A stretch of DNA of 63,257 nucleotides, filler included, from Asterionella formosa (lineage: Eukaryota): the NCBI GenBank assembly GCA_002256025.1. It is 3 parts of 3 records of this genome, joined end to end, with 100 filler letters (N's around TTAATTAATTAA, not from the genome) between each part and the next. Parts side by side here need not be neighbours in the genome. Positions count along the whole stretch, not along the records: positions 21,122 to 42,139 come from NKIB01003146.1; 2 more parts are not named here. One strand, 5' to 3'. This document shows positions 1 through 63,257 of the stretch, in pieces. Under the pieces are notes generated by a model, which was not told where the DNA came from, did no database searches, and was given only the letters and a program-made list of their open reading frames with translations. A program made the translations under genes and the position numbers. Every line of letters starts with the position of its first letter. Position 1 is the stretch's first letter.

Positions 1-2
1 CT

Positions 3-359
3 TTTCCCTGGCATAGGCTCAATGGAACTCTCCAACCGTTCGATATGATCCATTCCAGAGATATTATACAGCACTTGCAACTTAAGGATGGCCAACGTTT
101 TCTTTGCAATGTCCTTCTCTCGGGCACCCGTTGGTTTGTTACTACTACTTTTAATGAAACAGGGAACGAAGAAATTTTGCAGGGTGATTGGTATGCGAAC
201 AATCTCAATGCAGAGCCTTTTAATTTCCCAGATGTTGGCAAGTGCAAGGAGACTCACCCAAGCCTGGAGCCAGATATGACGTGCGTGTACGATTTATCAG
301 AAGATTGGGCTTCAATCTACAGGAAGGAGAATTGTAAAGATTTCACCTTTTGTCAATAA
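3..359 (+). CDS. 3' part of a class I SAM-methyltransferase-like protein (5' end lies outside the window)
   Basis: Frame is open from position 3 (FPWHRLNGTLQPFDMIHSRDIIQHL...FLCNVLLSGTRWFVTTTF). The FDxIxxRDxxQHL and L/F-x-TTT segments resemble methyltransferase strands. Stop at 357-359. Confidence 0.5.
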   Translation, partial: FPWHRLNGTLQPFDMIHSRDIIQHLQLKDGQRFLCNVLLSGTRWFVTTTFNETGNEEILQGDWYANNLNAEPFNFPDVGKCKETHPSLEPDMTCVYDLSEDWASIYRKENCKDFTFCQ

Positions 360-1040
360 ACGATTGTAATTCCTCCTAATGTGTGGCTGACTGAGTATAG
401 AATCATTTGTAGGTTGTACAGGATATGCTGATAAAATATTCAAGAAAGGCAAAAAGAACCGTGAACATTGTGCTTTATCGTGGTGGATATCACTAGAATT
501 GTATAGTAGCCAAAACAATCATGCCTGGTAGACACTGAAGCTGTCAAGTTGACCGGATTTTCGAGGAGGCAACATCATCCCAGACCTTGGACGACGCCTT
601 TATAAAAATACCCTCTTTCGTTGTCCTATTTCTTCAGCAATCAGGGCACCCAAGCTTGCGAAGACTGGCTCTTGGATACTGTAAATAGTCTAGATTCATG
701 CAGTTTCCAGGAAAGGGCCCTGGTAGCATCATGAGATGTGCGTACTTCGACAATTTTTGTCAATTGCAGCTGCATTGAGCTACTTTCGATATTCGGCAAC
801 AATTATGGATTTGTATAGTTAGTTGATGCGAATGGGTCATTTCGGTTCGGATGAATGAAGGTGGAAAATGGTGATAAGTGCAAGGAAGATTGCTCTTAAG
901 CGACTTGTCTAGGTTGTATAGAACAGTTGATGAAAACTCATGACAGGATATAAATGAGGAGTCAAAATGGAAGATACGATTGAAAATCGCGAGTTGAAAG
1001 ACAAGAATGATATGAGTTCGACAACTAATTGTACCAGTAC

Positions 1041-1880
1041 TCAACCAGACGTCATATCCATGACTGCTCCCGAATATGGAATGTCCTCGTCTTTGTCGTA
1101 TACACCTACCATCACTTTCAAGCTATCCAATCTAATTGCCCCGCCTTTGTAGCCGAATAAAGTAGGCAGCTGATCGGGCCCGCGCTCATAATAAGGACCA
1201 AGTTTTGAGACAGCCACATTCTCTTTTCCCGGTTGAAGTCCAATGACGAGTGCGTCAGGACCAAATGCGATTCCAAACTCGGGATCGTCTCTCGCGCATG
1301 CAAGTCCTCCACCTCCCACCTTCTTTAACTTCTGGAAGGATGCACCGCCGTTGTTTGAATAAAACAAAAAGCTGGCCACAGAAGGTCTGGCCCCTCCAAG
1401 AGACGACCATCCTTTCACATTGTACCCTCCGAGAACGATGGGGCCGTCGAAGGTGATCCCAGTCGCCAAGACAACTGCTCCTCCTCTTCCGTCGACTCGT
1501 TCATGAAATGCCTTTGAATTCCAACCATGCTTGTTTGCGTCGTAGACAAGCTGCAATGCTCGCTCTTCCAACATTGTTTGCTTCAAGAGTGGGCGAACCA
1601 AAATGGCTTCAGGTCCATCAGAAGGGACAACTACAGTCGACATGTCGTAGGTTGCTGGATATTGTTCAGGGAATTTCTTTCGACGGTCTGCTTCAGCTTG
1701 CGCGTCATTGCCATTGCTCAATTGAGGAAACACTTTCTCGAGCCAACTACCAGCGTATCGTGTCGTTCTCCCACGTGCGGTTGGTGCGAAAACTACTGTT
1801 GAAGAGAATGCGAAGCTTTGGAATGCTAGGAGAGCAAACGCTGTCAAGCACAATGAAACTGAGCGACGCATGGTCGACAT
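1041..1880 (-). CDS. TLDc-domain protein, probably plastid-targeted
   Basis: Intronless 279 aa ORF with TLDc motifs (LVYDANKHGWNSKAFHERVDGRG, LGGYN, SFLFY, FGPDAL). A hydrophobic signal peptide ending SFA-F is followed by an S/T/R-rich transit-like segment. Confidence 0.8.
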   Translation of the reverse strand: MSTMRRSVSLCLTAFALLAFQSFAFSSTVVFAPTARGRTTRYAGSWLEKVFPQLSNGNDAQAEADRRKKFPEQYPATYDMSTVVVPSDGPEAILVRPLLKQTMLEERALQLVYDANKHGWNSKAFHERVDGRGGAVVLATGITFDGPIVLGGYNVKGWSSLGGARPSVASFLFYSNNGGASFQKLKKVGGGGLACARDDPEFGIAFGPDALVIGLQPGKENVAVSKLGPYYERGPDQLPTLFGYKGGAIRLDSLKVMVGVYDKDEDIPYSGAVMDMTSG

Positions 1881-2464
1881 GAGACAATCTGTAAATGATG
1901 GGGCTGGTATCCTTTGAATAGTATGTCATTCGAAGTGCAAACCGGTAATATGATCTACTATGGAATGTCCGCTAATCGAGATATTTTGCTTAATCTTTGC
2001 TTAAGTGAAAACGTGTTTACCAGACCTTCCTTGAATATGTATATGTTTAGATACGGTATATTGGTTCCGGTAATGTGCTACCAGTACCTATCATTCCCTT
2101 TTATGTACCTGGTACCTGGTAGCTCCATGCGCACATACTTTTATACTCAGTATTGGTACCAGTACCAGTTACCAGTACCTGGTAGGAGTACCAGGTACCA
2201 TGCATGAGTTAGCCATCGCACGACTTGGACGAATCCAATCGAATGACTCAACAGAAAGCGCGCCAATTTCATAATCTCGCAAGCAATTATTCTTCATTTT
2301 CAATGATCGATCTTTCTTATGTACGAAACCATAAGGTACTTGTATGATGATATGCAAAGGGGTGTAGGGGTAGGGGGTATGGCAGGGGTATACCAAGCAT
2401 CATTTGAATACCGTCTCACATCTATAGTCGGCTCGTGCTTCGTTGTGTCGCAACCTTGCTGATT

Positions 2465-2854
2465 ATGACAAATTCATTTGTGGAACCATCGCTAGCCAAG
2501 AAGCTAATCCTTCACAACAACCCAACGAGAAAGGTATCTAGTGAAGCTGTTAAAATGGCAGCCGAACTTTTAAGGCTATTCATTGTCGAGGCAAGACTGC
2601 GAGCAGCCATCGAAGTACGTATTTACCAACAACCACTGCAACAGTTATTGTCTTGTGTTGGTCCTAACGAGAAGTGTGAAACCTTCCACCTTTCTGATTT
2701 TCAGGCAGAGTGCGAAAATGAAGGTACCGTGCTGGAAAATTCATCCCCTTGTGATGACAATGGGTTGTCGGGTGATTCTCTAGGGCATGTAGTCTCCATA
2801 CGAGCCGATCACATAAGTAAGGTTGCCGCAGAGCTCTTGATGGACTTCTCATAG
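2465..2854 (+). CDS. CENPX: Centromere protein X / MHF2 histone-fold protein (exons 2465-2614, 2705-2854)
   Basis: KVSSEAVKMAAELLRLFIVEARLRA and C-terminal IRADHISKVAAELLMDF match CENP-X/STRA13. GTACGT...TTTCAG intron at 2615-2704. Confidence 0.8.
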   Translation: MTNSFVEPSLAKKLILHNNPTRKVSSEAVKMAAELLRLFIVEARLRAAIEVRIYQQPLQQLLSCVGPNEKCETFHLSDFQAECENEGTVLENSSPCDDNGLSGDSLGHVVSIRADHISKVAAELLMDFS

Positions 2855-2928
2855 GCTTGACTTGCACTTGAACGTCTACCTACTTATACTACCAGGTACT
2901 TAGAATTCTAACAGTCATTTCATACTTT

Positions 2929-4384
2929 CTACCGAAGCAAATCCTTTGATTTGCTCGACCCCATTTGGGAGAATACCACCTTATCAATCATGCCCATGAT
3001 AGTCACGACTCCACCAACAATGGCGGCGACGCTGGTGAAAAAAAGAACAAACCCTCGTTTGTATTCTTCAATTTCCACGTGCAACGCTGAAACTTCGTAA
3101 AAGAAAAATACTCCAGGCAATCCGCGCCCTGAACCAGGATTCACATGACGCATGTGTTCGGTCACACTGAATTGATTGGTCTGAATGGTCGACCCATTCA
3201 AGAAGCGATATAGGGTTGGGACGACCTGGAGACGAGAATGTGTTAAAAAAAAGGACTTTATGTAGGTGCATGGACAATATGAACGTTTCAACATGTAGCT
3301 GAGAACATTACCTGTATATAGTACTGGTACATTCCGTATGCATCTTCAATAATGCGCTTTTCGTGGTCCAATTGGTGAATGTGGCCCGGATAATTTGGCC
3401 CAAATCGAAACAAGTTGATGGTATGGGAAACATTGAATTGCTCAAAAGTCCGAAGAAAGATGTCAAAGATGGAAAGATCGTCCTTTGTTTTACTGTTTTC
3501 GAGTTCACGGCTTGGAGCCAAGTGAATATTCCCACCTCCGGTGCTCAGAGCAACTATGCCGTGCACGTTGCAACCTTCGCCATGTTCGTCTTTACTTGTT
3601 AATTGATTCTTGCATTGTTCGATTGCGGTATAATCTTCAATCACCCACCCCATGACACCGTAAGCTCTCTTGACATCGTCGCATGTTTCACAACACTCCC
3701 CTTCCTCCCCGGCTCCATAGCAGCTACCACATTGGAGTTCTCGTCGCACATAAGGAAATTCCCCTGCGTCTAAAGCACCACTCGTGACAGCAATATCCTT
3801 CAATGAATCTTCCGTCAACAACGTACTTCCAAGCTCCAGCTTGGTCCGTTCTCCGATATATTCACCGCTGCTGCTCATTCGATGCTTCCATACATGGTGA
3901 ATCTTGTCGAGGTGAAGGGATTGCTTTTGTCCAGTAGGGTCGTTGGCATCCACACTCAATATCGCGCACGGAACGGAATGCAATGTGATATCAAATTCCA
4001 ACTCCAACCCAGTAGGCGAAGTAGCATTGGCATGTACCTTTTCTACTATATTTGTTTGAAAGTTAAAAGCCAGCTCTGTATAAATCAGGTAACCAATGGC
4101 TACATAAATGCACAGTAAAATGAGAATCTGAGCATTGATACATACACGTTCGTGACTTTCCAAGAATAGCCCCTTATTGGTTCATTTGCCCATGTCGGAT
4201 CCAAATGCTTGATATTGCTTTCAAATATCTACCGAAAATCTTGAACTCATCCATACTCATTGCAACAGGACTTACCACAGAGAGTGACAATGGAGAGGAC
4301 AGCGCCTCCAGAGGTATGGACTCGAAACTCACTGGAAACGGAGCTATGCGCGTCAAACTCTTTCAGTTTATCGTTGATTTTCAT
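2929..4384 (-). CDS. ERGIC3: ER-Golgi intermediate compartment protein 3 (Erv46 family); exons ~4384-4276, 4099-3312, 3225-2929
   Basis: N-terminal LKEFDAH...RVHTSGGAVLS, then CGSCYGA, CCETCDDVKRAY, GEGCNVHG, NVSHTI, YQYYIQVVPT, TNQFSVTE, LPGVFFFYE and AIVGGV. Both introns have canonical GT-AG ends. Confidence 0.92.
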
Positions 4385-5110
4385 TTTATTAAACTACCAG
4401 ACAGTGAGTTATCAAGAAGATGCGGCAGCAAACTTATTGTCGAACTGAACAAGGAATACCGGTAGAGCTGTTGTTTCATGGGTGAAACAGATCTAATGTC
4501 GTCCCTGAAGCAAAATATACCATGTTGTATACCGGCCTGCACGTCTCTAACCAGTGGCTGTGAATAGTAGAAACAATATACGATACCATTATATAAATGA
4601 AAAGCTAAAATAATAAATATCTTTATACGGTACAACCCGGTACTCAAAATTTTATGCAACTGGAGCAGCATTTAGGACCAGCGGCACCAAGGATGGTCCG
4701 GTAAAACACGTTTTTTCCTTGAGCGAAATCGAATCGATTACCTGACCTTCCTGCCACAGGTACCTGGTACCAGACGGTGGAGTACCAGGTAGACCGAAGA
4801 GTAGCATAATGGCTATTACTCAGAGTACTTGACAGACCAGCCAGGAGCATCGCCATTTCTTGCATTACTTACCAGTTATTCCGGTACCCGAAGAGGTCTA
4901 AAACAGGGTGATAAAACTAGCATCATATCAGCTACCGGTATACTGGAGTCGAGCATTGAGCAGCACAAAGTCGTCACATGTAAGGTTTGAGATGCCTACA
5001 GTTAGTTTTAAGGAGAGGCTGGTACGCTAATTGTAAAGTATACACGTAGCGAGGGACGGCGATTATTTAACCAATGATGCATAGTCATAACTGCATTTGG
5101 ATGGAACTGC

Positions 5111-6432
5111 TCATGTAATTGCTGGCATCGTATAAGTGCCAGAGTTGGCTTTCGCTTCGCCAGACTCCACACTGGAGTCATCAGAGATTGCCCGTCGAAT
5201 GATCGTTCCATCTGGCCCAATCACTGTCTCGCCAGTGCTGACTCCACTATCGATGGTCAACTTCATGAGATATCCGAACAGCGTGGTGTTCACAATGAGA
5301 AGGAGTGCCCAGGTCACATCCTTCAATCCAAGAAGAGAAAAAACAGTAATAATGATAACAACAAGGATGAAAATTCCAATAACGTGAACCTGCTGCAGAC
5401 CAGCAGCACTCATGGCAGCTTGCTCTAAGAGGGCATCTTTGTTTGACATCTGTGTTCGCTTTCTAAGAATGGCAACAAGCATGCCGAAGCCGAAAATAGA
5501 AAGAATTGAGAGCAACAGCTTGTCGGAGGTATTCCAGCCATTCTTCTCCTTCCTCTCTAATCCAGTTTTTTGGCACTTTCTATCACATCCTTCTCTGTCT
5601 TGCCAAACCGCGGAGCAAAGAGGGGCGTTCATTTGTCTGTTCTCATAGAACTGGTCGTCAATCGAGTCGTCAGACACGTCAATCCAGTTGACACAAGCCT
5701 TGCATTGTTTGAATGGTGGCTAATACGGGAAGAAATAGTCAGTAAATGTACTTCTGCAAGGCAAAGAAACTTGTGGAGAAGCAACAAGATACCACCAATG
5801 GACGCACCTGAATATCTGAAACATCAATGTTGGAATCATCATAACCATCAGTTACATCTCTAGTTTCGCACGTGTTGTCAGTATAGATGTTGACCGCAAT
5901 CGACTGGCTGGTACCGTCCTCACATCCAAGCTGTACATAGATTATTTGTTTCTCCACTTCCACTTGAGTGCACGACGAGTACGCCGCACTGGATGGGACC
6001 ACCCAGTCATCATTGCCAGTATCAGCCTTGTTTTGCGACAGTTGATTCATATAGGCATCAACGAAGACAGGAACAGGAACAATGTAAGTACCAATAGGCT
6101 CATCACTGCATTGTTTGTAGGCGTGCTCGAATACAGAAAAGACGATAACGTCAACATCATTGCTGGATATTCACAGAGAAAAAGGGACACTAATGAGCAT
6201 CACTTACATACAATTAGAATTTCAAACCGGTTGCCATTCCTTGCAAGCGATAATGTACTTACTACACAATGCATCGCTTTGGGAGAATAGCATATTCAGT
6301 CCAGTACTTGATGTAACCGCTCCCGCTTTGATACTGGTCATTTGTCGCTAAGCCATCATCGTCGGCTATAACGAACGGTGAAGAAACCAGTAGCAATACC
6401 AGTAAGAAAAGACTTCTTTCAATCTTCGTCAT
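5111..6432 (-). CDS. Multi-exon membrane protein of unknown function (signal peptide, Cys-containing luminal region, ~3 C-terminal hydrophobic segments)
   Basis: ATG at 6432 (MTKIERSLFLLVLLLVSSPFVIA). ORF pieces 5739-6050 and 5111-5677 can be joined by GT-AG introns near 6259-6163 and 5807-5759. Exon boundaries are approximate. Confidence 0.7.
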
Positions 6433-7764
6433 TTGTATGGAGTGCTTGAGTAAACTTCCGCACGGAGGAACCAGTGACTATGAGCAGGCTTCGAGGTGGA
6501 CGAAAATATTCAAAAATGATCGTTGGAGGAAATTCACACTGGAAGGCAGCTCTTTGTAACCAGCAGATCAATCAAATCGACTACCAGAATCTCTCTACCC
6601 GTATTTTATTGATCTGGACCTGTGTTTGAACAGAGTGGTCGCGACCTGTTCGAAGGAATAACGAAGGAAGCAACTGTTCGAAGGGATTTCACCAACAATG
6701 ATGCGCTTTGCAATGGCCAACGCCGGGTCGACACATTTGCGCCCGCCATTGATATTCTCTTTTATGTTTATTATACCAATATGAATATAATCATTTCCCT
6801 GCTCAAAAATACTACATAATATGGTTTACTAATAGTCTAAACAAAACAGTTTCGAACTACCGTTATTTACACTCTTCTTATGGACATAGTCTAGCACCAG
6901 GTCTCGGTGTAACAGTAAAACATACCAATGTTATGAACATCCATGTGCTCAAAAGCCACGAGGAATAGCATTTGCTGACTAACGGTACAGGGTGGCAGTG
7001 TGTTGTACCCCTGGAACCAGGTACCTGGTACCAGGTACCGGTCATGCGTTTATTAAATGGAATCCTAGAGTATATAATACAGTATAATCATGTACCGGCA
7101 TGTGAAAATTGCCCACCATCATTGGTATGTACCAGTATTCGTACATTTAGCAAAAATTGGAGCAAGTATACTTTTGACGTGAGGGGATGACACCGGTATG
7201 CATCAGCCAAAGCGCCTATCGTATGCTGTACAGATATGTCAAGAATATTAGCCCGAGTCACAGGGATTGTGGACTCGATTGTAATCCAACGAGTCGAATA
7301 TTGCATTGCCACGTCAATCAACAATCTAATGAGATCAAAGATTGAAGATTTCTATGGAAATGTTAAGTGGAAATTCAAAGAGAGTCTTTAAAAGATTTTG
7401 TGGGAAGCAAAGATGCATGGAAAGGAAACATTTAGTTTAGCTAATAATTTAATTTGAGTTTAGAATATCATTTGAGAACAGTGTGTTAATTGACAGGAAG
7501 GTCAATCAGTTTATCTAGCAGGGAAGCCTAGAAGCAGAGAAGAGAGAGAAAGTAAGTGGTACTAGGTAGTACTATGAGCACGTAAGAGTCTAAATGAAGA
7601 GATACCCAGGCCACTGGAAGGAGTACAGACCTTTTCAACACAGATAAAAAGCAAACAGCAAGCCCTCCAGTTTTGATGCTACCACATAACTATTTACCGG
7701 TGTGTGAGAACAAACAGGTATTTTGATGTCGTATCTTTCCATACCAACATACCGGTACCTGGTA

Positions 7765-10085
7765 CCACTTAAAAATTGTAAGCCACCATTATTTTACTCT
7801 ATCTTTCAACTAAAAATATTTATGTAATTCAACGATCAAAACTTGATGCAAGAAGTAATAAGCTTATGTTGGAAAATGCCCTCTGCTATACTATTAAGGA
7901 ATCAGTTTTGATTCAGTGTATCTAGCCATGAAGAAATGATTTTTCCAAAGTCACTAAGATTACTGCATAGCGGTGGCTTACAGTGCATATCTTTCTATCA
8001 TGTGTACATGTATATATTTTCCCCCCAAACCGTGTTTATTTTTACTCCGTTAATACTAAAAAGTTATTTTCTTATTACTTCACGTTTTACGCTTTTGCAG
8101 GGCAGCATCATCGTTGGAGAATTCTTCTGATGCATTACATTAATCTCGAGCTTCTTTGCATCCAATTACTTACTTGCGGAGTCTCAAACTTCATCACGGA
8201 ATGGTGGATCGGCAGTAGCAGTTGTAGAAGGAGAGGGAATAGCAACAGGAGGAGGTGCAGTAACAACAACCACAGCAATAGGAGGTGTATGGAGAGGGAA
8301 TGGCGGCTGCTGGTCACCATGGTGATTGGTGTTGTCGAATCTTGTAATCAGAGCTTGCCTTGTTTGTGGAACCGGCAAATCACCTGATCGTTTGTACCAA
8401 CGCGCCATTAATTTCAATTCTGGCACAGACATCTGTTCTTTTGTTTTGTTCTGTTCTTTCAATTCAAGTACTTTTCCGCGAAGTGTATTGAATTCTTGTT
8501 GCCTTTTTGTTTCTTTTGTACTACTAATGATAGTGTCTGAAATTCGCTTCCGTTCCACCAGTGTACTAGCAGCAAGAATGTTTGGCCCAAGGGCAAAGGT
8601 TTGTGCAGAGGCCAGTAGTCCTGCTGTTATCCTCTTCTTGTGTCCCTCAATGTGTAAATCCGCTGTCTCCTTTCTCTTTCTAGCTTGGGCCTCCCGGTCG
8701 ATTCCATTTCGCACATCCTTGCATTTGCAAAAACTCGTAAATTGTTCCAACAATTGTTCCAGCAAAGCCAGTTTAGAGGGTTAACTCATCAGGAGGGAGA
8801 GTGGCAGTCTCTGTGGGCGCATTGATGTTCTGTTGTGGTTGGGTTACTAGTTGAATCTCAGGGTGAAGCAAGACATTATAGTTCAGGGGATACCATCCTT
8901 GTTCATAAATTACTTTCTTGTTTGTGGCAATATTTGCAAAGGAATTGTCCCATGCCGTATTCACCAGTCCAACAATGTCGACCTTGCTAATTGTAATCTC
9001 TTGCCTGTGATATGATATGCTTTTAAGGTGAGCAATTTGCGTTTTGCTTTTGTGATGTTCATTTTGAAACAACTGTTTTGCTCAATACTGTCTCCAACCT
9101 GCCAGTAGCTTGTACCATAAGGAACACCAATACAGACTGTCCAATTGTGTACTGGGTTGTTTTATGTATTCAAGGAACAAAATGTCAAATCGAGAGCTAT
9201 GTCCATCAAGTATTAGGAATGGTGGGGGCCTGCTGTTTCGAGGAAAGATGCCAGAGTCATCCATGTGCTTTAGCATGCCAACCAGAAGCACTGCAGTGAT
9301 TGAGCCGTTTTCCGACACACAGCAGCATCTAGGCAACTGTTTCCTTCCACATCACAGACTGGTCCTTGTGGATGTCATTTTCCCTTTCCGCTATTGCCAT
9401 GTATGTTTTCATCTTCTCCTTCCCAAGCAGCAAACGGATCTAGGCCAAGCTTCTAGCTCCCTAAACACATTGTTAAGACAAATCTGAACACTGACCAACT
9501 CTTCAAGAGACAATTTCTTTCGAGGCAACAAGGCATTGCCTTGTCGAGGCGCTTTCGAGGTCATGATGTTGGTACTGTGATGGGTGATAGGTGATAAGTG
9601 ATTGTTGTGTTTGCATTTAATTTTTGTACTCATAATTCGGGCGTGCCAGGAATTCCTATTTGACGTTTTCCATTAGTGAGTTTATCTCTTTATTATGGCG
9701 CTCGAGCGAAAGCGCAATGACGTTGAAGCCATATTAAATAAATTTTAGAGGATACTAAATTAGTTTTCTAGCGGAGGAATGTTATTATAACTGTATACGT
9801 ATATAAAAAGTGATGCTTGCTCAATCGAGTAAACGTGAAAATATCCAATTTTAGCAATTTCACGTCGACAGCAAACTTTGGGGGATAATACCTAATTAAC
9901 AATGTACACAATGTAACAATACAAGAACGGAAGTATTTACTCGCTATATAAATCTGAACAACTCGTTCGTGACAATAAATAGCGTATCTTGTAAATTAAG
10001 TTCAAACCGTGCGTTTACTCTGTTTAGCGGTGGCTTACAGTTCAAAAGTCGCCGTAGCTAGCGGTGGCTTACAGTTTTTAAGTGG
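7765..10085 (-). mobile_element. Decayed pogo-like (Tc1/mariner superfamily) DNA transposon with both ends intact
   Basis: 23-bp TIRs: CCACTTAAAAATTGTAAGCCACC (7765-7787) versus the reverse complement of 10063-10085, with 1 mismatch. TA on both flanks. Internal copies of TAGCGGTGGCTTACAGT at ~7967, ~10025 and ~10059. Confidence 0.88.
8184..9633 (-). pseudogene. Fragmented DDE_1 (pogo/CENP-B-like) transposase
   Basis: Minus-strand fragments contain PFLILDGHSSRF, IGVPYGT..WQVGDS (frameshifted) and DIVGLVNTAWDNSF...GWYPLNYNVL. Several frameshifts; no intact N-terminal HTH. Confidence 0.8.
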
Positions 10086-12394
10086 TACCTGGTAATGCCT
10101 TAGGGTCGTTCTTATCATTTTCGATTTGGTATCATATTTTTTGAAAAAGTATCATGCAACGGCTACCCAATTTAAACCGAAAAAATCCATTCTCCACAAA
10201 AATAAAAATAAAATTGTATCATCAAAAAGTATCACGAAAATTCAACGGTTATGGGCTGGCTACAAACATGTGCTTTTCCTTCCAGACTATCGGTACATAA
10301 TGGTACCAAACCAGTCCTCAAACTATGCAAGAAATCTACGCAAATTATGTGTATGGACTACTATAGTCAATGGTATAATAATTCATTTCAAAGTTCAACT
10401 AATACCCTGCTCTTGTGGCTAATTCATTTACTAGTACTACACGCATCTTTATTTGTGAAATAGTAAGGATATTTGTAGTGTTTTATTTCATGCATGGACA
10501 ATCTACAGTTTATAGTTGTGCACTTCACGTAAATAATATGAACTATTATATTGAACAAGATTTCTCTTTGAGGTTTTCATGTGATGGTTCAGAATCATAC
10601 AGTGATTTCCAAGACAAAACTAGTTGATGATACAACTACGTATTTTAAAACTTCAAGATAAAATTGTTTTAGAGTATAAATCATTACGAAAGAGAACTCA
10701 TCGTATGGTACATACGCCAAAAAGGTATGAATTGGCCAAGAAATGACAGTAAAAAGAGTTTTCAACATCCTCATGCACCAAATTGACGCAACCATACTAA
10801 GCATCGCCGCTGAAGGCTGAAGTAAGTGCGCATTGCCTGTCAATGTAAAATTGGCAAATTGAACTCGCACCACTACGCCAAAGCAACGCGGACTCGAGAG
10901 AGTGTCCTTCAACGCTTATCAGAAGCACTCATGTGATGATAGCTAACCAAGTTAAGTACTGGTACAAGCAACCCGAGTGCGTGTTGTTGTCTTGCGCTGT
11001 GTCGTGGCTCAGTTGTTTTATCCCCGTGGCGCTTTTTCCCCTCAAATACTCCATCCGTACTCACGATTGGTAGATTAATTTATCTCCACGAGGATTGCAG
11101 TCATCGTACGCAAGCTTAGCCAAAGTGGACCTGCTGCAGATTTCAAATCTTTCCATTCTCAAACTAGGTTACAACAACTTGGGCAACGATGGTAAGTTTT
11201 AATCTGTTGACTGTCAGGATTTCAACACACCGCGCTTTGGGATCGTTGGATCTTGGATTCAACCAAGTCTGCGATGATGGGATTAGATCATTGGCACGTC
11301 GTGCTTTGTTTGGATCTGCCTTGCATACGCTTTGTAGGTTCTGTTGTTCCAAAGAGAAAGTCATGGCTGCGCCAGGATTTTTGACCCTCTCAATTCATAA
11401 AAACACCAACATTCAACACCACAGTGAACAATTAATTTTCAACATGGGGAAGACCCTTACAACTACTAGCATCCCCCTTCCAGATTTTCAGCTGCCTCAC
11501 TATAAACAAATCTTTTATCAGCTCACATATGGTTTGTTGCACCAACAGAAGGCAGGAGGAATGATGCAACATTGAGATCGTCCACAATGGATGCTTTTAA
11601 GGTAAGATTTATTTGCTTACTATTTTTGCTATCATATCACCAAGCGAGTGATAATTCATAATGATATGCTGCTGTTCTCAACATTCATCTGACATTTGAA
11701 CAGGCCTTTTCAGAAAAGGAGAGTTCTCTTGAAAGCAGGAGTGATAGAAGGTGAAATGATGCAATATGGAGACCCGCAAGCAATGGAAGATTTTACTAAG
11801 GTAAGCTTAATCCTCAGTTTTTGTCATCACATCAGCAAAGCGAGCGATAAATCACACGCGTTTGTTATTTTTCTCTACATTCATTTTACATTTTAGCAGT
11901 CCATTTCACAACAGGAGCATTCTTTTGAATACATCAGTGAGTTGCGGTGCTACCTGGTGGGTAATACCGGTGTCTTGCTTGCTGTAAATTTGACTGCTCC
12001 GTGAAACAGTTGAATAGCACATGTGTGTGTTGCTTTATGCTGTTGCTAGCTAGTTCTATTCAATGAATTACTGACACACTGTTGTTATGTAAATCTTTGC
12101 AGGTCAATGAAGAAGTCATTTCAAGGACAAGAAGGAAGCCAGTGCGATGCATTCCTGTTGCAACTTCGCACAATGATGCCTGTTTAAGAATGCATAATTT
12201 TTTCATTCAGAATGAACGGCTTCTGTTTGTCTTGCATTGTCCTTGTTACAGACATCTCATAATGCCTGCCTTCTCAAGACTGAAGATGCCACTCTGAAAG
12301 AACTGCTGTGTTTGATTGCATGTCGAGATTTGTTTCCCATGTAATGTGAAATACCGGTAGTTGAATTAGTAATCAACATATTTGATAGTACTTT

Positions 12395-12562
12395 TAAATT
12401 ACGTGAACAAAATTACAGAATTACTTAAACAAAATTAATACACTACGTGAACTATATTATAGAATTACGTGAACAAAATTATAAGGCAATGTGAACTAAA
12501 TTACAGAATTAATTGAAGTATTTCAAATAATTACGTGAAGTATTTCAAATAATTATGTGAAG
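12395..12562. repeat. Degenerate AT-rich tandem array (AATTACGTGAA-containing units, ~22-44 bp)
   Basis: Repeated ttacgtgaacaaaatta, and gaagtatttcaaataatta present twice. Confidence 0.6.
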
Positions 12563-13249
12563 GTGATCATGTAATATAGTGATGATCAGGAATGTCAGAG
12601 TGTGTCTGTTAGGCTGTTGATGTCGACAAGTGTCCGAAGACTACGTAGTCTGAGGAATGTCTAAACGGGAATAGACAGGATTTATATAGCAGAAGAATCT
12701 GCAGACGAGCGGCGTGAGAAAGATCATGACCGGTCATTCCAGGGCAGTACTGGACCGCGCTAGAGTAGGCGCCATATATTTCAACACAGGAATGCATGCA
12801 TGATACTCTGTTCAAATAATTAACGTGATGAATTCAGATAATATATAGATATATTCAAGTAAGCATTTTGATGTATTCAACTAATTGATGTGATCCATTC
12901 AAAATCAACTAGGCTTATTTACGTGGTAGTCACTTCACGTAGCTAATACGCGGCTTAGATGTAACTCATTGTGCAGATTGCAACACTTTTGTGCAAATAT
13001 GGTAATGAACCCTTTTGGAATTGAGGGGTGTTTCTATTTATTTGTGATGGAGGATATCATACATGGCCTCAGCTGATAGATCCCTACAAATATCAGCTCG
13101 ATGATTCCGCTGAAGTGATTTGGAGCGATCATCAATAATTGGCCAGAATATGATAAAATATATGGAATCCAATGAGTCAAGAATCAATATTTTTAGTAGT
13201 GATTAGAAACCAAGACCCAAAACATGCGACCTTTTTGACAAATGACTGG

Positions 13250-13352
13250 AGATGTTTACTTATTGACAAGTGAATCAGATGCTCACTTATTGTCAAATGA
13301 ATAAGTGATGCTCACTTATTGTCAAATGAATATGTTTAATTATTGTCAAATT
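13250..13352. repeat. Short tandem repeat, ~29-bp unit GATGCTCACTTATTGTCAAATGAATAAGT
   Basis: Two near-exact and two degenerate units visible. Confidence 0.65.
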
Positions 13353-14119
13353 AAGCAAGATCATTTTGACGGGATCAAGGAAAGTGTGAGAAGTGTTGTT
13401 CGGGATTACATGAGTAATCAGGCAAGAACAAAACTAGATAGACTATTAACAGAAAGCTCACAATATTACAAAGTGTAAAGTGAAAATACGTTTTTCAGCT
13501 TTAGTGATCTTAAAAGTACGATCTGTGATATTTCAATTAGACAATTTAACATATATGTGCATACTTCAAGATTTGGAAAGATCTGGATGAACAACAACAT
13601 GACAGCAGGGCATTTTCACACTTTTGAGGATTTTTCTTTGTTGGCTGATTTAAAATCCGATCGACCCAACACAAGGTCATATCCGAGTGTATATCGGCAG
13701 TTGGTGGTTTGTGTGGATTTGGTTGGCCTGATGTTCGGTGAGTCAGGATCAGGATCTTCGTCTTCATTACTGGCTGTAAATGCCATGATTGATTGATTTG
13801 GGCACTGTAGACAGCAATAAGTTATTGCAGTACTAGTTCATTCAGCCCAAACTATTGGTCTTCCTATGTATTATTGTTTGAGCACACGTGGACGATGTCT
13901 CACTGAGAACTGCAACTCCTAACAGAAATGTATAGATGGATCAAATCATTTTCAGGAATTCCCTGTGTCAATGGGTACTACATTACATGATGGCTCTGGA
14001 TTTACACCAGTTAACAAACGACTTCCCTTTGATGGGACGTAATGCAATGGAATTTCGAGTTGCAATGCGCTTTCTATTTTGCATCTTATGTACTTCCATG
14101 AATTTTGCAACTGATTTGG

Positions 14120-15562
14120 CTATTTCGCTGCCTGTTGCTTCTCCCATTGTACGTAGCGTTCAAGGATTGCAGGAGAAACACTTTTGGTTGACAACGTGAT
14201 GGCTGTCTCAAAGTCAAGGAAACTTATTGGTCTGATCTGATCTTCTCTCACATTTTGAATGGCCTGAACCCCACCAAGTGAACGCAATGGTCCGAATGAG
14301 GCTTCGGAAGCCACAGCTGCAATGTCGGAGCAGGAAAAGCCGTCCAGCTTCTTCACTAACTGACTCACCTGCCGGGTGGTTACATTGTGCTTTCCAGCTT
14401 TCTTCAAAAGGTTTTGTAGCAATCCCTTTCTCGCTTCGACATCTGGCAACGGGACAAGGATGCGACGGGGAAAACGCCTCAAAATGGCATCGTCAACGTT
14501 CCATGGACAATTCGTGCATCCCACGACTAATACATGACTTTCTGCTTGTATGGATGATATCCCGTCCATTTGTACCATAAATTCAGTCTTGAACCTTCGA
14601 CTTGCTTCGTGTTCACTATCATTGCGGCTAGACAGGAGGGAATCCATTTCATCAACAAATATTATTGAAGGAGCTGCATCTTGAGCCACTTTAAACAGCG
14701 TTCGAACTAGCTTTTCACCTTCGCCATGCCATTTACTGGTCAACGTGGACGCACTACACGCGAACAGCAAACATTTAGACTCGTGAGCTACGGCCTTTAC
14801 CAGCAATGTCTTGCCTGTTCCAGGTGGACCATAGAGTAGAATATTCTGAGGCTTGCGAAGTCCTTGGAATAGGTCAGGTCGAATGAGGGGGAGTATAGCC
14901 GACTCTGTAAGCAATTGCTTTGCTCGTGCCAAGCCAGCTATGTCGTCCCAAGTTGTGTCCTGTAGTTCCGAGGGGTCGATATAGAGATCGTTCTTTACTT
15001 GCTGTACCATAGGATCGTTCTCATAGTCGAGATTACTTCTCTTTGCTTGCACATTGGTCTGCAATTTGGTCCCTTGAGTCAACGGCTTGTTGCTCGCTGA
15101 TGCTGGTGACATGGTTTGATTTTGTTGTTTGGAACTGATAGCAGTTCTTAAAGCAGAAGTGAAGGATGCAGTCCAAATTTCTGAAGCTAAGACATGGTGA
15201 GGTGACTGAGAACTTGGTTTCTCCTTTGTTTTCTTTTCTGTCAGTGCTGCTTTCACTCGTTCTGCTTCTGCTAATCCAGAGCTTATTCGTTGTGAGAGAA
15301 TGTCCTTACTGACATCAGTCGAAGGGAGCCTCAAGCACTTGAGCAAGAGCTCAATTGACAGCTCGTAAATTTTCAGTGCCTCAACAAGCAATCCTTGTTC
15401 TTGTAATGAATCAGCTTCATCCAATCCTCGAAACCCGAGGTCAATATTGTTCATATCAGGGTGTGGCTCGGAACTTCGTTTCAGTCCTCGGGCCATCATT
15501 TGAGCTTGTTCGAGGTCCGCTTTCCGTCGGTCTCCCTCGTAAGAAATCTTCTCTTGTTCCAT
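14120..15562 (-). CDS. Spastin-like microtubule-severing AAA ATPase with N-terminal MIT-like domain
   Basis: Intronless 480 aa ORF: WDDIAGL, Walker A GPPGTGKT, LTSKWHGEGEKLVR, Walker B IIFVDEMD, EHEASRRFKTEF, LRRF and a Vps4-like C-terminal helix. Confidence 0.9.
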   Translation of the reverse strand: MEQEKISYEGDRRKADLEQAQMMARGLKRSSEPHPDMNNIDLGFRGLDEADSLQEQGLLVEALKIYELSIELLLKCLRLPSTDVSKDILSQRISSGLAEAERVKAALTEKKTKEKPSSQSPHHVLASEIWTASFTSALRTAISSKQQNQTMSPASASNKPLTQGTKLQTNVQAKRSNLDYENDPMVQQVKNDLYIDPSELQDTTWDDIAGLARAKQLLTESAILPLIRPDLFQGLRKPQNILLYGPPGTGKTLLVKAVAHESKCLLFACSASTLTSKWHGEGEKLVRTLFKVAQDAAPSIIFVDEMDSLLSSRNDSEHEASRRFKTEFMVQMDGISSIQAESHVLVVGCTNCPWNVDDAILRRFPRRILVPLPDVEARKGLLQNLLKKAGKHNVTTRQVSQLVKKLDGFSCSDIAAVASEASFGPLRSLGGVQAIQNVREDQIRPISFLDFETAITLSTKSVSPAILERYVQWEKQQAAK

Positions 15563-16141
15563 GCTACCTTTTTTATGCCGAGAAGTGCGTATGAATGTCG
15601 ACTCGAATCATCGTCAAACGTCAATTTGTTCTTGCTTATTGTATACCGGACCGGACTTCATGTCGAGTTTGTCTCGAGTTGCTTTGCATCGTGTTTCTGT
15701 CTTATGGTCGAATGAGTCGTCTCATGGAGTCCCAGACATTTCGTACGAGGTCGTCCGCACATCTCAGCATCTTTCGTCCTAGATTTGTTACGACTGCCCT
15801 TCTAGATTACCGGTATATACATGAATATTTATAACGGTAATATCAATCCAAAAACCGGCATACCGGTATCTTACACTGTACCATTAGCACCGTGGTACCT
15901 GGTGCCCGTTACCAGGTAGGGTACCATACCACCCTGCTGGTGCTCATTAGCATGAGCACATACATATTTATATATATATACACAAATGCATCATCATAGG
16001 TGCATACATCCCCGTATAAACATTAATGCAATACCGGTATTTGCAGGACAACAAAAAGATGACACTTATTTTCTTGGATTTCGTCGCTCTCATGTCCCAG
16101 AACAGAGAAGAAGGATAGCAACTTACTTTAGTAACAAGAGA

Positions 16142-17449
16142 ATGATTCAATCGCGAAAGCCAGAGCTGGCCATCATGATCACGGAAGAAGTGCAGGTAGA
16201 GAATGACAGCATGGAAACAACATTTCGCCACGAAGGACTCTCGATAGGGCACGATTATTTGCGATTGGAAGGGGCGACCATTTCAAGAGGTGAACTCAAC
16301 CCTGCCTCACTGCGTCTAGAGCATACTTTAGGACGAGGCTCGTGCAGTCGAGTAGTGAAAGCGATTTGGACGCAAAAGAACAGCAAACCGCGACCAGTGG
16401 CCCTCAAGCAGTTTCCTATCAAATCCGAGGAACGAAAGAATATGTTGGCCAATGAACTGAAAACGTTGGCAAAGGTCGATTGTGAATGTTTGGTAAATTT
16501 GATGGGGGCCTTTCTAGAAGACAATTCGGTAACAATGGTTCGTCAATGGCCGATGGCATCATAGGTTTTCCTGACTGTGCATGGAACTCACGCATCTCGA
16601 ATCTTAGGTATTGGAGTTCATGGATCAGGGGTCATTGGAGTCGCTAATAAATAAGGTCAAGCTGTCGGAACAACTGGTATCCGCCATGACCTACCAGATG
16701 CTCTGGGGTCTATCGTATCTTCATTTCGAAAAGCGAATTCACCGAGATCTCAAACCTGGCAACGTGCTTTTGAACTCGTCTGGACATGTCAAGCTCGCAG
16801 ATTTTGGAATTGCATCATTGGGAAAGGAAATGAGCTCCACAGTCATTGGGACCACACTGTATATGGCACCTGAGCGACTTCTTCGACAGAAATATGGAGC
16901 TTTGAGTGATGTTTGGAGTCTAGGACTTGTTGTTTGGCAGTCAGCAACTGGAACGTTTCCATTTGATGACTTGACCTCGGTGGTAAGGCATGCGCTTGAT
17001 TCATTTTGCTTTTTTGCTGGTTTTCCTTTGGGTGAATTTCTTCTGATTTTTTGCTTCTCTCTTGCTCTGCTTTATTTTTTTATTCCATATTTTCAGCTAG
17101 ATTTGATAGAAACAATCCAGGAACCCGGGTCGATTGAGCGTCTGATTGCACGTTCCACAATGAGCACGGATCTTTGTCAAATTGTTCAGGCTTGCATGCA
17201 GATCACTGAAGGTGAGTTGTTCAGCCAGAAAATACTCTTTTCCGTAGATGTGAAGTTCGTTTTTGGGCACTACTGAAAAGTGAGGAAATAGTGTGGCTCT
17301 AACATGTGCTTCTTCTCATTTCAGGCAATCGTATTCCTGCCCGCCTATTGCTTCGGTCCCCTTGGTTTGAGACGAGTTGTGTTCGCGATCTGAATGATGC
17401 TGTCAACATTATGAAAACTTTTTTTGTTTCAGAAAGCGTAGAAGACTGA
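16142..17449 (+). CDS. MAP kinase kinase (STE7 family); exons 16142-16537, 16608-16982, 17097-17211, 17325-17449
   Basis: LGRGSCSRV, VALK, LEFMDQGSL, HRDLKPGN, DFG, GTTLYMAPER and SDVWSLG. Three GT-AG introns restore a continuous frame ending in TGA at 17447-17449. Start codon is inferred. Confidence 0.88.
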
Positions 17450-17632
17450 TTTTACCTCTTCAAATAGCTAATACTTAATTTATTCAGTATGCCATGTTGC
17501 TGTTCACAATCATTCATTTCTTGCTGAAAGAGAGTAAGAAAAGTCGACTGAAATAATGGATAATCGTCAGCATCCCATGACATGATCGAAATTCTTCTCC
17601 TTACCCCCACACAAGCAAGCCAAAACCACTAA

Positions 17633-17938
17633 TTAGCAATCCAAATATTTGGCAGCAATCATCAGCTCCAGCGCAACTTCTGGTTCAATGACAAACTCAG
17701 GTATACGAACATTCGAATTGCTGTTTTGAGCCTTATAATGAAGATATCGGACGACTCTCTCTAGAACACGACTAGATATAGCAGGGAAACGAATCAAATT
17801 CTCGTTGGATTCTCGGAACTTCCCTTCCAGCATGGTTTTGATTGTACCACTTCCACCCATGGCAATCTTCCGATCCAGGTAAAACTCGTGGCCCTCGGTG
17901 CTGATCAACACGATGTATATAGTTTCGTTGTCGCTCAT
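17633..17938 (-). CDS. ELOC: Elongin C
   Basis: LISTEGHEF, SGTIKTML, LERVVRYLHYK and IPEFVIEPEVALELMIAAKYLDC are diagnostic. Confidence 0.95.
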   Translation of the reverse strand: MSDNETIYIVLISTEGHEFYLDRKIAMGGSGTIKTMLEGKFRESNENLIRFPAISSRVLERVVRYLHYKAQNSNSNVRIPEFVIEPEVALELMIAAKYLDC

Positions 17939-18599
17939 GCTTCTACAGCTACTCGGGTTTCAACGCTGCAACGTAATTGATTTAGGACAGGATGCCGAGA
18001 ATCTTCTGGTGAACGTGAAAGGATAGGTAATAACGGAGGAACGCAAATGGCGGGGGGCTGCAGTTCAATGATGTACCGGTCTGCTGTTCAATTGCTATAC
18101 ATATATACGACACGATAGCTAATATTAGTCAAGCAGTAAAGTTCGTCCGCACAATCACATGTGAACCAGATATCACTAGCTTCACCGTGTTGTTTGTTTG
18201 CTTTCCTTTTGCTTTTTCTTGATCATGCTGTTCTCCTTACCGGCACTGTGGAACGGCTGTTCATTCTGTTGCTCCACGTGGAATCCTATAGAAATGAAAT
18301 AAACAATTTTGTGTTAAATATTTGTAATGTATGTGAGGAATATAAGGACTGATGTATCAGTTCATTTTGCATTGGGTATCACTTCATTTGAAAATGTATT
18401 AGTAATGGTTACTTGATTCGAACTGAATTTTCTTCATTCTCCACATAAAATTGTATCACTTAACTTGTCACACAATGTATCATGGTCTAACATGGATCTT
18501 CAACAGTGACAGGCCAGCAAAGGTCATGTGTAGTAAATCACTCCAGACTGTATTGAGGATGCTCAACCAGCGGTATGTGAAATATATAATATTAAAACC

Positions 18600-19700
18600 C
18601 CATCAACCATAGTAGGATGAATCAGGTCTTCGCCTCTGGAATTACCTGGTGATGACTGTGATGATTTCGATGGTGAAACAGGCAATAACCCGCAGCAATC
18701 TGGATTTCCTCTTTCTCTGTCATCATCTAGCTAGCAAGCTGACGGAGCCAAACAAAAAGACTCATCCAAAAGGGGGAAGTGGCAAATGGCACCATGAAAG
18801 AATCTCCTGTCAATCACATGTTGAAAGCTCAATCACGAGATTGCTTTCGAAAAAGCATACAGAATATCGCAAAGAACATTTAAAAATCTGCTCTCCATGG
18901 TGAAATTCAGATTGCAGGTAATTATTCCAAGTAGGGAACCTCTGAGCTTAGTATGATTCAAGAAATTGTGGGAGTCATTGGTTTGCAATGGTTGTCTGGT
19001 GGCAGTTACATTGACATTTGTCATACTTATAGTTGTAGCATTACTTAACTTTATCAATGCCGAAATTTGTTCATTGATGCTGTACTTAATTACAAAGAAC
19101 TCAAGATTGCGATTTTCCTAGAGGAACGAGAAGATTAAATCAAATTGGCATACAACTCTCAATACAAAAGCTCCGATGGCTTGATAAGAGGATGCGTTGG
19201 TGCTATTGAAGGCCTCCTAGCCACGATCAACCGCCCTACTTTAGTTGACAGTGCCAACAGTCCCGCTGCATTTTTTCAGTTCACTACATGACTTATGGAA
19301 TCAACGTCCAGTCTGTTTGTGATGCTGACTAACGATTTTTATATTTTGGTGTGATTTCACTGGGAAGATGCAGTGACCAAGTATTTTTTGAACGAACTTG
19401 ATTGAGTTGCAGCATTTGATGCAGGTTTTATCTCCTGGTTGGCGATGCAGCATACACTTTGTTGGCTCACAATGTGATGATCCAACACAGGATTCATATA
19501 ACTTATTTATTTCACAGGTGAGGATAAGAATAGAAATGGCATTTGGTCTGCTTCAGAAAAAATAGTGCGTCCTGAAAAGAACCTATCAACAGGCTTGGAA
19601 ACATCCACACAAGTTCTTGAATCATGTGCTTGACTTCACAATTATGTGATTAATGAGAAGAAAATTCATATAGTCATTTTTGTCTGCTGCCTGGTGATGC
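18600..19700 (+). pseudogene. Decayed PIF/Harbinger transposase (DDE_Tnp_4)
   Basis: Manual translation across stops and frameshifts gives GCVGAIEG (~19190), YGINVQSVCDA (~19295), VGDAAY (~19438), YNLFISQVRIRIEMAFGLL (~19497) and CA*LHNY (~19625), in canonical order. Confidence 0.85.
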
Positions 19701-20264
19701 TGCAGAAATAATTTGTTCATGTCATAATTCTGGTCCAATAGTAATCATAAAAGTGACGTGGCTGGCTCATCTCAATTTTTATCATGATCAAAGTTGTAGA
19801 ACCTACAAAAATTATTACCATTGGCTGTAGGATTAGGTATAAATGTGTACACACTCTAGGAATTACTATTGATGTCATCATAAAACTTGGGCTTGCCAAT
19901 GCACCAAAAATTTAAATTTTATCGATCATAGAAACGTTTTGAACCTGCAATATGTCTTTTAATGTTGATATTACATTTTAGCCTATGGAGAAAATGGTGG
20001 TGTAGTTGGTTTGCTCTTAATGTTTGGGGTCAAAAAGGGCCGATTTCTTGTACCCCTCTAAGTTAATTCAGTTGTGGCTTTGTACATTGATGGGTAGCTA
20101 CTGGACAGCAGGCTCTATGGTTGTACCCTGACACTTTAAATCTCATGCAAATGTTTTGAACGATTTTGACAAATATGTGTTTTGTGTCAACTCTTATTAT
20201 ATGAATCAATCCCAACCCAGTTTCATCCAGAACAAATTCATCTGGTAGTACTATGGCTGAGTGA

Positions 20265-20500
20265 GTTGATGAACTCATTAATGTCAACTGGTCCACCAGC
20301 AAAAGGTTATTTCCTCTTTTCAACAATACTGATCTCATTTATGTCCTCAACTGGACCACCTAAAGGTTTCCTCTTTTCAACAATACTGATCTCATCAATC
20401 TTGACTGGACTACCAGCAAAAGTTTTTCTCTTTTCGACAATAGTACCAATCTCATCAATGTCCACTAGACCAGCTAAAGGATTCCTCTGTTCAACAATAT
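20265..20500. repeat. ~4 x 57-60 bp tandem repeat in a minus-strand ORF fragment (DIDEISIVEKRKPLxGPV), possibly from the Harbinger accessory gene
   Basis: Repeated ttcctcttttcaacaatactgatctcat units; convergent with the adjacent transposase relic. Confidence 0.7.
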
Positions 20501-21021
20501 CTTCCTCATCCTCATCAGCTGTACTGCTTTGATTGCTCATCAAAATGGGAATATTGGCATCCGAACTTTCAGCTACAGCCACTAATTTGCTGCTCATTGC
20601 ACAAATAACCAAGATACAGCAGTTGATGTTGAAAGGTAGGTACAGAGTGTATTTAACAAAGAATTTAGTTGATGCAATAATATTGTCATGCTTGCATGAT
20701 GTTAACAGTTTTATTTTATTGTTGACAACAGATGTGATACACAGCAATCAAATACAGTTTTTGGACAGGGTCAAAAAACTTGATCAGTGACACAGCCGTG
20801 ATCAAAAGCCGTTGGTGAGACAAAAATACAATTTATCATACAAACGGCAACTTTCGAAACAAAACCCGGAGATGATATACCAATGACAAATGATAGGAAC
20901 GGCCCTACATAAAAGCAAATAAAACGTGGGAGTACGGCCGAGGTACCAGTACCAGGTTGTACGAGGGATGAGGCATGTACCGGTCTTTACAGTTCACCTA
21001 CCACACCGGCATGGTACCTGG

Positions 21022-21121
21022 NNNNNNNNNNNNNNNNNNNNNNNNNNNNNNNNNNNNNNNNNNNNTTAATTAATTAANNNNNNNNNNNNNNNNNNNNNNN
21101 NNNNNNNNNNNNNNNNNNNNN
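21022..21121. other. Assembly gap with artificial TTAATTAATTAA spacer
   Basis: 100-nt N-run with a centred six-frame stop spacer; an identical construct lies at 42140-42239. Confidence 0.95.
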
Positions 21122-22305
21122 TCTCCAATTCCATTTTCATGATCCATTTCCATATTCCAGCGGCGAACATCCTCCAATGCATCTTGAATCAATGGTTTGT
21201 CTGGATGAAGCGGCATTTCAAAGCTATTTGAAAAGACACATCTTCATCTTTGATATCATTGTCGTCAAAGTCCACCCACGGCTGCTCTTCCGACAGAGAA
21301 TCCGCGTTCTTCTCTAGGCATGTCGTTGATCATGTAATCAATGGGATCAAAGTTGTTGACAACAAGATAGCAGCATCGCTCAAATTGCAGGAAAAACTAA
21401 CTAATTCCCAAATAGGAATGATAATATTTCATTTATAAAAGTAGTCTAATAGAAATATTTTACTTTTTTTATAATGGTTTTGTCATCTTACGTCACAGTA
21501 GATGGGTGGTTGACAGCATTTAGGATTTCCCAAAAACCGATAGCATCGTTTTTTCGTCAGTTGACCAAAACCAAAACCAATCCAAAAAAAAGTTTTTGGG
21601 TTTTGGTTTGGGTCAACGGTTAGCAACGGCATGATTTTTGACTACACAAAAAGATATACCGGTACCTGGTACCTGGTACCCTTATAATGCATGAGACGTA
21701 CCGGTACTCAATTTTGATGTATACCGGTAGTTTGGAGTAAAGATGCTGCTACCTGGTACCGGTACCTAGGTACCGGGTACCAGGTAACAGATACCAAGTG
21801 CCAGGGGAACCTGTTACCTGTATGCATCGGCGATTCGCTTCAAAACTCATTACTGTATATAATATAGTATGACGGCTGACTGCTAATACAAGGTACCAGT
21901 TCCGATTCCAGTTGCCAAGTGCGGTACCTGGTACCTGACCTGGTTACCAAGTCCAGTAACTATTTACCAATCGCTCAACTGAACACAACGTATTATACAA
22001 ACAGCTACTGGTACCAGTGTACCAGGTACCTGGTACCCTGGTTACTCACCTGTTTTATGCTCATATTCGTATGTGATAGTTTTCATATGTCGGCAGTTGT
22101 GCTTCGCCAATAGATAGAAAGTATATGTGTGTGTCACATATTATACGACCATACTAACCAGGAAATTTGTTATATATATATACGTGATCATATACCAGCT
22201 CGGAACCAAACATCGCTCAGTGGATAGAGCATGATCAGGAAAATCTATCAGGAAAAATATATATGGATATAAATTTCATTAATTTTATGTTAAAGTGAAA
22301 TCAAA

Positions 22306-23640
22306 ATGAAGTTGCTTTTTGCTCCTCTGCTTGTTACAGCTCTCTGCAAGGCAGTACTTGCCCATTCCGAGGGTTCTGATGCAACAGGCCACCGAGTATT
22401 GCAAACTGCTCCTCCGAATCCTGGATTCCCTCCATGTTCAGTTTGTGGCGTAGGGAATGAAGTCACAGTACCTTCAGGTATCGTTCAACCACCTACTGGG
22501 TCAGAAATATCTTGTGCACTTTTCCAGACTGCTGGAGAACTTGGTTACATTGACGAAAACGCGTGTCCTTTCCTATCAGCGTATACCGGTAATTGCGGTT
22601 GTGCTCCTATTGGATCAGGTCCTGTCCCCACGACTCCACGTCCTGTAGACGTAATTCCACCTCCTTCTCCAGCTCCTGTGCCAGCTCCTGTTGTCCCCGC
22701 AACACCTGCTCCTGTCCCCGCAACGCCTGCGCCTGTCCCCGCAACGCCTGCGCCTGTCCCCGCAACACCAGCACCTGTCAGCGTAACACCTCCTCCAATC
22801 CCTGGAACACCTGCCCCTGTCAGCGTAACACCTGCTCCAATCCCTGGAACACCTGCCCCTGTCAGCGTAACGCCTGCTCCAATCCCTGGAACACCTGCTC
22901 CTGTGAGTGTAACACCTGCACCATTCTCCGGAACACCTGCTCCCACCAGTCCTCCTGTTAGCACAGCTCCTGTAACCCCAGGAACAAATGTGCCTTTTCC
23001 TACTATTGGGTACCCGACCACCTCTCCATCCACGACAGCGACAAGATACCCTTACCCCACTGATGATAACTCCCCTGAATCCAAATCTGGTATGGGATTT
23101 GATGATGATGATAAGTATTCTGAGCCTGGTAGTAGAGGATTATATGGTTACAACTCACCAGGATCTAAGTCTGGGATGGAACCACAAAGTGATGATGACT
23201 ACTCTCCTGAGGCTAAACCTAACAAGAGTAAGAGTGCAAAGGGCTCTTCAAAGTCCAAATCCAGCAAAGGCAAGAAAGGTAAGGGTGCTTCAAAATCCAA
23301 ATCTAGCAAAGGCAAGAAAGGTAAGGGTTCTTCAAAATCCAAATCCAGCGAAAGTAAGAGTGGAAAGGGCTCCTCAAAGTCCAAATCCAGCAAAGACAAG
23401 GGAGGTAAGGGTGCATCAAAATCCAAATCCAGCAAAGGCAAGGGAGGAGGAAAAGGCTCATCTCAATCAAAATCAGGAGGGGAAAACTCTTCCAAGTCTG
23501 GCAAAGGCAAGGGTGGTAAAGGCAAGGGCGGTAAAGGCAAGGGTGGTAAAGGCAAGGGTGGTAAAGGCAAGGGTGGTAAAGGCAAGGGTGGAAAGGGCAA
23601 GGGTGGAAAAGGCATCATGGTCACTGATGATACATACTAG
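22306..23640 (+). CDS. Secreted Pro-rich and Lys/Ser/Gly-rich protein; silaffin-like cell-wall or biosilica candidate
   Basis: Intronless 444 aa ORF: signal peptide, RVL motif, Cys-rich module (CSVCG...C...C...CGC), PAPVPAT and PAPVSVTPAPIPGT repeats, a D/Y-rich linker, KSKSSKGK repeats and ~7 GKGGK repeats. Confidence 0.8.
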   Translation: MKLLFAPLLVTALCKAVLAHSEGSDATGHRVLQTAPPNPGFPPCSVCGVGNEVTVPSGIVQPPTGSEISCALFQTAGELGYIDENACPFLSAYTGNCGCAPIGSGPVPTTPRPVDVIPPPSPAPVPAPVVPATPAPVPATPAPVPATPAPVPATPAPVSVTPPPIPGTPAPVSVTPAPIPGTPAPVSVTPAPIPGTPAPVSVTPAPFSGTPAPTSPPVSTAPVTPGTNVPFPTIGYPTTSPSTTATRYPYPTDDNSPESKSGMGFDDDDKYSEPGSRGLYGYNSPGSKSGMEPQSDDDYSPEAKPNKSKSAKGSSKSKSSKGKKGKGASKSKSSKGKKGKGSSKSKSSESKSGKGSSKSKSSKDKGGKGASKSKSSKGKGGGKGSSQSKSGGENSSKSGKGKGGKGKGGKGKGGKGKGGKGKGGKGKGGKGKGGKGIMVTDDTY

Positions 23641-25234
23641 TATTTTTATTCATAGAATTGTAAGCGGCTGTCTGATACTGCTCAGATCAGACTTCAACAA
23701 TTGCAGGACAGTTATGCATAAGATTATAATTTATAAATGATACACAGACATGTACTTACTTAAATTAAAATCCTTTGTGTAAAATGATTATTGCACTCTA
23801 CTTTGATTGATTGATGATGATGATACAATGAAATTCTGGTGTATGTCTATTAATTGATGTTTTACACTCTTTTAGATGAAAATAATTATGACTAATTGAG
23901 TTCCGAAAACAGAGTATCAAGGAATCCACTGGCATAACACAATATTGACCTTGTTGAGGCATGTTTGACTTAACAATTTCCAAAGTCAAACAACCTTATT
24001 GGATTTCCATGAAGGAAAGTCATGATTCTCCCCAAATAATGTAATTTTATCGTGAATCCAGTCAAAACTGTCTTTCTATCATTGAATCTGGGCTAGGTAA
24101 TGTCACCATTGCCTGTAATGTTAAAATGCCTTTCATAACCCGAAAATTTATCACCATTAATGTTTATTGCCGTTATTGGATCAATTGCAGGGTAATGTTT
24201 CAAAAATATTTCAATAATGTCAGAGAGATTTCTGTATTATAACCCCTAGCTCGAGCTAGTATTCAAAGAATTATATTCATAAAGAATGGCGGCATCAGAA
24301 GATTATTTGATATGGACACTCATTGGACAGGCACATTCTCTTCCAAATGTATCCACCTGCACCTGAAAACCTCAGCATTTTCCTACAGCAATCCCGAATA
24401 ACTCTAGTCCCTGAACATGTTGATGCAACCTGGCTTTTTTTGACATCATTGCCAAAATGTTTTCCTCATCGTGTCTTCTATATGATTTCATGATACTGCA
24501 TTCCTCCAAATGGAATTGGAAACTGTGCCTACTTCAGGAATATTATGGAAGAACACAGATTTAGAGGACATTCCAGCAATCGCAACCAACACCAATGGTA
24601 CCAAGGATCATGACAACTTTGACACCATCCACAATAGTGGGCTTACCTTCTCCTCCAACATCTCGCCTTTCTGAAAAGAATCTAGGAGGCCTCCATCAAA
24701 CCTATTTCCTGCGAATGGATAATTTGTTTTAAATGAATAAGAAAAATAAGTACTCGTTTCATCCTGAATCCCTTCATTGTGAACCAAGATTATATAATTC
24801 TGATTAATATATGCCTTTGGTCGTAGAGTAATATGAAACTACATTCAGCAATTTAGATTCAATGTTAAGATATGAAAAAAATTAATGTTTTTGAACAAGA
24901 ACCATGATTATAGATACCAGTATATTTTTACTTTATCTATGTAAGTGTGGAGCACTGACAAAGATGTAAGATAAAGGTAAAAATATCATTTTTGTTTGTT
25001 TGAAATGTGTCTCTATCTATCTGACGCCAATAAATATTCAATTTAAATATTTAAATGGACAATCTAATCATGGGAATTCACAGAAATTATTTGTTCTATG
25101 CCGATTTTACAACCCTAGCAATGTTTAAATCCAACCTAGGGTTAAGCCGGGACCGCAACCTTAAAAAGCAAGTATTGCCACTCTGTTATGATGAAATTGT
25201 CAAATCAATACATCAGATTGTCTTGGATTTTTAG

Positions 25235-25545
25235 GGGGGATTGCTTCGTTGGTTAGCACGCCTTCCGAGGTGGTGGGTTCTGACCGATTCCTGCATTCTT
25301 CACCTGTCTTTCTTTTTCATGTGGTCTTTAGGAATCTAGGTGTGTGGCTACTGAACAAAAAAACAGGTCCCATTGTACCTCACCGACCTATAAAACCGGT
25401 ACTGATCCTCGCGTTCCAGCGCCCAAAGTCGCAACATTTGTTGGGATGATACTGGCTTGGTAAGTATGATCACAAGGGTTAACAACGCGAGGAAGCGCTA
25501 CGCGGTCAAGCCTCCTAGCAAATGCTTAGCCTTAAAGTGCTTAAT
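25235..25545 (+). mobile_element. Candidate tRNA-derived SINE (degenerate tRNA head at 25235-25302 plus body)
   Basis: GGGGGAT...ATTCTTCA acceptor-like pairing, A-box-like TGCTTCGTTGGTTAG, and B-box GGTTC[tgacc]GATTCC with a GTGGG/CCTGC T-stem. The anticodon arm is truncated. 3' boundary uncertain. Confidence 0.45.
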
Positions 25546-27344
25546 ATAGTGGAAGTTAAATTAGGTAATGACATTCATTGGTAACCACATTCATTATGAG
25601 ACCTGATGAACACAAATTTACATCTCAAGGAAAGTGTATGGTTGACTACTGAGAGGTCACTTTCTCTTTTGGCATGATTGCGATGGCGAGAAAACATTTA
25701 TTTAGCCATTATATATAGTCATGTTCAGTAATTTTTTCAATACTATTGCTCTGGCATCCAAATCCTATTCATAAAGACAAGTGATCTATGTGGATGGTAC
25801 AATATACACTTGCAACAAAATATTCTATGTCCAAAAACACCATCATAAGCAAGTTGCGGTAATGTGGCTGATTCACGTATGCGGCTGACTGGCAGACACA
25901 GGAATTCAAACAGAAATATGCTGGAGCGTTACCGGTTAAATCAATAACACTTGCGTAGACCCAGAAAATCGACGTTCGCCAAATCAATTTGAGCGATATG
26001 TTTCAGTCCAAAATAAATCATTTAGAAGAATAATACAATGTAAAACGATTTAATTTACCAGAATTTAGGATAAGAAATGTACAATTTTTGTTTTAGGCAC
26101 ATACAAATCGTTTCAGACATTATCAAATTTGTTTCAGGCAATTATCTGTCAGTCGATTTTTTGTCAGACGATATTTTGTCAGAAAAGTCTCGCTAGGGAA
26201 ACCTCATAGTCGCCTTAATATAATTATTACACCAATCTTTTCTATACATAAAACAATACACTACTAAGTGTAATCGCTGTGGCTGGGTGGAGTATCCTGC
26301 ATTATGTTGTTGTAGCCTTGACCATGACGAAAATAGCGGAACTCTCCACGAAAATTGAGAACGACGCTATCCTATTAGATAGATATATCAAGCACAACAT
26401 AGAAAATACAACAATGGTAAAAGAATTATTGTTGTGATACTAATATTAACAACGAAAATTTAGGTAGAAGCTTTCAATCAATTTATACATGCACTATTCA
26501 AAACAATGATGTTTCGAAACGATTTGGCAATTTACAGTTGCTGCGCAATGAATACTACATACAATGACAAGAACAATAAAATGATTAATCGTAATTTCTA
26601 TTGTCTGGTGATCAACTGTGTGCATCTCGATTAATTTTTTTGTTTTGAGAAGAGGACATGATGCATTGATTGCAATTGAATTGCTTGTTCACTATCACTG
26701 AACAATATGTACGTGCATATGAATACATAATTTCGAGGCATCAGCGGTAGTGTGGTCTCAGCAGTGAACAAGAAACTACAGGTACTTACGATTTGCTCGT
26801 AGGAGTACATAGTATGTGGTGTACAGGCCCCACCCAGGAGATCGTGTCAGACAATTTTTTGTCAGACCATTTATTGTCTTTCAGACAATATTTTGTCGGA
26901 TGATTTTTTTCAGACACATACTACCAATATCTACTTGTCAGACACATACAATAATTGCACTATAATTCATTTAGAAGATTTAACTATAAATATTTTGATT
27001 TAACAGAACAAATTGGTGCTTAATAGTCGTGATAATAGAATAATAAAGTTGTTGACAAGCCTGCCGGGTCTACCCCCACAGTTCGGCTACGGGCAAGCCA
27101 GCATGGATATTCGAATTGAATATTCCGCGATATTGCGGGCTAAATGGATCATGCTTACATTACTCCCAGTGTTTTTACCGCAAATTGCAAATAAATCCAT
27201 GATGTGATGGTAAAAATATATATAATTTCCAAAACACAAAAGTAATCATATATACCGGCAATCCCCATCCTAGCTGTCGTCTTGCTTTTCGATGAGAACT
27301 GTGTGTATCTAAGTAATTTTTGCTGTCTCGATTTTTATTTAGAG

Positions 27345-27731
27345 GCAATTCCCGCTCCAGCTATCGTCTTGCCATTCGGTTACTTCTAAGTTAATTTTAG
27401 GCTCTAAGTAATTTCTTTAGTAATTTTTATTTAAGGGCAATATGGGGCACATCTAATTTTTCGGCATTAAAATTGCCGATTTTAGCATGACAACCAGAAA
27501 AATGGTAATTTGCATAGAGATGGTACAACAAGCGTAAAACACACAAGAATGATTGTATCATGCGACATCAATGAAAATTGAACATAATGTTTGGAGCAAC
27601 CAAAGTATGAAATGCGATGTAATAAGTAGCGTCAAATGAGAAATAGAAAAAATTATTTCAGGTTAGAAATGAAGTAAAAAATAAGAGTTTCAATGGAGAT
27701 GTATGCATTGTGACATTGTAGTACTTACACA
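27345..27731 (+). repeat. Dispersed ~390-bp repeat, copy 1 (preceded by a partial tandem duplicate at ~27258-27344)
   Basis: Colinear, high similarity to 62861-63254, from GCAATTCCCGCTCCAGCTATCGTCTTGCC to GTAGTACTTACACA. Confidence 0.9.
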
Positions 27732-29704
27732 GGCAATTGAATTTCCATCACCACACAATCAAAGACCGAAAAAAGAAGGGAAAAAGCGGAAACGAATTTT
27801 GACCTGCATCGTTATGTAGTGTAGATGATCTACTTGCTGCAACCATGCACATGATCGCTGTAGGAGCCTAACACAAGTTCGTCTGTAAATAAAAAATATC
27901 ATGAAAATATGATCAAGGGTATTGTACGCTAAGTGGCACAGGATTTTCACATATATGATAGTCTTTCGATCAAAAATATGATCAATGTATCATATAATTG
28001 TGATCATGCAGTAAACTTTTACCAAGCTTGAAGTATGATGAGACTATCATGGTTATAATACCATTGCATCATATAATTAGTTTAACATGGTCATATGATG
28101 TGTATACTTTTGTCATACATCTATCTTAGCATGATCGTAATTCTCATCGATATCACTGTCTAAAATAGGATGAAATTGATCGAAATTTAGAACTACATTT
28201 AGCTAAGAATGGTTCTATGATTCTATATCTTTAGTGGCTACAGAATGTTCTACAATGCTTTCATTGCAATGATTGTTGGTGCCGCTTTCACTTCTACCTT
28301 CCCCCCAATCCAATTCTGAAGGTTGTTGTACTGGTTGCCTTGCCGTTGTTCCCCTGCTTTCATTGTTCCATTTACTCCTGAGGGTTGTTCTGAGTTTGCA
28401 TTCACGCACTATTGAATCCGTTTCGTTGTTCCAATCAGCCATACTAGCTAACAAAGAGAAGCAATTCGTTGTTAGCTGTTCATGTTTTGCTTACACAACA
28501 ACATTCATTTCGCTTCTATCTTGCTTCACTTACAACAAATTGAGGAAGTAACTGATGCATATTTCTGTAGAAGAATGTGTCAGTCGAAGATTGAATGAGA
28601 AGCAAAGTATCGATCAATAAATGGGCTCCAACACTGCTGTTTGTAACTTACAAATACTGTTTGTCTACCATTATCCTGAAAGAAGCAACACATATGTGTC
28701 AGTTTTTCTAACAGTTGTGGATTGATCCAAAGATGGCTGATAGGCAGCACTTACCGATTTCTTTTGTCCACATTGATGGTTGACCAGCCACCAAATCGAA
28801 AAGGAGCTATTGAATCAAGTGACATTCAAGAAGGGTCTGAGATCATGGGGACAAAAATTAGTAGGATTCGCTGTGTTTGCCCCCGCCCGTTTGGCAGCCA
28901 TTGCTTCTACCATTGCTTCCTCTCAATCAATACTAGCTAGTAGTATAGCTAATGAAAACCGTAATTAGATGAAATGTGATTTCCGCTTTCTAATATATTA
29001 CATTGTTGCACTACTGAAACTTGAATCCATAAATGGGCATTCAACTTGTGCTTGCTTCTTGCATTTTTGCAGTATAGACTGACTGGTGGTCGATAGGCCA
29101 AAGTGTCTGGCTTTTCAAGAACATCTACAAAGTACTAGTGCTTTTGTCGAGGTTTGTGTCTAATACCAACTGCTGCCATCCATTGAAATATCCCAGATAC
29201 ATCAAAGAATATGCTCTTGTCTTTAAAGGTAAGGAACTAGAACGATGAAAAAGAAAATCTAATGAGACATGAAAATTACGAAACCAGAATCACTCTGTTA
29301 CTAGTTTAAATAGATTGTCTCATGCTTCTTTGTGCATATCGCCTGCTATGCTGCGTTTCAATTCTAGATCTATTACGTTCTTGTTAGAGAGACGATGTTA
29401 CACCAGAGAAGTAGATTGTGCTGTTCTATAATGGATGCATGTTGTTGAGCTATGATTGAGGTTGTAACACTGATTGATGCTTTGGTGACAGACCGGTCGG
29501 AAAATTTCGTCTTTTTGTGTGATGAGCCATTTCGTTTTCATTGGATTTCTTTTCGAGCTCTTTACGGATTGCATAGTATGAACATACTGTACAATGTAGA
29601 TGATGATTCATCAAAGACATATGATGAATTGAACAACAAATGAACATTCCTCTTGACATGGCTGCTTTGTCGTTGTTGCAAGAATCAGAGTGAGGGCTGG
29701 CAAG

Positions 29705-29940
29705 GATGATGAGCCAAACCACATTACTCTAACTAGTACATTATCCTGCCAAGAAATTTAAATAAAGGAACCTAAAAGAAACAATACATATAATAATTAA
29801 ATTTCCATAGTCAAAAGGGTTCCTATTTAAATTACGAGGGCATTTATCAAAATTATTAGATGATATAACGAAAAATTATGATCAGATGATCATAATCCTA
29901 TGATGCATCATGGAAATATGATGGTCTTTATTTGCAGATG
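29705..29940 (+). repeat. Dispersed ~240-bp repeat, single copy
   Basis: Colinear with both units of the tandem pair at 45548-46040. Confidence 0.88.
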
Positions 29941-32185
29941 TTGCAGTCCTTCCACCACCCACAGTCGTTCCTCCCACCAAACAACCCTGATCATCATTCC
30001 ATTCCAATCCATTCTGATTGAATATAATCGCCAGGATGCTCCAGCACTCTCGACTCCCTCTAGCTGAATATACGTAGCTTCTGATACGAACTCGTAGTAG
30101 AAATGTTAAGCATTGCTTGGCGGCAATATTGACATCATTGCTGTCAACGACTATACAAATCAACAAATACGATCAACAATGGCACAATACCACATCTTCA
30201 ATGAGTAGTCATTGATAAATGCATTGGTTCTTATGTAGATATATACAATCGAAACAAAAGACAGTGTGGAACAACAAACAACGATAGAAGCGATCAAAAC
30301 AAACCACGGGAGCAATCAAATCGGAAAGTCAATAAATACAATCTACATTCCACATTCAGTGTTTCACTGTTGTACTCACCGATCCGCTTCAACTAGCATA
30401 ACAAGCAGCAGACGATGGGATCAAAGAAAGAAAAACGTTGCCTATTGCAAGCCCGAATAGAGCAAAGGCAGGCAAGATAGAGTGAGAACTTTATTTGTGA
30501 GGACGAAATCGGGCATACGGTATGTAAAATCAATGAATATGTGAACGATATAAATTAACATTCAGGTCTTGTAAAAATAATACCAAATCTACAGAGATAA
30601 TATTATAACGTGTTCAAAGTAACCGTTAAAGTTAATCTTAAACCATGCATGGTTGTTTTCAGTACCACGTACGTATGTAGGCTAGATGACTACCAGTAGA
30701 ATATCCATTAAGCATCTTCACATGCATGACCGGTGCAAAAACTTGCCACCAACATCAGATGTATCGATATCATTGTTCGTCCGACGAAATATGGACGATG
30801 CGACTACATGAATCCCTCGAGAAGACAAGCAATCTAACAACCAACCACATCCGTTAGACAACGAATCGCTTCTGGCGTCATTGCGGAACTGATTTCGCTT
30901 CAAACCGGTCATGATGTACAACGATTGGCATGGTGAAAGGTGAATTGCTTGAGTCCACTTTTCAGGAGAAGAAGAAAAACGAGGTGAATTCTAGATATAA
31001 ATTATTAAAATCTGTATAGTATATAAAATAGTTTCCTTCAGTAGACCTCTTGCCGATTTCGGCAATCCCAGGGCTGGAAAACGAGGGGCAATTAGCGTCT
31101 GTTGTCTTGCCAAAATGCTAACATATAGAATTGTCAATGCATGTTCATGAACAATTGTCAACTTACACTCTCTTCACGTCGTCCCAACAAAATAAATGAA
31201 ATGTTCAAGCAGTCCTGGAGACGCAGAAACTGCTTATTGAATTTGCTATGGAGGAGATGGATCTGGAGGAATTGTGAGTTGGTGTTGTGGTTGTGGTTGT
31301 GGAGGACCATCCATGTGATTGTAAACTTTGTGTAGTTGGTGCAGTGTGATGTTAGCATATTGAAAAGGAGGATGAGAAAGATGAACTGGATGGCTGAAGT
31401 TTCAAGAAAAGGGAGATCACAATCAATATCATGATTGGAAATTTTCAGATATGCATTGACAGAGTCACTTTCAACTGTAGGGTTCAATCCAGTTAAAATG
31501 AAGAGATGACAATCAAGGTGCCTCGTCAATTGCGTGGGGTGTGGTGTGGCATTGGATTATGTTCCATTGGAAGTCCTTGTTGAAATGAATGATGTTCATC
31601 ATAATGATTCAAATGCTGGTTTGGAAATCATCAAGCTGCTGCTTTGACCACTGGAAAGAGCTAATTCGAAATTAAAGGTAGTTTGGCAGTCAAAAATGAA
31701 GCATACAAAATGAACAATATATGTTTTATATGATGGGCAATTGTAGGATTCAGTAATCCAAAAACTGAACATGTGAAATAAACAACATATGTTTTGTATG
31801 AAGGGTGATAGGCTAGTTTGTGTCCAACATACAAACTATCTATAATGTGTTTTCATTGTTAACTGGAAGGGCAATGTAGAGGCACAAAAGCACACCAATA
31901 GCTAGGTTGTGAATTGCATAGTTAAGGCCCTATTTGGGAGGAGACTGCCTACTTGTATTCTTGTGTACTCATCTTGGGAGGCCCTTGCAGGTAGACTTCT
32001 CTTAGAACTGGGGGCACCACTCATTTGGTCACCCTACTTGCACCTTGTACACAAGATTAATCACATGCAGTCTCCACCCTTGGTTGTGTGTTACCTTCAG
32101 TAGTAATAGTATTATGCTAGAGGCCACTTTTCTTTCCTTCAAATTTGATTTCACTAACTATGTCACTGATGTTCGTATTACTATG

Positions 32186-32290
32186 TAGTAGGATTGACCC
32201 CAAAGAGTCCAACACTTGGCTGGTTTGCCAGTGTGGAAACATATTGTTCCTTCTGGGAGTTCGGGCTGATCAAAAGGAATACACAAAGTC
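32186..32290 (-). repeat. Tandem duplicate of the last ~105 nt of the ProRS coding sequence
   Basis: Near-identical to 32298-32402; encodes [34 protein letters not shown]. Confidence 0.92.
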
Positions 32291-32296
32291 ATATCA

Positions 32297-35282
32297 CTAA
32301 TAGGATCGACCCCAAAGAACCCAACACTTGGCAGGTTTACCAGTGTGGAAACACATTGTTCCTTCTGGGAGTTCGGGCTGATCAAAAGGAATACACAAAG
32401 TCTTCGCTGAAACGGAAAGGGCTTCGGTGGCCTCTTCTCCTTCAATACCAGAGAGTTTCAATGATTCTTCCTTCGACTTTTCCTTTACTTCTTCTTCCTC
32501 TTCTTTGAATTCTCCTCCACACCATGGAGTCAAGACAAGATTGTTCAATTCCAAATTTGGCACAAAGTCCTTCCATTCTGTCACTTTGACCAAGTGTGCA
32601 TCACGCATTTCTTTAGCCTTCGCAAACATTGCAGCTTGGATATCCACCAACTTGGTTTGGAGAGTTCCTGCCAAACCTGCAATGGGCAAGTCAATCTTTT
32701 CTCCATTGAATCGAACCACGACACGAACAGACTGTTGTTCAATGTCACGAGGGCCAACTTCCACACGAAGTGGGACACCCTTTTGCTCCCAATGGTTGTA
32801 CTTCCATCCAGGATTGTACATTTCACGGTCATCATACTTGGCACGGATCTGTGAATGAAACGACATGAAATATTAGTCAAAGCGTAAAGATGTATATAGG
32901 GAATCCCACCAATACAAATACACAAAAACTCACTCCTACAGCTAACAAATTCTTCAAGACGGCTTCACATGTGGGATTCGCTTGCTCCATGGATAAATTC
33001 TTGCTGAGAATAGGGACAATGACAACTTGAAGTGGCGACAGCATAGGAGGCAAAACAAGCCCAGTGTCATCACCGTGCACCATAACCATTACTCCAATAG
33101 TTCTAGTCGTCAACCCCCAAGAGGTTTGCCAAGGAACTTGAGTCTTTCCTTCATGATCTTGAAATCGAATATCAAACATTTTCGCAAAGTTCTGTCCAAG
33201 GTTATGAGATGTGGCACCCTGAATGGCACGGCCTGAGGTGGGAACATAGGCTTCCACAGTTGTGGTTTGGTACCCCCCAGCAAACTTTTCCTTTTCTGTT
33301 TTGTATCCCTTAATGACTGGGACTGCCAAAAGTTCTTCATACACACGTCTGTACAATTCCAATGCTTGCATGACCATAACATCGGCATCTGCCAATGTGG
33401 CGTGTGCGGTATGACCTTCCTGCCATAAGAATTCGCGTGTTCGAAGGAAAGGTGTGGGGTCTTTGAATTCCCATCTTACTACATTGGACCATTGGTTCAA
33501 CTTGAGAGGCAAATCACGGTGACTCTTTATCCAATCAGAAAAGGCAGGATACATGATGGTTTCACTTGTGGGGCGGACGGCGATTGGTGCAGCAAGGTCA
33601 GAATCTCCTGACTTTGTTACCCACGCCACTTCAGGACTAAATCCTTCCACATGGTCCTTCTCTTTTTCCAAGCGATCCTTGGACACAAACATTGGAAAAT
33701 ACGAATTCTCCACTCCAAGAGGCTTTATCTAGAAGGAAGAGGAGAAGGAAAACAAAGTTCATTGCGTTAGAACGAGAGCCCGCCACATGGGTTTCCATAA
33801 ATATTCATACTTCTAGATTGCACATACCTCTCCATTGAACCATTCAGTGATTAATTCCCAAATTTTGTAAGACCATGGTCGTAAGATGTAACATCCTGAA
33901 ATGTCATAGTAGGAAATCATTTCCGACAACACGATGACATCCGAATACCACATTGGAAAATTGTCGGCCTTTTTCCATTGCAAGGCCAATAATGTTTCCC
34001 CTTTTTTCACCACCTTTTTGTTAGGATCCACCTTTTTGATAATAGCTTGTTTGGGCTGTTTTGGTTGCTTGTCCGAGAAACCGGATGGTTTCGTCGCTTG
34101 CTGTTGTTCCCCGTTTGTATCCATGGTTCCAGTAGCACCCGCACAAAAGTCTACCATAGTGTACGCATGGCCTGTCTTTTCAATAAACTTTTTCAATTCC
34201 GTAGGCGTCATGCACACAGACATGTCATTCCGCATGGGATGTGAATGAATATGCTCCACATTCGTAAATAAAGCTTGATCCAAAACCAATGTAATAGAAT
34301 TGGATGTATCATGAAGGATACAAAGCACCCCAACACATCCAGGTTTGACACCTCCCAAGGTTGACGCCAAGGTCTCTTCATCAGCCAATCTCATGTTCGT
34401 TTTTCCTGCTAGTCCCAAGGCCTTGCCCAAGGATTTGGTATCTAATGGTGACGACGTGGCCATAACCAATAAGAACATTCCATGTTTCTTATCCTTAAAC
34501 AGCAAATTTTTGGTATGAGTGTCGTTGGATGGAATGGGAACTGTAGTGACCAGTTCTTCAGCTGTATGACACAAGGGGTGCGAATAAACGGAATGCGGAA
34601 TATTCCATTCTCCAAGTTTGTCTAGAATGACGTTGTCTTGAATGGACAATGTCTCCAATTGAGAAGTCACTGTAGCTCCGGGAGTGCTAGTAAAATACTC
34701 TGATAAAATGGGAATGGCTTTTACCGTGTTGAACCATGTAGTAGCCCTTGGCCCAAGCTCTGTTGGAATCAACCACAAGGCAATCACAACATCACTCGTT
34801 GAAGGAACGCTTCCGCCCAAAAACGCTTGTTCGGACAAGGTAGCTTCCAACTCAGCCATGAATGTAGCCATATTGCCTAGATGTAAAAGAGAAACAAAGA
34901 GTTAGCGCCGGAGAGGGGAACGTTTTGTCCGAGTTGCGGGCATTGTAGATAGAACACAACCAGACGTACCAGGAAGTAAGGCGGGAGTCCATATCATGGC
35001 GGCACTGGCATTTCGAAGCCAAACTGCATCCGCGTCTACCCAATAGTCACTTGGCACAGCAACACAACCGCACAACGTGGAAATGGCCGAAACATAGTCG
35101 TCCTTGGACTGCACCACAGTCTGACGACCTGTCCAAACGTGAGTCGTCACCGCCGTCACTTTAACGACATCATCGTCGACCACAACAGCCACGTCCTTAA
35201 TGCCAAGGCTCTTGGCCAAGGCATTCCAAATGGTACCGGAGGATTCGGGACCTTGACAAGTCACAGCAAGCGTCGTCGTCAT
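32297..35282 (-). CDS. proS: Cytosolic prolyl-tRNA synthetase with N-terminal GST-like and YbaK/ProXp domains; exons 35282-34970, 34876-33828, 33728-32934, 32848-32297
   Basis: [82 protein letters not shown] and terminal GRSY. YbaK motif [11 protein letters not shown]. Three GT-AG introns keep the frame. Confidence 0.95.
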
Positions 35283-35289
35283 GGCACCG

Positions 35290-36300
35290 GTGGATATTGT
35301 AGACTACCGGTACTGGCACAGTACTGGTATCGATGCGGTCTAATACCGGTATGCAAAGTGGCAGTGCTTGCTCGTCGTCATCGGTTCCTCCGTTTCTGCC
35401 TCGCTGCGGCTTGGTATGATACTTTTCATACCACCCTGGGACAGATCCTACATACAGTCAAGTAAAACGTGACCGAAAGATGAACGCACATCAGTGCATA
35501 TACCGGCAGTCTAGTCTACCGGTAATCTATTTTATGCATACTAATATATCTAGTACCGGTATTTTTCGCCAGGGTACCTACGGAGTACTTGTTACTCCTG
35601 GTCCCTGTTGCTCCCTCGTAACAATCTATCTAGGGAAGTACTAGGTATGACGGAATACTACATACAAAGGTTGTCCCAGGTAGCATAACGGTTGTAGTGC
35701 CGTACTGGTACCTGGTACAAACGGCTCTCCTATTCCGGTACCAGGTATTTGCAAGTTGCGGTCATGCTACTTTCAACATTTTAATATGGGATAAAGAAAG
35801 CTAAATCGTTAGTATCAGCAACATTACCGTAACTTGGTGGTACAAACGGCTCTTCTATACCGGTACCAGGGTTTTAGGTGCAAACGGTTCTCCTAAATCG
35901 GTACCTGGTACCCTGGTACGGTACTGGTACCAGGTACTTGGTACTTGGTTTCTCGAGTGGAGTACCAGTTAGCACCAGTACCTAGACTACCGTGGTCTTT
36001 GGAAAATCAATGTTAGCAGCAATTTGCGGTCTTTAGTTTCATCAAATTTACAGCAACTTGCAGGTACCATGGTAACCAGGGTACCAGGTACCGGTACCTT
36101 GTACCTGTTACCAGCATTACAATGCGCTTCTTCTTACCGGTATATGGTGGAGTACCGACTGGTACGTGGTTGTCTCCTACGACCAGTTCCTGTCACCAGG
36201 TACCACCACGTACAGTACTCTACATATTTACCGAAAGCAGACGTTTACGGTATATTGCACACAGACACCACCTCGTACCAGGTACCAGGGTACCTGGTAG
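35290..36300. repeat. Dense GTAC / TACC(A/T)GGTA / TACCGGTA palindrome cluster in the divergent ProRS-RPS21 promoter region
   Basis: Dozens of overlapping motifs, plus three related GGTACAAACGGCT/TTCT units (~35714, ~35839, ~35877). Confidence 0.8.
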
Positions 36301-36669
36301 CTTGGTCACCACACAAACGCACTCAACAGTCAATCAGACACACGAGTAGTAAGTGGTGAGAGTTAACTGGCGGCCCATTCCTCACGACGAAACAGCTCTT
36401 TCAACAAATCCAGAAACTGCTAGGGTAAGGAATACTCATCACCATGGCCGTCCTCGTCGTTATTCTATCTATGCAGTTGTGCACAGTAGTCCCTTGAACG
36501 ATTTGTGAATGGATGAATCGAGTTGTTGATCCGAGAACAAGTAACAGGGATGCGTGGAATGCGTTGGAATTCATACTTTTGGTACTCGATATTGCAATGC
36601 CTAGGCTGGGCCAGGTGTCATCGCACTCACTCACATTTCACTCTCCACACCAACAGATACCATAAAATC

Positions 36670-36936
36670 ATGCAAAACGAACAAGGAGACAACGTGGATC
36701 TTTATGTTCCCAGAAAGTGTTCGTACACAAACCGATTGGTCAAGGCCAAGGATCATTCGTCGGTGCAAATCAATGTAGCCAATGTCGATCCCGTCACAGG
36801 AATTGCGGCCTTGGGAGACTTTACTCCCTACTGTTTGGCAGGATACATTAGATTCAAATCAGAAGGAGATATGGCATTGACGACCTTGGTTACGGAAAGA
36901 GACACTCAAATGTTGGCCGCGGCGCAAGTCGAATAA
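36670..36936 (+). CDS. RPS21: 40S ribosomal protein S21
   Basis: MQNEQGDNVDLYVPRKCSYTNRLVKAKDHSSVQIN is diagnostic. A probable 5' UTR intron spans 36425-36656 (GTAAGG...CAACAG). Confidence 0.96.
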   Translation: MQNEQGDNVDLYVPRKCSYTNRLVKAKDHSSVQINVANVDPVTGIAALGDFTPYCLAGYIRFKSEGDMALTTLVTERDTQMLAAAQVE

Positions 36937-39900
36937 ACTATAGAGTACTACTTACCGGTATACTAGTTTCTATCTGGGCAAGCTAGCTGTAACACACAGT
37001 TGCTCCTGTTTGTTTGGTTCACAAGATCATAGTCAACTGGTATGTAGTTGCTACCCTGGCATACTGGCACCATAACATTACAGGTAGGCAGTTGATTATC
37101 CATACTGGTTTATGGACGGATGGTGTGGAATGAGGTGGAATGAAGCATGTTGAGAGGAGAACCATTCCTTGCTCTACAAAAATGTGCAAATGCATACATG
37201 CTTGAAGCAATGATACACACCCAAGATGGCACTGGTACCAGGGTATCATGCCTGCAGGTACACATGATGTTCTACCTAGTAAACGAGAAGTGAGTGATGT
37301 ACATAGCCACCAAGAGGAAGGATAATAAGTTTGAGGCAATTCACAAACAAGCTATCTTTCACTTGCCTAATATTGTAAATGGTCCACATGTCCATCCATT
37401 ATCACCTTCTGGTTGAAATAACTTGGAATCATGTTCAGTGGCCATCATGACCAGCAATGATGCTTTGGTGCCAGTATAATATGATTCATGTACACATATT
37501 CCTTCTGAACATCTTTGTGAAAGAAAACTTGCAGTGGAGCATATCATTTCCCTACTCAAGTCGCATCCAGGGATGATGCAGTACTTATGGGCAAGGTGGA
37601 ATACTTGACCAATATGATCCTCTACACACACACCTTCTTATCCTGGCTGGATCCTGGATTTGACATAATCCATCATTTTTAGCAAAATAATGATGCCCAA
37701 AATGATTGTTTCTATCACTTGATCTTATGCAGTAGACAATAATCACATAGTTACTATCATGATGAATTGGATGACAACTGCTGTAGATTTGGAAAACATT
37801 AATGATGTCAATCTTGATGATCTGGAATGGGGGCGGGGGGGGGAATTTGGTTGTGAAACTTTTCAGCCATCTCTACTTCATCAGTTATGTCTCCCAAATT
37901 TCCGGTATTTTCATTCATTGAATGAACTTGTTCATAAAATGAATGAATTTCACTGAGTTCTTCAATATTATCAGCGATGTCAGGAGAAGGAGTAAAATAC
38001 AATAACTGAAGTGACTATGTAGGAATAGACTCTTCATCAGTGAGGAAAAAATGTTTTGGTTTCACCTTCAAAAGCAATCTTTCTTTCTTTTGTATTTTTC
38101 CTGCTATTGAATCAGCATGCTTCGTTCTTTTCTCTGGAGAATTATAAAGCTGTTCAAAATCATTTTATCTATGTGTGAACACAAATGATTTCACTACTGA
38201 TCTCATTAGTTTTTCATTTTCTTTTCAGAATACACAATGTTGTGTAGTGTAAAAGCTGGAAGTTTCTCCCGTTTCCTTGATTGATCATTTCCGTTCAATG
38301 CCATTTTGGGATTTGACAAAGAACCAGAAGGGTGCAATATGAAGAAGTGATTGGTCAATGTGCTTGTGGTGGTACAACTGCACGCAAATAATGGTTGAAC
38401 AAGTAGTATGGCTGCACGCAATTCTTACCAATTAAAATAATTGTTGAACAGTAGCAACGATTAATGGGCTGATGGTTTATGCTGAAGGCACATTGCGTAC
38501 ATACATACATACTATAATGCAAATGGAACATGCAAAAATAAATGAATCCAACATTTATGATCAATTGATCATATTTGTATGATCATGTGATCGCATGTTT
38601 ATAACTATTTAATCCTATTCTGGTACCATACTTTCATTTTGAAATCACCATACTTTCATCACAAAAACATCGTACTTTTTATGAAATGTTATTACATTTC
38701 TATAATCAATTAATTATATATTCAATTATCATACTCTATTACGATGCTATCATTCTTTCTATAAAATGTTATCATATTTTTATGATCAATTTATCATATA
38801 TTCAATAATTATATTTTATTTCAATGGCATCGTTCTTTTTTGTAGAATGCAATCATATTTCTATGATCAATTTATCATATATTCAATATTTATTTGGGAT
38901 AGTATCCCGGTTTTGCTTATACCAGGAGAATAATTCCAAAGAGGACAGTGTCTATACAGTCTACACTTCAGTGCAACACACAGTTCTATGCACGAAGATG
39001 CGGAGGATACAGAGATTTCCAGCAGCAATCCAAGATAATCATAATCACTCCCTTTATTGATAGTACCATCTATAAGGCAGATTCAACAATGACAAGAGGA
39101 GCAGAAGACAACAACATCCCATTTATGACAGCAAACCACGAAGAATAAGATTGCAATAACAAGGGATCGGTCAAGAAGACTGAAAGCGAGCATTGTGCTG
39201 CAGCCAAAGAACAAATTAGATACAATGCATATATTGATTGAATATGTATAGTCAACAAGGTTAATATTTAATTTACGATGATAATTACTGTACCTAAAAG
39301 ATGATTTATTATAAAAAAAATTGATCCGATGATCATCATCGAAGGATGCATCATATGAATATGATGTTTTCTATTTGCAGACGAACTATGGTCATAACAT
39401 TCATGACACCAGTCTTGTTTTTGTTCTTGGGTGCAATGTTCTTTTTCTTTTTCCTTGTTTCAAATGTGACCAATTCATCATCATGCCCTAACAATGATTT
39501 TGTATCACCATCTATTACCATTGTCTCATCATCTGCTAATTTTGTCTTTGCCATCTGCTAATTCCAACATCTCAATAAAACTTTTTATAAACTTGGAATT
39601 CAGTCGCTTACATTGCAAGCGATTGACGACTATATATAAATCAAGAATTGTAGTATTGGACCAAGAATAAAACCTTATAGTATATTTAAGTATGCTCTAC
39701 TATATACTATTGATTTGTTGATGTAATTCCATTACCATCAATAGGAAATAGCGCAAGTCATAATTTTCGAGTCGATTTTTCGTGTTGAAGCTAGTAGAAC
39801 CATCATCGATGTTAATGTAAATCACTAAATATACTAAAAGAAATGAGAATTGAGTCTATTAACGGTTATACAATGTTGTAATATATAGTATAGACTGCAT

Positions 39901-40580
39901 TTCTATATTTTTATTGGGAGCTGCTACAAGGAACTACTCCTGGCTTTGAATATCCTCCATCAAGCAGAATGATCTCATTACAGCATTTCCATAATTGAAT
40001 TTTCATTTAAATTGTACAGCTTTAGTACCTGCGTGAACCTGTCGATATTATAGCGTGGACTTTGTGAAGGCAACGCAGCAACTTCCCTGCCAAGAAACCC
40101 AAGATTACAAAGTATGAGCCATCCATGATGAGGACAGCTGTAATCATCTCCAATGGCTTGCCCGATTTATCCTCCACAAGCCAGCTTGAAGCTGATAAGA
40201 TCATCTTACTTGGCCACCTTCTCACAGCATTCATGTTGCTCACATGAGCGCCAATTATTGTTTGCATTCTGTCCAAGTAGCTCCCCATCATGGCAATCAT
40301 TGATCACTGCTGATCTTGTTGTTGAAATGATAAATATATTGCCGGTATACTATGTGTGCTGGTTGTACCGGTATTTTATATTGGTAGCATCATTTTATAA
40401 TGGTACTAGTGTCACTCAATTTCTGCCGCAAAAATCATAATTATAGCACATTACATACTTTGTCTATGTCTAGAAAATCATTGTGTGTTTGGTGGCACCT
40501 TGATAAAATGTACGGGGGGAGGTAGCAACCTGGGGGGGGGGGGGCGTACATGGAAGTTTACNNNNNNNNNNCCCCCCCCG

Positions 40581-40650
<70 letters not shown>

Positions 40651-41475
40651 CCCGCCCCCCCCGTACAATGAAGTTTACAGTAAGTACTTCTAGATGCAGG
40701 AGTTATATGTAGCACAGTATCATGACATGCATATATTTGTACATTCATACGCACTGCTAGACTAGAACACCGGCACTGATGCGGTCATCCATTCTGAAGT
40801 ACCTTTATGCTACGTACATATAGATAAGCATTGTCTGCTCTTTTTTTGCTGTTCCAAGGCACCAGGAGAAAACCTATCTGGCCGCTTTGCCCGCCTGCCC
40901 CATCTTTGTGGGGTGCTTAGGGGGCATCATGTGAGGATTCGAATTTCTCTCACCAACACTTATTCAGGAATGGTTTTGTGTCCGGTGAGGCACCGGGCAA
41001 GGTAGTGTGAGACTTTCACTCACTAAAATCCTGTGTGCAGCCCCAGTCTTGACCAGTACCTGTCTGTCCTACCTGTTGGGATGTTGGCGTGTGGAGCATT
41101 GTCAGCTCTGATACTGTTAGACTATTGGTATAGTACTATAGAGTTTTGTTTCTATGGAATAGTATTATGCAAGCACCATTCATTCATAATAATTATACCT
41201 TATATGATATTGGGCGCGCTCTGATAATAAAAAATTATTATATCATGTGTGTATTATAACACAAATTATTCTGGTGATCTGCTACATAATATCGTCCTTG
41301 TGCTCTGATATTAGAGATATTTTAGATTACTTCTCTGACATTATATATATTTTTAACTTTAATTTTCAACAGTTAAATTTTCATATCGATGCATCCTCTT
41401 GTATGCTAGTAGTATGCCGCCTCTTGTTCATTATGTGCATGAGTTCTATATATTCATCATCGTCGGTCACTGACC

Positions 41476-41498
41476 ATGTCGACTTTCATCTCATCTCC

Positions 41499-41531
<33 letters not shown>

Positions 41532-42139
41532 CATTATGATCACATTGCTACTGTTAGCAATGTGCTATCCACCAGTAAATAGGACGCCATCGTTCAGGGA
41601 AAGTTTGACTGTTGATGAGGTCCGAAGAAGAAGTGGCAAAATCCGTCGCCACGCACTACAGCATCCATTATCGAGTCCATTCTGGACTTTGTTCAACAGC
41701 AAGCATGATGATGCTCTGATTACCTTGTGTGGGTTTGACCATGCTTCTTTCGAGCTCCTACACCAGCTGTTCAAACCTTGTTTTTATTCCTTCACTCCCT
41801 GTAGGAAAAATACGGATTTCATTGTTAGAAATTCAACAACAAAGAAAGGTCGGCAAAGATACCTCTGTTCCATCAGTTGTCTAGCGCTTGGGTTAGCATG
41901 GACCAGGACTCGTGGTTCCTATATGATTCTTCAGATTATTTTCGGATTAACTCATGGTTCTTTGAGTGTTTAGTTGAGGTTTTCAAGGCAAATGATTGCA
42001 AAAGTACTGCTGACACATGAAGATGCCGTTGTGAGACTGCCTACTGCAGACGAAGCCAACTTGTTTGCAACCATGATTAATCAGAAATACCCACTTATAA
42101 CAAATTGTTGGGGAGCAATGGATGGTCTGAAACTGACCC
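41476..42139 (+). pseudogene. PIF/Harbinger transposase N-terminal half, with an in-frame stop and cut by the gap
   Basis: LITLCGFDHASF, LALGLAWTRTRG, LQIIFGLT..SLSV*LRF, VRLPT and KYPLITNCWGAMDGLK (first catalytic Asp). TAG at 41971-41973. Confidence 0.82.
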
Positions 42140-42239
42140 NNNNNNNNNNNNNNNNNNNNNNNNNNNNNNNNNNNNNNNNNNNNTTAATTAATTAANNNNN
42201 NNNNNNNNNNNNNNNNNNNNNNNNNNNNNNNNNNNNNNN
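42140..42239. other. Assembly gap with artificial TTAATTAATTAA spacer
   Basis: Same construct as 21022-21121. Confidence 0.95.
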
Positions 42240-42480
42240 AAAAAGGGACAAAATCTCTTGTCTTGGTGATGGCCTTTAAACAACTAATATTTTCAACAGC
42301 TGCATTGAATTGACATAAATACATTCCAAGTGCAAAGATTAGACAAATAACCATTGGATTGGGATAAGCAGGCCTTGAGAATCTTGCCTGGTCACCTTTT
42401 AAATATTTATCCCTCAAAAGTGCTTGTTTTTGGTCATCACAACCGCCATTGCAATGGCCATCACTTACCTTCTCTTATCT
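42240..42480 (-). pseudogene. Possible Crypton-type tyrosine recombinase fragment
   Basis: KGDQARFSRPAYPNPMVICLIFALGMYL resembles, from memory, the KGDQ...YANP...ICP..ALG.Y segment of stramenopile and fungal Cryptons. The fragment is short and degenerate. Confidence 0.4.
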
Positions 42481-45400
42481 TTGTTCCTTAATGTGATCTT
42501 GTGGATTGCTTGTTCACTGCTGGTTCAAAAATTGTATCTATGAGATGATGGTTCCTCGAGGGCACTCATTCCAATTTAGTTTTGAGCGATTTTAACATTG
42601 GCTGTCAAGGCAAGGCAAAGCAAACATTTTGAAATTACAAAGCAAAATGCACAGGACATTTGGTCCGAGAAGGATGAATGAACCATGACAAGTTTGATGA
42701 ACCTCAAAACTGCCAAGGAAGATATTTAATGCTAGAATATAATTAATACATACATTAGTAAGTGGAAAGGATTAATAAGTTCAATTATATAGCAGCATTA
42801 CGAATCATATGTGGTTGAGAACAAGTATGTTCATTGCTTTGGTCCATCTTTCTTTGTCTACTTCGCAACAATTATATTAAATTATGTATGGCCGTTAGTG
42901 GAGACCAAAATGCAATGTATTCAAGATTTAGTTGCCTTTCTTTTTATCTTCCTCCAAAGATGTTTTCAAACAGATATTATAGTGGTACATCAAATATATT
43001 GAGCCCACTCAATTTCAGAAATGAATTTGCGTGGGTCCATGTTCCTGTTTCAACAAACAATAAAGGAGGACCCACATTCCCCATAACATCAATCTTGTAT
43101 CCTTGATTGATGCAAGGCATTCTCTTGTCACCACGAAAATCAATCGTCTCAATTCCAAGACTCTCTTATCAATTGCATCATTTTAAAGTACTTCGAAATG
43201 GATCAAATCCTTCTTGTACTTTTCGTTGAAACCTGTAGATATCTTTCTCCTTTCCTTGTTTTTTGGTTGAAACTTGTAGACAAAATTCATCACAGCAAGC
43301 TTTTGGCAATTCTGACAAATCGCCTCTTCATGTTCAGACATGGGCATTGTTGGATTTATGCTGACGGGCAAGGATTACCTTCAATGCCTTGCATGTTAGC
43401 ATTGTTACCATTTGTCGTGTTTCTTTCTATTCGTTCTCCCTTTGTCACTGAAAATCAATTGCGAGTTTCCAACAAGCTCATGGAACATGGAACAAATGGT
43501 ACTACCTGTCATCAAGAACATCTGAGACCAATGAGGATGGCATTGCTGGTCGATCATAGTTATAGCAAGGAGTTGATGGTGAAGATCAAACAATGACAAA
43601 CAGAGGTATCATCACGGTGAGTGCAGCGATCAAGTGTGAGGCTGTGGCTCATCAGTGTATGTGGCATGTATTTGTCAAGAGATTCATGATGGTTTATTAT
43701 GGTTTATTATTAACAAGTGGTATGATCATTCATATATTTAATGAAGAGGAAATGAACGACATCAACTAGGACGACTCTACTTTTATGTATTCAAAACAAA
43801 TATTGGGTTGTGCTAAATTTTACAAATGTAGAACCAGCTACTGGTACAATGGGCCGGTGTGTACCTGATGTACTTTGGGGGGGGGGCACCAAGCCATAAT
43901 TTGGATCGAAGTTCTGTATCCTACCGGTAGGTACATGGTATGGTATGGTACCAGGTACCAAGTACAACAGGGGCCTTATCGTGAGAGACCACGTATGTAC
44001 CACAGCCAAATCCTTGCCTTTTTGCTTGGTGACGCTGGTTCCTAAGATACCAGTACGATAGTTGACAATTGCCCATTCACACATGATACTTACGTAATTT
44101 GCATCGAAGTGCATAAACACAGATTCCATCAAGACAACTACTACATATGTAAAATGCCATGAGAAAACAGCTACCAGAAAAAAACGGCCGTTCGTCTGGT
44201 GTTTCCCTCAAATGATCAAACTTTACTCCAAGTTCGACATAGTAGTACTAGATATACCGTGTTAAATTATGAAATGGGAATGAACGGAAGTTCAGACTTC
44301 GGCTGAAAAACCGGCCTACTGTCCGAACATCTCTACGAAAATCAGCGTAAGTGTCCGGTAGATGTCTGATAATGTAAAACAGTGGAAGGGAGACGCGGAG
44401 CTTTTTGCGGCGCTTTTGGAGGTGCAACTGGTGTGATGGTAACCGAGTGTAGTAATTGGTGAACAGAGCACAGCAGTGTAATATGCATGTTCCGCCAGCA
44501 TAGTGTTTATATAATACACATGCCAGCATATATATATAGCTATAACAAGAAAAAACGTCATGATGATGAACGTGATGGCTGGTTGTTGAGGATACCGGTG
44601 TGTGATATGCATCAATCCATATCACAAATCATATTATGGTGATGTACATATCAACGCATCCGTATACTTACATCCTACCCACCGTATAATACTATCATAT
44701 TTACTATTTTCTTTTACTGTATACATTTAAAGTCCAATATATATATATTAACTAATTTACCTTTATGATTGATTGATCTTTCTTCTATGGTGTATTGATA
44801 ACACTTGTGAACATATTTTATGTTATTTTATTATCATTGTATTATTTTAACATGATCATATTTTGATTAAAAATATATCATAAACATTTCTTTATTAAAT
44901 CATCATAGTTCTATGACCACTGTATCATAGCGTTGGTGATGTATGCATCGATGTAACCCTATCGTGATATCACATTTTCATCTTCTCAATCATTCAATGT
45001 TGATTGGGAACTGTATTCTGCATCTTACTATGGAGTATGATATTATAACACGCACTTTAGTAGCTAAGTCACTCCTGTAATGTACACAAGTCGACAGTGT
45101 ACGTACACACATGCTAAGCAGGTATGCATGGAAAAGAAATTTTAATCAGAATCATTCTATAACTATAAATATGTGGATAGCAGTCTGTTACATTTTCGTA
45201 TCGCATTCTACGTTGAATCTCAATTGTAGATGTAGTATCTTGTTAGAATTTAAAATGTCAACGAGAACAAGTAGAATGTGTTTCTTTACGAGTTGATTGG
45301 CGAAATTGTAATGCTGGTGGTCGACGAAACGGAATTACTAAGTGCGCTGTGTGCGGAACCATTCCGAGTTCGAACGATTTCTTCTCTGTAACCTCTTAAT

Positions 45401-45547
45401 TGAATAATTATGAACATAGGTTCACTGCACATGAAATTTACTCAAAGAAATAATGATCACTTGACCAACAAATGGAGACGTTATCACAAACAATCATTCC
45501 ACTTGTCATCCCTAGTATTTCGTTGTTGTTGCAAAAATCGGAGTGAT

Positions 45548-46040
45548 GACGGATGGAGATGACAAACCAAATTACACTACTTTAGCTGGTACATTATCCT
45601 ACCTAGAAATTTCAAAACAGGAATCTAATAGTAACAATAAATATATAATTATAAAATATTCGTAGTCAAAAGGGTCACTATTTAAATTACAAGGGCATTT
45701 ATCAAATTTTTAGATGATATAACGAAAAATTATGATCAAATGATCACAATCCTATGATGAATCATGGGAATATGATTGTTCTTCTTGCAGACGGACGGAT
45801 GGAGATGACGAGCCAAATTACATTACTTTAGCTGGTACATTATCGTACAAAGAAATTCAAATACAGGAATCTAATCGAAACAATACATACAATTATTAAA
45901 TATACATAGTCAAAAGCGTTACTATTTAAATTACAAAGGCATTTATCAAAATTATTAGCTGATAAGACGAAAAAATTATGATCAGATGGTCACAATCTTT
46001 TGATAGATCATGGGAATATTATGGTTTCTATTTGCAGACG
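45548..46040 (+). repeat. Two tandem ~246-bp units of a dispersed repeat
   Basis: GACGGATGGAGATGAC at 45548 and 45794; each unit ends TTGCAGACG. A third copy lies at 29705-29940. Confidence 0.9.
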
Positions 46041-47169
46041 CAATGCCATGTGCTGAATCTTTAATTGCAAATTTGGTTGCTGACTATATTGATGAAGGGG
46101 ATGAGGAGGATGATAGTGCCTTAGATAAAGGCGTGCCATGGCAGCAGTCAGTGATGTTTTCAATAAGGTTCCTATAATCTCATGAGATGCTTTGATCTGT
46201 TTAAAAACTGCACTGATGTATGCAAAAGAAAATGATTTATTTTAGCTGGAGCTTCCATTGCTTGAAATACTCGACTCCGTTCAGAAAAGATTTCATTCTA
46301 GATTTTTTGAGACTCCAATCAAACCTTTCTTTAATTCCAAATGAAAATCAAAAAGTTAAGTCTTATAAACTGAAAATTATTTGTTTCAACCTTCCGGCCT
46401 TCTTTTATGCATATTGTACATATTGTGTACCCTGGTACTGTAGTACGTATAAAACAGGTTAAATTTGCGGGACCTCCGTGTATGATACACATCCCTATAG
46501 GATACAAAAAGGCCATACTTGCAGGAGCAAACATGGTGTATCTTATAGGGAGGTTCTAATCTACCTTGTAACAGCCACCAGGCAGTTACCAGGTACCAAG
46601 CACGGAGAAGTGCATATTAGTCTACTCACTTGTTTCCCGGTACCAGGGATCCCCTACCTGTGGTACTCTTGAAAACCTGTAGCTAGAGCCCAATTAATTC
46701 ATTCTCCATGAATCAAGACTCAATGGCTGGTCCCTATTCTGTCATCATTAACTGCGTCGCTGTGGTCAGACAGGGTGCATGGCATGAAACTTTCAATACT
46801 CTTACTATGTCGAATATTAGAGTGCAAATAATGCAGAGGTTACAAAAATGTCAATGGAATTTTATAGCACAATAAAGCTATCCAAAAATTGCACTCGGGC
46901 CCACCAAATAGATGGACACAATTAGTACCGGTTTTATTCGTTCATACGGTACTACAACGGGACCTGTCTTCAGAGAAGAGTTACAATGTAACATGCAGGG
47001 TACACAATTTTTGTCAAAACACCCAAATGTTAACAGACGAAGAAACTAAGCTAGTAAAATCACAGCAATCAGACTGGCACTGGTAAGCACCCTCTCTCAC
47101 CATGGAGGGCGTTATATTCCATTTACAGCTGCAACATCAAATGAGTTCGTTTCAGCGCCACTAAAGCTA

Positions 47170-47761
47170 TACAGTATACAACAAACTACAAATAGATGAA
47201 AGAACCACAAGAATTGACAAGAAACTCACGGAGAAAGAAAAAATCCAAATCCACTTAACAGCATCATTAAATCGAGTAAGACTTTTGCCGATGTCCACGC
47301 CTCAAAATCAGATCCAAATAGCCCGTTTCGATCCCGCCATACCTACATGGTACATATTGAACAACAACCAGAGAAAAGAACCACAAGAATTGAAAAGAAA
47401 CTCATGATGGAGTAAGACGAAAATGACCAAAATACACCGAACATCATCATCAATTAAGTAAGGCCTTTGACGATGTTCACGCATCCAAATCAGATCCAAA
47501 CAGACCGTTTCCGTCACACCATAATACCTTCACAGTACACACTGAACAAAAAAAGATGAAAGAACCACAAGAATTGACTAGAAACTCATGGAGATAGCAG
47601 ACTAAAATGACTGAAATTCACTCAACAGCATCATCCAATTGAGTAAGGCTTTTGACGATGTCCACACATCCAAATCAGATCCAAACAGACAACCGTTTCT
47701 GTCACACCATGTAACTACACAGTACATACTGAACATCAAACAGGTGAAAGAACCACAAGAA
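47170..47761 (+). repeat. Diverged tandem repeat, about three units of 176-188 bp
   Basis: AGAACCACAAGAA recurs at 47201, 47377, 47561 and 47749; AAATCAGATCCAAA occurs in each unit. Confidence 0.88.
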
Positions 47762-48103
47762 TGGGATGTCTTGGAACAAAACAATGGGTAAGTAAGTTCT
47801 GGTTATATTATCTGCTAGCAGGTGGAATTTAAAGGTCTATCTAAGTGCATTTGAGTTTCCTATTACTAGTTCCCATGATGAGAGCATCGATTTGAATATT
47901 TGAATTAAATAGGAATCGGCGCCAGATTCTTGATAGAGTTCCATTTTAAACACATAGAAATGATATTTAAACGTTAATACTTTATCTACGTTGCTGTTTG
48001 TAGATATGATGTCGCTCAATGCCAAAACACATACCGGATTATAAATAGGGAGTACCTGGAGTTAAATACCAACTTATACCTCTCCAGAATTTTGGTTCCC
48101 ACA
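47762..48103 (+). repeat. Candidate 5' LTR (TG...CA, ~47762-48086) and primer-binding site TGGTTCCCACA (48093-48103) of the Copia element
   Basis: Begins where the 180-bp array breaks off, contains TATAAATA at ~48041, and ends CA a few nt before a TGG-initiated tract. No 3' LTR is available to confirm it. Confidence 0.35.
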
Positions 48104-48756
48104 TGACTTTTCTAGTCACTGGCCGACCTGCCCATCGTGGATACTCCACCACTACTACTAACTTCCTGTCTCTAACAGTCCTGCCAGGACTGTTGTTTCT
48201 CCTCTATTACTATTTTCCTGTCTCACAACAGTCCTGTCCATCGTGGTTATTCCCCTGTTAACAAGTTCTGGTCCCACAACAGTCATATCCATAGTGGTAA
48301 CTCCACTATTAATAATTTCCTGTCTCTCCAACTGGACTGTTGTCAACTGGCGACAACTCCTAGTTTCTACTTCTATCATTTAACATTTAGCTCACTTTAT
48401 TCCGAAACATAGAGTCTACAAGCCTTCATTTAAGTTACTATTTTTCAATTATCTAAAGTTTCCATAACACATTCAAGTGCTTATTGAGCCCAAACCTTCC
48501 AACATCATGTTTCTTTTATTCTTCTCCCTTCTGTTTTATTTTAATTTTATCGGTAGCCTTCTTTGACTAGCCCTTCCTTTCTTTCTTATTGCTTCCTTCT
48601 ATCATTTACTTTACTTCCATTGGTGGTTTTCTTCCACTGGCCCTTCCATTCTTTCTGAATACTTCCTTCTTCCATTTACTTTACTTCCATCGGTAGTCTT
48701 CTTCGACAAGCCCTTTCTTTCCTTCTGAATATTTCCTTCTTTTCTTTTCTGTTACA

Positions 48757-51700
48757 ATGGCTACCAAGTTCGGACATTTTGATCGCCTAGGTTCTGGTTA
48801 CTCTGGTGGAACCCTTAACAATGACTTTTCTGTCGCCCACCGCCCTCAGTGGTCACCTTATCAAGCTCGGCTTGGTGATGCTACGGAACGATGCCGTCTG
48901 TTTGAATACTGCAATAAAGAACCTAAACGACTCTACCAAGGCCCCAATGCTAATGATCCCCTCAAGGACTACACTCTCAAAACTGTGGAGTTGACACTTT
49001 CTCTCATGCTACAGACTATGAAGGAAATGTGTGGGACATGAGTACAAACTACACACGCATCTCATTTACTGACATCTACTGAAGCGAAGGCTTACATTGA
49101 TCACTGCCTTGCGCCAGAACCTGCTCCTATTCTTGATGCATTAGGCGTTGAAACTCCTGCCTCTGCCATTTCTCGTGCTCAAGATGTCGATGAAAAAGAT
49201 CATGAAGACTCTTCACATTTGTGGAATATAATTGTCTTCCATGTTGATGAATCAATTCTATTTGGACTTTGGTCACATCTAGCATCATATGTAAATCGAG
49301 GTCCTGGTTTATTGTTATTTTTTGCTCTGGTTGATGATGTTACTTCTGGATCTGCTCAAGTCATGGTCGATATTCACTCCAAGTTTCAGAACCTCAAATT
49401 GTCGGATTATCCAGGGGAAAATGTTTGTCTCCTCATTGAGGATGTGCAAACTACCTACAATCTAATGGCTGGTGGTGGTTCCATTCATCAAACTACTTCT
49501 ACTCTTGTTGTTAAAAAGTTTCTATCTTGCAGCAATGAAGGTTTTCGCAGTGCATTTCATGTTCTCTCTGGAGAAATTGACATCCACGAAAAACGCCTCA
49601 TTGGAAAAGAAAATGCTGCAATGCTTTGCTTCCAATCAACAGATCCTGGTGTAAATGCATTGTGTAACATCGCTCTCCGCAACTACAAGCGTCTACTTGA
49701 AAATGGTTGCTGGATTGCTGGCTTAAATCTTCCCAAGTCTCAGCCAGACTCCCTCCCCGCCGCTTTCCAGGCTTCTTCCAATGCTGCATATCAAGCCATT
49801 GTTGCAGAGTTGAAGTCCCTTCGCAACTCAATGAAACCTGGCACTGCAGTTCCTGATGATTCTGTCACCTTGAAACTTGCTAATAGCATTTGCTGTCATT
49901 GTGGAAAGAAAGGGCACATGACAAACAATTGTCCAAGTCCTACTAAGTGGACGCACCTTCCTCCACCTGCTGGTGCTCCAACAACAATCTTCCACTATGA
50001 TGTAAACTGTTACTGGTGCACCAAGTGCAAACTTTGGGTTAAAATGCATACAGATGCTACTCACATTGCTCGTGATCCCAACGCTGTTGCCATTGCACCC
50101 ACTGTGAAATTCACTGAGGACACTAAGAGTCCTGCAGCGAAGTTGGCTTGCGAAACTGTCTCTCAAATGAAAAACAATGCTCTTGTTCCTCAATTTACAA
50201 GTTTTGGATTTATTGCTACTTGTGATGACTCTCATGTCACTTGGTCAGTCGATAATAATTTGTCTTTGATTGTTAATAATGATGTTATATCGCCCCTTGG
50301 GCATAACACTCATGCAGATGCCCTCTGTCGGACTGGTGGTACTGTGCCAGACCTTTCCAACTCTACCACCATTACTATGCCGCCTTCTGATCCTCATCTC
50401 ACTGACTCGCACTTTCTCGTTCCTTTGACTTTCTCCAATGACTTATCATTGAACCCTTCCACCCCTTTTGCTACCAGTCCTATGAATCCGTCTGATTGTT
50501 CTCCCAAGGTTGGTGCTCCTTGCTTCCTTTGACATACTTACCAACAGCGGTGCCTCTCTGTTGGTATTTTCCCAATGTTTGATATCTTTGGTTGTCAGCG
50601 TGTCATTGACTTTAAATTACAGGGCTACCCAACAGTATGGTTGATTTTTGGTGGGATCATGATTAACATGTGGTTTACTGCAATGTTTCTTGGTGGCACA
50701 TATGATAACAAGGTCACCTTGCATGGTCCTTGTTCTCCATTCTTGTCAGATATTGCTCCCTTCTTTCTTTTTTTCTTTCCTCCTGATCCTTTGCCTGGGT
50801 CACCTGGGATATCTTTTTCCCCTTTTACCATCCCTTTTTCTACTCCTTTTCTGTCTTCCTTATGCAAATTTCTCCCCCCTGGTACACAAAGTATTCTACC
50901 TTCTACTCCTCCCATCATGGCTCAATCACTCTTTGCCCACACCATCTTCCAAGATTCATTTCTTGATTTTTCACCTCTTTCTGCCATTCTTGACTCCATC
51001 TGCACTCCTGCCATCAACATTCTTCCCACATCCAAACCTTTGCCTTCATCCTTCTTTCGTCCCATTGAAATGGACCCCATCTCCTTGTTTGGTGGCCTTG
51101 AACAACATTTCACCGTCATTTGGGACACAGGTGCCTCACGTCCTGTTTCTGCCTATTCCACCGATTTTGTCGGTCCCATTCTTCAACCCTCCATTCCCCT
51201 TCGTCTTGGTGGCATTGCTTCTGGTCTCACAGTTGCTGGCATCGGCACTGTACAGTGGACTTTCCTTTCTGACTCTGGCCGCCTCTTGACACTTCATCTT
51301 ACTGCATATTATGTGCCTCAATGCAAACAACGCCTTTTACCTCCTCAACGTATCTTCGACAAAGAAAATGGCCATGTGGGAATTTTCGAGGTAACCGCTG
51401 ATTGCGCACGCCTTGTAATTGATAGATCACCCACCTTGACTATTCCCTATGATCCCGTAAACTATCTTCCTACCAGTCATGGCATTCGTGCTTCATCTGT
51501 GTGCAACAAAGAAGCCTCCCTTAATTTACGAAACAAACCACAACCCTACTGGGGCTGAAAAGGAATATCTTCACTGGCACTTCCGTTTTGGCGACCTCTG
51601 ATCAGAGGCCATTCAATTTCTTCTACATCAGCCATCATTTGGTACATCCCAGAAAATTCGAGCGGCTTTGCGCTGCACTCCTCCAAAATGCGCTGACTGT

Positions 51701-54357
51701 GCTGAATACAGGAAGGCGCATCGCAAACCCTTACAGGCATCGGGAATGAAAGGAAATGACCTTTATCCCGGCTCCAGTGTTTCTGTTGACCATTTTGTTT
51801 CTAAGATCCCTAGTCGTCTTTACATTTCTAGAGGAAACACTTCACCAACCGATATGTACAAAGGGGGATGTAAATTTACTGATCACTCATCTGGCCTACT
51901 TTTCATGTAGCATCAAGTTGGATTCACTGTCCTAGAAATTCTGCGAGATAACATGGCTTTTGCAAATTGGAGCTATAGTTCTGGAGGTTTGATTGGTAAA
52001 TATACTACTGACAATGGCAGCTTTGGAGCCAGTGAATTTGTCGATGTCATTCAAACTAAAGGGCAAATTGTAAAATTTTGTGGTGTTGGAGCTCACCATC
52101 AAAATGGTGTTGCAGAACGCAGTATTCGCACTGTTTCCAACATGGCCCATGTCATGATGCTATGTGCTTCCATTCATTGGCCTTCTACAGCTGACCCTGC
52201 TCTCTGGCCTATGGTGGCGGAATATGCAGTACATTTGTACAACCATGTGCCCAGTTCCAAGACTGGACAATCTCCCATGGAATGATTTACGAAATCCATC
52301 CTTCCACGTCATGGATTGAAGGACTTACACGTTTGGGGTTGTCCTTTTTATGTCCTTGACCCTAAATTACAAAATGGACAAAAGCTTCCACGCTGGCAAC
52401 CTTGCTCCCGCCACGCCATCTTTATTGGCATCTCTCATGTTCATAGTACCAATGTTCCCTTAGTACTTAATCTGACAACAGGACATATTTCTCCGCAATT
52501 TCACGTCGTCTTTGATGATCTTTTCTCGACCGTTTCCTTGCTAAATATATCCGACAACCCTCTGGAAAATTGGGAAACTATCTTTCACGAGTTTCGGTTT
52601 GAGACCGAATTTGACAAACACACAAACTTCACACTTGCTGATGAGTGGCTAGAGCCAGATGACATTTCCCGTCGCTGGCTCCTACTAAAAGAATCTAAGA
52701 TCTTTCCCCATTTGAACCTACCTCCCAATGAACTACCAAATCAGAGAGAGTCCGATTTTGTTTCTCTTCCTTTTGTTCCTCCTCCTGTTACCATCAAATT
52801 TCCAGCTATGCCGCCACCACCAGCATACATTTCTATTTTTCCACCAGAAAAGCCTCCATCTCCTGAAATTGCAATTTTGCCTCCAAACATCCCCTCTCCC
52901 CGCCATAGTACTCGTTCTACACGCGGAATCGGGCCCACTCGTTTTGTACCAGGAAGATACCTTTCCAATGCATTCTTTGCTGGTCTTGTTGAATGTTCTG
53001 AAGTCAGTGCGTCTGATTCTGCAATGGCCTATATGTGTGCTGTAATGACCGACCCTGTCACTGAACTTCTTGAGTGTTCTGATCGTCTTATCTACGCCGC
53101 CATGGCACGCAAAATGGACCCTGATAATCCACGCTATCACGAGGCTATGGCTGGGCCTGATTCCGAATTCTTTGGTGAATCTATGATCACTTAAGTCACT
53201 GCTTTAACCAAAAAGAATACTTGGACGCTTGTGCCCTGTTCATCGGTTATTAACCATAAGGTTCTACCAGGCACGTGGGCCTTCAAGCGCAAGCTCTTTC
53301 CAGATGGTCGTGTTTGCAAATGCAAAGCACGGTTTTGTGTACGCGGGGATCTACAGAAGGAAGGTATTGACTACTATTTTGAAACCTATGCCCCTGTGGT
53401 CCAACGGTCTACTGTCCGTGCGCTTTTGGTCATGTCCATGGTTCTGGGCCTTGAGACACAACAAATTGAAAACCTCTATGTTGAGACGCCCGAAGACTTC
53501 GGTGACCTTCAAGGTCATGACATGGTCATGAAGCTAAATAAATCTCTCTATGGTACAAAACAGGCCCCGCATACCTGGTTTCTTAAACTTAAAGAGTGTC
53601 TTGAACATCGCGGGTTCCGCCAATCTGAGCTTGACCCCTGTTTTTTTATCCATGCTGATATGGTATACCTTAACTATGTCGATGACTCCATTCTCATCGG
53701 TTGGGACACGTCCCTTATTGATGCCATGATTACCAATTTGTCCCTTGAGCTTGAACTTACTCGTGAGGCGACCTTGCCTCGTTTTTGGGCATCCAAATTG
53801 ACAGGTCATCGCTTAGTACTGGTTCCCTCAAGTTAACACAACCGGGACTTATCACACAGATCTTAGAAACTACTGGCCTTGTTCACAGGTCTTCCTCCCC
53901 TACTCCTACAACACAAGAACCTTTAGGTACTGATTCTAATGGTCCTCTTGCCGTGAATCATGGAACTACCGCTCTGTTGTGGGCATGCTCCTCTACTTAT
54001 CAGCAAACTCTCGCCCAGACATTGCCTTCGCTGTGCACCAGTGTGCTCGATTTTCTCACTGTCTGTGTGCCTCACATGAAAAGGCTCTGAAGAAAATTTG
54101 CCGTTATTTGTGTGGTACTCTAAGCAAGTGTATCATTTTACACCTACATCGGAGTTTAAAATCGACTGTTTTGTCGATAGTGACTTTGCTTGTCTTTTTG
54201 GAACCGAAAACTCGAATGATCCCGTTTGCGCCAAATCCCGCACTGGTTATGTCATTAATCTTGCTGGCTGTGCCGTTTTATGGGTTTCTCAATTACAAAC
54301 CAAAATCGCCCTTTCTACCATGCAGGCTGAATACCAGGCGCTCTCCTATGAATTGAA
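48757..54357 (+). mobile_element. Decayed Ty1/Copia LTR retrotransposon (CoDi-like), 3'-truncated
   Basis: Domains occur in Copia order: gag zinc knuckle CCHCGKKGHMTNNC, protease WDTGAS, integrase (VSVDHF, TDNG, HQNGVAER), RT (GTWAFKRK, YGTKQAP, YVDD), RNase H ([22 protein letters not shown]). Many stops and frameshifts. Confidence 0.95.
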
Positions 54358-54678
54358 TCGACATTACAGTATGTAGGTTTAATAATACTACGGTACATGC
54401 ACAAAGGTATACATAAAAGGCAGTACCCAGTACCGGAGACAGGTATAACGATACCTGGTACCAGGCAGTACATAATCTTGGTTCCTGGAAGGTCCAGCAA
54501 TCAGTGCACATGGCGTGCAGGTTGCTCGTTTTCTGTTCATCGATTCACAAATGAGAAAAAAGCAGGGGTATACCTCAAAAATTGTCGAGCCCCTAAATTT
54601 TGCGCCACTCTGTTATTCTTTAAATAGTTGTTTACATAGACGTTAAGCCGTTAATCGTTTTATTGTGAAAATGAACTT

Positions 54679-54882
54679 CAAGTCAGCAGTCAGTAAGTTA
54701 AAGCCAGCAGTCAGTAAGTTAAAGTCAGCAGTCAGTAAGTTAAAGTCAGCAGTCAGTAAGTTAAAGTCAGCAGTCAGTAAGTTAAAGTCAGCAGTCAGTA
54801 AGTGGAAGTCAGCAGTCAGCGATTTTTTCAAATTTTCAGCGAATCAAGTCAGCAGTCAGTAGTTAGCAAGTTGAAGTCAGCA
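54679..54882 (+). repeat. 21-bp minisatellite AAGTCAGCAGTCAGTAAGTTA (~6.5 units plus degenerate copies)
   Basis: Directly visible; related GCAGTCAGC units recur at 55164-55262. Confidence 0.92.
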
Positions 54883-56429
54883 TTTTTACGATAGTACCGG
54901 TACATAGTGGCAGCAATATCACGAAGTAGAAAGCAATGATTTTTTAAGGCATCGATGTCGATTTCACAATTTGGTACGTCAATGTTAATCCCGATAGTAT
55001 AGTATGAATGTCGAAGGCATCGCTTTTAGTATCCCAAAAACAAAAAGATGCATTTCCATCATTATATAAATATGAAAAGTAGACGCAATTTGTACACCAG
55101 TACCGGTAGTTGGTCTCTTCCTATGAACAAAGTAGCTTGCTTGACGTCAGCATGTTGACGATAGCAGTCAGCAGTCAGCGAATATTTCAAATCTTCAGCA
55201 AATCAAGTAAGCAGTTAGCAACAAGAAGTCCGCAGTCAGCAAGTTGAAATTGGTAGTCAGCGATTCTGCTGTGAAAGGTGGCAGTGCTTTTCCGTTTCAA
55301 ACTTTATAACAGTTACAGGTAGTAGGAATACATGTAAATATCTTGAGATTTTTCATCATTTCGGAATTGGTGAGCCGGTCAGACTTCCAATGAAGTTGGT
55401 TGAAATCGCTACGTGGAATTCTCAGTATATAGTGCGCGCAATTCGCTGATTACCGGACCTTCTTGGTAGTGCTCAAATTTTTAGTCGAAAAATCTGCTTT
55501 TCAAAAATTTGCATTGTAAGGGCCCGCTGCATTATTCATATTCTGATTGGTTATTCTTACATCCGTTCGAATAGCCCGGTTTGCGAGGCTTTGCAATCCC
55601 ACGCCCGCCACACTGGATACACATGCAACATTTTCTTGGGTGTTGGCCGATGCGATATCCACGACCTGGTACCAGGTACCGGTAGCTGATCATCATTGGT
55701 CATAGTACCGGTTGTGTACGAGTACCAGTACATCTCTCCTACATAACTGCACTTTAAAATATTTTCCGAGATGCTGGGTGATACATGTGACACATTGTTG
55801 TTCATCTGAGCATGATGCCGCTACCAGTACCATGACTCTATGTACATCCAGCAACGAAGAGTCTATTTATGTGTATTTCAGGGCATACTATGAGAAGGAA
55901 TCTATGTATGCACTCGCAAATTTTCACTGATTTAAATATTTCAAACAGAATCATCGAAGTTCAAAATGAGTGCATAAAAGTTCTTAGTTCCAGGGAATTT
56001 CGGGAACCTAGGGGTTCAAATGCAGGAACCTTAGAAGACTCCAATGTAAGTTGCCGCATCACTACACCTATTCTGATTGGTTGAATTTAATTTACTCACC
56101 TGCTCCAGATTGGCTGAAGTATTCCGTTCTTGTCAAATCACGCCAGCCAAACTTGAACCACATGTATTAGATATACTGTATACCGGTAGGAAAAATTAGT
56201 AATACGGTACCTGGTACCAGTCGTTTCATCCTGTCTTCCATCACTACCATTCCAATGATGACGTTTCGTCGATTAGTGATTCTGATTCCGATTCTTTGGA
56301 GACTGTAGAAAAGGCCGATTTTGTCGAATTTTTTTGGACGACATTAGCTCAATGCCGGCTGGGTCTGAAGGCGATTTCAATACATAGGTAACTTTCAAAT
56401 AGCATCAATATATAATTTCCTGCGAGAAA

Positions 56430-56533
56430 CTGCAGAAAGGAACTTCGGTTTTTTACTATGCTAAAAAGACTGGAAGATTCGGGGGGAAATCTGTTTATTT
56501 GGTATAGTAAAAAACCGAAGTTCCTTTCTGCAG
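56430..56533. repeat. Hairpin with perfect 30-bp arms
   Basis: CTGCAGAAAGGAACTTCGGTTTTTTACTAT (56430-56459) is the exact reverse complement of 56504-56533. Confidence 0.92.
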
Positions 56534-56766
56534 ATCCTATATCCTGACAATATATAGAGTGGACCTACACCCCTACTTGTCCGAAGACTGTATTTAAGCA
56601 TATGGCAAGGGTGTCTAATGGTGAAAGCTCCGTAGAACGTTATACATATCTAATTTATACGTGAAAAGTACGTTTTTGATTAGTCTGACTCAATATTTGT
56701 TTTTAAACCCTACCTCGAGCTAGGGGTTCAAATGCAGGAACCTGAAGGTTGCGGCCTCGCAGTTAT

Positions 56767-58033
56767 ACATTGCGAGGTCTGTTTTTCTCCAAAATAATTT
56801 TATGAAGTACCTTAATCCTCACCGTACGTACAACAAAATAAAATAGTTAAAGGTAAAATTAGCTTTCACCAATATGACCACTTTGCACATGACAAAGAGG
56901 GATTGATAAATGCTGTTAAAGCATCTGTTGGTGTCTGTAGAGAGGACAGGGCTACTGTAACCCCCATAGCAACAGTTTAAACTACTAAACTAGTGTCGAG
57001 AGGAGTTCAAGCACACTAGACTACATATTTGCACGTGATTCTACCGTGTTAAATATTTAGCTAGTACATCTACTGTGCTTTTATTTGTTTCTATTTCTCC
57101 CGTAGTGCGCCCATAGTGCGTGGTAGCTACTTGGCGAATTGGCAAGGATTCTAGGATTCCCGAAAATGGACGCTTTTGCGGAAACGACCATAACTTTAAA
57201 AATGTGCAATCTTTTTTAAAATGGAAAAAAGTTTTAGATGTTTTAAGGGTCAGCTATCAATTCCGCACTTTAAAATGGAGGGCACACGATTTTTCGCCCC
57301 AAGAGTGTGTCGAACTGGTCAGGTCAACTCTACCGGTAGTACTGGTACTGTTTTTACCAACCACCAGTATTCAGGACATCTAGCTAATACATGTGGTTCA
57401 AGTGTGGCTGGCATGATTTTACAAGACCAGGATACTTAAGTGAATCTGGAGCAGGTGAGTAAATTCAATTCAACAAATCAGAATGTGTGTACTAGTGATG
57501 CGGGAACTTACACTGGAGTCTTTTTGGATTGAGAATTATTCAGCAAAACATACCTACGCAAGACTCTTAGTATACGAGAGCGTTTTTGCACGTTCAAATT
57601 CTGATTCCAATATTTTGGCTACTGTTGAAAAAGCTGATAGGGTCAACTTTTTGGAGGAGGATTATTCTACATCTATGGGGCTTCATAAAGAATAAAGTAG
57701 ATAGCCATGTACCCTATAATGTCAGGAGTTAACTTCTGTAGAGAAGTGGCAGTTATCCCTCGTAGATTTTTTGAAAAGCTTCGTAGCCCCTTTTTTGGGG
57801 ATAGTTACGATTCCAAGAGGGATAACTGCATTTTCTCTCCAGAAATGGGGTCCTTACCATATCTGTATATTGATCATACCCCTAAGTTGACCAATGACTG
57901 TATCTAAGCATATGCAAAGTGGTCGTATTGGCGAAAGCTAATTTTACCTTCAACTATTTTATTTTGTTGCACATACTGTGTGGATTAAGGTACATCATAA
58001 AATTATTTTGGGAAGAAACGGACCTCGCATTGT
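56767..58033. mobile_element. Non-autonomous element bounded by ~125-bp imperfect inverted repeats (56767-56891 / 57909-58033)
   Basis: The arms align by eye over their whole length (e.g. CCAAAATAATTTTATGAxGTACCTTAATCC). No transposase inside; no target-site duplication identified. Confidence 0.7.
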
Positions 58034-58403
58034 GTTAGGTAATCATCGTGATAATATTTATTTACACACCTCATCGAATTGTGGGTGCGATAAATCACAC
58101 GTTAGCATGATACGCGCAAATACATGGGCGGTATAGCACGTATAACGTGTTATTGTGTACAGCATACCAGTAAATGCATTATGTAAATGGACTACTTACC
58201 TAGACTAACACATTGCCGCGATTTCAAATCTGTAGTAAACATCGTTCACATTTTTCCGTACCAGGGTACCAGGTACAGTACCTGGCAGGTGGCTGAGGTT
58301 GTTTGATTCCATGTCTGTATATATATACCGGTATATATGTGTGATGTAGAACAAAATCGAATACCTTTTTCATGGCGAAGGCATCTTGAAGACTCCAACA
58401 AAA

Positions 58404-60105
58404 ATGTATGCTTTGTTCCGACCCGCAACGAAGAAATTTGATTGCGACGATGAGTTCGAGATGACGTTGGCGTCGCTAGCAAAGGAACAAGAAAAGGTCA
58501 AGGCATTAAAAAGGAAAAAACTAGCTATCCCCCAGGAAGAGCCTAAAGTAAATGGGCCTTTTGTCCCTGATAAGATCCCGGTAGTCACATCTGTTGAAGG
58601 TGTTCACCAGGCTGCTCTTGGGGAGAAGTTCGAAGTTTCAGATGGAGATATCCCCTGGGTTCGGAGTAAGAATATTTTACACAAACTTTTCAATCGCACA
58701 CAATTCGGGCAAAAGTTGAGAGAAGCACCAAAAGCACGATGGGGCAGCTGTCCATGGATATCCCTACAAACTGCTACGGTGACTTGCATGACATGGGACG
58801 ATCAAGGCGTCTTGCTGGCTGCTGGTACTGTCGACAATCGTATCAGCGTCTGGGACTGGGACACTGTTGAGGCATCGAACATCCAAGGTCGCCGAGACTG
58901 TCAACGCGACAGGATTGAACCAATTTTGACATTTTCTGTTCCCTATCAGGTAGGCAGTCTTACGTGGAGCTCCACCGATCATCTAGCTGTCGGATTTCGG
59001 TAAGTGTACCAGGCCACGTCGAGTACGCGTCGATGAGCATCGTGGATTGACGAACTCTTCAAGTGCACTCACAATATTGGTTTGACAATTCATCAGCGGA
59101 TCATCGGAGGTTCGAATATATGATATGAAAAAAACGTCCAAACATATTTCTGAATCTGGGATATTTCCTGCAACAGCGTTTTTTTCATGCATACCAAGCC
59201 ATGTTCCCAAGCACCAAAAGCCTATAAAAATAGTTTTTCTCCTTGACAACCACCTGCTAGTCTCATATCCACATGGATTGCTCATTTTATGGAGGCTTTC
59301 ACTTTCGAGTCGTGCTGCCGCACCGGTTTGGAAATGGAAGTTGCAAGAAGATATTTTGAGCATTGCACTATTTACCACCAACTGGTTGTTCCTCGGTGGA
59401 TCTATGGGGTCATTGATATGGCTCGACTGGAAAAAGTGTTCGCGCAAGGCCTTTGGAAGTGACAAGACTCCGACCGTTGTTGCCACATGGGACACTTTTG
59501 CTATGTTGGAAAAATTAAGATCGGATTTTCCTCCAAAACATTGGATGGGCATACAAACCATCATTATTAAATACAATCCGATGCTTAGCCCAAGCATTGT
59601 CGGTTCGACGAATCTTCGGTGGGTAACTGCCAGTGGATTTGCTGTATCGATGGATATAAGAAGCAAGCACGGACTGCAGATCCTCCAAGCACCTCCAAAA
59701 GTCTTGACCAAATCATCCACTGGTGAAGTGATGCGGAGGGGAACATCACAATACAGTATCCCTAGCTCCCCAGTACCCTCAAACTCCACGAATAGCGGAT
59801 GTTGCTGCTGGAAAGATCCCCAACAGCTCACCCACGTTTTACCGTCTACAGATAACAACGTGCTGTCCCAACGTCAACTTGTTATATCGAAGCCACTTTT
59901 TTTGTCATGGATGGACGAATTCAGTAGAATTCATCGAATTCCCATAAAGAGAAGTCCGAAGCTACTACTCGTGCATCCTTCCCATCAATGGATTCTTGTC
60001 GCCAATGATGTCAAATTGATTATTCTCAATGCAAGACATGATATCCCGTCAAACTCAGGCGGAACAGAGCTAGTGCACAACAAAATAGGAAGTACTGAGT
60101 ACTAA
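58404..60105 (+). CDS. WD40 / beta-propeller-like protein of unknown function (exons 58404-58999, 59097-60105)
   Basis: VTCMTWDDQGVLLAAGTVDNRISVWDWD is a WD repeat. A GTAAGT...CATCAG intron joins the two long ORFs in frame (GFR-GSSEVRIYDM). Start codon is inferred. Confidence 0.75.
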
Positions 60106-60990
60106 GTGAATATCCGTCCTTATTGTCGAAAAAATGGCTCTTGCCTTCACCTCATGTTTGGCACTCGAGCAAGATTCAATCTATTGGAGTCTCATTGCAT
60201 TAATTTTCATAGTGCATGCGGTACGAATACATCAGTCAACTCATGACCAGTCACGTGAGGTACGTCAATAGATATAGGTAACCATTAAAAGCAGGACTAA
60301 AGAATGCTTTTCAAAAGTATTCAATAGATCTAGAAAAGCCATGAAATACGGAATTCATGTGTCACATATCCATATCTCGACTTCTCATTTCTCATCCTCA
60401 AAGAGGAGAATGATTAGCCAACCCACTGGCTTCGAATTTTTTCAAGAATCAATATTTGAGAGATTTTGGCAGGTTAAGATTTGAGCTACAAACGAGCAGT
60501 GTAGACGCTTCGCGGCAGCAGGAGCAAGAGAGGCGATGTCTGAGGTAGCCAACACCTTTTTCCTCGCAATCCTAGAATAGTGAAGGACACTGTGTCCATG
60601 TTTAGTCCATGCAAATTCAATCATCTGCACAATAGCGACATCGCATCGAGTAATCTTCAACGAGTGATTTATGGTAAGATAAACTGCAGTCAAACACAGC
60701 CGATGAGCTAATACCCTGGTACCGTTATGCTTAGCGGCGGCACCGATACAATGGCTGCACGCCCAGAGGCTGTGATCTTTGCCATCTCAACTTCATTGCT
60801 CACACACTTGTCTGTGAAGAGATAGGCTCTGTGTGATCATTACCAGAGCGAGACAGCATCGATGCGCTTCGCTTTGATACAGCATCACTCTCCAACAGTA
60901 AATCAATACATGGTACCTATGATCTACCATTGAAACAATAGCGTCTCACAATCACGATGTTAGTATTTAGACGATTTTGACTCTATTGTC

Positions 60991-62455
60991 TTATTGACCA
61001 GTTGACCTTGTTCTGTAACCGACTGGCTTATCACCTCCGCTCTGAGAGCCCTGATGGGATTGGTTTGGTTGAGATCCGCCGTAGGCGGCACTTCCTCGTG
61101 GGTCTGCGGTTGCATTTCGTTGACCAAAGCCTCGATGAGATCCACTTCTCTGACTGTTCTCCCTGGCTTGAAGGTCATTTCCTCCAGGTCGGCTTCTCTC
61201 TCGCTCAGGAACTGCATCAGCAGGCTGTTTTCGGGAATTCTCGTCCTCTACAAGCGATCGGTCTTGCTGAGATGCAGACTGAATGTCTCTATTTTCCGCT
61301 CCAGATGTTCCAATCGGCCTCTCAGGCGGAAGGCGAGACCTCTCTTGTTGCAAGTTCAGCACTGTCCAATCAAACATGTTGTCATACTGAAAACCCTTGC
61401 GATAAAATAGTTCCTTGAAGAGTCGCTTGAGATAGGCATAATCGGGTCTGTCTTCGAATCGTAGCGATCGACAGTATTCAAAGTACGAACGGAATTCGGT
61501 GGCATAGCCCTTGCATAACTGTTCAGTACTAGTAGACATTTTGCGATCCATAATACGTTCGTACTTCTGTTTCTTGGTGTTCGCCTTGAGACCCTGCCAA
61601 GGCAACGAGCCCCGAATGAAATACATGAGCACATAACCAAGTGATTCAAGATCGTCACGACGGGATTGCTCAATACCAATGTGAGTGTTGATCGAAGCAT
61701 ATCGGGCAGTACCAGTTAAGTTCTTGTTCTCACGGTAGGGAATGTGTTGATGAGAGCGAGGATCGCGGTATTTCTTCGCCAATCCAAAATCAATAATATG
61801 AATGACAGATTGACGCTTCCCAAGGCCAATCAAAAAGTTATCTGGCTTTACATCTCGATGAATAAATGACTTGGTGTGCACATATTCAAGCCGACCCAGT
61901 AGCTGATCTGCCAACATCAGTACTGTCTTCAACTGAAACCGCCGACCGCAATAATTAAAGAGATCTTCCAAGGAAGGGCCCAAGAGATCTAAGACCATGA
62001 CATTGTAATCTCCCTCGATTCCATACCAGCGTACATTAGGGATACCCACTGCAACACAAAAAAGAAGAAAAAGGTTAGTAAAAAGCGTATTAGGGCAAAA
62101 ACGAAAAGTACGAGTGTACTGTAAATACGAAAGGTGTCGGAAGTACGAGCTCTCCAAAATTTAGTCGATCAGGTATACAGGTATTGCTCGGTACAGACCT
62201 CGACACGGCTGCGACAACCCAACACCATGGACATCAAATCCATGAAGCGACGGTCGACGTTGACTTACATCCTCCGTGAAGAATCCGATAGATCTTCGAT
62301 TCGTAAAGCAACTGCGGGTGTTTTGTTTTGATAGATTCGAGCTTAATCGCAACTTCTTCACCGGTAGTCATATTTGTCCCAAGATAAATGTCGCCAAACG
62401 AACCACTTCCAATCTTTCGACCCAGGCGGTACTTCTTTCCAACACGAAGCTCCAT
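60991..62455 (-). CDS. CK1: Casein kinase 1 (delta/epsilon-like); exons 62455-62269 and 62048-60991
   Basis: [60 protein letters not shown] and [13 protein letters not shown]; one GT-AG intron. Confidence 0.97.
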
Positions 62456-62860
62456 CGTCGTGCCGCTATCCTCCTGTTACAGTCGGTGGGAGGTGGAAGA
62501 GCGAAGGAAAGGAAAACACAAGGAATCACGGTCCAGATAATTGATTGTGAATTGTACGCAATGAAGCACCAGCGGTAACCGTAAATGCGTTGCGTTTTAG
62601 CTATTTTTCTTTTCGCACTGTGCTTTGTTTTAAACATACATACCGGCAAGGGTATATATACTGGTATATCAACAGCTCAACAGCCACAACTGAGGCTGGC
62701 ACAGCGCGCTCGTCTGCAGTCATACCGATATGCATTCCTCAGGTACGAAGTAACTGAACAGTACCTGGAAGGGGAAATTCGTACCAGAGCATACTGGGGA
62801 AAACGAGAAGTTTAGCATTGTTTTTCTTTTAGCGGCTGTCTTTACACTGGTACTCCATCA

Positions 62861-63254
62861 GCAATTCCCGCTCCAGCTATCGTCTTGCCATTCGGGTACT
62901 TCTAAGTAATTTTTAGTCTCTAAGTAATTTCTTAAGTAATTTTTATTTAAGGGCAATATGGGGCACATCGAATTTTTCGGCAATAAAATTGCCGATTTTA
63001 GCATGACAACCAAAATAACGGTAATATGCATGGAGATGGTACAACAAGCGTAAAACACACGAGAATGATTGTAACATGCAACATCAACGAAAATTGAACA
63101 TGATGGCTGTTTGGAGCAACCAAAGTATGCAATGCGATGTAATAAGTAGCATCAAATGAGAAATAGAAAAAATTGTTTTGGGTTAGAAATGAAATAAAAA
63201 ATAAGAGTTCCAATGGAGACGTATGCATTGTGAATCATTGTAGTACTTACACAC
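62861..63254 (+). repeat. Dispersed ~390-bp repeat, copy 2, upstream of CK1
   Basis: Colinear with 27345-27731. Confidence 0.9.
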
Positions 63255-63257
63255 CAG

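What the first reader, a model, noticed from the sequence alone, without database searches (positions are those of the whole stretch)
7751..10094. The palindromes may be accumulated excision footprints of the resident pogo-like family
Seen: the element ends are CCA... and ...TGG, each flanked by TA, and the reconstructed empty site ACCGGTACCTGG-TA-CCTGGTA is itself a motif cluster. Established: Tc1/mariner excision leaves TA + a few terminal nucleotides + TA. Inference: retaining 2-3 nt from each end would give TA-CC-GG-TA, TA-CC(A/T)GG-TA and TA-CCA-TGG-TA. All of these occur in the window (the last at 36065-36074). Each footprint creates new TA targets, so insertion-excision cycles could build promoter-proximal arrays and reshape promoters.
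Basis: inference. Interest (0 to 1): 0.8.

Follow-up and report, generated by a model that had tools for sequence, protein, structure and literature searches.

The report
Transposon scars build diatom promoter palindromes
The short palindromes that crowd the non-coding DNA of this diatom are mostly scars left when cut-and-paste jumping genes left a TA site; the commonest scar comes from a different jumping-gene family than the one in this window, whose own clan instead homes in on the scars and probably lengthens them into arrays upstream of genes.

Summary
The element (7765-10085, CCA...TGG ends, TA duplication) and the motifs are as described. The footprint idea holds; the donor needs revising. 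In paralogous repeat copies of this genome, 19 of 34 six-base insertion sites turn a plain TA into TA-CCGG-TA (chance 0.4%). Their flanks show no G/C bias, like family E, a separate, intact DD35D pogo with CCG...CGG ends. One homologous site occurs empty, E-filled and as TACCGGTA. The window's family A and its sister D (CCA ends) strongly prefer GG-TA-CC and TACCWGG arrays. Standing TACCWGGTA has that same flank signature, and CCWGG units are added non-tandemly in both orientations, so the A clade probably supplies them, but I found no empty/filled/scar trio for it. TACCATGGTA is rare: 0 of 670 insertions. Slippage also expands arrays. CCWGG arrays lie upstream of genes; an effect on promoters is untested. 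The scan noted the scar idea before on other pieces of this genome; the donor split and trio are tested here. A known process at unusual, self-feeding scale.

The parts
7765..10085 (-). Family A element: degenerate DD37D pogo-like DNA transposon, ends CCA...TGG
   Evidence: 349 TIR matches in own genome
7765..7787 (+). Left TIR (23 bp)
10063..10085 (-). Right TIR (23 bp)
7763..7764 (.). TA target-site duplication, left copy
10086..10087 (.). TA target-site duplication, right copy
8289..9449 (-). Broken transposase remnant (matches residues 309-689 of P0001; includes the second and third catalytic Asp region)
   Evidence: tblastn; frames
7750..7764 (.). Left flank: TACCGGTA unit (E-type scar, inferred) chained to a TACCTGGTA unit
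   Evidence: origin inferred
10086..10094 (.). Right flank TACCTGGTA unit; with the left flank it forms the GG-TA-CC target that A prefers
10055..10060 (.). TA-GC-TA: a 4-base insertion inside this element copy that other copies lack; scar of another, unidentified element class
30691..30698 (.). TA-CCAG-TA where paralogous repeat copies have plain TA (one-off variant of the CCGG scar)
35232..36293 (.). Largest motif array, between the divergent ProRS and RPS21 genes; contains family C fragments
36065..36074 (.). The only TACCATGGTA in the window
21657..22032 (.). Motif array upstream of the 22294 ORF
15644..16034 (.). Motif cluster between the divergent AAA ATPase and kinase genes
54488..55462 (.). 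Family B MITE (G..C ends, CWG duplication); its copies served as one of the paralogue sets

Best explanation
The palindromes are mainly excision footprints of several TA-targeting IS630-Tc1-mariner/pogo-type families, in two steps. (1) Family E (intact DD35D DDE_1 transposase, ends CCG...CGG, inserts at any TA) excises and leaves TA-CCGG-TA. Inferred mechanism: 3-base 3' overhangs (CCG and CCG) anneal through their self-complementary CG and are filled in. An E subfamily with one CCC end would give TA-CCSGG-TA. (2) Each scar offers TA-CC and GG-TA half-sites. The clade of the window's element (A, D, F; CCA ends, DD37D transposase) prefers GG-TA-CC, inserts there, and on excision most likely leaves TA-CCWGG-TA through an A.A mismatch resolved either way, as in the Sleeping Beauty cag/ctg footprint. 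This regenerates its own target on both sides. Slippage adds same-orientation units, CpG decay gives TACTGGTA/TACCAGTA, and CWG-duplicating MITEs (B, C) insert into the units. Shown: insertion of fixed cores at TA, target logos, one empty/filled/scar site for E, mixed growth of arrays. Inferred: overhang lengths, the repair route, and which CCA-ended family donates CCWGG.
For: De novo events against family majority sequences (311 kb aligned, 19,362 substitutions): 19 of 34 six-base insertion sites are TA to TACCGGTA (12 exact, 7 one-off; random 6-mers 0.4%), against 2 of 16 six-base deletions, both only one-off matches. Flank signature: G outside the TA in E ends 11/36, de novo CCGG 6/38, standing TACCGGTA 60/230, background TA 25%; in A ends 68/76, D ends 54/63, standing TACCWGGTA 157/194. 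E vs A P=5e-10; E vs standing TACCGGTA P=0.55. Trio: one site is empty in L362, L376, L317, L028, carries a full 2460-bp E with both TAs in L338, and reads TA-CCGG-TA in L241. A second TA in family B is empty in most of 56 copies, scarred in 13, and has an E end in L378. 5 of 12 full E copies have one CCC end, and TA-CCSGG-TA insertions occur (L237, L308). Non-tandem CCWGG additions: L078, L160. In the array inside family D1, copies differ by mixed units (L300 CCAGG+CCTGG+CCGG, L304, L204, L312) and L072 has an A element at that array. Rough budget (my arithmetic): about 1 CCGG birth per 1000 substitutions gives about 0.12 per kb at equilibrium, against 0.44 per kb seen (115 in 263 kb): same order. 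Precedent: canonical SB footprints cag/ctg (PMC5224488, passages); Passer 0-4 bp (PMC9976928, passages); repeated insertion beside a Stowaway footprint (PMC1925063, passages).
Against: No excision was observed; all evidence is comparison of paralogues in one assembly. No clean empty/filled/scar trio for A or D among 11 and 7 ends whose flank had a paralogue. Exact de novo CCWGG events are few (4 seven-base insertions, 1 tandem and 1 at the slippage-like B array), and L078 lacks the GG-TA-CC context. Adjacent CCWGG units share orientation 34 times against 16 (P=0.015), and the array inside family B grows from 1 to 4 units all in one orientation (41 copies), which fits slippage better. The flank match between A/D targets and TACCWGGTA is partly circular. 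The birth rate falls about threefold short of the standing density. TACCGGTA is also tenfold enriched at other eukaryotes' RPS21 loci (10 against 0.98 in 137 kb) and is a promoter motif in Phytophthora (PMC3597505), so selection may keep some copies.
Confidence: 0.78

Rival explanations
1. One reading: the window's CCA-ended family A itself leaves all three words by keeping 2+2, 3+2 or 3+3 terminal bases.
For: A ends start with CC, are TA-flanked and target the arrays. CCWGG fits a 3+2 product. One TA-TGG-TA and two TA-CC-TA/TA-GG-TA insertions were seen.
Against: De novo CCGG scars lack A's flank signature (6/38 against 68/76). E, not A, sits at sites that also occur as TACCGGTA. CCATGG makes 4 of 367 units and 0 of 670 insertions. 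Single-end words TACCATA/TATGGTA are not enriched (15 against 13.7).
Confidence: 0.07
2. TACCGGTA is an E footprint, but the TACCWGG arrays are a slippage-driven minisatellite seeded by mutated scars; A, D, B and C only exploit them as landing pads.
For: Same-orientation excess 34 against 16. B-internal array 1-4 identical units. L138 and L139 differ by one 7-base unit next to an element that is still in place. No trio for A or D.
Against: Non-tandem CCWGG insertions at a plain TA (L078) or between unlike neighbours (L160, L300, L304) cannot be copied from adjacent sequence. 16 of 50 adjacent pairs are in opposite orientation. 157 of 194 standing half-sites carry the A/D target G.
Confidence: 0.1
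3. The words are transcription-factor sites built by point mutation and selection in promoters, as proposed for TACATGTA/TACCGGTA in Phytophthora; the transposons merely resemble and target them.
For: Promoter-side bias (CCWGG 24 in 39 upstream windows against 2 in 40 downstream; CCGG 26 against 12). TACCGGTA is motif M94 in P. infestans (PMC3597505, passages); PsMyb37 binds TACATGTA (PMC11134190, abstract); a footprint origin was considered and dismissed there (PMC3520976, passages).
Against: The words are born whole as 6-base insertions inside non-functional repeat copies, where promoter selection is not expected, and one such site also holds the element itself. This rival may still explain retention, not origin.
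Confidence: 0.03
4. A host or element enzyme makes a staggered cut at TA and adds a fixed non-templated CC to both ends, with no transposon ever inserted.
For: It would give the same product, TA-CCGG-TA at random TA.
Against: No such enzyme is known to me (recalled). An element with matching ends, matching lack of flank bias and a matching minor CCC-end/CCSGG variant is present, and occupies the same sites.
Confidence: 0.02

Closest known systems
Canonical Tc1/mariner excision footprints (Sleeping Beauty TA-cag/ctg-TA, PMC5224488 passages; Passer 0-4 bp, PMC9976928 passages; Tc1 TACATGTA as cited in PMC3520976)
   Same: Duplicated TA enclosing a few terminal bases of the element; an A/T ambiguity in the middle for CCWGG.
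   Different: Bases of both ends are kept (CC+GG). The scars are among the most over-represented words of the genome (about 0.4 per kb each), and the product is very uniform.
Stowaway footprints and re-insertion in Triticeae beta-amylase intron 4 (PMC1925063, passages); Emigrant/Lemi1 footprints in Arabidopsis (PMC1636448, passages)
   Same: Natural footprints read from sequence comparison; new insertion next to an old footprint at the same TA.
   Different: Those are single loci. Here it is genome-wide, with a division of labour: one family seeds, a second clade targets GG-TA-CC and appears to regenerate its own target.
Rice DNA-transposon excisions (PMC4423477, passages)
   Same: Excision as a source of sequence change seen by comparative genomics.
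   Different: In rice excisions mostly cause deletions and filler DNA (8 of 94 perfect); here they leave short fixed insertions, and 3-, 4- and 6-base insertions outnumber deletions.
Phytophthora promoter palindromes TACATGTA (M93, motif-1) and TACCGGTA (M94) (PMC3597505, PMC3520976 passages; PMC11134190 abstract)
   Same: Same TA-bounded word, abundant in promoters of a stramenopile.
   Different: Read there as transcription-factor sites, with a footprint origin dismissed on grounds of abundance. TACATGTA is not enriched in this genome (7 against 8.6). Their origin in oomycetes was not tested here.
pogo superfamily (Gao et al. 2020, PMC7386202, passages)
   Same: TA duplication, TIR of 40 bp or less, DDD triad within DD29-59D; present in stramenopiles.
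   Different: Family A is DD37D with a 700-1000-residue transposase that no Pfam DDE_1 scan detects (0 of 42 homologues); E is an ordinary DDE_1 DD35D type with a second convergent ORF.

Membership tests
Tc1/mariner-type excision footprint (TACCGGTA) | Arises as an insertion that duplicates TA | tested here: met
   19 of 34 six-base insertion sites; majority copy has TA at 18 of 19
Tc1/mariner-type excision footprint (TACCGGTA) | Core equals terminal bases of a resident element with the same target choice | tested here: met
   Family E ends CCG...CGG; G outside TA 11/36 against 6/38 and 60/230
Tc1/mariner-type excision footprint (TACCGGTA) | Same site found empty, filled and scarred | tested here: met
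   L362/L376/L317/L028, L338, L241; second site with one E end only
Tc1/mariner-type excision footprint (TACCWGGTA from A/D) | Arises as a non-tandem TA-duplicating insertion | tested here: met
   L078, L160; L300, L304 read by eye in the D1 array; tandem events also occur
Tc1/mariner-type excision footprint (TACCWGGTA from A/D) | Same site found empty, filled and scarred | tested here: inconclusive
   No clean trio among 11 A and 7 D ends with a paralogous flank; an A element lies in a growing array in L072
Tc1/mariner-type excision footprint (TACCATGGTA) | Arises as an insertion at TA | tested here: not met
   0 of 670 insertions; 1 in the window, 0 in 200 kb
Tc1/mariner-type excision footprint | Produced by the transposase in an excision assay | not testable with these tools
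   needs an experiment
pogo superfamily (family A, the window's element) | TA duplication and short TIR | tested here: met
   TA before 76 of 83 distinct ends; 23-bp TIR
pogo superfamily (family A, the window's element) | DDD triad, DD29-59D | tested here: met
   Invariant D241, D390, D428 in 42 homologues: DD37D
pogo superfamily (family A, the window's element) | Pfam DDE_1 domain by HMM | tested here: not met
   0 of 42 homologues at E<=1; none for genome copies. Language-model neighbours are DDE_1 clusters (0.95, 25 of 30 hits) and the best folds are Mos1 (E 3e-3), SETMAR and SB, so it works like one
pogo superfamily (family A, the window's element) | Placement in the pogo clade of a DDE tree | not tested
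   No reference set; profile comparison with a 2-sequence DDE_1 alignment was uninformative
pogo superfamily (family E) | DDE_1 domain, DD35D, TA duplication, short TIR | tested here: met
   Over Pfam cut-off; open frames in L343 and L338; TA before 36 of 41 ends; spacing counted from the translation
Mutator-type 9-bp target duplication (alternative reading of the flanks) | 9-bp duplication in all copies | tested here: not met
   Other full copies share only TA; empty paralogues show one TA

The most novel reading that the evidence does not exclude
A self-feeding footprint engine writes the promoter vocabulary: one pogo family seeds TACCGGTA anywhere, a second clade has evolved to insert at GG-TA-CC and leaves a scar that rebuilds its own target twice, so harmless landing pads grow upstream of genes and attract further families. 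Host factors may have adopted these words, and the abundant TACATGTA/TACCGGTA promoter motifs of oomycetes, one of which has a known Myb reader, may have the same origin.
Probability: 0.2. Interest if true: 0.85.

Novelty: new variant of a known kind. Interest (0 to 1): 0.62.

Why it matters
Excision footprints are usually treated as rare, locus-level curiosities. Here they appear to set the short-insertion spectrum and the top over-represented words of a whole genome, so motif finders would report them as regulatory sites. The scars record past transposition of elements that have left, and their core and flanks identify the donor family, which gives a way to count jumps rather than surviving copies. 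The case reopens a dismissed question about the commonest oomycete promoter palindromes and makes it testable with the same paralogue method. An intact family E offers a direct assay.

Tried and rejected
(1) 9-bp target duplication: rejected. (2) Family C as a second TA-flanked CC..GG donor: first assumed, then rejected; it is an 88-bp MITE with CAAG..CTTG ends and a CWG duplication (19 of 34 exact) that inserts into TAC-CWG-GTA. (3) Strain polymorphism: four public runs laid on 32000-38400. Tables were filled by multi-copy repeats; long contigs of run X6 showed 3, 42, 12 and 10 gap letters across the array, but the letters were not listed. Inconclusive. (4) Empty allele of the window's own insertion: none in the assembly; only a flanking repeat matched. 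(5) Pairwise indel counts count one event several times; final numbers come from alignment to family majority sequences. In these, events needed clean 12-base flanks and depth of 4 or more, three rows at one family-B site were merged, and one of the 86 seeds is a repetitive host gene. (6) Anchored read-out of two arrays was swamped by loose matches and cut; repeated more tightly. (7) Pfam, BLAST, PDB-sequence and profile comparisons did not link A to DDE_1. (8) Metagenome RPS21 loci (57 loci, best 81% identical, 41 kept after removing duplicates) were too distant to align the promoter and served only for word counts; their taxa are not established. (9) Literature: eight searches found no paper on footprints as genome-wide or diatom promoter words; the library lacks most subscription papers, and no supplements were read.
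Full report
Observation. The window joins contigs of a diatom-like genome (homologues of the transposase are named from Fragilaria crotonensis). The element lies at 7765-10085 with 23-bp TIRs, CCA...TGG ends and TA on both sides. TACCGGTA occurs 28 times (expected 0.65), TACCWGGTA 32 times (0.75) and TACCATGGTA once. In 200 kb fetched without regard to motifs the counts are 87, 65 and 0. The identical 9-mer on both flanks is not a 9-bp duplication, since other copies duplicate only TA.

The element. Family A has 349 TIR matches in the genome, as 2.1-3.7 kb copies and 730-760 bp MITEs. Its transposase has at least 340 homologues with an invariant DD37D triad. No Pfam DDE_1 match was found in 42 homologues, but language-model neighbours are DDE_1 clusters and the best folds are Mos1, SETMAR and Sleeping Beauty. 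It works like a pogo-type element; membership is not fully shown. Family D (ends CCAG...CTGG, 167 TIR matches) is a sister: a 3.5-kb D copy encodes an A-type protein at about 50% identity. A third relative, F, also has CCA ends.

Target choice. Among distinct TA-flanked A ends, the base outside the TA is G in 68 of 76, GG in 52 and CCWGG in 22; for D, 54, 43 and 12 of 63. Background TA has G in 25%.

Do the words arise as footprints? I aligned paralogous repeat copies from about 0.9 Mb of non-redundant own-genome sequence to family majority sequences (311 kb aligned, 19,362 substitutions, 670 insertions, 421 deletions). Of 34 six-base insertion sites, 19 convert TA to TACCGGTA (12 exact, 7 with one change, such as CTGG, CCAG or TCGG, as CpG decay would give); random 6-mers do so in 0.4%. 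Only 2 of 16 six-base deletions resemble the word, each with a mismatch. None of the 19 copies adjacent sequence. A fixed core between duplicated TAs, whatever the flank, is the signature of an excision footprint. No CCATGG insertion was seen.

Who is the donor? The de novo CCGG sites have G outside the TA in only 6 of 38 half-sites, and standing TACCGGTA in 60 of 230. That is not A's signature. A DDE_1 search of the genome revealed family E: 2460 bp, open DD35D frames, ends CCG...CGG, 166 TIR matches, many copies 93-97% like L343, and no flank bias (G in 11 of 36; against A P=5e-10; against standing TACCGGTA P=0.55). No E end lies in the window. One site in a repeat occurs empty (L362, L376, L317, L028), filled by a complete E with both TAs (L338) and as TA-CCGG-TA (L241). 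A TA inside family B is empty in most of 56 copies, scarred in 13 and carries an E end in L378, whose other end was not found. Three-base overhangs CCG/CCG could anneal through CG and fill to CCGG (inference). Five of 12 full E copies have one CCC end, which predicts CCSGG, and such insertions occur.

The CCWGG arrays. Standing TACCWGGTA has G outside in 157 of 194 half-sites, like A and D targets (P=0.10 for a difference). Non-tandem additions exist: L078 at a plain TA and L160 between two CCGG units. In the array inside family D1, copies differ by unlike units: L300 has CCAGG, CCTGG and CCGG where L211 and L301 have none, L304 adds CCAGG, and L072 has an A element in the array (read by eye). 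This is what insertion-excision cycles predict. An A.A mismatch resolved either way gives CCAGG or CCTGG, as for the Sleeping Beauty cag/ctg footprint (PMC5224488, passages); D's CCAG end would even pair on both sides of the mismatch if its overhang is four bases (inference). Against this: no clean trio among 11 A and 7 D ends with paralogous flanks; adjacent units share orientation 34 to 16; the array inside B grows from 1 unit (15 copies) to 2 (22), 3 (2) and 4 (2) in one orientation; and two homologous A insertions differ by one unit with the element in place. Slippage or templated repair therefore contributes.

Scale and position. About one CCGG scar per 1000 substitutions, lost at about eight sites per word, gives roughly 0.12 per kb, against 0.44 per kb observed (115 in 263 kb). 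The threefold gap may reflect substitutions counted repeatedly within subfamilies, more insertion in open chromatin, or retention. In 500-base windows beside long ORFs, CCWGG words number 24 in 39 upstream windows and 2 in 40 downstream; CCGG 26 and 12; 66 kb of ORF interior holds one (ORF-based, introns not modelled). The main window clusters lie at gene 5' ends. Whether they change promoter activity is untested. Laying four public runs on the largest array was inconclusive.

Wider footprint landscape. Three- and four-base insertions outnumber deletions 214 to 28 and 113 to 21. Of these, 164 are a duplicated dinucleotide around C or G, and 67 around GC, at any dinucleotide. These look like scars of an unidentified element class with a 2-base duplication. 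The window's element carries one at 10055. CWG-duplicating MITEs B and C insert at C-CWG-G, C mostly within the units.

What is known. Footprints of this form are textbook for the superfamily (PMC5224488, PMC9976928, passages), and natural footprints with re-insertion are known at single plant loci (PMC1925063, PMC1636448, passages). Rice excisions are mostly imprecise (PMC4423477, passages). TACCGGTA and TACATGTA are promoter motifs of Phytophthora (PMC3597505, passages); a footprint origin of the second was dismissed for its abundance (PMC3520976, passages) and a Myb protein binds it (PMC11134190, abstract). TACCGGTA is also tenfold enriched at 41 RPS21 loci of other eukaryotes, of unverified taxa. 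Eight searches found no paper describing footprints as dominant genomic words; the library is incomplete and no supplements were read. Earlier notes of this scan reached the scar reading on other pieces of the same genome; I consulted them after the main tests, and they are not independent support. They also describe a two-gene DD35D pogo of about this size; E does carry a convergent 145-codon frame, whose fold I did not test.

Verdict. Observation confirmed; interpretation partly supported. Footprint origin of TACCGGTA from family E is close to shown by comparison. CCWGG from the window's clade is likely but not shown. TACCATGGTA is marginal. A known process at unusual scale with a probable self-feeding loop: interest 0.62.

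Noticed in passing
genome-wide repeat copies; window 10055-10060: 231 of 327 three- and four-base insertions are a duplicated dinucleotide around C, G or GC, at any dinucleotide. Probably scars of a 2-bp-duplicating element with C..G ends; donor not identified. One word search of earlier findings returned nothing.
   Followed up: partly
L343:2314-2751 (-), L338:781-1218 (+): Family E carries a second, convergent ORF of about 145 codons with a Cys/His motif. Earlier scan notes call such ORFs HIRAN-like; if so it might protect 3' overhangs and explain the uniform scar (untested).
   Followed up: partly
window 54488-55462; L140-L167, L228-L257: Family B MITE (about 950 bp, GAAGG ends, CWG duplication, Harbinger-like by recalled analogy) prefers C-CWG-G; 4-base CWG+C/G insertions in arrays look like its scars.
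   Followed up: partly
window 35752-36060; L169-L197: Family C: 88-bp MITE with CWG duplication that inserts into the middle of TACCWGGTA; hundreds of candidate copies.
   Followed up: partly
P0001, L033, L302: The A/D transposases form a large family (at least 340 homologues, often 700-1000 residues, DD37D) that Pfam does not detect; possibly an unnamed pogo-related lineage of diatoms.
   Followed up: partly
L318, L319, L347: A further DDE_1 family with CAG...CTG ends; a TA-CTG-TA insertion shared by five D1 copies fits its expected scar.
   Followed up: no
L074:3778-4964, L164:210-1358, L075:315-1042: piggyBac-like elements at TTAA, one inserted into the TTAA inside family A's own TIR.
   Followed up: no
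window 49042-53836: Degenerate Copia-type retroelement region (RVT_2 and retroviral SH3 matches).
   Followed up: no
window 56035-57522 and 56767-58033: Two interleaved elements with long inverted repeats (111 and 125 bases).
   Followed up: no
window 21022-21121, 42140-42239: N runs with a six-frame stop linker mark contig joins; sequence across them is not contiguous.
   Followed up: no
L044, L025, L077, L298, L308: A, D and F elements often sit end to end across a single TA, consistent with targeting sequence that mimics their own GG-TA end.
   Followed up: partly

Follow-up and report, generated by a model that had tools for sequence, protein, structure and literature searches.

TA-framed words upstream of Asterionella formosa genes as probable excision footprints of TA-targeting transposons

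The divergent promoter between the genes for prolyl-tRNA synthetase (ProRS) and RPS21 in the diatom Asterionella formosa is crowded with short words framed by TA, among them TACCGGTA and TACCWGGTA, raising the question of what produced them. An initial annotation had offered two readings, a promoter or open-chromatin signature and the traces of some process striking accessible DNA again and again. The present analysis supports the latter and allows the process to be named: with a probability of about 0.78, higher for TACCGGTA and lower for TACCWGGTA, TA-targeting transposons of the IS630-Tc1-mariner superfamily left the words behind as excision footprints that have accumulated. The window, meaning the whole stretch of 63,257 nucleotides analysed, strings together three separate contigs through N linkers at 21022-21121 and 42140-42239, containing TTAATTAATTAA; contig adjacency across these linkers is meaningless. 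The stretch is present in runs from freshwater, in keeping with a freshwater diatom.

The ProRS/RPS21 patch and the distribution of its words

The first coding stretch of ProRS (34902..35282, minus strand, from the ORF list, with the tRNA_edit domain in the next exon) appears from its sequence to start at the ATG at 35282-35280, and RPS21 is encoded on the plus strand at 36670..36936 (Pfam PF01249, E 5e-32). Between them lies the footprint patch at 35305..36299, which ends about 370 bp before the RPS21 ATG (36670). A likely intron with GT...AG borders, predicted from sequence only, occupies 36425-36656 in the RPS21 5' untranslated region. Just after the ProRS stop, at ~32190-32410, about 112 bp of the 3' end of that gene recur as a degenerate tandem duplicate, where one contig of public run X6 skips 112 bp.

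The patch holds 31 motifs (counted over 35290-36300), against a mean of 1.4 and a maximum of 6 in 300 dinucleotide shuffles, the comparison used for every patch. Nineteen of its units collapse to TA (shuffle mean 0.3, maximum 2), comprising 7 CCGG, 7 CCWGG, 3 CTGG and 2 CCAGGG/CCCTGG. It also contains two plus-strand copies of an 88-bp MITE with the terminal inverted repeat (TIR) CAAGTTGCGG: copy 1 at 35752..35836 (85 bp) has a decayed CWG duplication (TTG/GTG), and copy 2 at 36020..36060 (41 bp) is internally deleted and has CAG on both sides. Copy 1 is flanked by a 33-bp local direct repeat of 94% identity (35713..35745, plus strand, and 35838-35870), with a degenerate third copy near 35878-35909.

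An assembly artefact was excluded, as contigs from independent public runs carry the patch. The X2 contig, spanning 32373-35804, differs by 4 substitutions and a 10-nt insertion, and the X16 contig, spanning 35687-35949, by 2 substitutions; no second allele of the region was found elsewhere in the assembly. At the polymorphic site 35573..35583, the window reads TA-CC-TA and the contigs of three of the four runs (X2, X6 and X12) read TA-CCAGG-TA-CCAGG-TA, 10 nt longer, the site lying outside the coverage of X16; this length difference (at 35578) compares alleles and implies no direction of change. Between 35557 and 37089, 4 of 16 non-repeat strain SNPs fall inside words, about the expected rate, although the low depth of the contigs makes this weak evidence.

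Genome-wide, TACCGGTA occurs 28,528 times in 68 Mb (68.4 Mb), against 1,718 for the control, each word read backwards, and TACCWGGTA occurs 26,886 times, against 902, excesses of 17-fold and 30-fold. Within the window, the motif patches listed in the initial annotation were recovered, 11 of the 12 with p<=0.01 by shuffling; the CK1 patch at 62640-62795 is present, with a single full motif and p 0.04. These unstranded patches, delimited by motif positions and shuffles, include the TLDc/CENP-X divergent region (2052..2199, genes named by domain search; 9 motifs in 2080-2200 against a shuffle mean of 0.3), the DNA 5' of a membrane-protein gene (7020..7137), the gap between divergent AAA-ATPase and kinase genes of the ORF list (15808..15925), the DNA 5' of a repeat-rich secreted protein gene (21657..22037; 25 motifs in 21655-22040 against 0.9) and a small patch 5' of a WD40 gene identified by domain search (58259..58333). 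A further patch, 4759..4940, lies 5' of a gene which we take to be ERGIC3-like, following the earlier naming. The ProRS/RPS21 patch had been called the densest; it is instead the largest, four other patches having 6.5-8.7 motifs per 100 bp and this one 3.1, so that the peak of density next to the ribosomal protein gene does not hold per base.

The position of the words relative to genes was examined in a non-random sample of 628 kb, consisting of the whole window and ten contigs from element searches, with our own rough coding models. In this sample the proposed upstream enrichment holds: the DNA 100-1,000 bp upstream of genes (58.3 kb) contains 163 TACCWGGTA and 168 TACCGGTA, or 2.8-2.9 per kb for both words, and the DNA 100-1,000 bp downstream (36.6 kb) contains 8 and 22, or 0.2 and 0.6 per kb. 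Coding DNA (186 kb) has 0 TACCWGGTA and 6 TACCGGTA, repeats (129 kb) have 22 and 24, and divergent gaps hold 92 words in 17.8 kb, compared with 5 in 9.0 kb of convergent gaps. Transposon ends share this orientation when pooled, 30 of 34 facing gene starts against 80 of 121 control TA (p 0.01) among the flanks with a gene call, most flanks (76) having none. By element, gene 5' ends are faced by 8 of 9 ends of family A and 6 of 8 of family B, both described below, and by 16 of 17 MITE ends; without the MITE, families A and B show a bias that is non-significant (14 of 17, p 0.27). Open chromatin is the presumed reason for this upstream location, elements elsewhere having probably been silenced.

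Insertion at TA and the matching transposon families

Parsing the words as TA-spacer-TA reveals a restricted grammar. The spacers CCWGG (296, 10 expected), CCGG (331, 17 expected), CCAG/CTGG (182, 42 expected) and CCAGGG/CCCTGG (39, 2 expected) exceed expectation, CCTG/CAGG reaches 52 (24 expected), CCATGG was seen once, and CCTGGG/CCCAGG is absent from the count. Chains are single units in 461 of 532 cases. Where CCWGG units adjoin, their W letters are the same (direct) in 31 pairs and opposite (inverted) in 28, and this independence between neighbours argues that units were mostly added singly. The preference for a neighbouring G is retained at unchained TACCWGGTA (64% versus 23%), which places the preference before the arrays.

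Comparison of repeat copies captured the words as insertions. A paralog could be aligned at 34 TACCGGTA sites. At 16 of these the paralog lacks exactly 6 nt, and in 11 cases we read the shorter copy as a clean single TA, counting one pair a single time; the paralog is equal in length at 10 sites and differs in some other way at 8. Repeat copies are distinguished by 33 unique 6-nt indels, of which 7 convert TA to TACCGGTA and 2 involve CCAG/CTGG, and two more conversions of TA to TACCGGTA separate near-relative contigs that are 97-99% identical. Such insertions occur also inside dead transposons and without an adjacent repeat. Because TACCWGGTA is rare in repeats, there is little empty-site evidence for it: of 7 testable sites, 2 have a paralog 7 nt shorter, 1 of them clean, and CCAGG accounts for 1 of 31 7-nt indels between repeat copies. 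No locus with both an element allele and a footprint allele was found among the loci compared, with reads compared over 31800-37600.

Both words have counterparts in the tips of resident TA-targeting elements, from which the spacers can be composed: family A ends in CCA...TGG, its TIRs beginning CCAC, and family B in CCG...CGG, its ends reading TA and then CCGT. The broken family A transposon at 7765..10085 (minus strand, TIR CCACTTAAAAAYTGTAAGCCACC, delimited from sequence and copies) has TA on both sides and sits in a footprint array with the reconstructed empty site GTACCTGG-TA-CCTGGTA, so that the patches reported at transposon borders do include real insertion sites. Family A has 201 exact end matches genome-wide, and its 61 unique flanks carry TA in 55, GTA in 49, GGTA in 37 and CCWGGTA in 21. 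TIRs and a TA duplication are thus present (TA at 55 of 61 flanks), and a 4-bp GTAC reading also fits; the boundary may fall between TA and CCAC or between GTAC and CAC, duplicating TA or GTAC with the same outcome. GG precedes 8% of all TA. It precedes TA at 32 of 47 family A ends, matching TACCWGGTA (355 of 592 sides, p 0.35) and unlike TACCGGTA (93 of 662, p 2e-15), and flank positions -1 to -5 match between family A and TACCWGGTA likewise. Family B shows the reverse, with GG at 3 of 34 ends, matching TACCGGTA (Fisher p 0.61) and unlike TACCWGGTA (p 2e-9); it takes loose targets, as does TACCGGTA.

Family B, with 109 end matches, copies 99-100% identical and an open DDE_1 frame, is a young pogo (Pfam DDE_1 E 7e-22, TIRs, TA duplication). 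Family A is older, its copies being about 90-95% alike and its short derivatives 84-97%, and its protein could not be placed by Pfam, PDB sequence or pairwise searches. The structure model of an intact relative (pLDDT 87.6) has a predicted mariner fold with an N-terminal HTH; a structure search matched it to Mos1 (E 4e-4), and Z scores were 12.5 for SETMAR and Mos1, 11.1 for Sleeping Beauty and 6.0 for the CENP-B HTH. On this model, family A is predicted to be a DDE/D transposase of mariner fold in the IS630-Tc1-mariner superfamily. By our own count, 37 residues separate the second and third D (DD37D-type, where pogo has DD35D); one of 62 members matches Pfam DDE_1 (E 0.019), and the family A-family B profile match is non-significant, with aligned D...D motifs. 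DDE_3 had no match in the genome in a search that leaves its absence unproven. Of the candidates scored, 233 are related to the family A transposase; Pfam annotation is lacking among the 120 matches listed, and the named relatives come from a diatom. Its modelled fold puts family A in a clade of IS630-Tc1-mariner elements that has no name as yet and is marked by a DD37D-type motif, with a putative mariner-fold transposase and an unusual G+C target.

Words with four-letter CCAG/CTGG spacers, TACCAGTA and TACTGGTA, have intermediate flanks (GG 0.29-0.32). CpG decay as their sole origin was partly rejected: a strain SNP at 35557 changes TACCGGTA to TACTGGTA, and a second, diatom-like set of loci described below holds 104 TACCAGTA/TACTGGTA but only 14 TACCGGTA, which suggests that decay and another route both contribute. 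A TACCAGTA at 30691..30698 lies inside a repeat, and comparison of repeat copies found a paralog 6 nt shorter.

Several other elements and insertions were observed. The 2.3-kb pogo element L132 has CAG tips, and the TA-CWG-TA scar expected of it is enriched just 1.4-fold. On C12713, at about 32215-36092, a 3.9-kb inverted pair ends in TA followed by CCTGGAAGG and TA followed by CCAGGAAGG (CCWGGAAGG ends); it is possibly another CWG-duplicating element, and no clear transposase frame was found in it. In the window, two elements are interleaved at 56035-57522 and 56767-58033, their long inverted arms at the termini measuring 111 and 125 bp, and a 21-bp tandem array at 54653-54841 lies immediately past an LTR retrotransposon. 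TA-duplicating insertions of other kinds were counted in repeat copies of L001-L070 and L167 and in the sample. With slippage set aside, every 3-nt case (18 of 18) yields TACTA/TAGTA, with C or G in the middle, and 5 cases yield TAGCTA; these insertions are probably scars of further transposon families.

A proposed route from excision to promoter arrays, and its alternatives

The mechanism proposed here is inferred from known Tc1/mariner chemistry, which for Sleeping Beauty includes excision overhangs of 2-3 nt and a C(A/T)GTA footprint, according to the available part of the report (PMC3878927). Transposons of the IS630-Tc1-mariner superfamily duplicate TA at insertion and on excision would leave short (2-3 nt) 3' tip overhangs on the donor. 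With family B, two C-G pairs would hold the CCG overhangs together, so that nearly any TA could become TA-CCGG-TA. The CCA overhangs of family A would join over an A:A mismatch, giving TA-CCAGG-TA or TA-CCTGG-TA evenly at random or, with a longer (two-base) overlap, TA-CCAG/CTGG-TA and never CCTG/CAGG, and such a model fits the spacer counts. Family A prefers G-TA-C and GG-TA-CC, and a scar at GG-TA-CC would read GG-TA-CCWGG-TA-CC, turning one target into two; because the scar would recreate the GGTACC target, arrays could feed themselves, repeated cycles leading to (TACCWGG)n. As both families would land mostly upstream of genes, scars would gather in promoters, where slippage would later gain or lose some array units; the 88-bp MITE takes finished TACCWGGTA as its own target. 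The scar makers would be families A and B or their ancestors, and the overhang lengths and repair chemistry are those presumed for such elements. CCAGGG/CCCTGG and the near-missing full product CCATGG find no simple fit to a 3-nt overhang; the former may need an extra slip or a longer overhang. Weighing against footprints, a very high turnover is needed for a few hundred element ends to account for about 55,000 scars, and the flank match could partly reflect family A targeting arrays of other origin.

It is unlikely that the words are instead selected sites of a general promoter factor, at which transposons merely land. Such a factor would explain the strong upstream bias and has a parallel in oomycetes: in the accessible parts of the reports, TACCGGTA (M94) and TACATGTA (M93) are high-confidence promoter motifs of P. 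infestans (PMC3597505), the latter also known in Phytophthora as motif-1/M93/AM-20 (PMC3520976, PMC3597505, PMC11134190) and bound by PsMyb37 (PMC11134190). The words nevertheless arise all at once, a plain TA gaining 6 nt, in dead transposons as well as elsewhere, the differing flanks of the two words match two transposon families, the distance to the gene is spread over 100-1,000 bp rather than fixed, and, more weakly, strain SNPs strike words at about the expected rate. The promoter signature suggested in the initial annotation is right as regards location and hypothetical as regards function, which the scars may have acquired later. Slippage or hairpin copying of self-complementary heptamers, building the arrays as microsatellites without any transposon, is very unlikely to be the whole origin. 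Identical arrays do occur in high-GC, bacteria-like metagenome contigs, the second diatom-like set has 64 direct against 45 inverted pairs, and near relatives differ by gains and losses of 7-nt units within arrays, one such duplication involving a non-footprint unit, so slippage also edits arrays by adding or removing some units. Slippage could not, however, seed the many single units, W is random between neighbours, unlike in the bacteria-like arrays (p 6e-7), and TA becomes TACCGGTA without an adjacent repeat, new units at a solitary TA having been seen for this word.

Two further sources have little probability. The common TACTA/TAGTA and TAGCTA insertions would favour a host enzyme or other nuclease, distinct from these transposases, that fills TA breaks in open chromatin with short templated stretches, yet each main word fits the tips and the target profile of a resident family, which makes this origin highly improbable. 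The 88-bp MITE, read as TA, CCWG...CWGG and TA, has word-like tips, 655 end matches genome-wide and two copies inside the patch. It carries the same top-strand CWG on both sides in 15 of 23 copies (CTG 11, CAG 4), never CTG on one side and CAG on the other, the remaining 8 differing by decay, and both W letters occur within one MITE orientation. The shared CWG argues that the MITE inserts into a pre-existing TACCWGG(TA) with a 3-bp CWG duplication, and its use of ready-made TACCWGGTA largely refutes it as the scar source, a role that has scarcely any likelihood left. The scar expected of the MITE itself with the duplication kept, TAC-CWG-CWG-GTA, occurs 109 times versus 13, in the direct form in 37 of the first 50 matches listed. 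No autonomous partner, which in NuwaI/PHIS would bring DDE and Myb/SANT genes, was found, the longer TIR pairs L146 and L147 being without a transposase frame. NuwaI transposons of the PHIS superfamily, reported mainly from animals, likewise duplicate CWG in the available part of their description (PMC4482050); the MITE differs in having no autonomous partner found, and an assignment to PHIS is not implied.

Precedents, consequences and related arrays

The excision-footprint interpretation agrees with Tc1/mariner footprints as available sections of the literature describe them (PMC3878927, PMC7913693) in the doubled TA, the element tips between, the central A/T ambiguity and end joining. Those footprints are 2-4 bp long (PMC3878927, PMC7913693), and the present ones differ in their 5-bp spacer, their about 55,000 copies concentrated upstream of genes, and a scar that would rebuild its target and build arrays. 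ZB, for which footprints are reported, has AT-rich targets, in contrast to the G-TA-C and GG-TA-CC seen here (PMC7913693, as far as available). The palindromes of Phytophthora are alike in being TA-xx-xx-TA words abundant in stramenopile promoters, TACCGGTA being identical; in the accessible accounts they are described as transcription-factor sites, whereas the diatom shows insertion alleles and matching elements. Seidl et al. likened taCATGta to a Tc1 footprint and rejected this origin on conservation and abundance, according to the part available (PMC3520976); abundance, in the light of the present results, does not exclude a footprint origin. The PsMyb37 and Phytophthora findings make a regulatory role possible in the diatom and raise the reverse question, that of a footprint origin, in Phytophthora. 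No paper dealing with these words in diatoms, or with footprints accumulated there in large numbers, was found within a search whose coverage excluded most subscription journals. Excision footprints are a known kind of event; no published match was found for their number here, their concentration in promoters, the proposed regeneration of the target or the secondary parasite.

Footprints are usually held to be rare and invisible; as footprints, these words would be among the commonest in the genome, forming a finely spaced record of past transposition, and probably of promoter DNA that is open, in an unannotated diatom. A target-regenerating scar would offer a slippage-free route to tandem repeats, motif finders will label the words promoter elements, and the recruitment of scars as regulatory sites becomes directly testable. 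A broader and more doubtful proposal, which we advance tentatively, is that a target-rebuilding scar acts as a self-amplifying microsatellite in the majority of promoters in two or more lineages of diatoms, that a second element targets the scars, and that scars are a source of real stramenopile promoter motifs, including the Myb-bound oomycete TACATGTA/TACCGGTA sites.

A metagenome scan found at least 123 loci with arrays. The second diatom-like set comprises 33 of these metagenome loci, picked by contig label and low G+C and selected for arrays, without a match to the 628-kb sample and with diatom-like genes in the one locus checked. Its spacers are CCWGG 313, CCAG/CTGG 104, CCTG/CAGG 5, CCAGGG/CCCTGG 22, CCTGGG 0 and CCGG 14, which, read from the words alone, suggests a family A signature without family B; the family A element itself was not found in these loci.

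Other metagenome loci of high GC, including L183, L260, L270 and L282, carry homogeneous (GGTACCW)n arrays beside bacterial genes, which are presumably heptamer tandem repeats of bacteria. They share the (GGTACCW)n letters with the diatom arrays and differ in having few dispersed single words and homogeneous units, with 84 direct and 10 inverted W pairs (p 6e-7 against the diatom arrays), a ratio that is what slippage looks like.
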